Source of the DNA: Gekko japonicus | Taxonomy: Eukaryota | Length of the DNA stretch: 64,000 nucleotides | Reading direction: 5' to 3' | Assembly: GCF_001447785.1 (NCBI RefSeq) | Contig: NW_015162497.1 | Location: forward strand, 413,381-477,380 | Shown here: positions 1 to 64,000 of the stretch, in pieces | Numbering within the stretch: the stretch's first letter is position 1 | Layout of the letters: every line of letters begins with the position of its first letter | Made by a program: the position numbers and the translations under genes | The notes under the pieces: model-generated | What the model was told of the DNA's origin: nothing | Seen by the model: only the letters and a program-made list of their open reading frames with translations | The model's database searches: none

Positions 1-415
1 CTTCCGTTTGGAAGCCGCCGGCTCCCTCCGAATCCTCTACGTGGCCTCGGGGCCCCGATGGCTCGAACATCCACTCCTCGAGGTCTTGCTTGGAATTCCC
101 CTTCTCCGAGGTAGCCCCCGGCTCTGGGAACAATCCCTTGTCAAACAGACTTTCACGTAATCCGCTCCCTCGACGGGAGTACACCTCTCGGGTGCCCTGA
201 GTGTTGTACATAGTCCAGTCATCCTGCTGTTGAGTCTTCCGCGGACCCCAGTGCGAAGGGGTCGGAGGCGGCCAAGACAGATGTGCAGGCCGGCGGGGAA
301 TCGTTCCCCCCACGGCACCCTCCAGCGAGGCTGCCGTCACCAAAGGAGCGGAGGTGTGTGGGACCGATCCTGAATCCCCCTCCGTTTTCGGTAGGTCTCC
401 CTCAGCTCCGCTCAT
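1..415 (-). CDS. N-terminus of a retrotransposon gag-like ORF (partial, no stop within the window)
   Basis: ATG at 415, 35 nt after the PBS. Manual translation is open for 138 codons to the window edge (MSGAEGDLPKTEGDSGSVPHTSAPLVTAASLEG...GGFQTE). Gag identity is inferred from position only. Confidence 0.6.
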   Translation of the reverse strand, partial: MSGAEGDLPKTEGDSGSVPHTSAPLVTAASLEGAVGGTIPRRPAHLSWPPPTPSHWGPRKTQQQDDWTMYNTQGTREVYSRRGSGLRESLFDKGLFPEPGATSEKGNSKQDLEEWMFEPSGPRGHVEDSEGAGGFQTE

Positions 416-883
416 GATCTTGCCAGATTCGGAACGATAGGAGAAAGGGAGTTCTAACAATATGTTGGATCCCCAAGCATCGAGAATAAATCCACGTTTT
501 CAAGAAAAGCAAAATTTATTTCAAAGCGTTGAAGACATACTCAAACACGTTCTTTGTTAGAACTGGGGATACACAGTTAGGGCGAGCATAATAAAGGAAA
601 TTCAAACAGATACATATCCAATGAATAATATTCCCGCTGGCGGGCTAATGAAACGGTTGCGCGCCCAGTCCATGGGAACCAGGCAGAACATCAGACAAAA
701 CACAGGTGCAGTTCTCATGAGATAGCAATAGGCAAGCATTACAGCATCTTCTCCCCCACACATCCACCAGTAGTTATCTTATGCATTCCAGCACAGAAGC
801 AGGATAGTAGAAACAAGCCGGGTGCAACAGGGTAAGGATATGTACACAGAGGTCACAGAAAACAGAATGGCAGCTTGCTGACA
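1..883 (-). mobile_element. 5' end of a Gypsy (Tf1/sushi-like) LTR retrotransposon: 5' LTR 463-883, PBS 450-460, start of gag-like ORF; runs off the left edge
   Basis: On the minus strand the LTR runs TGTCAGC...CCAACA (421 bp), with a TATA-like motif (588-595) and AATAAA (515-520). The CpG-rich interior holds an open ORF. It abuts a CR1 RT fragment at 884. Confidence 0.8.
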
Positions 884-1100
884 CCTTGACTTCCAGAAAG
901 CTTTTGATAAAGTTCCTCATCAAAGGCTCCTAAGTAAGCTCAATAGTCACAGGATAAAAGGACAAGTCCTTTTGTGGATCAAAAACTGGCCTTGGTCCAT
1001 GCTCTGTTTATTGGCACTCCAGGGCAACTGGTTGGCATTTATGTGAAATGGGATGCTGAGCTAGACAGACTGCTGGTCTTATCCAAAAGGACTCTTATGT
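884..1100 (+). mobile_element. CR1 LINE fragment (RT piece plus degraded 3' end)
   Basis: 885-989 translates LDFQKAFDKVPHQRLLSKLNSHRIKGQVLLWIKNW, a CR1 RT motif. It ends in a TCTTATG-type tail. Confidence 0.85.
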
Positions 1101-1176
1101 TAGACAGAATGTATTAAGTGTCTTCTGTTCTTTAAGGTGTCTTTTAAGTACTCCCCCCCCCTTTTTTGTGCAACAG

Positions 1177-1209
1177 AGGGAATCTGCTGGTGCTCTGGAA
1201 TCCTGGTAA
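1177..1209 (+). CDS. Candidate short last coding exon of an unidentified host gene (RESAGALESW*), followed by an AT-rich 3'UTR-like tract
   Basis: Polypyrimidine tract plus CAG at 1174-1176; TAA at 1207-1209 overlaps a GTAAGT donor; AATAAA at 1624; about 1.1 kb of apparently repeat-free U-rich sequence follows. Confidence 0.4.
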   Translation, partial: RESAGALESW

Positions 1210-3859
1210 GTATTACTGTATTGGCATCTGAAAACTTATACCTTGGCAAATTTTGTTGGTCTTTAAGGTTCTACTACTGGAATCAAATGTTGTTCTATTA
1301 CTGTAATGTAAGCTTTGTCATATACTCTGTACTAAATGATGGCATAGAAAGAGACAAAATTACTTTACTCAGTTGATAAAGATCTGTTCAAGGTAAATTG
1401 ATAATAAGAGAGGCAGACCTCTGAGACAGATACATGAAGTATGCAACACTGGAAGAAAATTAAATTTACATAGTGAACTGCTAAATGTATAAACTTGTTA
1501 TGAAAGAAAGTACCACATAAAGAGAAATGGGTTTACTACAAGAACACACTTGTACTCTGAGGGGCGCTTGCTTTTCATTGTTTGGATTGTTTTATTTATT
1601 TAGGTAGACAGTTTTCTTTTTTAAATAAAAAAATCCTCTTAATTGTAAAATATATTGGTTGTGCTTTGGTAACTTCACTAAAGGAATTACTTGGCTGTTA
1701 CATTTCTCCACCTCTTAGGTGTTGTTTATAGTGGTCATTTTGGATAGAAAATGTAAGGGAAAGTGTGCAATTTGTGAATTAATTTTCTGTGATTAAATTG
1801 TTGGCCTTAGAGATGATATATAACTATTTATAGGTTTTATTAAAAAAAACCCTATGTACATTATAAAAACTAATTTTTTTTCTGATTTGTGTTATTTTTC
1901 TTTTCTTTTTTTGAGGTCTTCACATTTGTTACACTGCCAATTTTTTTCTTGACTTTTTTTTTACATAAAAAAGGGTCATTGATATATTTAAAATATTTAT
2001 TTGTCTAAAATTGCTTTCAAAGATTACATTCTATTATTCTTGGCTTTTAACATTTCCGCAGAACTGAGTGCATTTTTAAAATTAGACCTTCCTTGTGATT
2101 TAAAGTCTGAACTGTATTTTATTTAAAACTCCCTTTATTAGAGTAATGCCATTTTGTCGCATTGAACCGACTACAGGGTGTCAACATCATTTCCTCCCCT
2201 TCTGAATATCACATCTGATAATGGATACCCCATGGTTAAGAAAATTACACACACTTAATACCTGAGGCAAGTGAATTGCAATCTCAGCATAAGCTTAAGT
2301 GATTACATTGTTTCTTTTAGATGCCAGAGGGAGTGTTAACGCTTTCCTGGTAGTGTGCAAAGTGAGAAATCACTTCTCTCATATATATATGAGAGAAGTA
2401 TATATATTCATTCAGGCATAGTTTCAAAGAGGGAGTGCATTGCTGCCCATTTACTGCAGAATGTCAAGAATAGTATAGGATTCAATAATTCACTAACCTG
2501 CTTATTATGGACCAACAGGCTTCATTAACTGCTGTTGGGAACCATGAAAACATGAACTCTAGGCAGACATTAATATTAATTTCTCTAGTAGCAGTAAACA
2601 CTCACTGATGTATGGGACAGGTGTAATGGAATGCTGTTCCAAAGAACAGTTTAATAGAGGAGTCTGGAACATACTAAAGCCTAACTTTATCTGCCCCAAA
2701 TGGCTGATATGTTCAGGAAGGCATTATCCTAGAATAGCTCATAACCAGTTCCTGAATGGCACAGCTTTTGATGCATTTCAGTCCCCCCAAAAACCAACCC
2801 TAAAGACCTGATCAAGTCAGCTAACAATAAAAGAGAAAACAGTTAAAAATGCAAATTAAAACCAAATTCCAAAGACTGGACATCACCACTGAGAAAGGCC
2901 TCTCTCTCGCCATGTTCCTCATCTCTCTGCAGGTGAAAGAAAGCACAAAGGCCAAGGCTTGCAGTGAAAATCTTAAATCTTAATCTGGAGTATCCAGGAG
3001 GACATGATCCTTAAGGCACCATGACCCCCAACCATTTAATTGTCAGCTCTTCAAACTTTCCCCAGAAACAAATACCCAGTGTTGTATCCAACAACCTAGG
3101 CCACCGCATTGTGGACTTATTGAAAGTTCCAGATAGTTTCATTGTCAGTTCCACTCAAAGTACATTATAGGAATATGTGTGTGGAGGGAGAAAGGGCTAA
3201 ATAAACTCCTGACCACCAGGAACTGTGCATGGTGATTAAGAAATACAAATGTACAGGGGGACACACAAAACAAAAACACTCTGACAAAACAGTAGAACTC
3301 CAACTCCTGGTTTGGTCTTGGATCTACTGAACTGGATCATTCAGGGCCACAGGCTCAGAGCCATGAGTTCTCATGCTAAAAAACATGTATTTCTGGCTGT
3401 GCCCAGGCTTAAGTACTTGTAGCAGGAAGGAAAACAGAAGCTCATCCCAGATATTATTCAGCTGTCAGCCATGTTTTCAAAAGTGTTTATTTGGTCCAGA
3501 CTTTTTGAGCATTCCAACCCTTGATATGTGTATCTCAAGGAATAGTTTGATGCTTGGTTTCTTTAATGTTTGTTCCCATAATGGCAGACATTGTCACCGT
3601 AAGTATCATAAGGAAGAGAGGAATATGCATACTAGAATGAACTGTCAGTTCTTACTCTGGCCAAGCTGGCGATTACTAGGGTCTCGGGACCAAGGCAAGA
3701 GTGTGGTGATGAGGGGTAGATATAGGGCAAGCCTATGGTGCAAATGGAAAAAATGCAAGTGCTGTAGCAGAGTCCTTAGTTGCTGAGGTAAGAGAAAGAG
3801 TATAACTGTAAAATCTTTGAAGTAGCTTATGCTGGGCCATGTGTGCATGAAACATGGGG

Positions 3860-4047
3860 ATGAGCTGCGGCTCAGTGGTAGGGCATCTGCTTGGCATGTA
3901 GAAAGTCCCAGGTTCAATCTCCAGCATCTCTAGTAGAAAGAATCAGGCAATAGATGGTATGTGACCCTGGCAATCTGCTGTCAGTCTAAGTAGACAATAC
4001 TGATCTTGATGGGCTAATGGTATAATTTAGTGTAAAGCAACTTCATG
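3860..4047 (+). mobile_element. tRNA-derived SINE with CR1-like tail (Squam2-like)
   Basis: A box GGCTCAGTGG, B box GGTTCAATC, tail GTAGACAATACTGA...CTTCATG; homologous copies elsewhere in the window. Confidence 0.75.
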
Positions 4048-4164
4048 CATTTCCGTGTACTCATTTTTAGTTGTCCTTTCTCCCAACAGCATCCCCGTGT
4101 TTCTGAAAAGCCTCCTGAAAGCAGGTGACTCTGGAGCAGCATCCCAAGAGGATGTGTTAAGCTG

Positions 4165-4330
4165 CTTTGTACATAGTCATATCATTGGTGAATATGAGTT
4201 GAATATTGCCTCAAGGCAGATACTTTCCCATTATCTATTGCCTGAGATAAAGGATCCCTAGAAATGGCAGGGATTGAATTCAGGACCTTCTGTATGCAGA
4301 GCTTGTGTATTACATCTGAGCCATGGCTCC
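4165..4330 (-). mobile_element. Squam2-like SINE, degraded
   Basis: Reverse-complement tRNA head (GGGATTGAATTCAGGACCTTCTGTATGCA...CTGAGCCA). Confidence 0.6.
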
Positions 4331-4760
4331 TCTCCATGCATTGAAACACTTTGGATGCATGCACCAGCCTTTTGCATTGGTAGAAATATTTTTGTCTCAA
4401 TATTTAAATAGCACATAAGTGCATGGCTCTTCATATCTTTTCAAGTCCTAGTTGCTGTGATGTTGTACATACTAATAGTATCCTGACTATGTTTAGTATT
4501 TTTGTTCTTTCAGATATTAAGTATTTCCTGGGAGATACATTTATATAGTATATTGCTCAAAACTTGAAATCATTTGAAAGTGTCTTGGTATATTTCTCTC
4601 TCCAGATTTTGTTATGGGCAAGGTCAAAAACACCAAGTGCACAAGTACTTCATAATTGGCTGGCTGTTCAAAGCACCAGGGAATTCAGTCTATTACGTGC
4701 CCTTCAGTGCCCTAAACTAACACTACATGGGGCCTCCTGAACATATAACAGATTCACTAA

Positions 4761-4820
4761 TCTCTATATAATAATTATTGCAGGTGTGCCTGTAGCACAA
4801 GATAGGCATTTATTATCTAG
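4761..4820 (+). mobile_element. Putative minimal (60-bp) non-autonomous Helitron
   Basis: A|TCTCTATATAATAAT start (first 15 nt identical to the element at 22058), hairpin GTGCCTGT..ATAGGCAT, then TTATTATCTAG|T. Confidence 0.5.
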
Positions 4821-5179
4821 TGTTCTTTAAAATGCAGATCTTTTTCTGAAGATCTGATAAAGTGCTTCCTAAGTCTTTATCGAACATTGATGAATACAAT
4901 TTAAAGGGTTTTTAAAAATAATGATCTACAATTGCATGCTTGTTGATTTTTTTTCTTTTAAAAACACGTATGCCACTGACTTATCTTGTAGCTACTAATC
5001 TAAAATTCATCCTAGAAACTACCAGACTGGTCTAGTGTAGAGCTCAGTGATGGGAACAAGAAATGGATCATTTCAGACTTGTATTTTTTATGTTCAGTGT
5101 TGAGAGGATAGCCTGCGTTACACAAACAAAAACAGGAGAGTTATTCAGAACGATCATATGATTCCCATGACCTGGATGA

Positions 5180-5718
5180 CCCAGGCTAGTCCCATCTCAT
5201 CAGATCTGGGAAACTAAGCAGGGTTGGCCCTGGCTAGTATTTGGTGGGAGACCTCCAAGGCAGAGGTCGATTCGGGGGGGATCGCAGTTCCCCCGGGTGA
5301 GGTGCGGAGGACGGGGCACACGATGAAGCCCCGCCCCCTGCTTACGGCTGCCCTGCTTACGGCCCTCATTCAGCCAGGAGGAGGCAGGAGAAGAAGGAGG
5401 GTAAGTTGCTTCCTCCCCACCTCTCCCCACCCCTGCCTGCCTGGGGCCAGGGAGGGCCTTGGTGGGGCTTCCTTGCATTCCTGCCAGCCTTGCAGGTCCA
5501 CTGCCGGGCCCTTGATGTCAGGGGGTGTGGCATATGCTAATGAGTTATGCTAATGAGTTCCCCTAGCTCTTTTCCTATTAAACGACCCCTGCTCCAAGGA
5601 ATACCAGAGCCGTGACTTGGAGGCAGGCAAGGGCAAACCACCTCTAAATGTCTCTTGTCTTAAAAAACCTACAGGGTCACCATGTCAGCTCTGACTTAAT
5701 GGCACTTTTCACCACCAC
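5180..5718 (+). mobile_element. 5S rRNA-derived SINE (SINE3, 5S-Sauria-like) split by a hAT MITE
   Basis: 5S-like head CATCTCATCAGATCTGGGAAACTAAGCAGGGTTGGCCCTGGCTAGTATTTGGTGGGAGACC; RTE-type tail GGCAAACCACCTCT...CACCACCAC. Confidence 0.8.
5261..5591. mobile_element. hAT MITE
   Basis: TIRs CAGAGGTCGATT / AAACGACCCCTG; perfect 8-bp TSD CTCCAAGG (5253-5260, 5592-5599). Confidence 0.9.
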
Positions 5719-7620
5719 TGCATTTCTGTGGAAACATTTGTTACCAATGAAACAAGGAAATATGTACCTTGTTGTTTTGACCCATTGTGCCAAATGTGCC
5801 AAATAAATTCCCAAAGGAAAAAACTAAACACATTTCCCCAAATAATTCTGCTGTACTGTCCTAATGACCAGATTTAAATGTGCCACATACTGTAACATAT
5901 AAAGGCTTGGTAATTATCAGATTATTCACCTGAATTACAGTAGATATATGCCACAGTGAGAATTACAATAGCCTGTATCCTTCTACTCTGTACTTGTCCT
6001 TCCTCCAGTGTAAGTAATTGTCTTCCAACTTGAGTGCTGGCACAAGAGTCCCGAAAAATGGAGGAAGGTTACTTGGGCTGGAAGAAGGCTAAAAGTTTTC
6101 TGAGTGGACTTGTTGAATATGTCTACAAAACTTCAAGGAAAAATCAACCACGTATTTTTCAGGAAACGTTTCTTTATCAGAATGCTGACCAGCATATTTC
6201 CATCAGTTTGTCTGAATTCAAGACATAATGGTATGGAACAATAACACTGAGTTCCTCTGTAGAAGGTACTTTGAGTTCTTAAGTATTTAATCTCTGCAGG
6301 ACATCCTTCTTGCACACAGACTTCTACTAGCATTATTCTTATATCACTGGTACTGATGCCCGCACTTGATAACCACAAGTTATCATGTACAGCATTGATT
6401 AAAATAATGATTCTGTTTGCAAAGAACCATACCAGAAACATCTGTTCTTAGAAGAACATGTCCTTATATTTGCCTTCAGTTGTATGCATGCATTGTCTCC
6501 AGGGTCTCCTGGATATTTTTGGTCTGTGTTAATTTGCCTTTTTTTTTTTGTTCTATTTATTATCTTTTCCTTTTGTTTCTGGAAACTTTTTGTTACTTCC
6601 ATTAGCCTTCTGACATTTTTTAATGACTCTTGGCCTTTCCACCCTTTCTATGTGCATTTGTCTCCTTCCTGAATGATTTTCTGAATTCACTTTATCTAGC
6701 TTTTGTGCTGTTGGGTTAATTCAAGTTCTCTCACTGTGGCTCTTGAAAGCATTATAGATCTTTCTGAATCATTTTAAAAAGTGAGAAGAAAGTAATAATC
6801 TTTTTACATTTGGATTTTGTAATTTAATGACCATTTCAGATGGTGAAGGGACCAAAATTGTGGTGAGAATTATTTTAACCTAGCTATATTTTTCATAGCC
6901 ATTTAAGAAAAAAGCAGTTTCACATGAGGGTCCCTTAACTGGTCTGAGTTCCATGTGAGAGGAAGGAGGAGCCATATTCCACCTCTGAGCATGTTGGGGG
7001 AATGGGATTTTTTTTTAAAGTCATAGATAGCTTCATATTACACACACCTGTTATCTTTGTGACGAAAACACCCATCATTTTGCAGAGACATATCTATGGT
7101 GATCTGTGCTGTTTTGGACCAGTCTTACTCATCTGTTTTCAGGATTCAGTCTAATATGATCAGTCAATTTTCATAAGCAAAAGAACTGAAAAAAGCAGTC
7201 AAGAAAGATAATGTATTATTTATAACCGGGTTAGGTTTTTAAAATCAAACAATCTAGATGTGGCAACTTGTTGCATTTCAAATAAAATAAAAGAGTGATT
7301 TAAAATTAGGAAAAGGAAGACATATGTGAAGTAGAGTGGCAGGTTGGTGATTGTGGATAGTAAGAACAGACTCACTTAAAATAACAGAGGTCTTTCACTT
7401 TGGGGTTCTTAAAAAAATGTTACAGCACTTTGAAAGAGTGCCAGAGCAAAGTCAGTGGGGTAGAGTCAGCTGTCCTACAACTAGCTTTCTTCCAACCTAA
7501 AGAGATTGCTTCCAACTTAAGTGGCTCCTCCTCCATTTACCTTGACGGAATGCTTCAAACTTAGATTGGGGAAAGGCTTCAGATTTGAGCCAAAAGGAAA
7601 TTTGGGGTACAGATATTTAA

Positions 7621-8093
7621 CAAGAGGCGGGACCTGCGATACTCGCAGGGGGGGAAGTATTCCCCACAGCTCCTGGCCTGCAGAAGCAGGAGATGCGGCA
7701 GCAAGTGAGCCCAGCCTTCTCCCTCCCCCCTCCCTCCCCCCTAGTGGCGGTGGCGAGGCTGGCCCGCCAAGCTTTCTCCTTCCCCCTCCCTCCCCCTCAA
7801 CAGTGGTGGCGGTGAGGCCGGCCTGCCAAGCCTTCTCCCACCCCTCACCCCCTGTGGCAGTGGCAAAGCCTTCTCAGAGCATTCCCTGTGCATGCGCAGG
7901 GAACGCTCTTTTACTTTTGGGGGGATTTAAGTATCCCCCCTATAGTTTTTTTACAGTTTTTAGATTTTTCTGCACATCTGGGGATTGCCCCAAATGTGCA
8001 GGAAAATCTCCCTGCCCCCCAGGTGCCCCCGATGTGCGGATTTAGATATCTGCATGCGGGGTGTGTGTGTGCCTTGGCTATTAGATATATAGA
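7621..8093 (-). mobile_element. Non-autonomous Helitron, CTTG-ended family
   Basis: Minus strand A|TCTATATATCTAATAGCC ... hairpin CCTGCGA-GTA-TCGCAGG, then TCCCGCCTCTTG|T; homologous to 38204-38833. Confidence 0.8.
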
Positions 8094-8106
8094 TAAGTAA
8101 ATAAAC

Positions 8107-9013
8107 TGTTTAATGGAGTGGTGGGACCCACCACACTGTTTTCAAATAATGTGGTTAATAGCACTGCAGCAGAACGTGCCTGCAGGCCCTTTTCTGCCTT
8201 GCTCTTCTGCGGGTTGCCAACTCCCTGGAGGGGCTCCTCCATTGTACTCTCCAGTAGCCACCACCACCATCTGATCAATATAGGGATTTCCCACTGAAGG
8301 GATCAGGACCCTCAGTTCGTCTTCCAAGCTCAGAGGCCTTGCCTCAGTGTCTCCTGCTAGCCCAGAACCTGATTACCATGGAGACAGTATGCCTCTGGGG
8401 GTATAGCCTGCTGCCAACTGCTTGTCTTCCCCCTCTTGGAATAGCGTGTCTGAAGTGGTGGGGGTCTATGTGGTACAGAGGACCACTTCCAGAATCAAAG
8501 GTTTTAAATATTTATTAAAAAGAAAATGTTTACAAGCTTACTTTTTAGCACAATGGCAGACTGAAGCAAGGAAGAACAAAATAAATTGGTGAAACACAAA
8601 TCCTCTGTCCCTCTCAGCTAAACGTGCCCTATCTGATGGTAAAATATAGGACAGGCTCTTTATCTTAGGCGTTCTAAGTCTCTAAAGATCTACCATTACC
8701 TTAAAGCTTGCTCCCAGCTCTTTAGGCCAGCCGCATGGTCCACAATGGCTGCCTGCTCCCAATGTTAGACAAGTGGTCTGGCCAGTTCAGCATCCCAAAA
8801 AGAGAGCTATTTCCTGTTGCCTGAAGAATTTATCCTCTCTGTTCCTCCTCCCCATTGACCCCGGTCAGCCCAGGTCAAGGCATATTTTCCTGTTGTCTTC
8901 AGGAAGTCCGTTCCTGTAACCCGTCTAGCAATTAACACCTTCACCTCTATCTGCTGCTGGGTGTGTGTGTGTGAACTGGCCCATTCCATTATCTCTAGCA
9001 AGACCCATTAACA
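8107..9013 (-). mobile_element. Probable solo LTR
   Basis: Termini TGTTTAATGG ... CCATTAACA form a short inverted repeat; reverse-strand AATAAA near 8511; no TSD seen. Confidence 0.55.
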
Positions 9014-9281
9014 TTTCTTAAAGGATGTGTCTGGAAGGCCATGGGCTAATTTCCTCCCTCCTCCTGATTGTTCTTAGATGGGGGGGACCCTAGTAAAATG
9101 CACAGTGAAGGCTTTTGCTGCTTGCCAACCCTCCAGGAGACAATGCATATCTCCATAGCACTAATGGTGGTATAACAGCATTTTTATAACATCTAATACA
9201 GAGGTAACTATTTTAAAAGGGTACAGTATATAGTCTCTGGTGGAAATAACTTTTGGTACTGATTTGTACTGATTTGGTACT

Positions 9282-9570
9282 GAGAGCCAGTTTGGTGTAG
9301 TGGTTAAGTGTGCGGACTCTAATCTGGGAGAACCGGGTTTGATTCCCCACTCCTCCACTTGCACCTGCTGATGTGACCTTGGGTCAGTCACAAGCTCTGG
9401 CACAGCTGTCCTTGAAAAAGAGCCGTTTGTGCCAGAGTTCTCTCAGCCCCACCCACCTCACAGGGTGTCTGTTGTGGGAAGGGGAAGGGAAAGGAGTTTG
9501 TAAGCCGCTCTGAGACTCCTTTGGGTAGTGAAGGGCGGGGTATAAATCCAATCTCTTCTCTTCTCTTCTT
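9282..9570 (+). mobile_element. Squam3-like tRNA/CORE SINE, full length
   Basis: GAGAGCCAGTTTGGTGTAGTGGTTAAG head, B box GGTTTGATTCC, CORE-like GTGACCTTGGGTCAGTCAC, (CTCTT)n tail. Confidence 0.85.
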
Positions 9571-10241
9571 ATATTGTGCCTGACTGACTTGTACAATAGC
9601 TGTGAGTGATTGGGTGAGATTCCTCGCAGCCTAACAATGCAGCACTTCTGCAGTTTTCCCCCCTGCTGTGTTGTGCACTGATTTTTTACTGATGAGTTTT
9701 TGCTTGTTCATCTCATCATATCCAATCGACTTTTACCAAAGGACTTTGCAGTCTCATTTTATGGCTTCTTCACATGTTTCCGTAGTCACCTTTCTTCTTA
9801 ACACATATTTCACACTGGAAACTTTTCTTCCCCCCCCAGATATCTACACTGAATCTCTTTCTCATTTAAAAACCAGTAGAAGATTAGTGTTTATAAGATT
9901 ATTCTTTTTTTATGACAGGGGCTTTGTACCTTTAACGGTACCTTTTAACAGCACTGCCAAACATACATTGGTTACATGAAAGAAAGAAAAAAACACACAC
10001 ATATGGATGTATAGCTCTAAACTCAAAAATAAATCTTCAGTTAACAGTTCAACTGTTTGTGCTACATCCTTGTCCTAAAAATATTCATTCTACTTCTTCC
10101 CTGCGGCACAACCTTTGTATGCAGGCTTTTTACACATTATGGGCTGTCACCTGAGCCTCATGAACAATTTCTGCCTCAAAATAAGGATCCCTTTGAAAAT
10201 GCTTTGAAGATCACCTTGTATGGAGTCCTTTTACAGTTCCA

Positions 10242-10318
10242 TTCTAAACAGAGTTACACCCTCATAAATCCATTGAAGTTGATGGGTTTAGAAGGGTGTA
10301 ACTCTGTTTAGGATTACA
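10242..10318. repeat. Short palindromic MITE (related copies at about 25598-25680 and 44635-44712)
   Basis: CTAAACAGAGTTACACCCT ... AGGGTGTAACTCTGTTTAG inverted arms. Confidence 0.7.
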
Positions 10319-10447
10319 TTTAATCACCCAGATTTACAGTCCTCTTTGGTAATGTTCACAGAGTCCATGCCTATGGATTTTTCATGAGTTGTAGAGAACA
10401 CTGATATACAGCATTTAAATTAAGAAACAAACAAAAATATAACTGCA

Positions 10448-11386
10448 TGTATAGGTTCCTGCCCCTCATGCCTCTCCAGGAACAAGGGGGGAAGCCTACA
10501 CTTTTCAATACAGTAACCAGAATCTCTCAGTATTCTATAATCCCCTCCAGCTCAGAGCAGAGATTCAGATCTCTGAGTTGGCATCTGGGTTTTACACACT
10601 GGCACCTCTATCTAGAGATGCACTCTTAATTCTTACACAGAGGTAGTTTATAGGGTGAGCATAAGGCACAGGAGTTTAGCCTTGAAATCCAGTTACAACA
10701 ATACAGACAAGTTAGAAACCAGAATAAGTTTATTCAGCACAGAACTTAGCATAGACTAGAAGGATTTCAAAATAACAAAGACTAGGCAGTTTTTTGCCTT
10801 AACTACACAGTAAGAGATATACATAATTACCAACTTCAGGAATCCATAGTCCAAGATTGTCCATTGGAATAATCCAGGGAGCACCAAGGGATTTTTAGGA
10901 TCAAGACACCCATCTTTGCAAGCATGTGCTCAGCTCACAAAGCAGTCCTTTGTTCTCCAACAGACCACATGGCAGGACAGCCTTTCAGGTGGACAGAACA
11001 CAAGAGCAGCAGAGATAGCAGGAACAGAACAGAACAGAACTCTCTTCCAAGGGACCGAACAATTAAACCCCAACCTAGTCACAATCAGCTGTGGCCATTC
11101 AGCCAACTGTGAGTAGGAAGGGTGTGTCCAAATCTTAGTTGTCATGGTAGCTTGAGGGGATAGGTTGGAAGTTTGGAAACCACGCCCGCAGTCACATGGC
11201 CCCCAAACCCCAAACTTCATTGCGTACGTGAGTCTTTGCCTGTTTGCCAGAGGCCATCTGGTCTCTCCCAACATGGAAGTGTGAAGAATGTGGGTTTATG
11301 GCATGGCAATGAGGCCATGGGGCCCACCATTTGGCTTGCGAAAAGACGTAAGCCACAACAGCAGGATATCAAAAACAGAACATTTT
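10448..11386 (-). mobile_element. Solo LTR-like element (same family as 36300-37151), right end interrupted by a SINE
   Basis: Starts TGTATAG; collinear similarity with 36300-37151 over about 850 bp (e.g. GTTGGCAT.TGGGTTTTACACA, TCCAGTTAC.ACAAT, GTGTGAAGAATGTG); reverse-strand AATAAA near 10729. Confidence 0.6.
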
Positions 11387-11666
11387 AGAAGAAGAAGAAG
11401 AGAAGAAGAAATTAGATTTATACCCCGCCCTTCACTACCCAAAAGTGTCTCAGAGCGGTTTACAAACTCCTTCCCCTTCCCCTCCCTACACCCTGTGAGG
11501 TGGGTGGGGCTGAGAGAACTCTGACACAAACTGCTCTTTTTCAAGGACAGCTGTGCCAGAGCTTGTGATGGACCCAAGGTCCCATCAGCAGGTGCAAGTG
11601 GAGGAGTGGGGAATCAAACCCGGTTCTCCCAGATTAGAGTGCACTTAACCACTACACCAAACTGGC
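11387..11666 (-). mobile_element. Squam3-like SINE
   Basis: Reverse complement of the 9282-9570 element; (GAA)n tail. Confidence 0.85.
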
Positions 11667-12017
11667 GTAAAATAAAATTAAAAAGACAATTGAACTGACT
11701 ACTCTGGTTTGGCATTAATCCCAGTTTTCTAAACCAGTCCTAGTATGTCAAAGAAAAAAGATACTAAGTTAGAAATTGGCCTTCTCATTTCTACACATCC
11801 AACCAGTTGGCAACCATTTCCCTCAAATGGATGATCCTTGACCACGGGAAACCCTTCAGTTGTTCAGTTGCACAGGCAAAGTGTTCCCTTGGAACACTTG
11901 CTTAAATATGCATGAGTGTCAGAACATAGAAGATCCTTGCAAATTTGGACAAACCAAGGGGAAAGTTGACTTTAAATCCAGCCCTCCCTGTGTTTTGTCA
12001 ATTGCTAAAAGCAGGTT

Positions 12018-12170
12018 AAGAACGTTTGAGTCCAGTAGCACCTTTAAGACTAACAAAGTTTTATTTTAGGTATGAGCTTTCATGTGCTCAAACCTTTGTT
12101 GATCTTACAGGTGCCACTGGACTCAAACTTTGTTCTGCTGCTTCAGACCAACACTGCCACCCACCTGAAT
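12018..12170. mobile_element. Penelope-like element remnant (fold-back terminal repeat)
   Basis: TTTGAGTCCAGTAGCACCT..AACAAAG is inverted to CTTTGTT..AGGTGCCACTGGACTCAAA; 13-bp TSD CTAAAAGCAGGTT (12005-12017, 12171-12183). Confidence 0.7.
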
Positions 12171-13000
12171 CTAAAAGCAGGTTCATTCATAAAGTTTATT
12201 ATTTCCAATAAAGTGGTGGTGTTGCTTGATGTTCACCATTTAACTTGAACATTTAATCATGCTGTCTCTTGGTAGGATATGGATTATATTTAGAGATACA
12301 CTAGTGATTGGAGTTCTTCCATAGGCACTTTGACCTTTTCCTGGTCTGGATTAGTAAGTCAGCCGTCAGGACAGGTTAGGTCAGATCAGCATCTTGGGTT
12401 TGGTTTAAGAAATCACCAGTGTATCAAAATACACCCCAAGTGTTTCCTCATCTCCCCCCCCCCATGTTTATTCACACAATGCTCCTATTAACATTAACAC
12501 AATTTCAGTTAAGTCAAAGCAACATCTGCTTCAGATTCTTTTACTTTCTCTCAAACACAAAAAAAGTGTTCTTCTACAAAAGATCTAACTTAAGTAATTT
12601 GATTCTTGAAAACAAAAGGGGGAGGGGGGAAATAAAGGAAAGTTTACTTGTAACCAATATAGTTTTGTTGTAACACCAGGCAAGTGGAACAGCAGCATGA
12701 ACTCTAAAGTATCCAAGGGAGAGGAAAGTTAGCAGTCTGGGGTTATGTTCACAGGAGCAAATAGTTACACATGCAGTGATGCATGTGTTATTCAGGACAG
12801 TGTTCATTGTTTTTTCTACTGTTCACACAACCTGCAGCCGACATGTTTCCCTGGGGAGGCAGGTCATGTACTATGATATCCAACTTTTCTAATTTTTTTT
12901 TTTTTTTTGCTGCTTTCTAGACAGTTCCGATAGAGTGAGGAAAGGGGCCTTCGGGAGCAGTGGAACAGACCTCATTACTACTGTCAGTGTTGATCTGAAC

Positions 13001-13237
13001 CAGGGGTCCTCAAACTACGGCCTGCGGGCCACATGCTGCCCGCCAAAAACATTTATCTGGCCCGCCGGCAGGGCCGGCTCACCTAGGGCGCGCTGGCCCT
13101 CAGGGGCGCCAAACTGCAGATCTGTGCAGTGTGCATAGGAATTTGTTCATAGGTTTTTTAAAAAACTATAGTCCGGCCCTCCAACGGTCTGAGGGACAGT
13201 GAACTGGCCCCCTGTTTAAAAAGTTTGAGGACCCCTG
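13001..13237 (+). mobile_element. hAT-Charlie MITE, OC1/OposCharlie1-like
   Basis: TIRs CAGGGGTCCTCAAACT / AGTTTGAGGACCCCTG; 8-bp TSD ATCTGAAC; subterminal GGTCTGAGGGACAGTGAACTGGCCCCCTGTTTAAAAAG. Confidence 0.85.
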
Positions 13238-13879
13238 ATCTGAACAATCATTTTACACATTAGAGATTAGCATTATATTTATATTCTAATTTTAATTTCT
13301 CTGACAGGGAGAATACAGATTAGGACTGAATGACTTCTGCTCCACCCTGGTTGCTATTTCCTGATATGTTAAAGACAAAAGTAGTGCAATATAATCAGTT
13401 TAAAATACAATCATTGCAAGTACTGCATTTTTTACTTTTCAGAAATTGCCAGTTACATTACATACATTCCATAAAACTGCATTAATTGTTGTTGGTGAGG
13501 AGGTGAGACATCTTTTGATGTAAAAGGCTGAGGTGAAAGCTTATAGTGAGGCTCTGTCCCCATCTGGGTTGATTGCAGATGCACCCCACACCATAACTGA
13601 GCTTGAAGCTGAGGATGTGTAGTGGTGCTCCTGAATGTATTAATAGTAGGATTCTTATATTAATTTATTTATTGTATTTATATCCCACCCATCCTGCCAG
13701 TGGGTTCAGGGCAGGTAGCATCATGTTACAATAAATACAATTTTAAAAAAATTAAAAAATATAAACATTAAAATTAGTGGTTACAACTTAACAGCAGAAA
13801 TCACCTGGCTATGAGAGATTCTGGCCCATTGGTACAGATGAATAATGGCCGGTTATCAGTGGTTGAGTGACAGCAAGCT

Positions 13880-13992
13880 CTAACCTACCTTACTGGGTTG
13901 TTGTGAAGATAAAATGAAAGAGAGGAGAACAATGCAAGCCACTTTGGGTCCCCACTGGGGATGAAGATGGGTTTTAAGTGAAGTAAATAAAT
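13880..13992 (+). mobile_element. 3' half of an older Squam3/MIR-type SINE
   Basis: CTAACCTACCTTACTGGGTTGTTGTGAAGATAAAATG...(TAAA)n. Confidence 0.65.
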
Positions 13993-15277
13993 AAGACATA
14001 GATGTTACCACTTATTACCTTTCAATATGTATGGTGTATTGCTTTATCCATAGATACTCATCTTTGGGTACCCATACAGAGCAAGCATAAAAGACACTGC
14101 AGGATGCAAATCACTGACTACAGCAGCATTATCATGTAGCTGATTAATCTTTCTGCAACAGCTTGAATGTTGTCATCTTGTCTTAATTGAATGTTGCTGA
14201 TGTTGTATCACACCCACTAGTGGTATGAACAAAATGAAAGTGGCAGTGCATTACCCAGATTCAGTTTTGCAGAGTTCTTAGCTAATAGATACAATCTGGC
14301 AGGTAATGTTCTCTCCTCCCCCCCAACCAGGCTTCAGTGGAATGTTTCTGTTTTGGATCTGCATAGATTGCAAATAGTGCAAGTAATTTTGAAATCTCAC
14401 TAATAATTTCCACATGATCAATATGACCAGCCATCTGAATGGCACTGAATGAATATTATATGTAACATGATCATCTACTTTGCTTAATATGAAGGTCAGT
14501 GTCATTCATGGGAGATAGCAAAGCTGTTACAAACCTTTACTTCATCGTACTGCTGAGCAGTTTGAATGCCACTTTGTCATCAAACAATGTCACCTGAGTT
14601 TAGTTTAGTTCACACAGATTCAGAAGTGTACCTTAATCATTTTTTGTTCACAATGTCATTGGATGAAAGCCTCCCAGATGCACCCCAGTCCTTTTATGCT
14701 TGTGACGGCGATAAGTAGCTTCAGTCTCTTTCCTCCTCATGCACCATTTTTGTGTCTGCAAACTGCCCTGTGGAGCTCTGTTGCAAAACTTATACCTAGC
14801 CACATATGTGAAATGATTTTCTCAATGGTACCAATAGTGGCTTAACAAGGCTGACAACATGAAAGTAGCATAAAGTGTATGTTTGAAGCTCCGTCTCCCC
14901 ATGTGCCATGGCCACAAGGAGGAAGGGGGGTGTATGTGTCTAAGAGTCACAGAACTCCAGGTGTATGTGAAATACAAAGCCCTTGTGTAAAATGTGAGGG
15001 TTTTGCAAAGTGAAGAATGACCCTGTACAATGACATGGAGCTCGATACACACAGGATACAGATACAGGGGAACAGGGACAGATAAAACGTTACTTCACAA
15101 ATTTATTATTTTAAAAATCTGGTTTGCCCTTTGGGGACTGCAGGTGGAGTGGAAGAGTTGCTCATTGCCCGATTCTCCATATCAGAAACTCCCTGCGTAT
15201 AGTATAGTGGCACTGGAAAGAAAAGGCTGCTCAAGAATTCATGTATAAGGTTTCATTCAGCCAATACTGCAACTGGG

Positions 15278-15485
15278 AAGGGGTTGTGCCTCAGTAGGAA
15301 AGCATCTGCTTTGCATGCAGAAGGTCTCAGGATCGATCACAGTCATCCCCACTTAAAAGGATCGGGTAATAAGAAATATGAAGGGCCTCAGCCTGAGACC
15401 CTGGACAGCTGCTGCCAGTCAAAATAGACAATAATGACTTGATAGACCAATGGTGGGACTCAGTGTGATATCTTCATAAGTTCAC
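15278..15485 (+). mobile_element. Squam2-like SINE
   Basis: tRNA head plus CCTGAGACCCTGGACAGCTGCTGCCAGTC..AGACAAT tail. Confidence 0.7.
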
Positions 15486-15998
15486 CTATATATGGATCAT
15501 TAGAATGCAAGTGTAGCATATGCCTGTATTGTCATAACATGGCATTTCAGCATTACACACATCAGTGACTGTGACCCAATGTAGACTTTAATGTTTAAAT
15601 CAGACCTAAAAGTACTTAATAGGAGAAAATAAAATAAATATAACAGAGTCTGTGTTAGGCACACTGGTATGTATGAAAAGCCTGATCATGAGCAAGGAAG
15701 CCTATTTTTGAAATTATTATTTCTCGTTAGGAGTCCACTAGGAGACGCACACAATAGTGGTCTGGAAAGGGGGGGGACTTGTGCCTAATGGCATACATTA
15801 TATTTTAAAGGCTGAAAAATTGCAAAACTATTTCAAGTATTACTTGTAAGCAGATGTGTCATAAACGTATTAGGTTTGTGAGTAGCTGCTGATTTCTCTC
15901 CCCCCCCCCCCAATTAGGCTTTAGAAATGGTGGTAAAATAATCAAACTGAATTGCACTTTTTTAAAGTGTGATGGCAAAACTTGTTCCCTTCTCCCTT

Positions 15999-16145
15999 TT
16001 GTTGTTGTTGTTCAGTCACACAGTCGAGTCCAACTCTTCGCGACCCCATGGACAAGATCACGCCAGGCCCGCCTGTCTTCTGCCGTCTTCGTTGCATCCA
16101 TGACACTGTCCAACCATCTCATCCTTTGCTGTCCCCGTCTTCTTT
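15999..16145 (-). mobile_element. Bov-B (RTE) LINE 3' end
   Basis: (GTT)n + CAGTCACACAGTCGAGTCCAACTCTTCGCGACCCCATGGAC...TCCAACCATCTCATCCT, the characteristic BovB 3' terminus. Confidence 0.8.
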
Positions 16146-16207
16146 AACCTTCAAACAGAGGGTTAACTCCATAACTGTCACAGATATTCTTAGGTGTTAT
16201 TTATAAT

Positions 16208-16602
16208 CAGGGCTTTTTTTTGTAGAAAAAGCCCAGCAGGAACTCATTAGCATAATAGGCCAAACCCAGCAGCAGAAACTCATTAGCATATTAGGTCACA
16301 CGCCTGACAGCACAGCTCATTAGCATATTAGGCCTCCATGTTGCCAGAAGTGTGGTTATCCAGCCACACCCACCTTTTGCTTCTTATTCTGATTACCTTG
16401 TTTGTTGTCAAAACCCAGGGCCTTTTTTTTTGTAGCAGGAACCCCTTTGCATGTTAGGCCAAACACCCCTAATGTAGCCAGTCCTAATGAGTTTCTGCTG
16501 TTGGGTGTGGCCTATTATGCTAATGAGTTCCTGCTGGGCGTGGCCAACTCAGGACCGAGCCGGAACTCCGTTCCTGTGCGTTCCTGCCCAAAATTAGCCC
16601 TG
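16208..16602. mobile_element. hAT MITE with a second internal left end at about 16417
   Basis: CAGGGCT...AGCCCTG termini; 8-bp TSD TTTATAAT; repeated CTCATTAGCAT/ATGCTAATGAG motifs. Confidence 0.85.
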
Positions 16603-17095
16603 TTTATAATAAAAAGGGTGAAATTAAAACAAAACAAAACACCTCTGTTCCCCAGGGTTCTTGTTTCCTTTCCAGTGCAGCTTCATGCACTCCCCTGAAA
16701 GTTACGTTCAGGAGCAAAGTACAATGTAAGAGTAAAATGCTGCAGAAAGAAGGAGAACCAGTGGAAATCACTCCAAGTGACATTCACATACATTTTATAC
16801 TAAACATAATCCTCTTGTGGTGAATTCTTCTTTCTTGCTGCAGCTGGCTTGTGTCACTGTGCCACTTCCTGATTATTGTCTTACCTTCAAGAGGAGTTTT
16901 GAGGGCTGAACTGAGAAGTAGATGACAAGAAAGATATTTTCTTCAAACTTGTCCCATTTCCATGAGGGTTGGATTCAACCCAAGAATTTCCCAGAGTGAT
17001 GGCTTAATGCGTGTGCATTAGTCATGTAGTGTGTTAACATTCCATTCATTTTTATTACATTTAATTTCTTTGTAGCTGTTTGTGGTGTTCTTACT

Positions 17096-17251
17096 NNNNN
17101 NNNNNNNNNNNNNNNNNNNNNNNNNNNNNNNNNNNNNNNNNNNNNNNNNNNNNNNNNNNNNNNNNNNNNNNNNNNNNNNNNNNNNNNNNNNNNNNNNNNN
17201 NNNNNNNNNNNNNNNNNNNNNNNNNNNNNNNNNNNNNNNNNNNNNNNNNNN
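17096..17251. other. Assembly gap
   Basis: N run. Confidence 1.
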
Positions 17252-18216
17252 CTTACTTGGCTGCTGGCAAGGGGGATGCTAGTATGTCGGGCACACAATA
17301 GGTGCTGTTATTGCACTGGGCACATCATGCAGGGGATGCTCTAGCATTTTGGGGGGGGAACCTCTGTGGTCACCTTAGAGTTTTAACCCAAATGCTAATG
17401 ACCCGTGCATGAAGTGGCCGGCACAATTATGTCACCTCCAGGTGGGCTCTTTGGGGCTCTTTGCGAGCAGGGCTTCCCTCCCAGTCAGCAAGTTGTCGGT
17501 GGATTGGGCCCCCCAAAAGAAGGGGAAATCCCACCCTTATCGGGGGAATGGCAACCCTCATCCATCCATCCATCCATCCATTCATGAAAGTACACAATTG
17601 TTTGCTTATTGTGGGACAGGGTATATGGCTATGGGTGTGTGGTTATGCTTCTAATTATACAGACAAATGCAGTCTGCTGCACTGGTTCAGTCTGCATTTT
17701 TAGCACAAAGCTTTGGAGATGAATAAAGCTGCTATATCACATCAACTGATACTTATCCTATGTTGCTATCTTTCTTTGGCGCTCTTCCAAAACATACTGA
17801 GAGAGATGAAGGCATTGGTAAAAACAAATTGCAAATAATATAAAGTAGAATTCTGAAAACAAACATAGCATATACAAAAGAAACAGGAAACAGGTGGTTG
17901 TAGATGGAAAATTCTGATATTATTGAACGTTTTCATGCAGCTTGCTAGTACAGTGTTTATAATTATGGTATTTCCATTCCTTGAAATGTTAAAAGGGGAA
18001 GTCTGAAGTCTTCTTCCAATATAATGTCTACTAATTGTATCTAGTGCAAGGGGCTAGTTTTTAAGCTAAATGGTTTAAGCTAAATGGGTTTTTAATACCC
18101 ATTCTGACAAGAGTTCTAAAACTCAGGAATAGGGGTTAGGGCAAAGTGATCTGTCTTAGTTGGTGACAGTTTACAAGGACTCTCCTATACCTCTTTCTCT
18201 GTGCTGCTACAATCAT

Positions 18217-18387
18217 GGTTGCCAGCTCTGAGTTGGGAAATAGCTGGAGATTTGGGAGGTGGATGTTGGGAAGGGTGGGGTTTGTGGAGGGGAGGAAACT
18301 CAATAGAGTATGATGCTATAGAGTCCCTTCCAAAGCAGCCATTTTCTCCAGGCGAACTGATCTCTGTCACCTTGAGATTAGTTATAA
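18217..18387 (+). mobile_element. TAGGGTTGCC-type MITE (hAT-like), interrupted by a Helitron
   Basis: GGTTGCCAG...GCTATAGAGTCCCTTCCAAAGCAGCCATTTTCTCCAGG; same family as 22422-22609. Confidence 0.7.
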
Positions 18388-18804
18388 CAAGGGGTGGACC
18401 CACGGTACTCGCAGAGCTCCAAACGGATGTCCAAAGTCAGAAGGCGGAGGAGGAAGCAGGAGGAGGAGGTAAGTCCCCCCCATCCTGCCGGTTCCTCCCC
18501 CACCCCCCCTGCTCGATCTCCCCCCTCTGCCTTCCCCCGGCTTCGAAGCGACTCGCTGCCCTTCCCGCCACCCCCTGCCTCCGAAGCGAGTCCCCCCCCA
18601 CCCCGGCACCCATGGCAAGGCCTGACGCCTCGTCCTCCGCCATCATCATCCCCATCCTGCTGGTTCCTGCCCTGTCTTTCCCCCCGCGCTCTTTCTCCCC
18701 CCTCTTGCCTTCCCCCCCGGCTCCGAAGCGAGGGCCGAGCGGAGCAAACGAATAGCTGTCTCAAAAGGAAGGAATATGAAATACCAGTTATAAGGGACTG
18801 AGGT
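18388..18804 (-). mobile_element. 3' part of a CTTG-family Helitron (runs into the gap)
   Basis: Minus strand ends CTGCGAGTACCGTGGG-TCCACCCCTTG|T; body matches 49720-49895 (CATCCTGCCGGTTCCTCCCC, GCTCGATCTCC). Confidence 0.75.
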
Positions 18805-18941
18805 NNNNNNNNNNNNNNNNNNNNNNNNNNNNNNNNNNNNNNNNNNNNNNNNNNNNNNNNNNNNNNNNNNNNNNNNNNNNNNNNNNNNNNNNNNNNNNNN
18901 NNNNNNNNNNNNNNNNNNNNNNNNNNNNNNNNNNNNNNNNN
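18805..18941. other. Assembly gap
   Basis: N run. Confidence 1.
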
Positions 18942-19339
18942 AGTCGATGCGGTCGTTCAAGTGCATTAGTAGGGCCGGGTACGTTTTAAAGAGAAAAGAT
19001 GGGGAGGAGGCTTAAAATCCCACCAGAGCAAAAGGACGTGAAAAGCCGAGGAAGAAGCAGGCCGGCTGTGGTGACTGAGGATTCGGGTACGGCTTTTTAA
19101 AAAGGATAATGGCTAAACTGGGGGGGTCTGTTTGTGTCAATAGGCTTTTCTTTGCCTGCCGGAAGCCCCACCTCCTCACTCCCACCCACCCACATCAACT
19201 GGACGTATGATCTGAACAGTCTGTCCGACACAGGCTACTGGGAAAGGGGAGATAGGGGCCCTGCAAAAGTAGGGAAGTCCCAGACTTCATAGATGGCAGA
19301 GAAACCTGGTTAAAAAGACGATTCATGAGCTATAGAACT

Positions 19340-19970
19340 CCAGCCGCCTAAGGAATCCATGCAGCTTGCTGGTGCTGAGCTCACTGGTTTCTGAGTAAAC
19401 CTCCATGAACACAGCCAGCGGGGTTTACTTCGAAGTAAAACGCGTATGGGCTTGAACTTCAGGGAACTCCAGGGGAATGTGCGGGATGGGTGTGTGGAGG
19501 GGAAATGCCTCCCCTCCCCCTCCCCACATAGGTAGTGCCCCCCGCCCCGCCCGCCCCTTTCTACTGGACCGACGCCACTCACATGATTTTCTGTGCCTGC
19601 GGCTGCAGCAGGTGGATTGGGGTTGGGGATGGTTAGTTGCTCGCCTGGACAGCCAACCCGGAAGACACAGCCAGAGAGAGGGAGGGGGGGGGGGAGACAG
19701 AGTGTGTGTCTGACGCCACTCGTCATACGTGTTTCTATTTCTGTACCTGACTTCGCCCGCTTGTTGGAAGACTGCGAGGGGGCTGCAGCGGCGGCAGCGG
19801 CAGTAGCTTGGCCATCCGCGCAGCCCGATCGGGCCCCCTCCAGTCCGACTCGCTTTCCTTGGCTGCCGCTCCTCCCTGCCTGTTCAATCCCCCCTCCCCG
19901 TCTCTCTCCCTTCCTCCAATGCTGGCACTGAGGAGCCGTCTTGTGCTGCCGCCGCCGCCGCCACTGTAAA
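19340..19970. promoter_or_regulatory. CpG island, probable promoter or first exon
   Basis: High GC and CpG without repeat similarity; GC-box cluster at about 19538-19557, GACGCCACTC twice (19571, 19712), (GCC)n at about 19947-19962. Confidence 0.65.
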
Positions 19971-21472
19971 CTGTGCATTTGAAATAAAGTAGTGTTATAA
20001 GTGTTATGTCAAGGAGCAACAGTAGGCTTCAAATTATCTAATTCTTCAGATTATATAGAGCCAGTACCTGGCAAACAACTACATGGGCCTACAGAGGTAT
20101 TCAGATACTTTTAGTTTCATCCTGTCTCTTACCTTCTGTGTACCTTGTCAATTAACACAAAGCAATTAAACTGTCCATAATTATCCCAAATAGCTGGTTT
20201 CTGGGCGTTTGCCAAACAGCACATTTTTACAATTGCTTACACTTCAAATACAGCAATCATCAGTGGTTATTTAAAATGTATTGGACAACAATTAGTAATT
20301 CACATGCTTGTTTGTTTTGGAGAGCAGCAAATAATTCATTACAATACAGAGCCCATCCTCTCCCATTATACAGCTAGACCACAACTGGGGGGTTCCATAG
20401 ATTATTACCAGTGGAGTCACTTGAAGGGGCTTTTAGGAAGGAGAAACAACTGCCTGCCGTAATATTATTTAAACATAATTTCTGGTAATGGATAGTTTAA
20501 AAAATCATGGATAAAAATGCACAATAAATAATACAGAAGGGAGTAGATCATTCATTTTAGCATGGCTCCATGGAGACTTGGTGACTTGGATTAGACTTCA
20601 TTTGGCACACAGCCATGTTTTGTTTTTGCAAATTATATTCTGGTTCATTATGAAATTGAACTATTTTATGTCATTTACTGAACTTGTTTGTGTAAAATGA
20701 TGGGAATCTTCTTGCTGCACTGGCAAGAATTGGATGAAAAGACCATGATAAGAAAACAAAACTAACTAACAAACTAAAAACAAATAGAAACAAACATACC
20801 TTATCCTTGACTAGCTTGAAATACTTCAGGTTAGCTCAGTGGAAAGAGCTGAAAGGTTTGTGGCTCGGATTAACCATATTATTTGGCGGAAATGTTATTT
20901 AGGTGATAAACAATGTAAATGAATATGTTGGTTCCCTTTCAGAACTGTATTTGCATTCTAATTTGTATTGTTTGCAAGTTCTACCAGTAATGATAATACC
21001 ACCCTAGCCATAGGAAATAATGTGTATGCAACTACATGTGTGGCATTCTGGCTTTATGATTTGCACATTTATGCACATGCGTATCCTACACAGACAGATT
21101 TCCTGATTCATTTTGCATTGATCATTTTATCCATGCAGAACTATTCTTTCACTGTAGTCTAATGTACAAGGTTGAATGATATATCTAGAAATAATACTTT
21201 TAGATAATTGATTGCTTATTCTGCTTCTGTGTGGCTTGTGGGCTGTGATAAAGTTTGCCTGGCTGGCTATTGTAGTCAGTGTGGAAAATGTTTCAAATAG
21301 TAGCACCTCCATAGGGACATCATTAGTGTACCTCTAAAATATGCTTGATTAAAGTGCTCATTGGTGTAATAAGATTGTTCTTGCCAAGTTATTTTATGTC
21401 AAGTGGCTGTTCTTTGGACATGTTGATTAAGATTTTGATTTGTGCATAGCACAATCCATATTGTCTGTAACT

Positions 21473-21783
21473 TAGGGCTGCCAGGTGCCTTCTTCCTGCT
21501 GGCATGGGGCTTTGGGAGTGGTTCATGTGGTGGGCGGGGGTGTTACTGACATGCTGATTTCACTGCCGAACGTGATATCTGTGCAAAACTCTACGGTAAA
21601 AATGGCTATAAACCATAGAGTTTTCCCCAAAAAGTAGGGTGTCGCTGCCGACACAAAGACGTCACTTGCAGAAGTGAGGTCAGTGTGTGGGCGATGTCAC
21701 GAGGGGATGTCTGGTGGTGCGGCAGGCTGGAGCCCACAAAAGCATGTGATCCCTTGCCCCCCACTTGGGGACTGGCAAGCCTA
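21473..21783. mobile_element. MITE with TAGGGCTGCCAG / CTGGCAAGCCTA termini
   Basis: Terminal inverted repeat plus internal AAAACTCTACGGT / ACCATAGAGTTTT palindrome; related fragment at about 17260-17558. Confidence 0.6.
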
Positions 21784-22057
21784 CTGTAACTTGAACACAA
21801 TAGTGAAAATATTTGGAACAGTTTCAGTACATTGTTATTAATAATTATGTGATCACATCATGGCATGCCACTGACTTATGAATATTCTAGAGCTGTGCTG
21901 ATGTAGCCCTAGAAAACCATCTGTGTGCAAGTTATCGGGGGTCTGCAGTTGGGTATTGCTGGCCCTGAAAGTTGTCTGATTTACCCAGCATTAGATCAAG
22001 TAGGCTGTAACTGAAGCACTCAAAGCCTCCCTGGAATGACTGCCAGATTTGGTAACA

Positions 22058-23794
22058 TCTCTATATAATAATCCTTTTAGCATACTGGCTGTTTCCAGCT
22101 CTCCCATTGGCTGTGTTGTGCACTCCATCAGCCATTGGCCCATCAGCAGCCACTCAAGAGTACTCGCATGCCATTGGCTGGGTGCTGGATCTGCTCCTCC
22201 TCCCTGCCCACTCCCACTTCAGCCACTGTTCCCTGTCAGAATAACTGGCAAACGGCTCTCTCTCCTGACAAAGACACTTCTCCTGCATGGCTCCTCTGTG
22301 GGACAAACTTTTCCCTCAGTGGCTGTTGGTAGGCAACCAAGCTTGGTTTTGTCAGTAAAAAGACAAAGGAAGGAAACCTTTTCCAGGCCTTTGTGAGGAA
22401 CTCATTGGGGCCAGTCCTGACTAGGGTTGCCAGCTCCAGGTTGGGAAATTCCTGGATATTCTGTGTCTAAGGAAGTCAGAGTTTGGGGAGGGGAGAGGCC
22501 TCAGAATGCCATAGAGCCCACCCTCCAAAGCAGTTATTTTATCCAGGGGGATGAGTTCAGTTGTGATACTTGGCGATCTTCAGGTTCCACCTGGAGGTTG
22601 GCTACCCTAGGCATAGCAGTTAGCACTTCAGAGCAGGGTCTGCCAGACCCAGGTTCTTGCTGTGGAAACTGTGATTTTGGACCAGTCACAGACTTTCAGC
22701 ATAACCCCCTTCCCCGTGCACTGTCAGCTTGGCCACTTTACTGTCAGAATAAACAACTAGGCAACCAAGCTTGGTTCTGTCAGTAAAACATGGTTGTTGT
22801 AGAAATCAAAAGCGGGAGAGGAGAATGATGTAAGCTGCTTTGGTCCCATTGCAGAGAAAAAACTGTACTTTTCCTCCTGGGGAACCATTGTTGCCAAACT
22901 CCAGGTGATGGCTGGGGATCACTCAGAATTGCAACTTCTCTCCAGATGGGAGAGATCAGTTCCCCTGGAGAAAATGGTGGACTGTGTCCTTATATCCTGC
23001 TGAGATGGCCCTCCTATGACAGCCAATGTGGCATAGCAGTCAGGGCTTCAGAGTAGAGGCTGCAGGCGTGGAGGGGAGATGGAAAGCTGAAGAATGAGGG
23101 GCAGATAATGGGAGGTTGATGATTGGCTGGGAAGGAGATAGGGTTGCCAACTCCAGGTTGGGAAATTCCTGGAGATTTGAGGGGTGGAGCCTGGAGAGAG
23201 TGAGGTTTTAGGCGTGATGGGACCTCAGACAGGTACAGTGCCATAGACTTCACCCTCCAAACCAGCCATTTCCTCTTGGGGAACCTTTGTTGCCAATCCC
23301 CAGATGAGCGGTGGAGATCACTCAGAATTACAACTGATCTCCAGGAGGGAGGGGGGAGGAGATGGAAAGCTGAACTCAGAGGGCCAGATAAAGGTAAGTT
23401 GATGGCTGGCTGGCTGGCTGGGAGATAGGGTTTCCACCTCCAGGTTGGGAAATTCCTGGAAATTTGAGGGGTGGAGCCTGGAGAAGGTGGGGTTTGAGGA
23501 GGGGGGGCCCTCACAGGTACAATGCCATAAACTCCACCCTCCAAACCAGCTCTTTCCTCCTGGGAAACCATTGTTGCCAATGTCCAGGTGAGGGGTGGGG
23601 AATCACTCAAAATTACAACTGTTCTTCAGGTAGGAGAGATCAGTTCCTCTGGAAAAAATGGTGGACTCTGTGTCATTATATGCTGCTGAGGTCGCCAGAT
23701 CAAATTGATGCCTAGTGCCCAAAGCCGGGGCACCCACCCAGAGCCTCTTTCTAGAGCTCGTTGTATTTATTTCCACAACGAGCCTTATTCCTAG
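22058..23794 (+). mobile_element. Non-autonomous Helitron (CTAG end) carrying MITE and SINE cargo
   Basis: A|TCTCTATATAATAATCC start; hairpin GCTCGTTG..CAACGAGC, then CTTATTCCTAG|T. Interior: MITE 22422-22609, Squam3/MIR-type SINE at about 22610-22860, and tandemly repeated linker-MITE units to about 23700. Confidence 0.75.
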
Positions 23795-25338
23795 TTGTGA
23801 AATAATTCTCAGAAACTTAACAGAATTTCCCCCCCCCCTTTAAATGTTCCTTCCCATTCCTTAGGATACAACATTTCTCTTCAGCTAATCAAAGACTTAG
23901 GACCAATCAGGGAAATTTCTTTGGCCAATCACACATGGAGGGGAGGGAAAATTTAAATTATATTGGCCATTTTGTGCTTCATGTGTGCTGCACTGCTCCT
24001 TGTGTCCAGAGAGAGATGCCATGGTTGGGTTAGCAAGACCATGTCCAGAGGGATCCTTACTGTACTGTGTTTCTTAACAAACAAGTTTGATCAATTTATT
24101 ATCATCGCTAGGTAGTCTATCCTCAGCACATGTTCCCTGGTGGAAGGTTAGTAAAGGGTTGGGTGGACATGTTTGATTGCTGTTGGAGGGAGTTCAGGAG
24201 AGGTATTATTTTTGTTGCTTTTGGGTTCTGTGCAGTTTAATATTTGATTTTTTTTTTATCTTCTGCCTTTGCTTTTCTGTGCTTCTGAGAAAGATACTCC
24301 GGAAGTACTACTTTTACACACAATTACTAAGCTTTATTTTTCAAAAAGCCATTCTAGAAAACCAACTGCCATTTTCACACCTTGGACAACAGCATTTCTG
24401 AAAATCCATAACACCTATACACCTTCCCTTTCTTAAATTACAGAATTAAAACAGTGTTATTCCAGTGGATGCCCCACAAATAATACAGATCTAGTCTGCT
24501 ATATCTTCAACAGCCGTATGTTTTGGTAACTCCTCTGAGGGAAGATGTCAAGTTATGCTGAATGCCGAACTGTAGGTCATTGTTATATTATTTCGTGGGA
24601 AGGTTTACTCACGGAAGGTTAGTAGTTAATGTTGTTTCTGACCTTTCATATTTACTGTTGATGCTTCAGCAGATTCTTACAAGGCAATAAATAATCATTG
24701 GGCCTTGTTTGAATAGCTTTCACTGCCTGTTGTTCTTAGCAAGTAATGCTGTAATGATTTCCACAACAAAAGATGAACCATGAAAGCAACATTAAATATA
24801 TTCTGAACAATAGCTTTGTCCTCCCCCCTCCAAAAACCCCTCAGCAGCTCTGCATACCCAGGCTTTTGTGGATATGATAATTCACTGTGAACAAGAACAG
24901 ATGAAAATATAAGTGGACTGTGCCAATGGCCTTGTCTTTTTCCATCTACTGTTTTGTGCTCAATCTGTTCTATAAAGTACTATATATTGAATGTAGGCAA
25001 CAGAAATGGATTGCCAAATCTTTTAGCTTATATCATAATTTATGCGTAGGGTAATTTTCTCAAGCTTTACCATATATGAACTATTAGACTGTTCTCCATC
25101 AAGTTTTTCCTAGTTTTCAATTTTATATGTTCTATCAGTTCCCCCCCCTATGGAAGGTTGAAAAGCACAGTAACCTTATTGCTTCAAACCTGAAATACAA
25201 ATTTAGCTGTGTAAGGACATAACTAGACTTGTCTTTTCTTTGTAAGAATATGAAACTCGGTGCATAGGCTTAGGTCTTGAGGCCTTTCCTTGCATAGGAA
25301 ACGTTCCTTCATAAAAGTTATGATAAATCTTTCATGGT

Positions 25339-25583
25339 ATTGTTACAAGACAAATGTGGACAATCATGACCTAATCAGAGGACAAATCTAAAGAAAACAG
25401 TCGTGAGTGTCTGACCCACAAATCAAGCAGTCAACAAGACTTGCAAAGAAAATGCTTTCCATATATTATGGTCAAAAGCACTACAACACAGTACAATAAA
25501 CAAATTCCTTCAGTCAACAAGTCTTTTTGACTGCTTGATTTGTGGGTCAGACTCTCACGACTGTTTTCTTTACATTTGTCCTC
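25339..25583. mobile_element. Fold-back insertion, probably Penelope-like
   Basis: 66-bp inverted arms 25378-25443 / 25518-25583 (3 mismatches); 14-bp flanking duplication AAATCTTTCAYGGT (25325-25338, 25584-25597). Confidence 0.6.
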
Positions 25584-27023
25584 AAATCTTTCACGGTGCC
25601 ATCTTAAGCAGAGTTACACCCTTCTAACTCTACTAAAATACATTTGGCTTAGAAAGATTTAACCCTGTTCAGAATGACACAGTGAGTTCTGTTGGGAGTT
25701 GTGTTTTATATAAATTATAGCCAGTTTGGAAATTTAGTTTTGTTCACTGGCAACCTTAAAAGTATAAAATGATGTGTTTTGGAAGGGCCAGTCATCCTTT
25801 AATTTGTTTGACTCAGTCCTAAATTCACTGTTGAAAATTAATTATGCCAGTCAAGCCTTGAAACATATTCATGAAGACTCCTTAGATGGCTTTCTAATGT
25901 CAGCCTCTTTGTTAGAGAAGATAATATTGAATGATGGCATACATAACAGTAAAACTCAAAGATTATTTGAGTCATTATCAGGTAAGAGTATAAAACATGA
26001 ATGGTTCCCAAATGGTACCCATATGCAGAAAATTTGCAAAGCTGTTATCTTTTTAGTTTCCACACTTGTAGTGTACTTTCAAACCATTCTATGGACCAAA
26101 CTATTCTAGTCTTACAATTAATAAATAATATTGTCCCATTCCACACCATTCCAGCCTTTATTGCATCATATACAAAAGACAAAAGTTTGGTATATATTGC
26201 TTGGATTTTGTAGTTCAACTTAGTAATAGCTGCTGGTTTTCTGTCTAGAGGGCACATAAGGCTACCCTGTTGCAGAAAGCATTTTTCAATTATTTGGTAT
26301 TCTGTTTGCATTGTTTTATAAGTGGATTGTAGTTGTACTGCTGATTTATGCTGGGTTTTTTTGGTTAATTTAAGGTTATATTTCGAGCCACCCTGAATTC
26401 ATGAAAAGTACAAATATAATTTTTAAAAATTAAATAATATGTAAAGTATTGTCTTTCGCTCTCTAACATGCTATATTACCATACTAACTTAATCTGTGGC
26501 CATTCAGAAGGGTGAATTTAGAAGGAAATAAAAGTAGTCACATTTATAATTCTCAGTTCTATCAAAGAAGTCTGTTTTATAAGGTAAAACTTTGTAAAGT
26601 GCAACCAAAATTTTCATTGAATGAATATGTTAATTAATTGCCTATGGGAGTGAAATGCTACTCTTCCATAGAATGATTTTTTTCCTGTTTGTTTTAAGTA
26701 TGTTGTAGTCTTTTAATATGTAACCATAACTGTTGTTCTTGACTACAATTAGGAACTTTCCCAAAGTCATCAGAGTGATAATGGATTAGAATAGTGATGC
26801 ATTTCTCTTTAATATGGCTGGAATACTGACTTTCTGGTAGGAAAAATTGGTAGGATCTAAAAAGGGTTTTCCCCCCCCCCTTATTTCTGACAAAATTGGG
26901 AAGCAAGATAATTCAGAGTGGATATGAGAGTCAAGGGAATACAAGTAATATTGAAGAAATAATGAGCTATTGATCTCCTAAGGGAACTCTCTGAAAAGCT
27001 CATCTCAAAAGCTATACAGTCCC

Positions 27024-27217
27024 CAGGCTAGCCCAGTCTTGTCAGATCTTGGAAGCTAAGCAGCATTGGTATTAGTAGTAGTTTGATGGGGGACCACCAC
27101 GGAAGTCCAGGGTTGCCATGCAAAGGCAGGCAATGGCAAACCACCTCTGGATGTTTCTTGCCTTGCCCTGTGGGGTTGCTGTAAGTTGGCACCAGTTTGA
27201 TGACACTTTCCACCACC
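27024..27217 (+). mobile_element. 5S-derived SINE flanked by a ~160-bp direct duplication
   Basis: GTCAGATCTTGGAAGCTAAGCAG head, GGCAATGGCAAACCACCTCT tail; flanks 26860-27023 and 27218-27372 align. Confidence 0.8.
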
Positions 27218-28519
27218 AAAGAGGATTTTTTCCCCTGACAAAATCTGGAAGCAAGTTAATGCAGAGTGGCCATGAGAGTTGAGGGAATGCAAGTCATATT
27301 GAGGACATGATGAGTTATTGATCTCCTGGGGGAATCCTCTGAAAAGTTCATCTCAAAAGCTATAAAGTCCCACATACTGCTGAAGGTATCAGACAGATTA
27401 AAGTCTTCTTTCTTGGGCTTGTTCTTTTTCTTTTTCTGTTCTTTTTCCAACATGTGGTGTGTGGAACATTTGAGTTTTGAGATAGAGAAGAGGAAGGAGT
27501 AACAATTTAAATGGCTTATTGACTCTCTTGATGAGAAACTAGAAATAGAAGATAGAATAACCATTATGAAAGCCTACAAAGAAACTTGCTTCCAGTGTGC
27601 TAAAAGACTGTTACTGCATTGAATGTCCTTGGGAGTTTTCCTTTTTCTCCACTGATAACAAAGTCAGACACAAAATCTGTGTAAGATTAACAGCTTCAAG
27701 GAAGTTGTATGTATCATTCCTAGTATAGAGGACACAGGAATCTGTCATCTAGGATTGCCTCTTCTATTTGGTAGCAGACAGAGCTCTTGTAACAATTGCC
27801 TCATATTGGAAAAAGGGTTTCTACATGTCCAGGTTGCCCCTTACTTAGTGATAGAAGGCCTGTTTTGGGGAGTCCCTGGTTAAATTAACTGCCAGTAATC
27901 CATGTAATACCTTTCTCTCCCAGTAGCCTTTGTCAAATTCTTATGCTCTAAATGGGACCCACCTACAATTCATTTTTCTCAGTGATAAAATAATATTTTC
28001 CCTCTTCTCCTCTCCTCAAGGTGTACAAGTAGCATTTTTCTTCCAATGTAAAGATTTGGAAACTGTGACTTCCTAATTTCCTTTACAGAGATGTACAAAA
28101 TAGTAAATTAAACTCTAAAGGCAGGGCATGTAAATGCATCTCCCTCATTTGGGGGAGGAGGAAATAGTACTATTTTATTTTTGAGGAAGAGAATTCCTTG
28201 TGAACAACCAATCAGACATTTCACTAAAGGAAACTATAGATTTTGAAGTTTTGTATGCCAACCAGAGTAACAGTCAATTATGACTGAAAACTGTTACGAG
28301 CTTTGTTTGCTGCAGTTTGGGATGAACCTGCAGGTCCCATATGGCAATGTAAGCATATGCATATAGCTGTCCTAGAAAGAAACTGCTTGTGCATTTTTTT
28401 ATGTAGAACTTGCACAAAAATTAAACAATATGAATTGTCCTATCCTTTCTGCCTGTCTCTTCACAAATCCTTCCAACTGCTGATCAAAAGGTCTCTTGAG
28501 TATCTTTCTTGGAAAAAGC

Positions 28520-28665
28520 TGTGACTCAGTGGTAAAGCATATTCTTTGCATGCAGAGAAAGTTTTGGGTTTGGTACTGGACATTTCCTTTATATGCCTGA
28601 GAGCCTCTGGAAGTTAGAATAAGCAATACTTAGCTAGATGAGCCAGTGTCTCAGTATATCTTCAT
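28520..28665 (+). mobile_element. Squam2-like SINE, degraded
   Basis: CTGTGACTCAGTGGTAAAGCAT...GCAATACTTAGCTAGATG. Confidence 0.6.
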
Positions 28666-30342
28666 AAATTTCTTTTTTGTTCTCCAAATGCAAAGGACCT
28701 TCAGGCAGAGATCTCTGTGATGGCATCTCAGTAGCTTGGCAACCTTGATTTGTGGATGTTGAGAGTCTATAGTGCAATAATCCTGGAGACTTCTGAGGGA
28801 AATTGATTGCATTTTATGTATTTCAAAATAATCTATCCTACTTTTTTACTGCTAAGCAGCACCCAAGGCCTACACTGCAAGTCACACCCAACAGACATGG
28901 CGGTACAATAAAAACAGCTATTTAAAAAATCTTTCCCACACAATAACTGTTGCCTTGCAAACTGATCATTATATATTCCCAAGGGCTATTTCTTTGTTCT
29001 CATTCATATATTCTGCCTAATTTTCTGGAGAATCTATGGCTCCAGTTAGCAAAGTCTGGATATTCACTGACAGTTATCCTACTTTGCTAGATTTTATAGC
29101 AGACTTTTTTTTCTTCTTTGTATGGACTGGCTGGTATTGTGTACAGTTATAAATCCATTCAAGGCAAGCTCTGTTTAAGTTTTTTTCCAGCTCAGTACCA
29201 ATGCACTTTGAGAGTCAATGCCAGCTGTAGTTGCAGTTATATACCCAGTAGGGCTTAGGCCTCTGTCTGAGCTTTACATAACAGACACTTCCTGAAATGG
29301 GTGGCTTTGCCCAATACTCCAGTGGTTCATAGGTTGGAACCTTAATACTGTACTAATGGCACTCTTGGGACTGACCCTGTATCTTTGACTGCTATTCCAC
29401 TAGAGTTCACTTTGAAGCCTCTTAAAAAAAAAAGACACATCCATTTTATTTCTTTATAGCATTTCAGAACTGGAGGTACTCTCTGTCCATAAGTGTGTGT
29501 GCATTTTTCAGGATAGCACAGTTGGATTCAGTCTCAACCCAAACTTTTCACTTAAGTGAAATTATTGATTCAGTGGGAAGCAGAAAGTTATTCTTTCATT
29601 CTAGTTTAAGTTTTTCTCCTCCAAAGGAGAATAACTGACACTGATGAGATGTTAGAAGGCTCCTCGGTTTCATCTTAGAGGGTCCTGAGCATCCAGACAA
29701 AATGAGCCCATTGCTTTCACACAGTTCTTGCTAGGAAAGAAGAGCTCCTGTTTCTAGATAGATTAGGGACACAATTGTCATAGTCTACACATTTGTGTGA
29801 AGAAGCATCAGTGGATGTTACAGTTTATTCACTAAGAGACACAGCAGCATGTATAGAAATATTGATTTCTAAAAGTCTCCTGCCTTCTCCTGTGATGACT
29901 TTCTGATAACAGGCTGTGCCTTATTTCCTGTTGAAAGCCAAATGGTGGGCCAGATGGCCTGAACAACTTTATAACCCACATTCTTCACACTTCCATGCTA
30001 GAAGCTAGACTGTAAGGCTCCACACTAGGCCCCACATGCGAGAAGTCACATACACAATGAAGTAGCTGGAAACTGGGTCACATGACTGCAGGAGGGGCTT
30101 ACAAACTTCTAGCCATTCCTCTGTTGCAGCTATGGCAACCTGAAATTGGCCACACACTCCTGCTGCTCATGATTGGCTGAATGGCCATGGCTAATCATGA
30201 TTAGATTGGGGTATAATTGATCGATCCCTATGGGAGTGAGTTCTCTTGCTCTTGCTCTCTCCCCTGTCATTGTCTGTTTTATTGCACCTGAAATGCTGTC
30301 TCTTGGAAAACAAAGACCTACTTTGTGACTTGGACCACAGGC

Positions 30343-30492
30343 NNNNNNNNNNNNNNNNNNNNNNNNNNNNNNNNNNNNNNNNNNNNNNNNNNNNNNNNNN
30401 NNNNNNNNNNNNNNNNNNNNNNNNNNNNNNNNNNNNNNNNNNNNNNNNNNNNNNNNNNNNNNNNNNNNNNNNNNNNNNNNNNNNNNNNNNNN
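30343..30492. other. Assembly gap
   Basis: N run. Confidence 1.
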
Positions 30493-30694
30493 ACTTGGAT
30501 TCCAAGTCTAAAATCTTGTGCCTAACACTCACCACATACGCTACTTGGATTCCAAGTCTAAAATCTTGTGCCTAACACTCACCACATACGCTACTTGGAT
30601 TCCAAGTCTAAAATCTTGTGCCTAACACTCACCACATACGCTACTTGGATTCCAAGTCTAAAATCTTGTGCCTAACACTCACCACATACGCTAC
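30493..30694. repeat. Perfect tandem repeat, 4 x 50 bp
   Basis: Unit ACTTGGATTCCAAGTCTAAAATCTTGTGCCTAACACTCACCACATACGCT, identical copies, abutting the gap. Confidence 0.95.
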
Positions 30695-31154
30695 CATTGG
30701 AGGGTAAAAAGCATGTATCTCTGGATTGAGTTGCTAATGTGTTCTGTCCCAGATGCCAACTAAGGGTTTGGAATCTCTTCCCTTAGGAAAAGCAGGGACT
30801 AGTGAAAAGAGGTTCTGGTGGCAAATTGTCTGGAAACCAGAGAGGGTATGGACCATCTCATGGTTTGTTGTTTAATGTACTGAAAAGTACAGGATCCCCT
30901 CTCATCCCTGGACTGGCCTGGGTGGGGTAATCCTGTACACAGCATTTGTCCTCTTTCTGAGCACAACCTCTGATTGAAAAGGCCTGAAGGACTGGGTTTT
31001 TATTTACACCCTACAAAGCATTACCATTTTTAGAAATGGCTCTCTGCAGAGTGAGCTTTTGGCAGAAGAGGTCCTGAAACCAAGAACTGCCAAGTACTGG
31101 TTAACTCCTGCCCCATTTGATTCATCCCTGTTTACAGACCTGCCTGAAGTTACA

Positions 31155-31335
31155 TGGTGGTGGAGGAAAGTGCCATCAGGTCACAGCTGACTTGTTTTCA
31201 AGGCAAGAGATGTTCAGAGGTGGTTTGCCATTTCCTGCCTCAGTATCATGACCCTGATATTCCTTGGAGGTCTCCTTTCCAAATACTAACCAGGGCCAAC
31301 CCTGCTTGGCTTCCAAGATCTGAGCTATCCAGGGT
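31155..31335 (-). mobile_element. 5S-derived SINE
   Basis: Reverse complement of the 5180 and 27024 elements (GAGGTGGTTTGCCAT...CCCTGCTTGGCTTCCAAGATCTGA). Confidence 0.75.
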
Positions 31336-31819
31336 GTCAAGTTACATAAATGTCTAAAATAATGGACAGTGTTTAAATTGAAACAAATTTCAGCATTTAG
31401 TTTACACTGTACTTCTGAACTCCCATAATACTGTCACTAAGCAGGGTTGTGGGAGAGACCCAGAGAGACAGATGTGCATTCAAGTTATCCTTAGAGTGTC
31501 CAATTCAGGAAATGTTTTACAGTGTTTCTACTTCCCAAACTGTTCTTTAAACTTCTCCGAGTTAAAAAAAAAAAAAAAGAAAAGAAAGGGGAAAAAACCC
31601 AGAAACTACTGTTTAATAACTTGGCATAAACTCTTTGGAGGATGACAGTGGAATATGTGAGCCAGTAGATTTCTTCCTTCTGAAAACAAACAAACAAATA
31701 AATAAACAACTTGTGTATTTAGGAGGCCAGCTGGGCTGGGAGACGGAACCTAGGAGAGAGCTGCTGGGAAGGCGTTTTTTGCCTTTCCTAAACTGCTGAA
31801 TTCCTGGGGAGCATTAACT

Positions 31820-32140
31820 GAAGTAAGCAGTGAAGTGGCTAAGTTTGCAGATGACACTTCAGTTGTTCAGGACAGTGAGAACCATGGAGGGCTATGAGGC
31901 GCTCCAGAGGGATTTCCCTTTGTCTCCTGGTGCCCTCCCCTGTCCTTAGGACCACAAATAGAACAGTATGTCTGGGGCAGTGATGCTTTGTATTCTTGGT
32001 GCTTGGGTGGCAATAGTGGGAGGGCTTCTGGAGTTTTGGCCCTGCTGATGGCACCTGGGTTTTGGCCACGGTATATGGCACAGAGCTTTGGATTGAATGG
32101 GTCAATAGCCTGAGCTGACACAGCTTCTCATGTTCTTATG
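31820..32140 (+). mobile_element. Internally deleted CR1 fragment
   Basis: SSEVAKFADDT (RT catalytic motif) joined to a CR1 3'UTR ending TTCTCATGTTCTTATG. Confidence 0.8.
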
Positions 32141-32627
32141 AAGATGGAAGCGCAACTCAATTGGCTGTGTTAGAATATGCACACATGAAAATCCAATTAT
32201 GCTGTCCACATGGATAGGAAGGAATATAATAAACCAGTGTGCTGAACACTGTTCAAAGTATCAAAACACCTGTCAAAATCAAGTCCCCATTTGCAAACAG
32301 TGAATAGGATGTGAACCCAATAGGCAGGATTGTTTGAGCATCCTTAGTGTATATCCATATCAGAAATTTCATGTGTGTTTCTCCTCTGTGTGCCTATCCA
32401 CTCTGTATGTATTTGTGAGAAATCAAGTAAGAGGCTGTCCTGTGTATGTGGGTCGTGAATATGAGACATCAGGCAATAGGCAGAGGAATGAAATGTTTCC
32501 TCCTCCATTCTTTCCAATTTTTTGCAGGTTCCCAGTTACATTCTACTGCCTTGTTGTAGATTACTGCCAGTGGGCTATCCTCTTGTAGCATTGTTTTTGG
32601 GTATCCCTTCCCTCTTCTCTTTTGTAG

Positions 32628-32782
32628 AAACTAAAAATAATTAAATATCACAATTTGTGACCTACAAACCCAACACAGAGACCATCTGCCACATCCTGTG
32701 GCCTCCCAGGAGCTTCACAACCCTCTTGTTTCAAAAGCCTCAAGCACAAACAAACAACAACAGGAGATTTATTGAGCTCCTG
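32628..32782 (+). other. Candidate non-coding or UTR exon
   Basis: Strong acceptor (CCCTTCCCTCTTCTCTTTTGTAG) and donor (CTG|GTGAGT); no convincing ORF. Confidence 0.35.
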
Positions 32783-34300
32783 GTGAGTATCTGGTGGGCT
32801 GAGTTTGGTTCAAAGGGTCTCAGACTGAGATGGTATGAACTACATGTTTTATCAGGGCTGCGTGGTTGGTATTTTGTAAGTATCTTTTATTATATTTTTG
32901 TATCACTCTACTTCTTTCCACAATAAAGTAATTGTTTAATTTAACTTTGGTGACATTCTCCGGCGTCAATGCATATTTTCAGAATTTTCAAAGAAGCTCT
33001 TTCATATTTTGTAGTTGATGCATACTGTTTTTCAGAGTTCAGTTAACATGGGATCTTGTCCAAAGTAGACTAAAGTCATTTGTAGAATAGTGGAAGTCAG
33101 TTGGATTGTGGCTGTACTTGACTGACAGGATATCGTTAAAATACACTGTTGTAGTTCAGCATTGTTTCACAAACTATAAACATAGTATCTGTGTACTTAC
33201 TAGAAAAAGTTGGCCATGTATGCCTGGAATATGCATATTATTTCTCAAAATTAGATACAAGTATGTGCTTTGTGGAATATTCACAATGATATGTCTTTGA
33301 AAGCGATAGCAATAATAATGGCATTAATAAACTGCACCTATATTTAGTACCATTTGTCCACAAACACCAAATTGCTTTTTAAATATTAACTAAGCTTCAG
33401 CACACCCCTGTGGAGTAGGTAATTATCATTGCTATAACCATTTTGCATATGAGATGAAAATAGATGAATGGTCTTGCATTTTACAAACAGGAAATGAGGC
33501 ATGCTGTCTTTTGTAAGTGTGCATGGGTTTCTTTTTAATGTGTTACACTGACCTCTGAAGATTGCACATTTCAAAGCCTAACATCATAGGTGGATATAAA
33601 ACTGACTATTTTACACATAACGTTTTCTGTTATAGTTGGTTAAGAGACAAAGACTGTGATTCAGAGAGGCCATGTAGGACACGTGTGCATTCTGTGGGGT
33701 AGTGTGTGTGTGCTTTGGTTTTTTTCATTACAGAAGCCTGACACCACCACTCCCAGCCAGGCAGGTGCCACATCATAAGATGATTTTAAATGAAACTAAT
33801 TTTCAGAAATGGCTTGAGATGCACTGTGACTGTTGTGCATTACATTATTAAAGTTGATGTGAAAGATGGCTTATTAACACTGCATTATCTCACTGTTTTA
33901 TATGCTGCTTTGGGAGTGGGTGTAGTTTCTCCTAATATTGCAATTGCACTCATTCAAAAAAAAAAAAAAAACCTGCATCTGCTGTGTGTTCTAATATAAA
34001 GTGTTTTATGCTATTTATTCCAATTTCCTACCCCCTATCAGTTACATTTCTGAAAATCAAGAAATTCTGGTTGCAATATTGCTCAGTCTAATAACAAATT
34101 TTCTCCTTTCTGATAAAATTATACCTCTTTTTTTCCCCAAGCAGTGGTATCTAGAAACTTGGTTTGGAAATAAAAGGAAAGTTGTTTAGAGTGCCACTGT
34201 CTATTTGCAGTAACAGGGGAGTTCTATTGATCAGCTCTTTGGTTAAATTATAGTGATATTTATTAAGACATAGTAGTTAGAGTTAGAATGCTTCAAGCGA

Positions 34301-34677
34301 CTATATATTGTATTGCTCTCCAGTGTATTTCCAAGCATTACTATGGAGGACTGGATGCAAACTACAATATAATATACATTTACTTTTTAGTTATATAATT
34401 TTGTAACAAAATGAAATAATTATGTAAACTAGGAATTCTGCAAATTGGCCCTAAGATTATGGTCTACTGCTGCATTTTGCTTATATTGTATATACTATAT
34501 ATTTTATTGCGCTCCAGCGTATTTCCAAGCATTACTATGGAGGACTGGATGCAAAATGCAATATAATATACATTTAGTTTTTAGTTATATAATTTCATAA
34601 CAAAATGAAATAATTATGTAAAGCAGGAATTCTACAAATTGGCCCTAAGATTATGGTCTACTGCTACATTTTGCTTA
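34301..34677. repeat. Tandem duplication, 2 units, period 194 bp
   Basis: CTATATATT.TATTGC.CTCCAG.GTATTTCCAAGCATTACTATGGAGG at 34301 and 34495; high identity throughout. Confidence 0.9.
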
Positions 34678-34914
34678 GCTGCCACTGGGCGATGGAAAAA
34701 AATGTCTGGAGATGGAGACAGTTGGATTCTACAGGCACAGGAAGTATTCTTTCTGTAGTATAACCTGGTTGTTGAAACAAACACTTAACCCCATGCGGCT
34801 TCAGTTTCTCAGCTGTCCTTGCATGTGGCAGCCTGAAATGCTGTGCCCCCCTCTGCCTAGTAACAGTGTTACCACAATCCGCCTAAATACATGAACATAC
34901 TTTTAGACAGACAC

Positions 34915-35409
34915 AGTTTCGTCAGTATTGTGAGTATTTCGGCCAGCCGAATGTCAATTTCAGCCCCATTATATCCTATGGGCCCCTGAAGTCAATAGCG
35001 AAAACATGGGTATATTCTGGGGGCTGGAGGGTAGGGGGCTTGAGGGAGAGACTCCAAATTCGCAGGTTAGCTGCTGGATCCGCTCCCCAAGATACCCAGC
35101 AAGTTTCAAGAGCATTGGACCAGAGGGTCCAATTCTACGGACCCCCAAACAGGTTGCCCCTATCCCCTCCATTTTTCTCTGTGGTGGGGAAAATAGTTAT
35201 TTTTTCCCACCATAGAGAACTATACCCTATGTTTTCGCCATTGACTTCAGGGGCCCATAGGATATATTGGGGCTGAATTGCCGCTGAAATTCCGCGGCAA
35301 GCCAATTCAGATCAGAGAATCTGAATCGGCCTGCAGCAGCCCGAAAGGGGTCCGGATGGGCCATTTTCGGGGGTGAATTTGGTTCAGATCAACTGAATGC
35401 ACATCCCTA
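34915..35409. mobile_element. MITE with long internal inverted repeats
   Basis: About 56-bp arms 34959-35014 / 35221-35277; ends TGCACATCCCTA; CpG-rich; left terminus not recognised. Confidence 0.65.
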
Positions 35410-35433
35410 CCCACTAGAATTCCTTTTGCTGTG

Positions 35434-35580
35434 AACATAAGAACATAAGAGAAGCCAATGCTGGATCAAGCCAATGGCCCATCTAGTCCAACTCTCTGTC
35501 ACACAGTGGCCAAAAATACCAGGTGCCATCAGGAGGTCCAGCAGTGGGGCCAGGACATTAGAAGCCCCCTCGGCAAGCAC
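35434..35580 (-). mobile_element. CR1 3' end
   Basis: (AACATAAG)2 tail plus 3'UTR. Confidence 0.75.
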
Positions 35581-35718
35581 ATATGAGAGTGGGAATATCT
35601 TTGTGTATCCTGGGCTCAAATGATGTATAACTATAGAGTGCTGTGGAACTAGTTTAGAGAAGCAGTGGAAACCAGTGAGGCTCCATTTGAGTACATTGAC
35701 TCAAGGATACACATCATA

Positions 35719-38203
35719 TCCTTATTCTATTTTCAAGAGTTTTTTTCTGTGCGGATACTTATTTCCACCAACAGGGGGCTCACTCTCCCCCAACAGCTTT
35801 TCCTACATAGTCAGTAGACATCCTGGGTTTGTAGGAAAATCCAAAAACTAAAAAAATCTCTTCAGGGATGGCTGAATTCCTCCCAAAACCTTTTGAAATG
35901 GCCTCTGCAGGGATCTGCTTCAGGCATCAACGGTGAGAGATTAGAATGTTCGGGGGTGTGTGTTTCTAACTGGCTCTGTCAGTAAAAGGGTGGGGGAAGG
36001 GCCCTTTCCTGGCCTCTTTTGGCCTCTGAGGGAGGAAGGGAGCTTTGGGGCCAGGCCTCACAAGGTTTACCAGTGCCAGGCTGGGGGATTTCTAGAGATT
36101 TTGTGGTGGACTCTAAGGAGGGCTGGGTTTGGGAAGGGAGGGGCCTCAGCTGGGTATAATGCCACAGAGTCCATCCTCCAAAGTGGCTATTTTCTGCAGG
36201 GAAACAGACCTCTGCTGTCTAGAGTCCAGTTGTAATTCTGGGGGGTCTTCAGGTCCCATTTGGAGGTTGGCAACTCTAGGCCTGGCAGTAGTCTAGGGTT
36301 GTATAGATTCTGCCCCCCAGGCTAGTCCAGCTAGAATTCTGCACTGGCACAATACATTACTCAATCACCCAGAGAGATAGGCTCTCTGGATTTAAACACA
36401 ATAGCCACCAGGAATCTCTAAATTTAATCCCTCACCAACCTGAGATTAGAGATCCCCAGAATCTCAGTTGGCATGTGGGTTTTACACATGCAAGTCTGTC
36501 TGGAGCTGCACAGTTAATCTTACACAGGTAGCATATGCCCAGTTAGACACAGGAAAAAGGCTTGGAGTCCAGTTACTACAATCCAGACACTATTTATAAA
36601 CAAGAATAAAGTTCATTCAGTACAGGCTTAGCACAGACTAATCAGGATTACAAAATAACAGCCTAGGCAACATATTTACCAACATCAGGGTAGTGTCCCA
36701 AAGTTCAATATAGTCTATTGGAAGAGTCCAGGTATCTTGAGAAACAATAGTTCCATCCTTGCAAGCACATGGTCAGCTCCCAAGGGAGTTCTTTGTTCTC
36801 TGTGGGACAGCATTTCCCAGGTGCAATTCAACAGTAGAGGTGCAAGAGAAAATCTGACTCTCCTCCAAGGGTCAGACAATTAAGAACCCCAATCTAATCA
36901 TGACTAGCCGTGGCCATCAGCCAATCACGGGTAGGAAGGGGGTGTCCAACTTTTGGGTTGTCATGGGAACAACATCTGAATGGTCCCTTAGAGCAGGCTC
37001 CTTGAAGTCTAGGACTTCCACTTAGAGGTGTGAAGAATGTGTGGTTATATGGCAGGCAATGGAGCTTCTCTGACCAAATGGTCAGCCATCTGGCTTGCAA
37101 CAGGAAACAAGGTATCAGAAGACATTCCAAGGGGGGAGGCAGGGGTTTATAGGAATCAATATTTCTATTCAAGGGTTACCAGGTCCCCCCTGATTTTCAT
37201 GACGCACCTAGCCTTGGCTGCTTGCTGCCGTTCATCAGCAGCCACCCTATGAAAGCCAGTGAGGTGCAGCAGTTAGAGCTTCAAAGTAGGGTCTGCAAGA
37301 CCCAGGTTCATATCCCCATCTTTCAGTGGAAGCTGACTGCGTAATTTTGTACCAGTCACACATTTCAGCCTAACCAACCTCACAGGGTTGTTGTGCAGAT
37401 AAAAAGGAGGAGGGAATAATGAAAGCTGCTTTAGTCCCCACTGTGGAGAAAGACTGTAATTTTCCTAGGTAGAGGCTGGGGGGTGGAGATGGAAAGCAGA
37501 AGACAGAGAGGCAGATAGAGGTAGGTTGGCTGTTGGGTGGGAAGGAAATAGGGTTGCCAACTCCAGGTTGGTAATGTCATAGACTCCACCCTCCAGCCAT
37601 TTTCTCCAGAAGAACCACCATTGCCAGCCTCCAGGTGAGGACTGGAGATCACCCAGAATTACAACTGTTGTCCAGGCAACAGAGATCAGTTCCCCTGGAT
37701 AAAATGGATGTTTTGGAGGGTTGAGTCTATGGCATCATACCCTGCTGAGGCTGCTTTCCACCACAAGCCTCCACCCCCAAATCTCCAGGAATTTCCCAAC
37801 CTGGAGCTGGCAGCCCTAAGGTGAATTGACCTCTGTAATGCTGGGAGATCCGTTGTGATTCACAGAATGCTGCCACTGCTGCTGTGGGGAGAGAGGAAGC
37901 AGGTGGGTGGCTAGGAGCACTGCCACCACTGCTGCTGCTGTTCTGTGGAGTGGGGGAGGAAGCAGGCAGGATACTGGGAGAGTGATGGGGGCACAAAGAA
38001 AGAATGATGGGGTGGGGGCAGAAAGAGAGAAAAACAAAGAAAAAGATGACAGGTCAGAAAGAGAGAGGAGGAGGAGAAATAGAGAGTAAGAAGAGGGGGA
38101 CAGAGGGGAGAAATAGTGTGAGAGAGGTAGGGGGTGAGGAGAGGAAGCAAAGGTGTGATGAATGCGATAACCATCCTGCAAGTTTCTTGCGGGTCTCCAC
38201 TTG
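35719..38203 (+). mobile_element. Composite CTTG-family Helitron carrying a MITE-SINE-linker-MITE cassette and a nested LTR
   Basis: A|TCCTTATTCTAT..CTGTGCGGATA..AAAATCCAAAAA 5' region aligns with 49130-49290; 3' hairpin CCTGCAAG-TTT-CTTGCGGG, then TCTCCACTTG. Confidence 0.65.
36300..37151 (-). mobile_element. Solo LTR-like element nested in the Helitron cargo
   Basis: TGTATAGATTCTGCCCCCC ... GGGGGGAGGCAGGGGTTTATA; homologous to 10448-11386. Confidence 0.6.
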
Positions 38204-38833
38204 TCTATATACTAATAGCCAAGGCGCCCCCTGCATGTGGATATCTAAATCCACACATCAGAGGCACCTAGGGAGCAAAGAGATTTTCCTGCACCTTTGA
38301 GGCGATTCCCAAATGTGCATAAACATCTGAAATCTATAAAAAACTATAGGGGGGATATTTAAATCCCCCCAAAAGTAAAAGAGCATTCCCTGCACATGCG
38401 CAGAGAACACACTGAGAATTGCCCCACTGAGGCTGCCACTGGGGGAGGGCGGGAGGATGCTTGGTGGGCTGGATGTTCAGGCCTCGCTGCTGCCACGGGG
38501 AGGGAGGAAGAAAGTTTAGTGGGCCTGACGGCTGGGAGCTGTGCAGACCTTGCCATTGGTACTGGGGGGCAGGGGAGAAGGCTTGGGGGGCTTGACGGGA
38601 GCCGCACAGGCCTCGCCATTGGTGTGTGGGGGGAGAAGCCTTGGCGGACCTGGCGGATGGGAGCTGCGCGGGCCTTGCTGTTGCTGCTGTGGGGGGGAAG
38701 GCTTGGCGTACCTGGCAGGAGCCGCACGGGCCTCACCGTTGGTGCTGGGGGGAGAGAAGGCTTACCTGTGGCTGCTTCCTCCTCTTCTGTATGGAGCTCC
38801 TCCCCCCGTGAGTATCGCGGGTCCCACTTCTTG
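38204..38833 (+). mobile_element. CTTG-family Helitron with an internal ~60-bp tandem array
   Basis: TCTATATACTAATAGCC start; hairpin CCCGTGA-GTA-TCGCGGG, then TCCCACTTCTTG|T; 4-5 GC-rich repeats at about 38500-38765. Confidence 0.8.
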
Positions 38834-39190
38834 TGCTTATCTAATTCCCTATTGAAGCTGTCCATGCTTGTAGCTGCCACCACCTCCTGTGGCAGTGAAT
38901 TCCATGTGTTAATCACTCTTTGAGTGAAGAAGTACTTCCTTATATCTGTTCTAACCTGACTGCTCAGCAATTTTGAGTGCCCACGAGTTCTTGTATTGTG
39001 AGAAAGGGAGAAAAGTACTTCTTTCTCAACCTGCTCTATCCCATGCATAATCTTATAAACCTCGATCATGTTACCCCTCCACCATCTATTCTCCAAGCTT
39101 AAAGAGCCCCAAGCGTTTTAACCTTTCTTTATAGGGAAAGTGTTCCAACCCTTTTATCATTCTAGTTGCCCTTTTCTGCACTTTTCTGTG
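38834..39190 (-). mobile_element. CR1 ORF2 C-terminal fragment
   Basis: RGNMIEVYKIMHG...RTRGHSKL...RKYFFTQRVINTWNSLPQEVV. Confidence 0.9.
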
Positions 39191-39221
39191 GGGGACCAGT
39201 GAATTTCACAGTCCCACATGT

Positions 39222-39530
39222 ATGCTTGATTTCAGTTGGGGAGACCTTAATAAACTTAGAGGCATGATGAGAAACATTCCATGGGCAAGACTCATGGAAG
39301 GGAAGGGAGAAAGTGAACGGTGGGCTCTCCTAAAACAAGAGCTCTTGCAAACTCAAGCCATCGCTATTCGAACAAGAATAGGTAGGGAATTCAAGAAGCC
39401 AATGTGGATGAACAGAGAACTTTGTGGTGTACTAAGGGAGAAAAAGGAAATATTCAAGAATTGGAAGCAAGGACATATCTCTAAAGAAGAGTATCTTTGG
39501 ATTGCTAGGCACTGTAGGTCAGGGATGCTC
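39222..39530 (+). mobile_element. CR1 ORF2 EN-RT linker fragment
   Basis: LDFSWGDLNKLRGMMRNIPW...KKPMWMNREL...WKQGHISKEEY. Confidence 0.8.
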
Positions 39531-39713
39531 TAAGCCAGGGGTCTGAAACATGTTACCTGTGGGCCGGATGCGGCTCGCAGAGGGCTCAAATCTGCCCTCT
39601 GAGCAACTTCATTCTTCTGCTTCCTTTCCCAGGGCTGCTGCCGCAGCTGCACTGTAACTTGCTTCTCCCCATCTCTCTTGTGGCTTTTTTCTTCCTGCCT
39701 CCTTCCCCCCTTG

Positions 39714-39718
<5 letters not shown>

Positions 39719-39794
<76 letters not shown>
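39719..39794. repeat. Compound microsatellite (TC)n(AC)n
   Basis: Direct reading. Confidence 0.95.
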
Positions 39795-39800
<6 letters not shown>

Positions 39801-40055
39801 CTTCTGCTTCCTTCTCCAGGGCTACTCCTTCTCTTCAAGACCAACAATGTTTTATTCCAGGTACAAGCTTTTGTGTGCAAGCATATTTCTTGAGAGGGAG
39901 GGAGTGGTGGGTGGGTTGCTGGGTTCTTCTGACATGCACAATGTACATTGAGGAAATTATTTTGGCTTATTCTGAAAAGTTGATGTTGTTGTTTTTAAAA
40001 ATATTAGATTTTGCTGTTCCTATCTGGAATTCCCCCCCCCCAAAAAAAAGAGCCT

Positions 40056-40505
40056 GATTAGGATTTAGAACACTTGGATTGGTCGTTATATCTTGGAGAG
40101 TGGAGTGATTTCAGATGTCAAATGATAATAACATGGATTGATAATGAGACAGGAAACCTAGGTCTCAATTCAGTCCAGGAGGATTCATTGTCTTGAGCTT
40201 CATTATCAATTGCAATTCAGCAGTCTCTCCTTCTACTTCCGCTTTAAAATTTCTTTGTAACAGCACTGCTACTGTTAGGTCAGCAACTGAATGTTATAGT
40301 TTCTAATTTCAGACCTATGTCCGTTTATTCTTTGCATCCTTCTGGACTGAATCCTCCTGTATGGAATTGAGACCTAGGTTTCCTGTCTCATTACCAACAC
40401 TGGTACCTCCACGCCTACTACCCCTCTGCATATCACACCTAATCCAATCAAGCCTGCTATTGTCATTCACCTGCTATTGGCATTTGACATATGAAATCAC
40501 CTTTA
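40056..40505. mobile_element. Penelope-like element fragment with GIY-YIG C-terminus and an inverted copy
   Basis: Minus strand 40292 to 40135 reads HSVADLTVAVLLQRNFKAEVEGETAELQLIMK..TMNPPGLN*DLGFLSHY (frameshifted); 40142-40187 is inverted at 40348-40393. Confidence 0.75.
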
Positions 40506-41712
40506 TAAAGTTTATATCTCTAGTACCTCTTGTTACATTTTATGGCATGCATGGCTCGCCCCAACAAAGTGACAGTTATGTCAGATCCATTCCTCGTAAC
40601 AAATTAGTTCAACACCTCTGCTCTAGGCTAATCTTTTATTGAACAGTGGGTTTGACTAGATGGCCTTTATGGCCCCTTCCAACTCTGTGATTCTTTGATT
40701 CTATGAGAAACAGGTCCAAGAATTAAACCCCAAGGTTCAAGCTGGAAACTCTGAATCTTATTGATAGATTTGAATTTTACGGGAGTGGAAGGGAGAAATC
40801 CAAATAAATGGGACATGTTAATCAAGTTAAATGTATGTGGAAAGTATGTGGAAAGTCCTGTACTGTACTAAGACCATTTTACAGGAGGAATATTGAGGCA
40901 GAGACATAATAACTGAGGCCTGAGGCCTTTCAGTGTATCAATGCCTGATTTTAAAACTAGAATACCAACATATTATGTGGCTACAATCCAACACAGTTAA
41001 GTGCACTTAACCCATTAAAATAAATTATTTACTATGTATTATATTTTCCCCACACTTTCCAACCAAAAATAGCTTTCAATGCAACTCACAGGAACCAAGA
41101 ACCCAAAGAAATGGCAATTAAAATTTAAATTGAGTGTTGAATGGGGATTGGGATTCTCAGTTGAACTTGATCCGGACATGATGGACAAGTGCCTTAGCTG
41201 CTTTTTGCCTTCCTGTTGATGCTGGTGGAAAGCTAGAAGGAAGATTTCCACAGGACCTGGTCCAGAGGGGCTGAATTGAGTGCCTGGATGCTGCTTTCCC
41301 TCCTTGGATGGCCTTGGCAATACAAGGAGTCCTCAGCTGCAGCTTGGTTCAGACATGACAGAAGAATGCCTTCCCTCTGATAACCTAAGGGTGATGGCAA
41401 TTCGGACTGGAGAGAGAGAGAGAGAGGTCTTAGCTGGATCTGGATCTAGAAATGATGAATGACACCTAGTTGCTCTCTGTTCTCCCTTTGACAGGTTCAA
41501 CAACTGCATTTGGAAGCCAAGAAGGGGAGGTATCATCCCATGGAGCAGCATCAAGGAACAATAAGCCTGGCTGCTGCTTCTGTGTCTCAGTAAATGGGCC
41601 TAAGCACATAATTCTGTTGAATGGCTGCCTTTATGTTCTGTAAATTATAGCATTCTTTAGATTTAGAAACTGGTGCAAAGAGTATTTTATGTTTGTGGTA
41701 ACATAACACAAA

Positions 41713-41966
41713 CGAACAAATTTAGAGTCCAGTGGCACCTTTAAGACCAGCAACGGTTTATTCAAGGTATGAGCTTTCGTGTGCAAGGCACACTTTTTCA
41801 AATACATTGGAATGGTAGATGAGGTTCTAAACTTACAGACAGGGATTTAACAGCAAATTAACATTCAACGTGATGATGTTTAATTTATGCAAAGTGAAAA
41901 ACTAAATAATAAGGTTATAAGGTCAACAGTTGTAATGCAGACCAACATGGCTGACTACCTGGATCT
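41713..41966. mobile_element. Penelope-like remnant with a degenerate hammerhead motif
   Basis: GAGTCCAGTGGCACCTTTAAGACC terminus, ...CAGACCAACATGGCTGACTACCTGGATCT end; TSD ATAACACAAA. Confidence 0.7.
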
Positions 41967-44106
41967 ATAACACAAATGGAATAGCGTTGTACTTTTTAGA
42001 ATATCCGGTAAACCCCCTCCCGTGTTTGTTTGTTTTCCCCCTCATATTTATATAGCCAAATAGGTAACCTTTTAAAAAAATGGCTAGCTTATCTCCCACC
42101 AAAGTCTGATCTGACCAAGTCTGCAAAGATTGAGTGTTCTATTAATACAAATGAAGTAAAAAGTATGGCACCATAGAGAGTTGTCTCCAACAGTTATAAC
42201 AGTACCACAAGAAAGGCCTGTCACAGACCTCTGTCTCTCAACTTTGTTTGCCCAGATTTATTAAAAAATATCTTTTTTGTTGTCATAGTAAGAATTCAAA
42301 TATGAGTGAACTACAGGAACCTTGTACGTAGACTGATGCCTGTTTGTGTGCATGCTTTTGAATTGTGTTTTTTAATTAAATAGAAGTCTAATATTGTTGA
42401 TCCGTAAATACAGTTAACGAGTGTTCAGATATCCAGTTAAAGATGTGTACAAGCTCTCTGCATGTGTGCATCTTTGATTCATGTGCTAATTGCGAAAGTC
42501 CTTGGGGGAGGGGGAGGCATAAAGCAGTGGAACAACTGTACTCCCTGATTAATGCTTGTGAGCAGGCATACACAGTGCTTGGTAGATAGCGGTTAGGCAT
42601 CTCCAGTCCCAGCTGAGAATATGGTTCCATTATCTCCCTGCTGCATAGACAATCCATAAGGGCCTGTTCTGCCTGGCTGATCATTGTAGTGGAAGCAGTG
42701 ACTTGACGGGAGCTGAGATCTTTGTTTGATGTGCTGTAACATGTAAAAGAGAAACTGGGACATTTTACTTTACAGTTCTGTAAGTACCAGTTTTTCTTCC
42801 ATAGCTGCATGTGGATGTGACTTTGCCAACAACATTTAATTTTCTGTTCCGTTGCTCTTTGTTGAATGTAACAGGCAAGACGGAGTGCAATTGTAGGTTG
42901 TGTTGGCTGTTCAAACTACAGGCATATGGTTAGTGATTCATATAAGCAAGTAAGCTGATTTTTTTTTTTAATGTAGCTTCTTTTATGAGAGTTGAACAGA
43001 ATCTAAGCTGTAGCAGTGCTTTGCTTAGAAGCCTGGCTTGGGTTTCCCACCAACCAAATAGATTAGGACTGTCTCATTTTCGTATCAGTTAAGGAAGCAA
43101 AAGAATACAATATGTAAATCGATAGTTTTCTTAAATCAGGGCTTTCCAAAATGATTTGTTAGTATTTGAAGATGATAGGCAAGACTAACTTCATCTTCAG
43201 GCCTTTGTGGGCTGCTTATGCAAAATAATTTCAGCAAATGTGCAAAATAGGATGTGGTGAAGTAAACAAAATGTTCCAGCACATAGCTGATTAAACAGGA
43301 CAGTTATTTGGAGAAAGAAAAAAGTAGTTTTGCATGATTCAAGAGGTGCACGAACACTCCATGCAAAGGGGGAATTGTAGTGTCAAATGTAGGAGAGAGG
43401 GTAGTGTCAGACTAGAATAGTTTTAAGAAATGTTCTCCATAACTTTGTGTGCAGAAAGGCAGAGAACTTGTAATGCTGAGAGGCATGATCAGAACTGGGA
43501 GCTGTTGTAGGAGGAAACAGACTTGCTTGTTTCTAAAACAAATTGCATTTTCCAGTAGGCTTCATTCCCCCCCCCCTACACAACATTTGAAGTGTTTACT
43601 TCTAATTCTTGCATGATCTGACTCATTATAATATGAATAACTGTATATTAAAGTATCAGAGATTTAAGTTATCAGGGCAGCATAAGCTTTGCAGCTGACT
43701 TGCAAATTACAGGTTGCAGCAGCAGCAGTGGAACTGAATGTCGTTAGCTGAATGAAAATAAGGAGGATGTGTTTTTAATATGTTTTCTAGTATCTCCCCA
43801 TTTGTTTCTCAGTGTCAGTTGACCTTGTAATAGATCAGTGATCTAATTATGGTATCCCAGGGCCTGTTGTACCAGTGCTCCAACCTATTCGGAGCAAGTA
43901 GTTCTAAAGCATCCCTGTTCGGAAGCCTGCGGACTATACAAGTTGAATGAAGCCATGTGGTGCGGAAGGCACCTACTGGAGTGCAAACACCCCCCTCCCC
44001 TTTTCCTGAATAGGCAATACGTCTCAAAGCAGATCAAAACCACAGGTAGTGAAGTACGAAAGTGCCTCACTGCAGAGGACAAGAGTATGTTGTCATAGAT
44101 GGTTAC

Positions 44107-44144
44107 CTCAAGTAGTGCAGAAACAGCTTCACATCCTGGGAGTC
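44107..44144 (-). other. Candidate 38-nt exon
   Basis: CTTTCTTTATTTTGCTTCCAG|GACTCC...CTTGAG|GTAACC; open in two frames (DSQDVKLFLHYL or LPGCEAVSALLE). Confidence 0.35.
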
Positions 44145-45249
44145 CTGGAAGCAAAATAAAGAAAGCCTAACAGTAAGAAGTGATAGAGAATTAAGGCAGC
44201 CTCTCTGTTTGTGTCCCCCCCCCCGCCCCACCACATGTCTGAGTCATTCTGGCTTATGAATGTATGTTTATATTTCAGGGTAGAATTGGCTGCTTCCATG
44301 GAAGAAGCTTGTTTGAACTATATATGCATAATAAATGTATTTTAAAGCTGACTGTTTTCTGCAACTGCTTCCTCAAGCACTTTCTTCTAATTGAAAGAAG
44401 GGTCAGCAGCCGTTGTTGTTGTTTTAAATAAATAAGAAGCTCATGCAATGAGTATTTGTGGTACTGGCATACATAGGAATATTATAGTAATTTATTTTCT
44501 CACCCTAGTTGCATTTTCAGCATTTCTGTAATGATCATAAGCAAGTGTAATGGGGAATGTTACATTGCTGTAAGATCTCATACTAGCTAAACTAATGTAC
44601 TTAGTTATATGGTCAAACCTTTTGATAACAAAGGCTGCAATCCTAAGAGCACTTTCCTGGGAGGAAGCCCATTGAGTAAAATGGGGCTTACTGCTGAATA
44701 GACCTGCTTAGGCGTACTCCCACTTACTTATCCTCCCCCTAAAATCAGTGAGTTTACAATCTGATTCCTGACCCCTTTTAGTGTTCCTCTTTCTGTGTAA
44801 ATGTGTGGGCTGATGATCGAACCAGATCTCTTAAGTTACTGAAAGCAAAACCAAATTATAGTTCTGCATGGTATAGTTCTGCATGAAGTATATTATAATT
44901 CTCTTTTAAATGGAAAGTCTGGCTGGTGATTTTGATAGCAAAGTTTGCACTGGGGACGTGATGTTGGGCTTCCAGTTGTTTGGAGAGATCTAAAGATTTG
45001 AGCCACTGACTACATCCATTCTTTTATGAATGGAAATCTGATATACGAGACAGCTGTAGAGAGCAGCCCTAGAAGGGACTGAATGTCCTTGAAGGGATTT
45101 GAAGCTTGGCTTTATGTTATGCATGTGTGTAAAATAGCTGACATAACCAAGTGCTAGCAAACATTATTATCAGAGGGAACAAAACAAGACACAATATTTT
45201 GATGTAGATCTGAAGGCTCCAGAATATATATTGGGTTGAAGAATGAGTA

Positions 45250-45320
45250 TTTTTGGCCACTGTGTGACAGAGTGTTGGACTGGATGGGCCTTTGGCCTGA
45301 TCCAACGTTATGTTCTTATG
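45250..45320 (+). mobile_element. CR1 3' tail
   Basis: GGCCACTGTGTGACAGAGTGTTGGACTGGATGGGCC...TTATGTTCTTATG. Confidence 0.75.
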
Positions 45321-46464
45321 GAAGTCTTATTATCTGGTGCACCCCTGTAGTAACATTAATAGGACAATATTTCTCCGATGGAACCTGGTTCAGGTGATAA
45401 CTTCAGTACATGGATAGCTTGGGAAGTACACAAAGAAGATACATATGGTCAAGAACACTGCTGATGCAAGCAAAGATTTAGTGTAGCTTTTTAAAAGGCT
45501 TTTTAAAAGAAGCACTCTGCAAATATTTACACGATTCGGCCCACTTTTCAGTGCAGCAATTCTGTTACTTTTGATTTCATCATCTTCATTGTATAAGCTC
45601 TTAACAAATGATTCTTCAGTGTGGTGAAGACACAGAAACTCAATCATGATTTCCAGTCCTTAAACCAGTCTGCAGGCTTTTGAAAGTAGAACACCTGTTA
45701 GTGGATTAAGAGGCCAGTACTTAGTTGTTCTCGTGTTGGTCACACTGACGAACTTCAGTATTTAAAATACTGAAATTTATCATTCTGCCCGGGGGGGGGG
45801 TGAGAAAGAGATTTTCAGTTTTCTCCTATTATATCTGGTCTAGAAATCTTGCAGAACAGAGCAGAGTGAGAGAATATGTGGAAAATGACAGTACATGCTT
45901 CAGAAAATTCTGTCTGCTTGTTTAACACTAAATGGCTTGTTGTTTTTAAAGGCCAATTTCCTCACACTGTGTACTGAGGAAGGAAGGCATCATACACAGC
46001 CCTTGGGAATTCAGACTGTAACCTATTTGCTAGTTTTCAAAATCAACTTGTATGCTGCACCCTTGAGAAAGGACAAATGAACAGGAAAGAGTACATTAGG
46101 CTCTTCCTTTCCAGCCCCCCCCCTCGTTCTGTTCCACTGGTAGGAGTAGCCACATCATGAGCATCATGTTTTGCAGTTCACATCACTTTACATATGGGAC
46201 TGTTTCTGCAACATGGATGGTTCCTCCTTATACCAGTTTAGTGACATGTAATCCTCAGTGCTGGAGAACCTGTTGGCACAGGCTGAATCTTCATTTGTCA
46301 TCATCTCTAGATGGCCCAGGAGACTCTTCTCTTTTTGACTGGAATGCCCAGAGTCCATATGCTATAGGAATGGGTGATAACTAATGTGTTTCAGCACAGT
46401 TATAATGTTTTAAGTGGTCCATTCCCAAATTTGGCTTCCAAATTAATTTCCACATTTTCTTTCT

Positions 46465-46865
46465 AATCTCAGCCTTTTGAAGGACTTGGGTGATATATCT
46501 TATCAATTATTCCTGTTATTGCTCCGGTTATGCTCCTCAGTCAGCTTTCTCCTTGTGGTACCCTCACCTAAGATGGTCTCTTTGGCAGCAGTTAGGTCCC
46601 AGACACTCTCTGTGGTAGATCCACTCCTCTGGAATGGTTTGCCAGAGTGGGTGCAACACTTGCCACTTTAACGAAAACGTATAAAACTGTTTTGTTCCAG
46701 ATTGCTTTTGGTGAACTGTTTGGTTGTGTTTTTAACTGTGTTTTAAGTGTATATTGGTTTTAACTTATTTCTGGATGATCGTGGAGTTTGTGTCCTTTCA
46801 GCTTCTGCTGTTAGCTGCCTTAAGTTTTCAGAGATAAGACAGGGTGTAAATATTTTAAATAAATA
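46465..46865 (+). mobile_element. L2 LINE 3' end, degraded
   Basis: ..SVVDPLLWNGLPEWV.. motif, T-rich UTR, TAAATAAATA tail. Confidence 0.6.
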
Positions 46866-47107
46866 CATTCTGGTTTTTTTAATATTTTCAGCGGGAGGCT
46901 ATTTTTCCTTACTTTCTTGGTAGGCTAATTTGCTCAACATTTTGAGCTCCCCTGAATCTATCTTGGTATTTCTAGTATTATACATAAAATGTCTTTTGTT
47001 TCAGGATTTTTCTTTGTGCTGATGCTGCTAATCTGTGTCCTGTTTACCTGAGAACCATGGAAATATTATTCCCAAACTGTTATCATTGTAGCTTTATTTT
47101 GTAAGTA

Positions 47108-48020
47108 TCTATGTATCTAATTCCCAAGTGTGCCCCCATCTGTGGATCTCTAAATCTGCAGATAAGGGGCACACTTACCCCAAACAGTTTTTTTCTGCAA
47201 ACTTGGGTGACCCCCTAGTTTTGCAAAAGATCTGAAAAGTTAAAGAATACATTGGGGGGGGGGGTTTAAATTCCTTCCCCAATAAAAAAAGGGTTTTCTG
47301 CACAAGTGTGGGCAACACATTTACTGTAGAGCAGCTGGAGAGGGGACTGAGCTTTGGAGCTTCTGGCAGGCCCGGGAGGAGAGGTAGGGGAGCTTCAGTG
47401 GGTGCACCCAGAGCAGCTTCAGGCAAGCCACTGAGAGAGGTGGGGGGAGGGGAATCCACCAAGAGTGGGGAGGGGGAAAAAAGCCTTGGCAGCCAGCCTG
47501 GAACAGCTGTGGGCAAGCAGCTGTGAGTGGGAAAGGGGAGAAGGAAGCCTCAGTGGGCTTGCTTTGAGCAGCTCGGGGGGGGGGAAGCCTCAGTGGGCCC
47601 GGCTGGAGCTTTTTGGGTGAGCCACAGCGAGTGGTGGTGGGAGGGAAGGCAGTGGGCCCAGTGACGGCTGCAGGGGAGCCCAGGTGCCACACCAGAAGAA
47701 GAAAAAAGAGAAAAGTAGAGATTGGATTTATACTCCACCCATGACTTGGATTCTTGGAGTGGCTTACAATCTCCTTTCTCTTCCCCTCTGAGAGAACTCT
47801 TTCGAGGACTGCCCTTGAGAGAACAGCTGTGAGAGAACTTGTGACTGACCCAAGGTCACACCATAGCGGCTTGTCGAGGAGTGGGGAATCAAACCCAGTT
47901 CTCCCAGATTAGAGTCCACACTCTTAACCACTATACCAAACCAGGTCCAGCAACAAAGTGTGTGTATGTGTGTGGGGGGGAGATGGGATTCTCCCCACAA
48001 GTATTGCAGGCCCTCACTTG
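47108..48020 (+). mobile_element. Older CTTG-family Helitron with a nested SINE
   Basis: A|TCTATGTATCTAATTCC..CTGTGGATCTCTAAATCTGCA start; imperfect hairpin CCCACAAGTATTGCAGG, then CCCTCACTTG|T. Confidence 0.65.
47694..47943 (-). mobile_element. Squam3-like SINE
   Basis: Reverse-complement head (GGGGAATCAAACCCAGTTCTCCCAGATTAGAGTCC..CACTATACCAAAC). Confidence 0.85.
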
Positions 48021-48089
48021 TGGTTCCTGAATGATGGATAAAATCCAGTGGTAGGTTGCATGAAATTTATGGATGGTTTGCCAGGCTTG

Positions 48090-48735
48090 AAATCTGAAAC
48101 TTAATTCCAACAAGACAGAAGTGCTACTGGTGAGTGGAAGGTCTGACACCCACTATTAATGGGGTTGTACTCCCCTTGAAAGAACAGATCTGTAGTCGGG
48201 GTACTGTTGGACCCAGGTTTACTGTCGGATAAGCAGGTGGCAGCTGTGGCCAGGAGTGGTTTTTATGAGCTCCAGTGAGTTGGACAGCTGCTGCATTCCC
48301 TGGGCACAAAAGGTTTGGTCACTATAGGGCATGCCCTGGTTATATCTAGAGTAGTTTACTGCAATGCTGTCTATCTGGGGCTGCCCTTAAGAAGTTTTAG
48401 GAAACTGCAACTGGTACAGGATGTTGACTGGAATCCAAAACTCCAGTCTCATCTACACTGGTGCCCAGTTGGTTTTCAGGTACAATTGAAGGTGCTGGCG
48501 CTGACCTTTAAAGCTATACTTGAAGGACTGCCTGTTCCCCTACAGACCATCCTCACTGCTACAATAATCTTTGAAGGCCCTGCTTTGGCACTCCCAACTG
48601 CTGAGATTTGGCAGGTGGCAACCTGGGAGAGGCCATTTTTGGTCATGGTTCCAAAACTTTGGAGACAGTTCCCTTCTGTCCCCTTCTGTTGCCATCTGTC
48701 TCCAGTGGGTGAAGACTTTTTTGTTTGCTTGGTCT
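48090..48735 (+). mobile_element. L2 LINE ORF2 3' fragment
   Basis: LKLNSNKTEVLLV; HALVISRVVYCNAVYLGLPLRSFRKLQLVQ; LHWCPVGFQVQLKVLALTFKA. Confidence 0.85.
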
Positions 48736-48741
48736 TTCACA

Positions 48742-48840
48742 CCACCTACTGCCTGGTCCTTTTTAAATGGAGGTGCCAGGGATTGAATCTGGGACCTTCT
48801 GCATGCAAAGCAGATGCTTCACCACTGAGCCACAGCCCCT
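48742..48840 (-). mobile_element. Squam2-like SINE head
   Basis: GGGATTGAATCTGGGACCTTCTGCATGCAAAGCAGATGC..CCACTGAGCCACAGCCCC. Confidence 0.75.
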
Positions 48841-49129
48841 TCACTAAATAGGAAACAAAAACTGGTTTTATTAGATATTTGTCTCCTGGCTTGGAATGCA
48901 CATTTGCATTAAGCTCCTTGAAATAAAATGCCCCTACTAATTCATTTATAAGACTTATAGCCCAACTTTATGCTCTGATCAGGGCCACCAAGGCAGTAAT
49001 CAGATTAAAAACATATACAATTAAAACACACCTTAAAATCATTAAAATTAAATAAAAACACATAATTAAAACAATTTTAATTGTTTAATTGTTTAAACCA
49101 AGCTAAAATGCACTTATAGTCCAGTATAA

Positions 49130-49895
49130 TCTTTATACTAATACTGAAGTCCCCCCGTCTGTGCGGATAGCTAAATACGCACATCGGGGGGACCTGGGGG
49201 GGAGGGAGAGGTTTGTGCACACGTGGGGCGGTGCCAACGTGTGCACAAAAATCCAAAAAGTGGGAAAAAACCTCGGGGGATGTTTAAATCCCCCCGAAAG
49301 TGCCAGAGCGTTCCGTGCGCACGCGCACGAAATGCTCTGTGAACGCCGCAAGGCGAGCCGCGAGCCGGGAGAGGGGGGAAGACCGGCGAGGGCGGCTCGC
49401 AGCTCTGCCCTCGCATCGGAGCGGGGGGAGGAGAGAGAACAGCGAAATGGAGGAAAGGGGAGTGGGAATGAGGACACTCACCGGTTAACAGGCCAGAGCG
49501 TGCGCGAGGCCGGGAGAGAAGGGAGTTGACGGCCAAGGGAAGGGAAGGGGGGAGCAGAAGCTTCTGGAAATTGTAGTCTTCGATAAGCTACTCCCCTCCC
49601 CTGAACAGGCGAGACAGTCACGTTGGGAAAGCCGACGGGGGCATGTCAGGCTGAGCGGACGTTGTTGCTCAGAATGGAAAGTGACCTCTGGAATAGAAAC
49701 CCAAACCTCACTTCGGAGCCGGAGGGGGGGGAGGCCAGAGGGAGGAGATCGAGCGGGGGGGAGGATACGGGGGAGGAACCAGCAGGATGGGGGGGATTAC
49801 CTTCTCCTGCTGCTTCCTCCTGCGCCTCCTGAGTTCGGAGCTCAGTTTGGAGCTCCGCCTCCCCCACCCCCGCGAGTATTGCGGGCCACCCCTTG
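49130..49895 (+). mobile_element. Young CTTG-family Helitron (CpG-rich)
   Basis: A|TCTTTATACTAATAC start; hairpin CCCGCGA-GTA-TTGCGGG (49869-49885), then CCACCCCTTG|T; no TSD. Confidence 0.85.
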
Positions 49896-50420
49896 TACAA
49901 ATACATAAACGCAGCAATTAAAGCACAGAGCAGGAAGGAAGCATCACCAATGGAATGCTTTGCCTGAGATCTTGGAGAGCGGCTGCCAGTGGGGAGCAGA
50001 CAATGCTGACTTTGATGAACCAAGGGTCTTATTTAGTATAAGGCAGCTTCATTTGTACCTGTGTTCTTTGCATATGAAATGGTCTGCAGCACTGCAGAAC
50101 GAAATTTGGCATGTTACTTTTGCACCCGATCAAATTATTGAAGAACTACTTTACATGTCATGCTGATGTGTAACTTTTTGGATGTCCTTTGAAGCCTGTG
50201 GTTCTTCTGAGATCTTACTTTAATCTTATTTATATCTGACCTATTTCTTGTTTCATTGTATGTAAAAATGATGATGTATCTCCTTAGGCTGTGAGGGGAA
50301 GCATACTTAATTGGAATTACATTGCTAGAAATTAAAGGGTCATCTTTTGCAAGTAAATGTGTTTAATACGGCACTCCAGATAACTGGCAGGAAATCCGTT
50401 TATGGACATTAAATATTTCT

Positions 50421-50454
50421 ACACTTGATCTTAGTCAAAAGGCCGAGAAGAGAT
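50421..50454 (-). pseudogene. 3'-truncated (tailless) U2 snRNA retrocopy
   Basis: Reverse complement ATCTCTTCTCGGCCTTTTGACTAAGATCAAGTGT matches U2 nt 1-34 (2 differences); 13-bp TSD ATTAAATATTTCT. Confidence 0.92.
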
Positions 50455-52489
50455 ATTAAATATTTCTTGCCCATCTAAAGAAAAAAAAAGTTCAGTTGAA
50501 GTAGTGGGCACTCAAAGATAAAGTCATGGTTGTTGTCTTTAAGAACAGCAATAATAAAAACAACTTGCCGTTAGTGATAACATCATAGTGAGGCATAAGA
50601 ATAGAATGCTAAAACTTCTTAGATAGTTTACATTTCTTAAATTATTTCATTGCCATGTGATAACCCCCAAACAAAAACTACCTAAAAAAATAAACCTAGA
50701 GGTGATTTCCCCCCTCTTCTCTCTCTGTTCAATAGGCCATATGAGAGCTAATGTTGACCCTGATTAAGTATCCACACCACAGCCTATTGAGCTAAAAGAC
50801 AGTTAAATATTTTATGTGATCGATGCGGCATATGAAAATCATTTGCCTTTGTTTCCTAAGTATCAATATATTTGATGGGCGGCAGCAGCCCAATTAAGTG
50901 AAAGTACTGATGCAGGTTAACTTGGTAATTCTTCCTCTGCCCCCTTGCTTTCTTTTTCTCCACCTGATAAATTAATCTATATATTAAAGCAAGGTTTATG
51001 TACATTTACATGATTTGTTTGGATTACTTCAGTCACTTGCAACTTGGATTTCTTTGAAGCTATTGCCTTTATGTGTATAGTTTTTTTGCTGACTGCATTG
51101 ATCACAGATGGATTTAAGTGGGCAACTCAGTACAATTTTGACATTCGGTGTTGCTCAGTTAGCGTTCTAACTGATTACCACGTGGTAACATTGTATGGTG
51201 TAAAGCTAAGGCTAAAGTCACAAATAAGTCCTCTATTTGTGAGAACTGGAGAAACAGAGGTGCAGCCTTTCCCCTGCAATTCTCACCCTTGCCTTCTTAG
51301 AGAAAGAGGGGGTGATGTTTCTCCCAGATAAGGGGGTGTGCCTGCAGGAGTTCATACTCCAGTTGAGAAAATGCTCGTGATTTAATGTTGATATGAAAGC
51401 ATCAGAAGTGTGCAAAGAAATAAAGTATGACTTACAATGAGAGATGAAATGCAGAGAAGTAGATTTTAGGGGAGATGGCAGAATTTACAGAAGCAGAATA
51501 TCCCAGGCAGTTGGCCAAGAAGACCCAGGATGACAGATTTAAGACTCACCAGAAGGAAGCCCTTATATCAGTAGGAAGAAATTCAAATGCATTGCAGAAT
51601 GCTTGCTGCTGTCCAGCAAAAAAAAAAAAAAAAAGGTAAATAAGCTGAAGGAAGCCTGACCTTATTGTGGGCAGAGAAATGCAGGGAAACAATTTCCAAA
51701 GGAGAAGGGGAGTGGATGTGCTTGAGCGGGGGTGGGGATCAGCAACATTTGGACAAATTCAGGAGCAGCTGTCATATTGACTGGTAAGTGGCCGAATAAA
51801 TTACTGTGAAACTTGAATAGCTTGGAATGGGGTGGGGAGGGGAGATGTTGAGAGTTGTTGCCTCTAGCAACATTTTTATGACTGAGCATGTTAATAGTAT
51901 CTCTGTGCAAGGTTTGAAACAAACCATATTCTGTAGGAAGGGGTTAGAATCTCACTGGAAGTTCTGGAAGGAGCCAGTCTTTTGGCTATCCCAAGTGGTG
52001 AATGTTTGATAACTTTTATTTAATAGGAAGTAACAAGGCAGTGGTAGTTAGGAATGTTGTTCACTGAATATGTGAGTATAGATATTACTGTAACTCAGAT
52101 TTATGATACAAAGAAAATTAATCCCTTTGGGGACTTAAAAGACACTATAGATGTTCTGGAAACATTATTATAATTCATTTATATTAACTTCAATTAGTCT
52201 GAAAGTCCCTATCAAAGTAATATGTCTGTCTGGGCATTGTTTATGTTTATCAATATGTCTTTCAGCATAGGATTATTAATTCGTTTAACCTAATTAGGTA
52301 CAATAAGTTGAAAGTTATGTCTTTGTGCTTTTTTGGGGTTACATTTATGCACCTTTCAGATTTCAATAAATCAACAGCTTTTTTCCTAAATGTCTTCTAA
52401 AGAATAGCACAGATAATGAGATCAAAGATATGTTATGCAAACTGCTTTACAGCATGGGTAGAAAGTCTTCAAACACATATCAGTTGAAT

Positions 52490-52722
52490 GAAGAAGATTA
52501 GGTTTTATACCCTGCTTTTCTGTACCTTAAGGGTTCTCAAAGTGGCTTACAATCACCTTTCCCCTCCCTACAACAGGCACCTTGTGAGGTAGGTGGGGCT
52601 GAGAGAGTTCTGAGACAATAGTGACTGGCCCAAGGTCACCCAAGAGGCTTCATGTGGAGGAGTGGGGAATCAAACCTGCTTCTCAAGATTAGAGTCCACC
52701 ACTCTTAACCACTAAATCACAT
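52490..52722 (-). mobile_element. Squam3-like SINE
   Basis: Reverse-complement match to the 9282 element, without its internal extra segment. Confidence 0.85.
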
Positions 52723-55700
52723 GGTGTGTGGTAGAATTTATTGGTGGAAAAGCAACCAATAATTTGTATTGCTTATATATGTGGCAAAAAATGTCAAGGC
52801 TTGTAAGAAACCCTCTTTCTTATTGGTAGTTGCCTTCCCTGCCGTGATTGAACCCAGAACTCCCATGGGTAAACCTGTTTTATTATTGTAGTTAACTTCT
52901 GACTTAGTATTATGTGCTTGAAACTAGTTGAAGAACATAACATCTAAAGCAGTGAAAATAAGTTTGGGATTAATGCATAGCATTTTTAACTGCTTGGCAC
53001 AAAAGTCCAGCAACCTACTATGTAGCATGAGAATACGTTTTGTTGTCAGAAGTATGTTGTTGATTCAGTGCAGTTTTACAAGTGTGTGAAATATCAAGGG
53101 TGTTTCATGATGCATTCTGGCTTTTTGAGTGCTCTGTATTACAAAAGCAGGAACTCTAGTCTCAGTGAGTGTGACAACATTCTCCATCTTTGTGAAGTTT
53201 GCATTGATATCCAGCTTGAAGGACTGAATAAGGACTGCGGACAGCTCTCTGGATTCTTTGTTCAGGCAAAAGCAAAAGAGCTGCAGCTGCAGTTAATGAA
53301 GAGCTAGTGGGTCATCCCACATCTGTCAGGGAACGTTCACCCCAACAGCACAGAGAAGGAATGACATTAAAGGTTAGCAGGGGGAAAAGGACTGTCTTGC
53401 TGAGTTGGGCAGAATAGGCGGCATTGTGCTGTACTAAAAATAGAAAACATGTAATTATTGCTTGTCTGGACAAGTTGTGTGCTTTGTGGAAAGAAGAGAG
53501 CAGCATGGCAGAATGTTGCTAAAACATAACCATTACATTTAAACTTATTTCAGTGAGATCTTGTCTAACTAGGGCTGTAGATACAAAAGAAATAGGCAAA
53601 GTAAGTTGGAATATGGCACAAGGTGTAGGTTTTTATTGTTTCATCCCATCATGCTTGGTAACTGGTGAATTTCTGATCTTCATTGTCTTTCCTGTAGAGG
53701 TGGGACCTTGATATGGTTTTTGCAGATAAATAGTACTATTTTAGGATGTACTTTACAATAGTACTTTGCATATTTTAGGATGTAGTGAGAATCCAGGACA
53801 AAACAAGGACTTTGGACTAGGCAGATTGTCCCTAAGTACTAGTAAACAGCTGCAGCATCATAAGGACTATTTTTTTTTATCTAACCATAATAATAAACTG
53901 GCTCTGAAAGGGCAAATGAAACCTATGATCCTTACAAGATCACCGTAGGATCCTGTAAAAAGGATCTAGGTGAGGGTGGGCATGTCCAGACAAGTTGCAA
54001 AGAAGCAGGTAGAGAAGGCAATATGACTGCTTTCTATTATCTTCTTCTGAGAACTTGACAACTCTGGCTTGTATCTTTGCCATGTTTTAATGTCTCTCCT
54101 CTCTCATTCTGTCTCCTCTCCTCTCCAGTTCCTAATTCCTGATTCTGTATGCTGCCCTGACTTGTTTGATTCCTACCTCTCTTAGAGGTTCTGATAGAGC
54201 TTTTCTTGTAGAAGGACATTTGCTGAAGTCCTACTTTTTATTATTTTACAATATTTCTGAGAGCCCTGACCTGGAGCCCTGAGGCTTGACCCTGCCTGTC
54301 AATTCTCGACAGAAAATCGGGAAGTGGCATGTCAACAAAACTCATGAATTTTAGATATGTATGTCATAAAACATGGCTAAGCAATTCATGGGGAGGAATG
54401 GTCAGAGATATACAACACATGAAGGGACAAGTGGGGAAATAGGAGCCCTTTGCAATTGCTTAAATGCTTCAAACCACTTATCTCAAAGTTAGGATGTGCT
54501 GCCATGAACACTGTGCATTAGATTTGCCTGTGTTTGTGTCCTACCTAGGCCATGGTTGTATTTGAGCAAGCCCTACCTCTCAGTTTCAGTTTCCCATATA
54601 TAAAATATGAAACACAATTTAGCTCTGCCCAGCTATATTTTTGCCATCCTCTGTTTGGTGTCAGATGCTTTTTGCAGCTGTTTCAACTGCAGACAATAGC
54701 AGCCTCCTATTAGAGTGGAAAGGGAACGGCTAGGCAGTGTCTTCTTGTACTCTGTCTGTTGCAATGATGCTGAGTAGTGACAGGGTCTGACTCCTGACCA
54801 GAAATATGAAATGCAAACATTCCTGCGCTATGTGGGTGGCTGAGCCAATGAATTCCAGTGGCCCATAGAGGCTCCTTTTCATGGGGTACTCAATGAAGTG
54901 ATGACCATGTGAAGAGGTTCACTGTTTCCTGGGTTATGCAAACTGGCAAGATAGCTTTTCATGCAATTAAATCAATACAAACTGATTTTTCAGTGATCTA
55001 TGTAAGCTGAACTGCTCTATTGATTGTTGTGGTTCAGTTTGCCTTTTGCCACATGAGTTGAATGGAGAGATGGGTTTCAGTCTCAATCTGCAGAAATATT
55101 GCATCATTCATAAAACCCGTTTAAAAAAAACATGCACACAAGTGTTTTTTTTAAAAAAAAACACCGATTTTATGTTGACATCAACGCATTTAACAAAATA
55201 TGTTTGCCTATGCTGTGCAGTAGTGGCAGCATGTGAAAATTAAGGGACCTTCAGTATAGATAACTTGTTTTGGAAGCTGTTGCATCATCCATGTTGCCTA
55301 TGCAGCAGCTACAATTACCAGGAAGTATAGCCTTGGGGAGTTCATGTAATATGTTACACAGTTTCTGAACAACATATATGCTACATCTTGCAAATGTTCT
55401 GTAGCAGTTTCTTTGGAAAATGAATGAGATACCTTAAGACTTTTATTCTCGATGTGTCTAATATAAGGTTAATGGTCTTCTGTTTTTACTCTTTTAAGTT
55501 GAAGAGCTGCTGCCTCAGCTGGACTGAGAAAAGTGGATATCTATTGGTCATGCTGTAGCAGATACAGAGCTTTGGGGGAAGGCATTAGAGAGATATTGCG
55601 TTGATCCATATTATCTACATTATTGTCATTCCTTCAGTGCTCCATCAAGAGATTGGTGACGAACACCAACACAGAGATAGAGTTGAAAAAGATATATTTG

Positions 55701-57485
55701 AAACTGCTTTTTGGGAAAGCATGTTAAAATATTCTAAGAACATAGTCAAAACAGTGTCAAGAATATTTGCATCAAGGTTTTGTATTGTACTCATACCACT
55801 ATCTACTGGCTTTGCCTATATTTGTGAAATGTAATTTATATCAGGATGAATGTTGTCTAGAATAAGAAATTTGCATTATAAACATTATAAAAAGTATAAC
55901 CAAGAGTGTTAAAGTTATAGTATAGTGGTTTTCTTTAGTGAGTTCATTTTTCCCAATTGTAGTTGATACAGCAGCTGGTGAAAACCAATATGGCTGTCAT
56001 TAAAATGATAGTTTCTGCATATTGTGAGCAGTAAATATTTTAAGGATTTGGTGGGGTTATCACTATATCAATCAATAAGCAGCTTCCACTAAAGATCTAA
56101 TACACTGTTTGCATGCTGATGCTAGGACTCAGTGTTCACAACTGCTAAAATGTAGCTGGAATTCTAGAAGCTATGCTGTTCTTTGAATCAGTGGGCTTCA
56201 GTATCTCTCCACCCCACATGGCCCTTTAATAGAAGAATCAGCAAAAGTCTGCTAATATACTGGCCAGCTACTGCTGCTGTTACTTGTTGCAGTGTTTTTC
56301 TCCTCATTGTTGCCTTCTCCAGTCATCAACCTGATTTTAGAAGGACTCTGTTCTGCATCTTGTGCTGCCTAACCTCCCACTCAAATCCTAGATATAATTC
56401 TTGAGGGCAGGAATACATCAGCATCTTCAGTTGACAGTCTGATGCAAACAATGCAATACAGCTGGAGGTGTGACAAGTGAGCAATTTCATCAGCATATAG
56501 GCTGTTGTAGGGTGAGTTTAGTCCATTCCAACAGCACAGGGAGCTGCAATTTATGCTTTCCACTGTTCCAAGCTTGTTGAATGCTTCTCTTGTTTTGTTG
56601 TTGTTGTCGTTTTGTCTTTTTCCTTGCATCTTCTTATCATTCTTGTCTGCCTGTAAGTAATATATCCTGAGATCTCCCTGCTGCTTGGAAGGCCTATAGC
56701 TAGTTAATTCTTTTTGCAGTTGTATTGTTGTACTGAACTTTATTGAATGTAGCTCTGCATGTGTGAGCTGGTTTATTTCTCTAACCTCTGATAACACACA
56801 TGCAGGACAGACTTCCATGAGGATATGTGCATAATGGCAACCTGTTGATGGTCAGAGAGTGCATGATCACAGATTTTTGGTGGTACTATTAATTACTAAG
56901 TCCAGCTGTCTGGGGACTTTCCCTGACCTCCAAACAGGTAATCAGTGTTGTAATTGACAATTAGACACACATTTCTGTACCCTGTATGAGGCTTTATAGC
57001 CAGAGTAAGTGCACATGCTACAAGATATGAGGGCCTGAAGAATAAAATGAGGGGTGTTTTCCCCCCAGGGATCCCCCCCCCCCCAGTTTTTCTGGCTGAA
57101 AATAACACTGAAAAGAAACTCCTATGAAATATTTTCTGTTTTAGAATGAGTAAAATTCTTCTTAAGCCAAGGTTTTCCACATTCAAAATGTATAGCATTG
57201 AAAAAGTCTGAGGATATTTTTTCCCAATTTTTGCCAATGGAAAACTTGGTACAACCGACTTGTCTTACTTGTTGTGACTCTGAGTTTCTGTCCAAGCAAT
57301 GCATTTCCTTATGCCTTCACCTCCCCCCCCCCCACACACCTAAAATGGGAAATGGGAAAAAATCAAAATACATGTGTTGTGATAGCACAATCAGTTTGCA
57401 ACTTTTTCTCAAATATTGGGTATATTTGTCATCTTATACAAAATGAAGATATTTATACTTTTAAATTCCATAAATATTCCAAGTA

Positions 57486-59285
57486 GTCATTTCCGGTTGA
57501 TGGCGGCGCACTAGCAGTCTCACCTCCCGGACCTCCCGGGGGTGAAGCTGCACTCCAGCCGAAGGAGGGGGTACGCAGGTTCATCACCCCCCCAGGGACC
57601 CGGCTGAAGGGGCTCTGGCCATGGGACTCCTGAGAGGTCGCCTCTTCGCCGGCGCAATGCCGGGGAATTGAGGCGCCTCTCCATTCCGATGGTTCTTCGA
57701 GCTCTGAGGCCGAATGGAACTAAGCAACACCGACCGGGGCAAGTGCAGGAGGTCGAGCGAGAGAAACAGAGCTTAAATGAGGTCTGATGACCAATTATGA
57801 ACGTGAATCCAATTAAAGCGTACTAGTTAAAATGAAAAGAAAGCTCCCCACCCCACGGAACAGAAAGCGAGGCGAGTGGGGGAGGAACGCCTCCCATGTG
57901 CACGAACCTTTAAGCGAATTGGAGAGGGGGAGCAGAAGAGAAAGTGAACAAAACTGTTGAGAAAGACTTGCCAAAGCAAGCGTGAGCGTATAAGCGCATA
58001 TTCAGAGACTTTTAAAATACTGGCTAAAGTAAACAATCTATAAAGATGGCGGGGAAGAGGATGGAGAAAGAGAAACTTCTAAAAGCTAAAGGAACTGAGA
58101 GCCCAAGACCGGAAGGAACCAATGAGCTGGCAAAGACATTGGCGGAATCCATGTGCCCCCTGCTGGATCAGATGAATAATCTCAAGGAGCAGTTGTCAAC
58201 AATGAATCAGTGTATCACCACTCAGCAAAAACAGTTGAATGAGACTCTTAAAATGATGAATCAAACAGCTAAGAAGGTGAAAGAAGTGGACACCACTGCC
58301 CAAAGGGTGAAGAAGAAAGTACAAAAACTGGAAAAGAAGCAAATCTCCACGGAAGATCAGCTGTTACAACTACAAATGGAAAAAGCTAATATGATTCTTC
58401 ACTTCCAGGGCATTCCAGAAACTAAGGGAGAGAATCTGAAGGAACTGATGAGTGAAATACTAGCCCCAGTGACAGAGATGAAGGCAGAATCCTTGCTGAG
58501 CGATATGGATGTGGTCTATAGGTCATATTCAGGATATATAAAGAAAAATAATCTGCCTGGGGAAATAGTGATAAGATTCTCAAAGAGGCATGTGAGGGAT
58601 GCAATTCTGAAAGCGGCATCTGGAGCACCCTTGAAAGTTGGAGACAATACTATCAGAATTTTAAAAGACATTCCATTTGAAATAAGACAAAGGAGAAAGA
58701 AGTACAAAGATTTAATTCTTTTTCTCCAGACAAATGCAATTGGATACAGATGGCTAACTCCAGAAGACGTAACCTTCAAAATTAAGGACAAAAAGAAAAA
58801 GATTGACTCTGTTCAAAAAGCACGGGAATTTTTAAGAGTCCAGCTGGGAGAGCCAGAGGAGGAAGAGAAAGAAGGGATGGACAGCAAGTCCAGTGGCGAG
58901 CTGGACTCGGGGTCTTCTGGAGAGGACTCTCTATCAGAGAAAGGGGCAGCTGCCCCTAAAAGTCCTTATAAATTGCATAAAAGACTGGACAAGGGAAAAT
59001 GAAGGCTTGAAGGACTCTGAATTGTGCCTTTGAAAATATTGACACTAGATGCTTAGGGGTCTTTCTTGTTAACAGTTAAATTTAAGATTTGAAAAAGATA
59101 ATACTATACTTGACTCAGTTCATAATGGGACTAGCGTGATTGAGAGATAACGTATGTTAAGCTAATTTGATGATCTCCTCTCTTGGGTTTTTAGGTAGTA
59201 GTGGGTATCTTTTCTTTATCCCTAAATGTAGTCCCTTTCCTTTTTTCTGTTGTAGTTTGTAGTCTTAATAAAAATGCAATTAAAT
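57486..59285 (+). mobile_element. ORF1-only L1-derived retrotransposon (half-L1, HAL1-like)
   Basis: L1-type 5' end TTCCGGTTGATGGCGGC, CpG-rich 5'UTR of about 560 nt, intact ORF1, about 265 nt of T-rich 3'UTR, AATAAA at 59267; no ORF2. Confidence 0.75.
58046..59002 (+). CDS. L1 ORF1p (coiled coil + RRM + CTD; Transposase_22 family), 318 aa, intact
   Basis: AAGATGG Kozak context; heptad-rich N-terminus; NMILHFQGIPE, DVVYR, PGEIVIRF, IRILKDIP...RRKKY, YRWLTPE motifs. Confidence 0.88.
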   Translation: MAGKRMEKEKLLKAKGTESPRPEGTNELAKTLAESMCPLLDQMNNLKEQLSTMNQCITTQQKQLNETLKMMNQTAKKVKEVDTTAQRVKKKVQKLEKKQISTEDQLLQLQMEKANMILHFQGIPETKGENLKELMSEILAPVTEMKAESLLSDMDVVYRSYSGYIKKNNLPGEIVIRFSKRHVRDAILKAASGAPLKVGDNTIRILKDIPFEIRQRRKKYKDLILFLQTNAIGYRWLTPEDVTFKIKDKKKKIDSVQKAREFLRVQLGEPEEEEKEGMDSKSSGELDSGSSGEDSLSEKGAAAPKSPYKLHKRLDKGK

Positions 59286-59814
59286 GCCTAATGTCTGTGT
59301 GATTTTATTTAAACTCATAAAATTTGCCTAAATAACTGTACATGCAAATCCCAGTTTTGATGGGGTCATGCAAAAGTAATATCTGGTTTTACTGGAAGAA
59401 CATTTTTAACTGTGGGATATTTTGTAAGTTACCTTTTTTCAAAATAGTTTTCTCATTTGTTACAAATGTAACAACTCAAAGAAGACATTAATATTTCTTT
59501 GGGGAGGGAAACAAAGCCTTCAGTTTGTTCAGTGGCTTGTAAATTCCTTAAGCTAAGTTAAAGTTTGTTATCAAATTGATACAGCAAAGCAAAGTTAAAG
59601 ATCTGTACAACAGTGTTAACAAGGTTGTTGCATTTTCCATTGAGACATGAACAATTGATGTAGTCTTATATCAATTGATTTAGATTTTATTTTAACCTTC
59701 TGTCAATATTAGGGTTTTGTGTAGCTCTCCCACAAGCAATCTGTAGTCTGATCTTTGTCATTCATGTTAGCATACATTTTAAACACAATATTATATTATG
59801 GCCAAAAAACCCTC

Positions 59815-60020
59815 CACTGTGGTATTGGGATTAGAATATTGGAATTGGATTGGAGAGACCCACGTCCAAATTTTCACTCTTTATCACAAAAGCTTCCTGG
59901 GTGGCCTTGGGTGTGTCACACATACTCAGGCTAAGCTACCTCACAGGATTCTTGTGAGGGTAAAATTGAGAATAAGAGAATGACGCAAGTTGCTTTGCGA
60001 CCCATTGGTAAGAAAGGTAA
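59815..60020 (+). mobile_element. Old Squam3/MIR-type SINE
   Basis: CTGGGTGGCCTTGGGTGTGTCACA..CTACCTCACAGGATTCTTGTGAGGGTAAAAT. Confidence 0.6.
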
Positions 60021-61883
60021 ATGAGGATTACAGTTTCATTGTTTTGTCACAGTATATAGGGATACGTTCTATATAGCGATACATTTGATAATGGAGTATG
60101 AGAACACCATAACGGGGAGTGCAGATTAAGGAGTGGAACTATATAGATGAGGACTGGTTTAATCTTCAATGACTGTCAGTTGTGTCCCAGAATGCATAGT
60201 ATGCAATGTGGCATACACCTGAGAGATCATTAAGTCTGATTCTCTTCTCAGTATAGTAGAGTTTGATAGTCAGATTTATTCCCCATCCCAGTGTATTACT
60301 TTTTCCCGTACAAATGGATGACTACCACTGATCCTTATTAGATGCAGTAAAATGCTACAGTTGGGTACTGTGTTTTTCTGGGAGCAAAACCTATTCACCC
60401 ACCCATGCTGGTGTGTGTCCAGGCCACTTTGAGCAGGAGGGGGTTTACACTGTCTCTCTTTTCACTAAGCCATTTCCTCCTCCTGTGGCAGGAAACACAG
60501 GACCAGAGAACTGGTCTTTGGAGCTGCTGTTCTCCAGGGAGAAAACCAGTTTGCTTTTGAGAAAGGAGGTCAAGGGGAGGTTTGTGATTCACCAGCTCTA
60601 CCCACCTATTTCCTCTCTCACTTGGCATCACTATCAGCTCTTACTGTTGTCTGCCCCCCGCCGCCCACCCCCAGATGTACATTGGCAGAAGAAGTCTTCT
60701 AAGAAAATGAGGAGGATACAACAGTTGATAGCTGATTAGGACAGAGGTATTCATATATAAATATAACAAATTATTCCTGGACCCTCCCCAGAATATGAAA
60801 TAGGTTGATAACTCCAAAGAGCTTGCAGATCTCTCCCCCTGGAGCTTTGTCAAAATGAGCAGTCTTCAAATTTCATAGTTTGTAGCACATACATCTGCAT
60901 AGAAAACAAGGGTGGAGGGAAGGGAGGAAGAAAAGTCATTTTTCCTGTTTCTTCTGTCCCCTAACACCTTCTCCCCAGTTAGTCTACATTCACTTGTTTC
61001 AAACCCCAGCAATTATTTTGTGCAGATTCCTCTTGGCATTCCCTGCTTTGCAACCCTCGGCATCAAGTTGCAGACACTGAGAGATGATGATGCTTTCAAA
61101 GTCTGCTGGATGCTTTCCTACTCTCTACTCTGAAATAATTCCCACTTACATTAACAGATGTTTCAAAAAGATGTTCAAGGTAGCATTTTTGCAGTGCTCT
61201 TAATAGTATCCTCAGTACCTTAAAGCATAAAGACTGAACGTCTGCAAAGAAATGACCTGTTGTAATAAAATTTATCAACTCCAAACTGTTCCCCCCCCGA
61301 CTGTCTGTAAAATATTTCTCTATAACAGACAACTCATATAAAAGAAATGATATTGCAACATGAATAGTTTACAAGCAGTTATCTGGGATTACCTCAATAA
61401 CCTGTGATCTACTTCTTATGTGTAATCAATCTATCTCAAGTTCACATGGGGGGGCACCCTTTATATTACCTGCAAATATTTATTTTATTACACATGGAGT
61501 AACAGATGGAGGAACAAATAAAATTATATTACTGCATTTATCTCCCTCACAGATTTTAAGATACTGATGTAGATTGGCTAGTTCTTACGTTCAATTTAAA
61601 TATTGCACTCCTCATGCAGAGCTTTTTTCCCATCTGATGTTTGCAGGCTGCTCGCTGCTTACTTTGGCCTAATTGCACTGGGGGTATGTATACTAGCACT
61701 GCATTTTTGTGGGCTGGATAGTGCTGGCAATGATGTGGGTAATTCAGTTAATAAGTTACATTCAGATGCTGAAGCAGTACCATGCAAAAGTAATTTTCAC
61801 AAACTACCATGTGGATGATGTAATATTTAAATAAGTCCTTCTATCTGGTGTATATTTGTGTGATAGCCTTAAAATGTTTCAGA

Positions 61884-62018
61884 ACAAGGTTTGAATCCAG
61901 TGACACCTTTAAAACCAACAAAGTATAATTCTTTAAGACTTTGTTGGTCTTAAAGGTGCCACTCGACTCAAACTTTATTCTGTTGCTTCAGACCAACACG
62001 GCTACCCACCTGAATCTA
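61884..62018. mobile_element. Penelope-like fold-back remnant
   Basis: Inverted arms TTTGAATCCAGTGACACCTTTAAAACCAACAAAGT / ACTTTGTTGGTCTTAAAGGTGCCACTCGACTCAAA; 15-bp TSD TTAAAATGTYTCAGA. Confidence 0.72.
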
Positions 62019-62619
62019 TTAAAATGTCTCAGATACCCTGGTTTTAACCTATTTAGTACATTAACAGGTGAGACCAGCACTTAGAAGAGTGCCCAGAGGC
62101 AACTGAAAAGCAATTAAAGGTTTCTTTTTGTGTTAACCAATGTGGCCCAAGGTGTTTACTGACATATTGGTCCAAAAGTAAAAACGAAACACGAAAACCC
62201 AATGACACATAAAAACAGGTTGCTTACCTGTAACTGAGGATCTTTGAGTGGTCATCTGTGCATTCACATCTCTGGGATATAATGCTCCTGCGCCGACCCC
62301 GATCGGTATAATGGAAAGCAAAAGGAATTTTCGCGCCCGCTCCCCGTTCACGTGCTGGGCTCCACTGTACATGACCAAGGGAGGGGCATGACAATCCCAC
62401 CAGTTCCTTCTGACCGCTGCCCTCAGTCTCCAAAGAAAGCAAGGACCGAAATCAGAGGGGAAGGAGGGCGGGTGGTGTGAATGCACAGATGACCACTCGA
62501 AGATCCTCAGTTACAGGTAAGCAACCTGTTTATCTTCTTTGTGGTCTCTGTGCATCACACCTCTGGGAGACTGACAAGCAATGCCCACCTACCTGGAGGA
62601 GGGAGCTGAGGTCCTAAAT

Positions 62620-63543
62620 CTATGCCGCTTGCAACACCGCTTGTCCCACAATTGAATGCTGATGAAGACGAACATCGAGGGCATAATGCCTCACAAACGT
62701 GTGATGTGTGGCCCAAGTAGCTGCGTTGCAGATATCTTCCAACGACACACCTCGCAGGAAGGCTGTGGATGCTGCCACTGCCCGGGTAGAGTGTGCTCGT
62801 AGCGGACCCAGGAGCGACTTGTTGGCTAGCATATAGCACAACTTAATAGTCTCCACAATCCACTTGGATAGACATTGGAACGACAGCTTCTTCCCTTGAG
62901 AGGGTAGAGCATAAGAGACAAACAAGGCCGGAGATTTCCAAAAAGGCCTTGTTCGATTTAAGTAAAAGAGTAAAGCTCTCTTGACATCCAACGAATGAAA
63001 ACGGCATTCTTCCTCCGATGAAGGAGACGGAAAGAACACTGGAAGAACAATGTTCACTTGCAGGTGAAACTCAGAAACAACTTTCGGCAGGAAAGAGACA
63101 TCTGGAGCCAATGTGACCCCATTATGATGAAAACTCAAATAAGGTGGGTCACAGTGGCGTGCCGATAACTCGTCCATCCTCCTGGTGGAGGTAACTGCGA
63201 CTAAAAAGGCTGTCTTCCACGACAAAAGCTGTAGACTACAAGTAGCCGTCGGTTCAAATGGTTTGTCCATGAGCCTTGCAAGCACCATGGGTAGATTTCA
63301 CGCTGGCGTGGGTCCACGTGATGGGGGGAAGAGGTGGGTCAGACTTTTAAGAAACTTCTTGGTCTTGGGGTGGGAGAAGACAGAGTGACCGTTAATTATT
63401 GGGTGATTGGCCGAAATTGCAGCTAAATAGACCTTCAGTGAGGCACAACTGAGTCCTGGGTCTAAACGAGACAATAAGAACCCAAAGATTGCCATCAGGT
63501 CAGATGGTGGTGGTGGGAATCCCAATGAGGTAAGGTAAGACAA
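62620..63543 (-). pseudogene. DIRS tyrosine recombinase, interrupted by one in-frame TGA (63298-63300)
   Basis: KTAFLVAVTSTRRMDEL...RAHSTRAVAAS...AATW...TFVRHY catalytic motifs; track ORFs 63298-63543 and 62620-63288 are in the same frame. Confidence 0.88.
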
Positions 63544-63624
63544 GAATTTCTTCCACTTCCCAGTGTAAAAAACTCGGGTAGACGGTCTGCGACAATTCTG
63601 TCTCTGACCAATTCTGTCTCTGAC

Positions 63625-64000
63625 CTATTCTGTCTCTGACCTATTGAAAAGGATCCTCCAGATTGTGAGCATGAGACACTTCACATCGTGATGCAGAATC
63701 CGACCCTTCTCTGCGAGGTGGAGGTCTGCAGCTGGGGGAAGGTGAATGAAGGAGCCCTTGGATAGGTGGAGCAGAATGGAAAACCAATGTTTTCGGGGAC
63801 ACCATGGTGTCACTAAGAGACAGCGTGTTGTTTTCTGCATTAACTTGACTAGTACTCTGGGTATTAGAGGAATTGGAGGGAAAAGGAAGACGTGACCACG
63901 GGACCAGAAGACCATCTCCCAGAGATAGGGGATCTATCCCCGCACTGGAGCAGAACAGGTGACATTATCTGTTGCTGCGTGTCGCAAACACGTCCACCTC
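63625..64000 (-). pseudogene. DIRS DNA adenine methyltransferase-like domain, disrupted
   Basis: VDVFATRSN upstream, then FLFPPIPLIPRVLVKL...LLVTPWCPRKHWFS. Confidence 0.75.

What the first reader, a model, noticed from the sequence alone, without database searches (positions are those of the whole stretch)
450..595. LTR retrotransposon that appears to prime its own reverse transcription (no tRNA PBS)
Seen: on the minus strand the LTR end is followed by TA and then TTGTTAGAACT (460 to 450), not a TGG-type tRNA PBS. The exact complement AGTTCTAACAA lies inside the LTR (564 to 554), starting 31 nt after the start of a TATA-like TTTATTAT and upstream of AATAAA, i.e. at the expected transcription start. 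Established: Tf1/sushi-group Gypsy elements anneal the first ~11 nt of their mRNA to the PBS. Inference: this is a young self-priming element in a lizard (CpG-rich, ORF open for 138 codons and missed by the ORF track).
Basis: partly seen in the sequence, partly recalled or inferred. Interest (0 to 1): 0.7.

Follow-up and report, generated by a model that had tools for sequence, protein, structure and literature searches.

The report
Self-priming lizard Gypsy with fold-back scars
This is one copy of a young, high-copy jumping gene of the chromodomain Gypsy type, most likely of the known Tf1/sushi group, whose priming site pairs with its own end-repeat in this and many related families, so it likely starts copying itself with its own RNA rather than a host tRNA; about one copy in twelve carries a fold-back at that site.

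Summary
Observation confirmed. The LTR is window 883..463 (421 bp), followed by TA and an 11-mer (460-450) whose exact complement lies at 564-554, 31 nt after a TATA-like box. Other copies in the genome encode Gag-PR-RT-RH-IN-chromodomain with 5-bp target duplications; the RT groups with squamate, then fish and amphibian elements. In related families of the same genome 20 of 23 testable elements have the same pairing (3 failures look like non-element repeats); 14 different 11-mers, 7 of 11 pairs with compensatory changes. Forty copies (against 458 normal, 0 reciprocal) fold back at the 11-mer into inverted U3; 13 of 19 fetched are whole, TSD-flanked insertions, so the fold-back arose before integration. 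Self-priming is likely (0.92), but the transcription start and the primer cleavage were not shown. The mechanism is already proposed in print for vertebrate Tf1/sushi elements, so this is a new member of a known kind. The covariation set and fold-back footprint are new supporting evidence as far as my searches reach; this scan noted self-priming sites, and once fold-back copies, in other genomes before.

The parts
463..883 (-). 5' LTR, 421 bp, TG...CA
   Evidence: Boundaries from flanks of 30 copies and from LTR pairs in L038 and L041
588..595 (-). TATA-like box, 31 nt before the candidate primer
   Evidence: Sequence; AT-rich motif at a similar place in related families; function inferred
554..564 (-). 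Candidate self-primer (predicted first 11 nt of the RNA, LTR positions 320-330)
   Evidence: Exact complement of the PBS; covaries with it; 5' end inferred from fold-back junctions
544..547 (-). Short stretch that can pair with the LTR end (466-463) next to the PBS
   Evidence: 91.7% of cells paired but no change on both sides: inconclusive
515..520 (-). AATAAA, likely poly(A) signal
   Evidence: Sequence; not tested
461..462 (-). 2-nt spacer between LTR and PBS
   Evidence: Sequence; 2 nt in most related families
450..460 (-). Primer-binding site, 11 nt, no TGG start
   Evidence: Identical in 100 of 100 listed of 275 matches; fold-back junction site
416..449 (-). Pyrimidine-rich leader between PBS and gag start
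   Evidence: Sequence; differs between subfamilies right after the PBS
2..415 (-). 5' part of gag (138 codons, runs off the window)
   Evidence: the same frame in copy L033 carries Retrotrans_gag

Best explanation
This is the 5' LTR, primer-binding site and gag start of a young chromodomain Ty3/Gypsy retrotransposon of a squamate that likely primes its own reverse transcription in the Tf1 manner. Shown: element anatomy, exact PBS/R complementarity, compensatory covariation across families, and integrated copies that fold back at the PBS. Inferred: transcription starts at 564; nt 1-11 of the RNA anneal to the PBS 93 nt downstream; RNase H cuts after nt 11 (from Tf1); the 11-mer primes minus-strand DNA; plus-strand synthesis copies the retained primer, so the new PBS is templated by the element's own R start. 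That copying would itself keep the two 11-mers matched. The single-stranded 3' end so made can snap back on its own R start and run into U3, or copy a primer that kept extra 5' sequence, and then switch to an internal site: this likely explains the fold-back copies.
For: Anatomy: Retrotrans_gag, RVT_1, RT_RNaseH, Integrase_H2C2, rve, SH3_Tf2-1, Chromo in copy L033; purine tract before the 3' LTR and 5-bp TSDs. Covariation: 20 of 23 testable elements within 1 mismatch (15 exact), complement 95-106 nt before the LTR end; control 11-mers 0 of 230 exact, 2 of 230 within 1 mismatch. In the alignment of these 20 plus the window, 7 of 11 pairs change on both sides, slid controls 26-44% paired, 0 of 500 shuffles reach the score; RNAalifold finds exactly this helix unaided. 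A subfamily 84% alike keeps both 11-mers while the flanking bases differ. Fold-back junction 40 times, normal 458, reciprocal 0; none keeps leader bases before the switch; none at a GC-rich control hairpin in gag; 26 distinct events in 30 loci; 13 of 19 fetched have both outer LTR ends and a 5-bp TSD; short inverted pieces match the copy's own U3 with its private variants (L044 60/60, L051 60/60, L065 67/67); L087 has its PBS extended in register by the complement of its own subfamily's U3 bases; fold-backs also in 4 loci of three other PBS types. About half of Tf1 cDNA keeps the PBS as a single-stranded 3' end (PMC11042837, passage).
Against: No direct 5' end: three RNA-seq runs show no pile-up at 564 and LTR reads on both strands. 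The 147-nt leader is no more stable than shuffles (z -0.94). The flanking duplexes of the Tf1 'pretzel' show no covariation. The alignment held only elements that had passed the complement test, so its percent paired is inflated, and the test allowed three spacers against one offset for controls. Of 80 gag loci 49 gave no LTR pair and 8 more had no clear end; of 7 of these looked at by hand 3 paired exactly, 1 did not (L215, 3 mismatches), 3 gave no motif. One fold-back search in another family found 0. The tree has no named Tf1 or sushi-ichi row and is the quick tree only. The tRNA check covered 30 genes of unrecorded isotype.
Confidence: 0.92

Rival explanations
1. The 11-bp stem is a conserved structural hairpin of the leader (packaging, dimerisation or poly(A) control), and priming uses a host RNA such as a tRNA fragment.
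For: Covariation alone shows pairing, not priming. The stem encloses AATAAA in a long R-U5 hairpin in most families. The tRNA set tested was small.
Against: 14 different PBS sequences in 21 elements would need many different host primers; no TGG start; best match in 30 tRNA genes has 5 mismatches anywhere, 4 at the 3' end; the one-sided fold-back at the end of the 11-mer fits a DNA 3' end made there.
Confidence: 0.05
2. Self-priming holds, but the primer is often not the capped 5' end: it comes from an internal copy of the 11-mer (3' LTR of the same or a co-packaged RNA, or read-through RNA), and the fold-backs are copies of such 5'-extended primers.
For: Long inverted pieces diverge from the copy's own U3 (L045 19/323, L062 14/321 mismatches) and some run past the LTR start into the integrase region (L056, L062); LTR read-through RNA is abundant.
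Against: Short inverted pieces match the own LTR exactly, as snap-back predicts; the TATA-like box sits 31 nt before the 11-mer; long pieces can be explained by a second switch to a co-packaged genome. This rival concerns the fold-backs, not self-priming itself.
Confidence: 0.3
3. The fold-back junctions are assembly or library artefacts, or DNA-level inversions at a short inverted repeat after insertion.
For: The assembly is fragmented with N runs inside many copies; some tandem copies have no TSD; the double junction of L113 was not clearly spanned by reads or contigs.
Against: 0 reciprocal junctions; 0 at a control hairpin (no denominator measured); intact TSD-flanked copies with many different second junctions; one junction shared by 5 of 30 loci at different sites; the joint is seen in 4 RNA reads with 4 starts (these could be library products).
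Confidence: 0.07

Closest known systems
Tf1/sushi group of chromoviruses; vertebrate V-clade (sushi-ichi, Amn-ichi/-ni/-san)
   Same: Gag-PR-RT-RH-IN order with C-terminal chromodomain, vertebrate host, 5-bp TSD, PBS complementary to the LTR interior instead of a tRNA. Self-priming is stated as a common feature of the group incl. vertebrates (10.1101/2022.12.06.519325 and PMC6317226, passages; both cite Butler et al. 2001, which I could not read). V-clade is stated to occur in fish, amphibians and amniotes (PMC2774666, passages).
   Different: A distinct squamate branch (support 100), 44-49% identical to fish proteins and up to 62% to gecko proteins. Within-genome covariation over 14 PBS variants and the fold-back copies were not found in my paper searches. 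No named sushi or Amn sequence was available for a direct test.
Tf1/Tf2 of Schizosaccharomyces pombe (and Tj1, Tosmo)
   Same: 11-nt self-primer/PBS pairing (PMC7175516, passage: first 11 bases pair, RNase H cuts between 11 and 12); retained PBS tail on cDNA and tandem elements sharing one LTR (PMC11042837, passages) parallel the three-LTR copies here.
   Different: In Tf1 the mechanism is proven by experiment; here only inferred. The three-duplex 'pretzel' is not supported by covariation beyond the central helix. Gag here is followed by a zinc-knuckle-like motif, which fission-yeast elements lack (passage).
tRNA-primed Ty3 and plant chromoviruses
   Same: Ty3 RT is the best solved-structure match (4OL8, E 4e-72).
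   Different: They use a host tRNA; here there is no TGG-type PBS and the site varies with the LTR.

Membership tests
Ty3/Gypsy LTR retrotransposon | LTRs TG...CA, purine tract, TSD | tested here: met
   421-bp LTR pairs, purine tract before the 3' LTR, 5-bp TSD in other copies; the window's own copy has no TSD-matched 3' end visible
Ty3/Gypsy LTR retrotransposon | Domain order PR-RT-RH-IN | tested here: met
   Pfam RT, RNase H, integrase in that order in L033; protease by sequence motif only
Chromovirus | Chromodomain at the integrase C-terminus | tested here: met
   PF00385, 26.6 bits over cut-off 25.1, with SH3_Tf2-1 before it
Tf1/sushi group (V-clade) | RT phylogeny with Tf1, sushi-ichi, Amn elements | tested here: inconclusive
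   Groups with vertebrate chromodomain-type elements (96) apart from fungal and algal rows, quick tree, midpoint root; no named reference in the tree
Tf1/sushi group (V-clade) | PBS complementary to an ~11-nt stretch inside the LTR, not to a tRNA | tested here: met
Tf1/sushi group (V-clade) | The complementary stretch is the 5' end of the RNA | tested here: inconclusive
   No start pile-up in RNA-seq; indirect support from TATA spacing and fold-back junctions
Tf1/sushi group (V-clade) | Three-duplex 'pretzel' structure | tested here: inconclusive
   Central helix strongly supported; 4-bp flanking helix 91.7% paired with no double change; third duplex not found
Tf1/sushi group (V-clade) | RNase H cleavage after nt 11 and priming from it | not testable with these tools
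   Needs particles or an in vitro assay
tRNA-primed LTR elements | PBS begins TGG and matches a tRNA 3' end or half-molecule | tested here: not met
   No TGG; at least 4 mismatches to the 3' ends of 30 tRNA genes of this genome (of 59 found; not a full set)

The most novel reading that the evidence does not exclude
Self-priming leaves a readable scar in genomes: because the plus strand ends in a copy of the element's own R start, roughly 8% of integrated copies fold back exactly at the PBS into inverted U3 and rejoin internally. The scar maps the primer's 5' end without RNA data, gives in vivo evidence for self-priming in an amniote, marks a built-in cost of the mechanism, and seeds deleted derivatives that go on to amplify.
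Probability: 0.6. Interest if true: 0.5.

Novelty: new member of a known kind. Interest (0 to 1): 0.35.

Why it matters
Self-priming is proven only in fission yeast and predicted from sequence for vertebrate Tf1/sushi elements. Here one squamate genome supplies two independent sequence-level tests: compensatory change across many families and integrated fold-back copies. The fold-back count (one-sided, at the PBS, with TSDs) is a cheap test that can be run on any LTR family suspected of tRNA-free priming. The element itself is an ordinary member of a known group.

Tried and rejected
RNA-seq start mapping: three raw-read runs, one study, no pile-up at 564; libraries not suited. No run on record as RNA was listed as an indexed holder; no evidence either way. 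Laying reads and contigs over the double junction of L113 was inconclusive. An early idea that the 11-mer lies inside a longer LTR (second LTRs in L032-L034 are also followed by it) was rejected: LTR pairs in L038 and L041 and solo LTRs end at 463. A within-family test of co-mutation failed for lack of variants (100 of 100 listed identical). The loose pattern gave as many control as real counts, so its totals were not used; 20 of its 100 listed places were picked by eye for odd downstream sequence and checked (4 fold-backs against the own U3, 3 more with truncated LTRs whose downstream sequence resembles inverted U3 of related families, 13 not). L225 was misplaced in the tree (its best RT hit was 29% identical, another element) and ignored; 9 of 20 own-genome families had no long RT hit and were left out. 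Butler 2001, Lin and Levin 1997 and Atwood-Moore 2006 are not held: seen only as citations, so whether they already list reptile elements or describe fold-back cDNA is open. No supplements were read; those of PMC6317226 may list PBS types for vertebrate elements. The window's own copy could not be dated, as its 3' part is not readable.

Full report
Observation. On the minus strand the LTR ends at 463, TA follows, then the 11-mer at 460-450. Its exact complement is at 564-554, the TATA-like TTTATTAT starts at 595 and AATAAA at 520. The frame from the ATG at 415 is open to the window edge, 138 codons. The LTR starts at 883: 30 other copies share sequence up to that point and then diverge (28 at this start, 2 truncated), and LTR pairs in L038 and L041 are 421 bp. 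For a fixed 11-mer the chance of a complement in the LTR is about 7e-5.

What it is. The family is large and young: 1,728 candidates, of which the 40 scored were all 100% identical over 321 nt; 458 exact LTR-end/PBS junctions; LTR pairs with no mismatch in L104 and L115. Beside the window the genome reads N for about 3.1 kb, so the rest was described from other copies. Copy L033 (6.1 kb) encodes Gag, RT, RNase H, integrase, an SH3_Tf2-1 domain and a chromodomain, with a purine tract before the 3' LTR; complete copies have 5-bp target duplications. Named protein relatives are from geckos, snakes and anoles (50-62%), then fish, amphibians and fungi. A quick tree of RT-RNase H puts the family in a squamate clade (100) inside a vertebrate clade (96); it has no named Tf1 or sushi row. 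A squamate host is thus supported.

Covariation. A snake Gag segment found 150 loci in the genome; I fetched 80. Thirty-one gave an LTR pair and 23 of these an ACA end. In 20 of 23 the 11-mer after the LTR has a complement with at most one mismatch (15 exact) 95-106 nt before the LTR end; in the window it is 102. The three failures have no TSD and appear to be other repeats. Control 11-mers further downstream: 0 of 230 exact. In the alignment of those 20 plus the window there are 14 different PBS sequences; 7 of 11 pairs change on both sides, and sliding the partner drops pairing to 26-44%. RNAalifold returns exactly this helix. The alignment was preselected for pairing, so the double changes carry the weight, not the percentage. 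A subfamily 84% alike keeps both 11-mers while the bases on the U3 side and after the PBS differ. None of 30 tRNA genes comes closer than 4 mismatches at the 3' end; this is a partial set.

Fold-back copies. One copy showed the PBS followed by the reverse complement of the U3 bases just before the candidate primer. That junction occurs 40 times, the normal one 458 times, the reciprocal junction expected from a simple inversion 0 times. No junction keeps leader bases before the switch, and a GC-rich hairpin in gag shows none (no denominator). Among 30 of the 40 loci there are 26 distinct events; the inverted piece is 6 to several hundred nt long, and 23 loci return to the sense strand at 19 different places; five share one junction at different sites. 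Of 19 such loci fetched at length, 13 have both outer LTR ends and a perfect 5-bp TSD, and 6 lack one end, so most were integrated in this form. Short inverted pieces copy the element's own U3 including private variants; long ones switch to another variant. L087 has the PBS extended in register by four bases complementary to its own subfamily's U3. Four loci of three other PBS types show the same fold-back, while one direct search in another family found none. Four RNA reads with four starts show the joint; a second lay over a double junction was inconclusive.

Mechanism. Shown: pairing, covariation, one-sided fold-back before integration. Inferred from Tf1: transcription starts at 564, nt 1-11 anneal to the PBS, RNase H cuts after nt 11 (PMC7175516, passage), the primer stays on and is copied into a single-stranded PBS at the plus-strand 3' end, as in about half of Tf1 cDNA (PMC11042837, passages). 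That end is complementary to its own R start and can snap back into U3; copying of a 5'-extended primer gives the same product, and my data do not fully separate the two. Either needs the R 11-mer to be the primer. The same copying would carry any change in the R 11-mer over to the PBS, which explains the tight covariation without selection on both sides. Not shown: the start site (no pile-up) and the flanking duplexes.

Comparison. Self-priming is described as common to the Tf1/sushi group, in fungi and vertebrates (10.1101/2022.12.06.519325, PMC6317226, PMC4600332; passages), and V-clade chromoviruses are described from fish, amphibians and amniotes (PMC2774666, passages). PMC3601003 and PMC5341516 were seen as passages and add background only. 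The primary papers (Butler 2001, Lin and Levin 1997, Atwood-Moore 2006) were seen only as citations. Searches for squamate self-priming (0 papers; 3 listings, none on it by title or abstract) and for fold-back or snap-back products (0; 4 listings, none on it by title or abstract) found no description, within an open-access library. An unchecked note of this scan (e1-9913754) reports fold-back copies in another animal Gypsy clade; I saw it after my own analysis.

Verdict. Real feature, interpretation supported, new member of a known kind. Interest 0.35: the mechanism is expected for this group, while the covariation set and the fold-back scar are useful, testable additions.

Noticed in passing
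window 884-1020 and L031 2900-3490: The left flank of the window LTR and the right flank of a second LTR 5.8 kb away (5 mismatches in 421) are adjacent pieces of one repeat (looks CR1-like, label recalled); two other loci hold them 6 nt apart. There is no TSD, and the second LTR lacks the purine tract and is preceded by 1.7 kb of non-element sequence. Unexplained.
   Followed up: partly
L032, L033, L034: LTR-internal-LTR followed by a second PBS and partial gag cut at different points, no TSD; may be gap-filling artefacts or homology-driven insertions.
   Followed up: partly
L103, L107, L113: Three-LTR copies with matching 5-bp TSDs, like the tandem Tf elements of fission yeast.
   Followed up: partly
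L054, L057, L059, L066, L071: One fold-back-plus-deletion form at five different sites: a defective derivative that amplified.
   Followed up: partly
L032, L033, L034, L038 (gag end); L032, L033, L034, L041 (RNase H to integrase): These copies share an in-frame stop just before the zinc-knuckle-like motif of gag, and the pol frame breaks between RNase H and integrase; programmed recoding or shared defect not resolved.
   Followed up: no
window 463-883: LTR sequence is abundant in RNA-seq on both strands, with many reads running into unrelated flanks: read-through of solo LTRs.
   Followed up: no
window 48768-48839 (-): ARAGORN calls a tRNA-Ala(TGC) gene; may be a tRNA-derived repeat.
   Followed up: no

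What the first reader, a model, noticed from the sequence alone, without database searches (positions are those of the whole stretch)
22058..38203. Two Helitrons with different termini carry the same MITE-SINE-linker-MITE cassette: cargo exchange between rolling-circle families
Seen: the CTAG-ended element (22058-23794) and the CTTG-ended element (35719-38203) have dissimilar ends but the same ordered interior. It runs TGTCAGTAAAA...GGGCCAG leader (22350 / 35977), TAGGGTTGCC MITE, SINE with the same truncated junction (GAGAAA.ACTGTA.TTTTCCT; about 22860 / 37450), purine linker GTAGAGGCTG..GGAGATGGAAAGC..GGCAGATA..GGGAAGGARATAGGGTTGCCAACTCCAGGTTGG (about 23052 / 37468), then another MITE. One copy has the linker-MITE unit tandemly amplified; the other has an added LTR. 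Shared TE-TE junctions are unlikely to arise by independent insertion. Inference: Helitrons act as vehicles that re-amplify dead SINEs and MITEs and swap cassettes between families by end acquisition or recombination. This could explain the abundance of this MITE and distort TE age estimates.
Basis: partly seen in the sequence, partly recalled or inferred. Interest (0 to 1): 0.8.

Follow-up and report, generated by a model that had tools for sequence, protein, structure and literature searches.

The report
Two lizard Helitrons sharing one cargo
Two decayed, non-coding rolling-circle transposons (Helitrons) with different ends carry the same block of old SINE and MITE debris, which is a real but ordinary example of the mosaic make-up already known for Helitrons.

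Summary
Element A (22058-23794) and element B (35719-38203) share an ordered interior at 80-88% identity. It includes two non-TE stretches (leader, purine linker) and five odd TE-TE junctions, so it descends from one ancestral DNA segment.

Both elements look like non-autonomous Helitrons.
- A has A|TC, a 9-bp hairpin and CTAG|T. About 1x of raw reads pile up roughly 2,000-7,000-fold exactly between its ends, and homology stops at CTAG+T.
- B has A|TC, a hairpin and CTTG|T. It belongs to a CTTG-ended family with four more copies in the window, none of which carries the cassette.

In B the cassette sits at a single point of the family backbone and has no Helitron ends of its own. In A's family the non-MITE cassette parts have about the same read depth as A's own 5' region, so the cassette is amplified as part of that family.

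Not shown: that the CTTG-type composite ever transposed, how the cassette moved, or in which direction. Composite lizard Helitrons with SINE fragments, chimeric Helitrons, CTTG ends and amplification of nested retro-insertions are all published.

First-reader notes report similar composite Helitrons elsewhere in this genome. The N gap (30343-30492) lies between the elements and touches neither. Interest is modest.

The parts
22058..23794 (+). Element A: non-autonomous Helitron, CTAG-ended, high-copy family
   Evidence: Flanks read a|TC...CTAG|t. Raw-read depth rises from under 1 to about 1,850 and falls from about 6,800 to 0.65 at its borders. 3,345 reads lose homology right after 23795 into A/T-rich, unlike flanks.
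22058..22343 (+). A-family-specific 5' region
   Evidence: No significant match in B or in the CTTG copies. Depth is about 1,850-1,960. Paralogous contigs run from here into the leader and MITE1 (records 4, 14, 21).
22344..22421 (+). Leader: old flank plus the first bases of the SINE
   Evidence: Homologous to B 35971-36061. Its end, GCCAGT.., continues the SINE head once MITE1 is removed.
22422..22609 (+). MITE1 (TAGGGTTGCC...CCCTA), nested in the SINE head
   Evidence: Boundaries and decayed 8-bp flanks GTCCTGAC/GGCATAGC come. It is 80% identical to B's copy.
22610..22869 (+). tRNA-type SINE lacking its A-rich tail, with a private ~80-bp insert at 22707-22790
   Evidence: Aligns to B 37264-37459 at 83-88%. 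Depth at 22756 is only 45 against 1,843 at 22670. Tail truncation was judged against the SINE copy at 13870-13995.
22870..23051 (+). Partial unit 1 ((+)MITE piece plus inverted MITE), then a second SINE-head fragment (23005-23051)
   Evidence: 22870-23004 ~ 23553-23690 at 86%. Absent from B.
23052..23691 (+). Two tandem units of about 285 bp (23052-23345 and 23346-23691), each made of purine linker, (+)MITE and truncated inverted MITE
   Evidence: 23075-23351 ~ 23358-23638 at 82.7%, K2P 0.158. Linker depth is about 1,100-1,250 at 23067-23072.
23692..23794 (+). A-family 3' terminus: hairpin 23756-23764/23775-23783, then 11 nt ending in CTAG
   Evidence: 9-bp perfect stem, -9.1 kcal/mol, z -6.7. 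Depth is about 6,800 in the last bin.
35719..38203 (+). Element B: CTTG-family Helitron carrying the cassette
   Evidence: Flanks read a|TC...CTTG|t. Its 5' 200 bp align with copies C, D and E with 75 invariant columns. Its 3' part aligns with E positions 220-296.
35719..35920 (+). CTTG-family 5' backbone of B
   Evidence: Alignment A4. 67-71% identity to C, D and E.
35921..35970 (+). Unassigned ~50 bp between backbone and cassette
   Evidence: No significant match to A or to C, D, E or F.
35971..36309 (+). Cassette left part in B: leader, MITE1 (36062-36278) and a short SINE-head remnant
   Evidence: The flanks of MITE1 are GGCCTCAC/GGCCTGGC.
36310..37131 (+). B-specific ~820-bp interspersed repeat with TG..CA ends (solo-LTR-like)
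   Evidence: About 82% identical to 10452-11377. Flanks are AGGGT/AGGGG. Absent from A.
37132..37466 (+). ~115-bp spacer (37132-37245), a complete SINE head and body (37246-37459), then TTTTCCT (37460-37466)
37467..37862 (+). Linker (37467-37548) and a (+)MITE (37549-37608 plus 37819-37862) holding a complete inverted MITE (37609-37818)
   Evidence: The 8-bp duplication AGAAGAAC/AGGTGAAT was read against the MITE consensus in the loose ends.
37863..38203 (+). CTTG-family 3' backbone of B with hairpin 38175-38182/38186-38193 and terminal CTTG
38204..38833 (+). Copy C of the CTTG family, head-to-tail with B, no cassette
49130..49895 (+). Copy D of the CTTG family, no cassette
7621..8093 (-). Copy E of the CTTG family (473 bp), no cassette
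18388..18804 (-). Copy F of the CTTG family: 3' part only, cut by the N gap at 18805-18941

Best explanation
A and B are old, non-coding Helitrons of two different terminus families. Their bodies derive from one ancestral piece of TE-rich DNA. That piece held a tRNA-type SINE with a hAT-like MITE inserted in its head, cut short at its tail, followed by a purine-rich spacer and a second MITE that itself holds an inverted MITE.

In the CTAG family this block, with the spacer-MITE unit duplicated in tandem, is the body of the element. It has been copied with the element to a few thousand copies by rolling-circle transposition, driven in trans by an autonomous Helitron.

B is a chimeric 'exemplar' of the CTTG family. 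A roughly 1.1-kb version of the same block, later enlarged by an ~820-bp LTR-like insertion, entered the variable interior of a CTTG backbone at a single point. It came in without Helitron ends of its own. The most likely route is a DNA-level event (template switch or recombinational repair using one of the many cassette copies), not ordinary nested transposition.

Shown: the homology, the junctions, the end structures, the copy number of the A family, and the single insertion point in B. Inferred: the route of acquisition, its direction, and whether the B-type composite ever moved.
For: - Collinear homology, including non-TE leader and linker.
- MITE1 is nested in the SINE head in both copies; removing it restores a contiguous SINE head.
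- A's ends and hairpin.
- Depth is about 1,850-1,960 over A's own 5' region, 1,300-2,470 over the SINE, 1,100-1,250 over the linker and about 6,800 at the 3' end, against under 1 in the flanks. 3,345 reads diverge after 23795.
- Paralogous contigs in three species span 5' region/leader/MITE1 and inverted MITE/SINE fragment/linker (records 4, 5, 14, 15, 21).
- The CTTG family has shared 5' 200 bp and a shared hairpin-CTTG, with A at 4 of 5 5' flanks and T at 5 of 5 3' flanks.
- B's backbone is interrupted at one point, about E positions 200-224.
- No Helitron termini lie at the cassette borders in B.
- B keeps a complete SINE head and a complete nested MITE where A is truncated, while A keeps MITE sequence that B has lost. 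So neither copy derives from the other.
Against: - Only one CTTG-type composite was seen, and its junctions could not be counted genome-wide.
- No empty site was found for A or B.
- A's 5' boundary is fixed only to within a depth bin (22058 or 22060).
- B's 3' end is 63-69% identical to D and E over the last 30 nt, below the 80% family rule.
- The internal order of both elements rests on an assembly with N gaps. Independent short-read contigs break inside A, so a mis-join at a high-copy MITE is not excluded for B.
- No autonomous partner was identified.
Confidence: 0.62

Rival explanations
1. Nested transposition followed by erosion. A complete or 5'-truncated cassette-bearing Helitron of the CTAG type (or a relative) inserted into a resident CTTG Helitron, and later deletions removed its own termini.
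For: - Helitrons often insert into or next to each other; B and C abut head-to-tail.
- The 3'/5' depth ratio of about 3.5 in A's family suggests many 5'-truncated copies.
- The cassette sits at a single point of B's backbone.
- About 50 unassigned bp lie at the left border.
Against: - No trace of A's 103-bp 3' terminus, or of any hairpin-CTRR, at the right border.
- The right border is a MITE remnant running straight into backbone.
- Two independent terminal deletions are needed.
Confidence: 0.17
2. Common descent with end replacement. A cassette-bearing Helitron is ancestral, and the two families arose from it by acquiring new 5' and 3' ends through end bypass or read-through into neighbouring Helitrons.
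For: - End bypass, de novo 3' ends and insertion next to another Helitron are documented (PMC4224331, PMC4778049).
- The B|C head-to-tail junction is the substrate for such events.
- A and the CTTG family share the first 13 nt at 12 of 13.
Against: - Both ends would have to be replaced.
- B's 5' and 3' backbone parts are contiguous in cassette-free copies C, D and E. This fits an insertion into a backbone better than two separate end gains.
- 4 of 5 CTTG copies lack the cassette.
Confidence: 0.12
3. Assembly artefact. The join of CTTG backbone and cassette in B, or the internal order in A, was produced by mis-assembly across very high-copy MITEs.
For: - Three N gaps in 64 kb.
- The MITE has about 17,000x depth.
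- Independent contigs of the same species fragment into 170-200-nt pieces inside A.
Against: - The backbone resumes on the far side of the cassette at the matching position.
- B's cassette has its own private changes and is 12-25% diverged from A, so it is not a collapsed copy of A.
- Paralogous contigs confirm several junctions of the A type.
Confidence: 0.05
4. Independent insertions of the same abundant SINE and MITE families happened to fall in the same order in two unrelated Helitrons.
For: The MITE and SINE families are abundant.
Against: - The non-TE leader and linker are shared.
- Five junctions are shared at identical break points, including a MITE inserted at the same SINE position with related 8-bp flanks.
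Confidence: 0.01

Closest known systems
Helitron-2N3_AC of Anolis carolinensis (Novick et al. 2011, PMC3014272)
   Same: A non-autonomous lizard Helitron of about 2 kb and more than 1,000 copies. Its body contains fragments of a SINE and of another TE.
   Different: It is a young family (about 2% divergence) derived from a known autonomous element. Here the copies are old (15-25% between copies), the cargo is a SINE with nested MITEs and a tandem unit, and no autonomous partner was identified. Sequence relatedness to Helitron-2N3_AC was not tested because no library was at hand.
Helibat families, subfamilies and exemplars, and the chimeric HelibatN539 (Thomas et al. 2014, PMC4224331)
   Same: - The terminus-based classification exists because Helitron interiors are mosaic.
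[quoted passage not shown]
- Secondary retro-insertions inside Helitrons are then amplified with them.
   Different: Here the shared module is itself a multi-TE block present in two families whose ends both differ. In B it lies inside an otherwise continuous backbone rather than between ends of two neighbours.
Helraiser experiments (Grabundzija et al. 2016, PMC4778049)
   Same: CTTG-3' ends next to a T, de novo 3' ends by truncation or read-through, the hairpin acting as a termination signal, and head-to-tail junctions.
   Different: Those are experimental events in human cells and young bat families. Here CTTG is the stable end of a whole family, with 5 copies in 64 kb.
Maize Helitron mosaics (Yang and Bennetzen 2009; Du et al. 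2009). Recalled from memory and cited within PMC4224331, not read here
   Same: Elements with different ends share captured fragments, and captures are sequential.
   Different: The maize cargo is mostly gene fragments, not dead SINE/MITE composites.

Membership tests
Helitron (non-autonomous) | 5' end begins with TC | tested here: met
   A starts TCTCTATATAAT at 22058. B starts TCCTTATTCTA at 35719. C, D and E start TCT(A/T)TATA.
Helitron (non-autonomous) | 3' end is CTRR | tested here: inconclusive
   A ends in CTAG, which meets the rule. B, C, D, E and F end in CTTG, which is not CTRR. CTTG is a documented variant in Helraiser assays and in maize (PMC4778049).
Helitron (non-autonomous) | Short hairpin about 10-12 nt upstream of the 3' end | tested here: met
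   A has a 9-bp stem 11 nt from the end, z -6.7. B has an 8-bp stem 10 nt from the end. In the CTTG family the stem is kept, with one compensatory pair and several G-U changes.
Helitron (non-autonomous) | Inserted between host A and T, with no target-site duplication and no terminal inverted repeats | tested here: inconclusive
   The flanks fit. A precedes the element in A, B, D and E, and T follows in all. Family reads agree through the T at 23795. No empty site was found in the window or among the listed joints of related species; organism C shares the A insertion.
Helitron (non-autonomous) | Many dispersed copies sharing the same precise termini | tested here: met
   A's 3' end shows about 6,800x depth ending at 23794/5, and its 5' region about 1,900x. 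The CTTG family has five copies in the window. A's 5' end is not resolved to the base.
Helitron (non-autonomous) | A related autonomous element encoding Rep/helicase with the same ends | not tested
   None was looked for. The genome is not searchable with these tools.
[quoted passage not shown] | [quoted passage not shown] | tested here: not met
B against D and E gives 63-69% over the last 30, so B is a decayed or separate branch of the CTTG group.
hAT-like MITE | Terminal inverted repeats and an 8-bp target duplication | tested here: inconclusive
   The TAGGGTTGCC...GGCAACCCTA ends are present. The 8-bp flanks are decayed: 4/8 and 6/8 identical for MITE1, and 5/8 for the nested MITE in B. The superfamily was not tested by a transposase link.
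tRNA-derived SINE | tRNA-like head with A and B boxes, plus an A-rich tail | tested here: inconclusive
   The head resembles a tRNA by eye. ARAGORN and Rfam give no hit in the elements. The tail is missing compared with the copy at 13870-13995.
Solo LTR (the ~820-bp insert in B) | TG..CA ends, a 4-6-bp duplication, and related full-length LTR elements | tested here: inconclusive
   TG..CA ends and AGGGT/AGGGG flanks are present in B. The second copy at 10449-11380 has no matching flanks. No internal retroviral region was sought.

The most novel reading that the evidence does not exclude
The cassette is a module that repeatedly moves between Helitron lineages. Its nested MITE ends and palindromes would favour template switching during rolling-circle replication. 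Several terminus families would then carry it, and a measurable share of the apparent SINE and MITE copies in this lizard genome would be Helitron-borne rather than self-propagated.
Probability: 0.1. Interest if true: 0.55.

Novelty: new member of a known kind. Interest (0 to 1): 0.3.

Why it matters
For annotating this genome, a few thousand 'SINE' and 'MITE' fragments are really parts of one Helitron family. They should be masked and dated as such. They share the Helitron's amplification date, not that of the SINE or MITE, so repeat-landscape ages and copy counts are slightly biased.

The A/B pair is also a clean worked example of a module shared between two terminus families, and could be used to study how Helitron bodies are exchanged. 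It does not open a new question, because mosaic and chimeric Helitrons, TE cargo and CTTG ends are already described.

Tried and rejected
- Tandem Repeats Finder did not report the ~285-bp units in A. Self-blast did.
- A four-way MAFFT alignment of A with the CTTG 5' and 3' ends suggested weak similarity. Shuffle-controlled local alignments showed none beyond the first 13 nt.
- A possible extension of A-B homology upstream of the leader (ATGGC..CTCTG) was not significant.
- A 13-nt exact match, CATCAGCAGCCAC (22141-22153 and 37233-37245), does not extend and is treated as chance or a SINE-upstream scrap.
- A search for empty-site paralogues of A, B, C, D and E in the window found none.
- The listed read joints show no skip of the whole element A in the related organisms. 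Organism C contigs enter A from both flanks, so the insertion is shared.
- Rfam and ARAGORN found nothing inside the elements.
- The search of earlier findings by sequence came back blank, which means nothing.

Full report
**Setting and the gap**

The window has three N runs: 17096-17251, 18805-18941 and 30343-30492. The flagged gap lies 6.5 kb downstream of element A (22058-23794) and 5.2 kb upstream of element B (35719-38203). It touches neither element, and no reading frame is involved. Its right edge runs straight into four perfect 50-bp repeats. The gap only makes the A-B distance and linkage as good as the scaffold. I did not fill it or look it up.

The repeat content (tRNA-type SINE, TAGGGTTGCC MITE) and an earlier follow-up note (s1-830839) point to a lizard-type genome. 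I did not verify the species.

Yes. blastn of A against B gives a collinear chain of hits at 75-88% identity. Global alignments give:
- 80% over 286 aligned pairs for leader plus first MITE
- 85% over 212 for the SINE
- 80% over 168 for linker plus MITE
- 81% over 281 for A's third unit against B

K2P distances are 0.13-0.25.

Similarity of the MITE and SINE parts alone would prove nothing, because these families are abundant. The decisive points are two non-TE stretches and five shared junctions.
- The leader, 22344-22390 vs 35971-36015, scores above all 300 shuffles.
- The purine linker is 86% identical over 88 nt, E 9e-23 in the pairwise A-vs-B blastn.
- The five junctions are leader|MITE1, MITE1 end|GGCNTNGCAG, SINE tail|TTTTCCT, linker|TAGGGTTGCC, and (+)MITE interior|start of an inverted MITE.

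Independent insertion cannot give that.

**Finer anatomy**

- The first MITE sits inside the SINE head. When it and one flank copy are removed from A, the joined sequence aligns without a break to the complete SINE head in B. The 8-bp flanks are related: A has GTCCTGAC/GGCATAGC and B has GGCCTCAC/GGCCTGGC. The 'leader' is therefore the old flank of a SINE plus the SINE's first bases.
- The SINE lacks its A-rich tail (compare 13870-13995). It abuts TTTTCCT, which is an internal piece of the MITE.
- In B, the last MITE (37549-37608 plus 37819-37862) holds a complete inverted MITE (37609-37818). That inverted MITE is flanked by AGAAGAAC/AGGTGAAT, both derived from the MITE's own AGGGGAAC (with the MITE consensus).
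- In A the inverted MITE is truncated and the linker-MITE unit is repeated: 23075-23351 ~ 23358-23638 at 82.7%. That divergence means the duplication is old and probably a family feature, not a private event at this locus.
- A also has about 175 bp (22876-23051) that B lacks.
- B has an ~820-bp TG..CA repeat (36310-37131) with another copy at 10449-11380, plus a ~115-bp spacer that A lacks.

Each copy keeps something the other has lost, so neither derives from the other.

**Are they Helitrons?**

Element A:
- It reads a|TC...CTAG|t, with a perfect 9-bp hairpin 11 nt from the end (z -6.7).
- I laid about 1x of raw whole-genome reads from the same species label on 21000-25000 at 80% likeness. 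Both strands are summed in the depths below.
- Flank depth is 0.2-0.8.
- Depth over A's own 5' region (22072-22339) jumps to about 1,850-1,960.
- Depth over the MITEs is 4,600-17,400.
- Depth at single places in the SINE is 1,300-2,470.
- Depth in the linker is 1,100-1,250.
- Depth in the last bin is about 6,800, then 0.65 after 23814.
- 3,345 reads lose similarity right after 23795, into A/T-rich, mutually unlike sequence.

So A belongs to a family of a few thousand copies that ends exactly at CTAG plus the target T. The similar depth of A's 5' region, the SINE and the linker shows that these parts travel together. Paralogous contigs from three related species span 5' region-leader-MITE1 and inverted MITE-SINE fragment-linker (records 4, 5, 14, 15, 21). 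Contigs of a related species enter A from both flanks, so the insertion predates that split. No empty site was seen.

Element B:
- It reads a|TC...CTTG|t, with an 8-bp hairpin 10 nt from the end.
- Four further copies of this family lie in the window: C 38204-38833 (head-to-tail with B), D 49130-49895, E 7621-8093 on the minus strand, and F from 18388 on the minus strand up to a gap.
- B's first 200 bp align with C, D and E with 75 invariant columns.
- The hairpin is kept across copies with one compensatory pair.
- CTTG is not CTRR, but it is a documented Helitron end (PMC4778049).

**How does the cassette sit in B?**

B's 5' backbone runs to about position 218-224 of copy E. Its 3' backbone resumes at about position 201-220 of E. 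The cassette therefore interrupts the backbone at one point, at the start of the family's variable G-rich interior.

The cassette has no Helitron ends of its own. Nothing in B matches A's 286-bp 5' region or its 103-bp 3' terminus. The right border is a MITE remnant running into backbone. None of C, D, E or F carries the cassette.

This fits a DNA-level acquisition (template switch or recombinational repair with one of thousands of cassette copies) better than a plain nested transposition. Nested insertion followed by two terminal deletions, and common descent with replacement of both ends, are not excluded. I could not lay reads on B or count its junctions genome-wide. Whether the CTTG-type composite ever moved therefore remains unknown. 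A mis-join at a high-copy MITE is unlikely but not formally excluded.

**Comparison with what is known**

- Helitrons are classified by their last and first 30 nt precisely because their interiors are mosaic.
- Chimeras built from the ends of two Helitrons, and amplification of secondary retro-insertions, are described in bats (PMC4224331).
- New 3' ends by truncation or read-through, CTTG ends, and insertion next to another Helitron are shown experimentally and in genomes (PMC4778049).
- In Anolis, Helitron-2N3 is a 2-kb family of more than 1,000 copies that contains SINE and Poseidon fragments (PMC3014272).
- By the 80% rule, A and B are different families: 39% over the last 30 nt.

The finding is therefore a new, well-documented member of a known kind. 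The MITE is about ten times more abundant than the cassette-specific parts.

**Earlier notes from this scan**

Unchecked first-reader notes report Helitron-like composites with SINE and MITE cargo in several other windows of this genome (s1-815307, s1-821550, s1-818772, s1-816673, s1-835309, s1-818815). They also report the CTTG family and the B|C junction in this window (s1-833066, s1-833067). The read depth agrees with a high-copy composite family. I confirmed five of the six claimed CTTG copies.

Noticed in passing
window 30493-30694: Four perfect 50-bp tandem repeats start at the first base after the N gap (30343-30492). The gap probably sits inside an unresolved minisatellite.
   Followed up: partly
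window 38203/38204: Elements B and C abut head-to-tail (CTTG|TC) with no base between them. This is the arrangement from which read-through chimeras are known to arise. It was already noted as s1-833067.
   Followed up: partly
window 38834-38860: The sequence right after C's CTTG (TGCTTATCTAATTCC...) resembles a CTTG-family 5' end. The sequence downstream does not match the family. It could be a third, truncated element or chance.
   Followed up: no
window 22707-22790: A's SINE carries an ~80-bp insert. Its last 31 nt repeat 22330-22360 at 97% (GGCAACCAAGCTTGGTT.TGTCAGTAAAA). Read depth there is only 45 against about 1,800 beside it, so it marks a small subfamily or a local event.
   Followed up: partly
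window 18388-18804 (minus strand): The 3' part of a fifth CTTG-family copy runs into the N gap at 18805-18941. A partial MITE (18217-18365) lies just outside its 3' end, not inside it.
   Followed up: partly
window 38572-38763 and 7700-7860: The interiors of CTTG-family copies are G-rich minisatellites of about 58 bp with variable copy number.
   Followed up: no
window 34300-34677: A 194-bp AT-rich unit is repeated 1.9 times at 93% identity.
   Followed up: no
window 48768-48839 (-) and 3861-3932 (+): Two Rfam tRNA matches (53.2 and 30.7 bits). The first lies 290 bp upstream of Helitron copy D. They could be genes or SINE heads; this was not resolved.
   Followed up: no
window 5180-5270: This stretch looks 5S-rRNA-like by eye (…GATCTGGGAAACTAAGCAGGGTTGGCCCTGGCTAGTATTTGGTGGGAGACC…), possibly a 5S-derived SINE. 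Rfam gave no hit at the gathering threshold.
   Followed up: no
window 22141-22153 and 37233-37245: A 13-nt exact match, CATCAGCAGCCAC, links A's family-specific 5' region and the spacer upstream of B's SINE. It does not extend and its significance is unclear.
   Followed up: partly

What the first reader, a model, noticed from the sequence alone, without database searches (positions are those of the whole stretch)
57486..59285. Complete ORF1-only (half-L1) element with intact ORF1p
Seen: an L1-like promoter end (ETS-like TTCCGG, YY1-like ATGGCG), a CpG-rich 5'UTR, an uninterrupted 318-aa ORF1p with an acidic/Ser-rich tail followed by a basic end, and a short UTR with its own AATAAA; no ORF2 sequence follows. 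L1 copies usually lose the 5' end, so this is the opposite pattern. Inference: a non-autonomous HAL1-type family that supplies its own RNA chaperone and borrows ORF2p, a prematurely polyadenylated L1 transcript, or a candidate for L1TD1-like domestication. No clear TSD or long poly(A) is visible.
Basis: partly seen in the sequence, partly recalled or inferred. Interest (0 to 1): 0.7.

Follow-up and report, generated by a model that had tools for sequence, protein, structure and literature searches.

The report
Lizard half-LINE-1 retrotransposon copy
This is one slightly clipped copy of an abundant, likely lizard, family of jumping genes that carry only LINE-1's RNA-packaging gene and likely borrow the copying enzyme from complete LINE-1s; that lifestyle is known from mammals, but here it forms an old, recently mobile radiation whose members end in a small predicted RNA hairpin that the complete LINE-1s we sampled lack.

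Summary
Observation confirmed, with one correction. Window 57491-59284 holds a lizard-type L1 promoter end, a CpG-rich 5'UTR and an intact 318-aa L1 ORF1p (Foldseek top hit: human ORF1p, E 7e-9), with no ORF2. It is one copy of a family with thousands of candidate copies. Siblings share both ends, then add a ~20-nt hairpin, a short A tail and a target-site duplication (27 of 39; control 5 of 1482). This copy lacks all three, so it is not 'complete'. No ORF2 start follows ORF1 in 167 clade loci (control L1s: 19 of 23). ORF1 was under purifying selection between subfamilies (dN/dS 0.13-0.20). Four ORF1-only lineages form one clade (100/99), and one has copies 98-100% identical, so the radiation was recently mobile. 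A terminal hairpin occurs in 145 of 153 ends, with different stem sequences, and in 0 of 10 L1 ends. Premature polyadenylation is rejected and domestication is unlikely. Verdict: a HAL1-type non-autonomous L1 derivative, a known kind. This scan has already reported such elements in this genome and in others. The hairpin is the most testable new lead.

The parts
57491..59284 (+). ORF1-only (HAL1-type) L1 derivative, one copy; lacks the family's terminal hairpin, A tail and TSD
   Evidence: Sibling matches start at 57490-57495 in 37 of 39 and end at 59280-59284 in 38 of 39; sibling tails
57491..57505 (+). 5' terminal promoter motif (TTCCGG ... ATGGCG), of the lizard clade-1 L1 type
   Evidence: resembles the consensus GACTTCCGGTG-N8-ATGGCG in PMC5381506 section 9, with a shorter spacer; most siblings read GAC just upstream, this copy does not
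57491..58045 (+). CpG-rich 5'UTR (internal promoter inferred)
   Evidence: 32 CpG, o/e 0.80, GC 54%
58046..59002 (+). ORF1p, 318 aa, intact
58112..58387 (+). Coiled coil (one predicted helix, aa 23-114, heptad pattern)
   Evidence: AlphaFold2 H23-114; a/d hydrophobic fraction 0.76 in the best register
58388..58663 (+). RRM domain (about aa 115-206)
   Evidence: 2w7a, rmsd 3.1
58679..58843 (+). C-terminal domain (about aa 212-266), lower model confidence
58847..58999 (+). Acidic/Ser-rich then basic tail, predicted disordered; also present in ORF2-bearing L1s of this genome
   Evidence: pLDDT under 50; alignment
59003..59284 (+). 3'UTR
59172..59206 (+). 3'UTR block conserved across lineages X, Y, Z and the mini family
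59267..59284 (+). Two poly(A)-signal-like hexamers (AATAAA 59267-59272, ATTAAA 59279-59284); the second reads AATAAA in most siblings and lies just before their hairpin, so it is the likelier signal (inference)

Best explanation
The stretch is one copy of a many-copy, ORF1-only L1 derivative that likely spreads by making its own ORF1p and borrowing endonuclease and reverse transcriptase (ORF2p) from complete L1s; this copy has lost the family's 3' hairpin and A tail and is likely a dead end. Shown: defined 5' and 3' ends; A tails; 9-20-nt TSDs; pyrimidine/purine (L1-like) insertion sites; no ORF2; purifying selection on ORF1 between subfamilies; one clade of four ORF1-only lineages; a near-identical young subfamily. 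Inferred: (1) the CpG-rich 5'UTR is an internal Pol II promoter; (2) ORF1p trimerises and coats its own RNA in cis, which explains selection on a gene that could otherwise be borrowed; (3) ORF2p from a co-expressed L1 primes on the A tail; (4) the terminal hairpin helps 3'-end formation or ORF2p capture; (5) this copy lost its tail and TSD through priming in the internal A run with target-site loss, an endonuclease-independent insertion, or a later deletion.
For: Family size: 4727 and 3986 first-look candidates, 40 scored each. Ends: 37 of 39 share the 5' start and 38 of 39 the 3' end. TSD of at least 9 nt in 27 of 39, against 5 of 1482 mismatched pairs. Across 40 sites, T/C at -1 in 32 and A/G at +1 in 34. 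ORF2 start after ORF1: 0 of 167 clade loci against 19 of 23 L1-clade entries, one locus counted twice. An unbiased pick by the hairpin gave 28 of 30 family members at 68-91% identity; the other 2 are the mini family. dN/dS, net between subfamilies: 0.13 (0.10-0.19) at kappa 1 and 0.20 (0.15-0.27) at kappa 3; within subfamilies 0.39 and 0.53; 38 of 43 copies used. Tree: 20 ORF1-only proteins on one branch, 100/99, apart from 10 ORF2-linked ORF1s. Young family: 28 of 129 rows with one identical score; the 20 fetched are 98.2-100% identical, each with an intact 308-aa ORF. Fold.
Against: The helper L1 is not identified. No sampled L1 shares the 3' tail and the closest L1 ORF1 is only 38% identical, so trans-mobilisation by L1 rests on insertion hallmarks, not on a sequence link or an assay. 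All genome searches score only the top candidates, so a rare ORF2-bearing parent could be missed. The L1 sample came from a single Pfam search. This copy has no TSD or tail. Within-subfamily dN/dS is below 1, partly because 30 loci came from a protein search that favours intact frames. RNA evidence is family-level only.
Confidence: 0.9

Rival explanations
1. An ordinary bicistronic L1 whose transcript was polyadenylated early, or whose copy was cut after ORF1.
For: This copy ends abruptly with no tail or TSD. A few clade copies have ORF2 sequence close by.
Against: Siblings end at the same place with hairpin, A tail and TSD. ORF2 start follows in 0 of 167. Of the 8 loci with nearby ORF2 hits examined, three are insertions that split another LINE's ORF2 (L282, L238, L241); the other five are opposite-strand hits or internal pieces without the ORF2 start. 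In this genome's L1s, ORF2 begins within about 200 nt of the end of ORF1.
Confidence: 0.03
2. This particular locus is being domesticated as a host gene (L1TD1-like), or was itself a source element.
For: Intact frame. Copy-specific differences are 9 synonymous to 7 non-synonymous, against 31 to 83 in 7 siblings (Fisher p 0.039, uncorrected; p 0.039 again after removing letters shared with other subfamilies). One 133-nt contig from run X1 (depth 2.7, RNA status a guess) matches only this copy among the loci fetched.
Against: It is one of 8 copies and was picked for being intact, so the p value does not survive correction. 10 of 42 siblings also have open frames. At window-specific sites covered by raw reads, the reads carry the sibling letter (58292: 4 of 4; 58606: 4 of 4 in run X11). 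No identical daughter copies: a 31-nt specific word occurs at one other place, in a copy 90% identical. The lost tail makes it a poor source.
Confidence: 0.06
3. An ORF1-only element moved by a non-L1 LINE (for example a stem-loop-recognising clade) through its 3' hairpin.
For: The terminal hairpin is in 145 of 153 ends and in 0 of 10 L1 ends. Stringent LINEs recognise 3' stem-loops (PMC5135761, abstract).
Against: A true poly(A) tail after an AATAAA-like signal, 9-20-nt TSDs and YY/RR-like cut sites are L1-type hallmarks (established knowledge). The promoter end and ORF1 are L1-type.
Confidence: 0.04

Closest known systems
HAL1 (half-L1) of placental mammals and marsupials (Smit 1999; Bao and Jurka 2010, not held; seen through passages of PMC5753468, PMC5786205, PMC3627910, PMC8535693)
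   Same: Non-autonomous L1 derivative encoding only ORF1p; keeps its internal promoter; coding capacity maintained over a long time (guinea pig case); many 5'-complete copies.
   Different: The host is likely a squamate (named relatives come from geckos, a monitor lizard and snakes), while the passages read describe HAL1 only in mammals. Independent origin from a lizard-type L1 (inferred). One deep clade with at least four lineages (lineage W is 42-49% aa identical to this ORF1p). Terminal hairpin; whether mammalian HAL1s have one was not checked.
Lizard clade-1 L1 (PMC5381506, sections 9 and 13 and passages)
   Same: 5' end ACTTCCGGT...ATGGCG, long CpG-rich 5'UTR, CC-RRM-CTD ORF1p, AATAAA and poly(A) end.
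   Different: No ORF2. The 3'UTR is unrelated to the sampled L1 3'UTRs of this genome, which are about 50-150 nt and lack a terminal hairpin.
HeT-A and Ag-Sponge (ORF1-only derivatives of Jockey and CR1; PMC5786205 passage)
   Same: Protein-coding non-autonomous LINE derivative.
   Different: Different parent clades. Those are described as possibly bipartite (5' plus 3' part of the parent); a parent-derived 3' part was not found here.
L1TD1 (PMC4161310 passages)
   Same: Derived from L1 ORF1p, with an acidic region.
   Different: L1TD1 is a spliced host gene made of two ORF1 copies and conserved across placental mammals. This locus is one of thousands of copies, with no locus-specific expression shown.

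Membership tests
HAL1-type non-autonomous L1 derivative | Encodes an L1 ORF1p (coiled coil, RRM, CTD) | tested here: met
HAL1-type non-autonomous L1 derivative | No ORF2 in the family | tested here: met
   0 of 167 loci against 19 of 23 control entries; top-scored candidates only
HAL1-type non-autonomous L1 derivative | Amplified as a unit, with defined ends, A tail and TSD | tested here: met
   met by siblings, not by this copy
HAL1-type non-autonomous L1 derivative | ORF1 kept by purifying selection in the source lineage | tested here: met
   net dN/dS 0.13-0.20
HAL1-type non-autonomous L1 derivative | Mobilised in trans by L1 ORF2p | not testable with these tools
   Insertion hallmarks fit; helper not identified
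Named mammalian HAL1 families (common descent) | Shares an origin with a mammalian HAL1 | not tested
   No mammalian HAL1 sequence at hand; HAL1s arose several times; nearest named relatives are squamate
Bipartite non-autonomous LINE | 3' tail derived from the autonomous partner's 3' end | tested here: inconclusive
   No match to the 3' ends in 20 L1 regions; the sample covers one part of L1 diversity
Autonomous L1 | ORF2 (APE-RT) after ORF1 | tested here: not met
Domesticated gene (L1TD1-like) | Single locus under its own purifying selection | tested here: inconclusive
   9:7 against 31:83, p 0.039 uncorrected; multi-copy family
Domesticated gene (L1TD1-like) | Locus-specific expression | tested here: inconclusive
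   Raw reads carry sibling letters; one low-depth contig matches this copy
Domesticated gene (L1TD1-like) | Orthologue conserved in other species | not testable with these tools
   No related genomes held

The most novel reading that the evidence does not exclude
The ORF1-only radiation, a coiled-coil-only 'mini' derivative and an unrelated orphan-ORF family all end in a stem-loop between the poly(A) signal and the A tail, which the helper L1s lack. It is a parasite-specific RNA signal that captures L1 ORF2p in trans and overcomes L1 cis-preference. It has been kept through stem replacement (CCCC/GGGG, CCCTG/CAGGG, CTCTCC/GGAGAG, TTGCCC/GGGCAA) in a single old clade that still moves.
Probability: 0.2. 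Interest if true: 0.7.

Novelty: new member of a known kind. Interest (0 to 1): 0.4.

Why it matters
It extends HAL1-type parasitism of L1, described for mammals in the papers seen, to a likely lizard genome, where it is an old, multi-lineage and recently mobile radiation. A near-identical young family with intact ORF1 makes two standing questions testable with natural sequences: why a non-autonomous element must encode its own ORF1p, and how it gets ORF2p despite cis-preference. The terminal hairpin is a concrete candidate for the second. The copy in this window is itself unremarkable.

Tried and rejected
The search for homologous proteins: 0 of 3404 candidates at E 1e-3 or better; the profile search then found 1166. 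Pfam on the single protein gave nothing over cut-off; 12 of 30 alignment members hit Transposase_22. Rfam: 0 matches on 57300-59500. PF08333 is not in the library. The ESM Atlas gave no answer for the mini protein or the 62.6-kb ORF, so both stay unassigned by that route. Search for the autonomous parent: the family tail matched none of the L1 3' ends in 20 regions; an outgroup query (P0014) returned 25 loci, and the 13 of them that were new and readable were all ORF1-only clade. The one L1 ending in a hairpin (L146 = L290) carries the tail of a different, ORF2-less family, so it was left out of the 10 L1 ends, as were L153 and L159 (end interrupted or unclear). Run search: no RNA holder listed among indexed runs. 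No common fold of the whole 3'UTR across lineages, only the terminal stem. Branch-by-branch substitution counts were not obtained; selection was estimated from pairwise and net divergences, so no single branch is dated or tested. No complex prediction was sent, since a homotrimer would pass by likeness to solved structures. Literature: HAL1 with gecko, 0 papers; HAL1 with squamate and retrotransposon, 1 paper, in which 'squamate' occurs only in a reference; HAL1, ORF1, non-autonomous and lizard, 1 paper, mammalian HAL1 only; LINE-1, reptile, lacking ORF2 and ORF1, 0 papers; further listings. Repbase, Dfam, subscription papers and all supplements were not seen, so the family may already carry a library name.

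Full report
OBSERVATION. The window holds an uninterrupted 318-aa ORF at 58046-59002. Its best solved relatives are human LINE-1 ORF1p (E 7e-5 alone; E 1e-12 with a 30-sequence profile). The AlphaFold2 model (mean pLDDT 66) shows one helix at 23-114, an RRM, a CTD and a disordered tail from 268, and all 11 rows that Foldseek lists at E under 0.001 are human ORF1p chains. The 5'UTR has 32 CpG (o/e 0.80) against 0.05 in the flank. It opens with TTCCGG...ATGGCG, close to the lizard clade-1 L1 consensus (PMC5381506 section 9). No ORF2 is found in the window. Named relatives of the protein come from geckos, a monitor lizard and snakes, several of them misannotated, so the host is likely a squamate.

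FAMILY. Searches with each end returned 4727 and 3986 first-look candidates, of which 40 each were scored. Of 39 siblings, 37 start at 57490-57495; in the other search, 38 of 39 end at 59280-59284. Beyond that point siblings carry a C-rich/G-rich segment, a short A tail and the target duplication. A TSD of at least 9 nt was found in 27 of 39, against 5 of 1482 mismatched pairs. Across 40 sites TSDs are 9-20 nt, with T/C at -1 in 32 and A/G at +1 in 34 (exact-match boundaries are approximate). The window copy has no hairpin, tail or TSD, so it is clipped. One sibling (L101) has a TSD directly after the A run with no hairpin, which suggests that priming upstream of the hairpin does happen.

NO ORF2. 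After removing duplicates, an endonuclease start follows ORF1 in 0 of 167 clade loci (X 81, Y 13, W 29, Z 44) and in 19 of 23 L1-clade control entries, one locus counted twice. Thirty loci chosen only by the hairpin word (416 exact hits) gave 28 family members at 68-91% identity and 2 copies of a shorter sister family. Eight loci with nearby ORF2 hits were examined: three are insertions that split another LINE, and five are opposite-strand or internal pieces.

SELECTION. 43 near-full copies fall into star-like subfamilies with end branches mostly of 0.02-0.05. On 38 of them (L016, L027, L028, L043 and L091 left out as unassigned), net between-subfamily dN/dS is 0.13 (0.10-0.19) at kappa 1 and 0.20 (0.15-0.27) at kappa 3, and similar in coiled coil, RRM-CTD and tail. 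Within subfamilies it is 0.39 and 0.53. The protein was therefore needed by the elements that produced copies. The within-subfamily values are pulled down by hidden substructure and by sampling that favours intact frames.

RADIATION. RNA loose ends led to subfamily Y: 249 exact hits, 95-99% identity among most copies, about 70% to the window, same tail. Inserts found inside L1 copies and a database protein led to lineages W (42-49% aa) and Z. Within Z, 28 of 129 rows share one score, and the 20 fetched are 98.2-100% identical over 1.2-1.85 kb, in different flanks, each with an intact 308-aa ORF. In a 75-protein tree the 20 ORF1-only proteins, with two unnamed database proteins, sit on one branch (100/99), apart from 10 ORF2-linked ORF1s; the root is by midpoint only. 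One old loss of ORF2 fits this but is not proven.

TERMINAL HAIRPIN. A stem of at least 4 bp lies between the poly(A) signal and the tail in 56 of 60 X, 23 of 23 Y, 22 of 22 Z, 14 of 15 young Z, 16 of 16 W and 14 of 17 mini ends, against 1-9% of shuffles and 0 of 10 L1 ends. The stem sequence differs between lineages. Caveats: ends were located by motif, and for W the motif includes the first stem letters; copies are related, so the independent cases are about three stem types; the L1 sample is small and from one search. A further ORF2-less family ends in a fourth stem. No Rfam family matches. The function is untested; 3'-end processing is as likely as ORF2p capture.

EXPRESSION. At 97% likeness, 93% of the reads laid on the window stretch in two runs go on unlike it, and covered window-specific sites show sibling letters. 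One 133-nt contig at depth 2.7, from a run whose RNA status is a guess, matches only this copy among the loci fetched. On a Y copy 2958, 163 and 1654 reads were laid (some on an upstream flank repeat), with a 3' bias and both mate directions. The family is present in RNA; transcription from its own promoter is not shown.

THIS COPY. 10 of 42 siblings also keep an open frame. Its own differences lean synonymous (9:7 against 31:83, p 0.039 uncorrected), a weak hint that does not survive correction for eight copies. It has no identical daughters.

MECHANISM. Most likely (0.9): transcription from the internal CpG promoter (inferred); translation of ORF1p, which coats its own RNA as a trimer (inferred from homology and selection); capture of L1 ORF2p and target-primed reverse transcription at the A tail (inferred from TSD, tail and cut-site pattern; helper not identified). 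This matches the model given for mammalian HAL1 (PMC3627910 passage).

KNOWN OR NEW. It works like HAL1 and meets every testable feature of that kind; descent from mammalian HAL1 is neither tested nor expected. Papers seen: PMC5753468, PMC5786205, PMC8535693, PMC4161310 and PMC3627910 as passages; PMC5381506 as passages plus sections 9 and 13; PMC5135761 as abstract and outline; PMC1920257 as a search listing only; Bao and Jurka 2010 not held. Searches for a reptile HAL1 found none, but repeat libraries were not searchable. This scan has 58 notes with these words in at least 20 genomes, and 16 fit 'HAL1' in this genome; these are unchecked notes, not support. Verdict: new member of a known kind, interest 0.4.

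Noticed in passing
L161-L180 (e.g. L180:1626-2126, minus strand): A 1.6-kb 'mini' sister family (568 first-look candidates) with TSDs and the same last ~110 nt and hairpin. Its ~167-aa ORF keeps only the ORF1p coiled-coil half (30-37% identity to window aa 15-83; hhalign E 2e-4, probability 47) and has no RRM. Net dN/dS 0.26 (0.11-0.68) at kappa 1 and 0.37 (0.15-0.96) at kappa 3, on 18 of 20 copies.
   Followed up: partly
L265-L284: A very young ORF1-only family, 1.85 kb, 98.2-100% identical, with an intact 308-aa ORF; likely still mobile.
   Followed up: partly
L285-L309: Another A-tailed family with a terminal hairpin of different sequence and, in longer copies, a 150-170-aa frame with no ORF1 or ORF2 match; one L1 copy (L146 = L290) ends in this family's last ~45 nt.
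   Followed up: partly
L146, L158, L160: 3 of 20 fetched L1 regions contain ORF1-only elements inserted in ORF2 (four inserts in all). Enrichment over chance was not tested.
   Followed up: no
L004, L009, L014, L023, L024, L030: Several siblings keep both ends but have internal deletions of 130-730 nt at different places in ORF1; junctions were not examined for splice signals.
   Followed up: no
window 62620-63915, minus strand: Broken frames that look like a DIRS-type tyrosine-recombinase retrotransposon (recognised from recalled motifs; Pfam gave no significant hit).
   Followed up: no
window 59314-60500: Run X12 alone has low read depth (up to about 4.5) on the flank 3' of the element, with almost none on the element; source unexplained.
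   Followed up: no
P0001, P0004, P0011, P0074: Public proteins matching the L1 ORF1p profile are annotated as 'apolipoprotein A-IV-like', 'myosin-6-like' or as part of a 1616-aa 'PRDM9' model; likely misannotations or chimeric gene models.
   Followed up: no
L142:914-2314; L141 region: One L1 ORF1 has an internal duplication of about 84 aa, and one locus has two L1 5' halves in tandem 2.3 kb apart.
   Followed up: no
window 30493-30694: Four perfect copies of a 50-nt unit directly after a run of N; possibly an assembly artefact.
   Followed up: no
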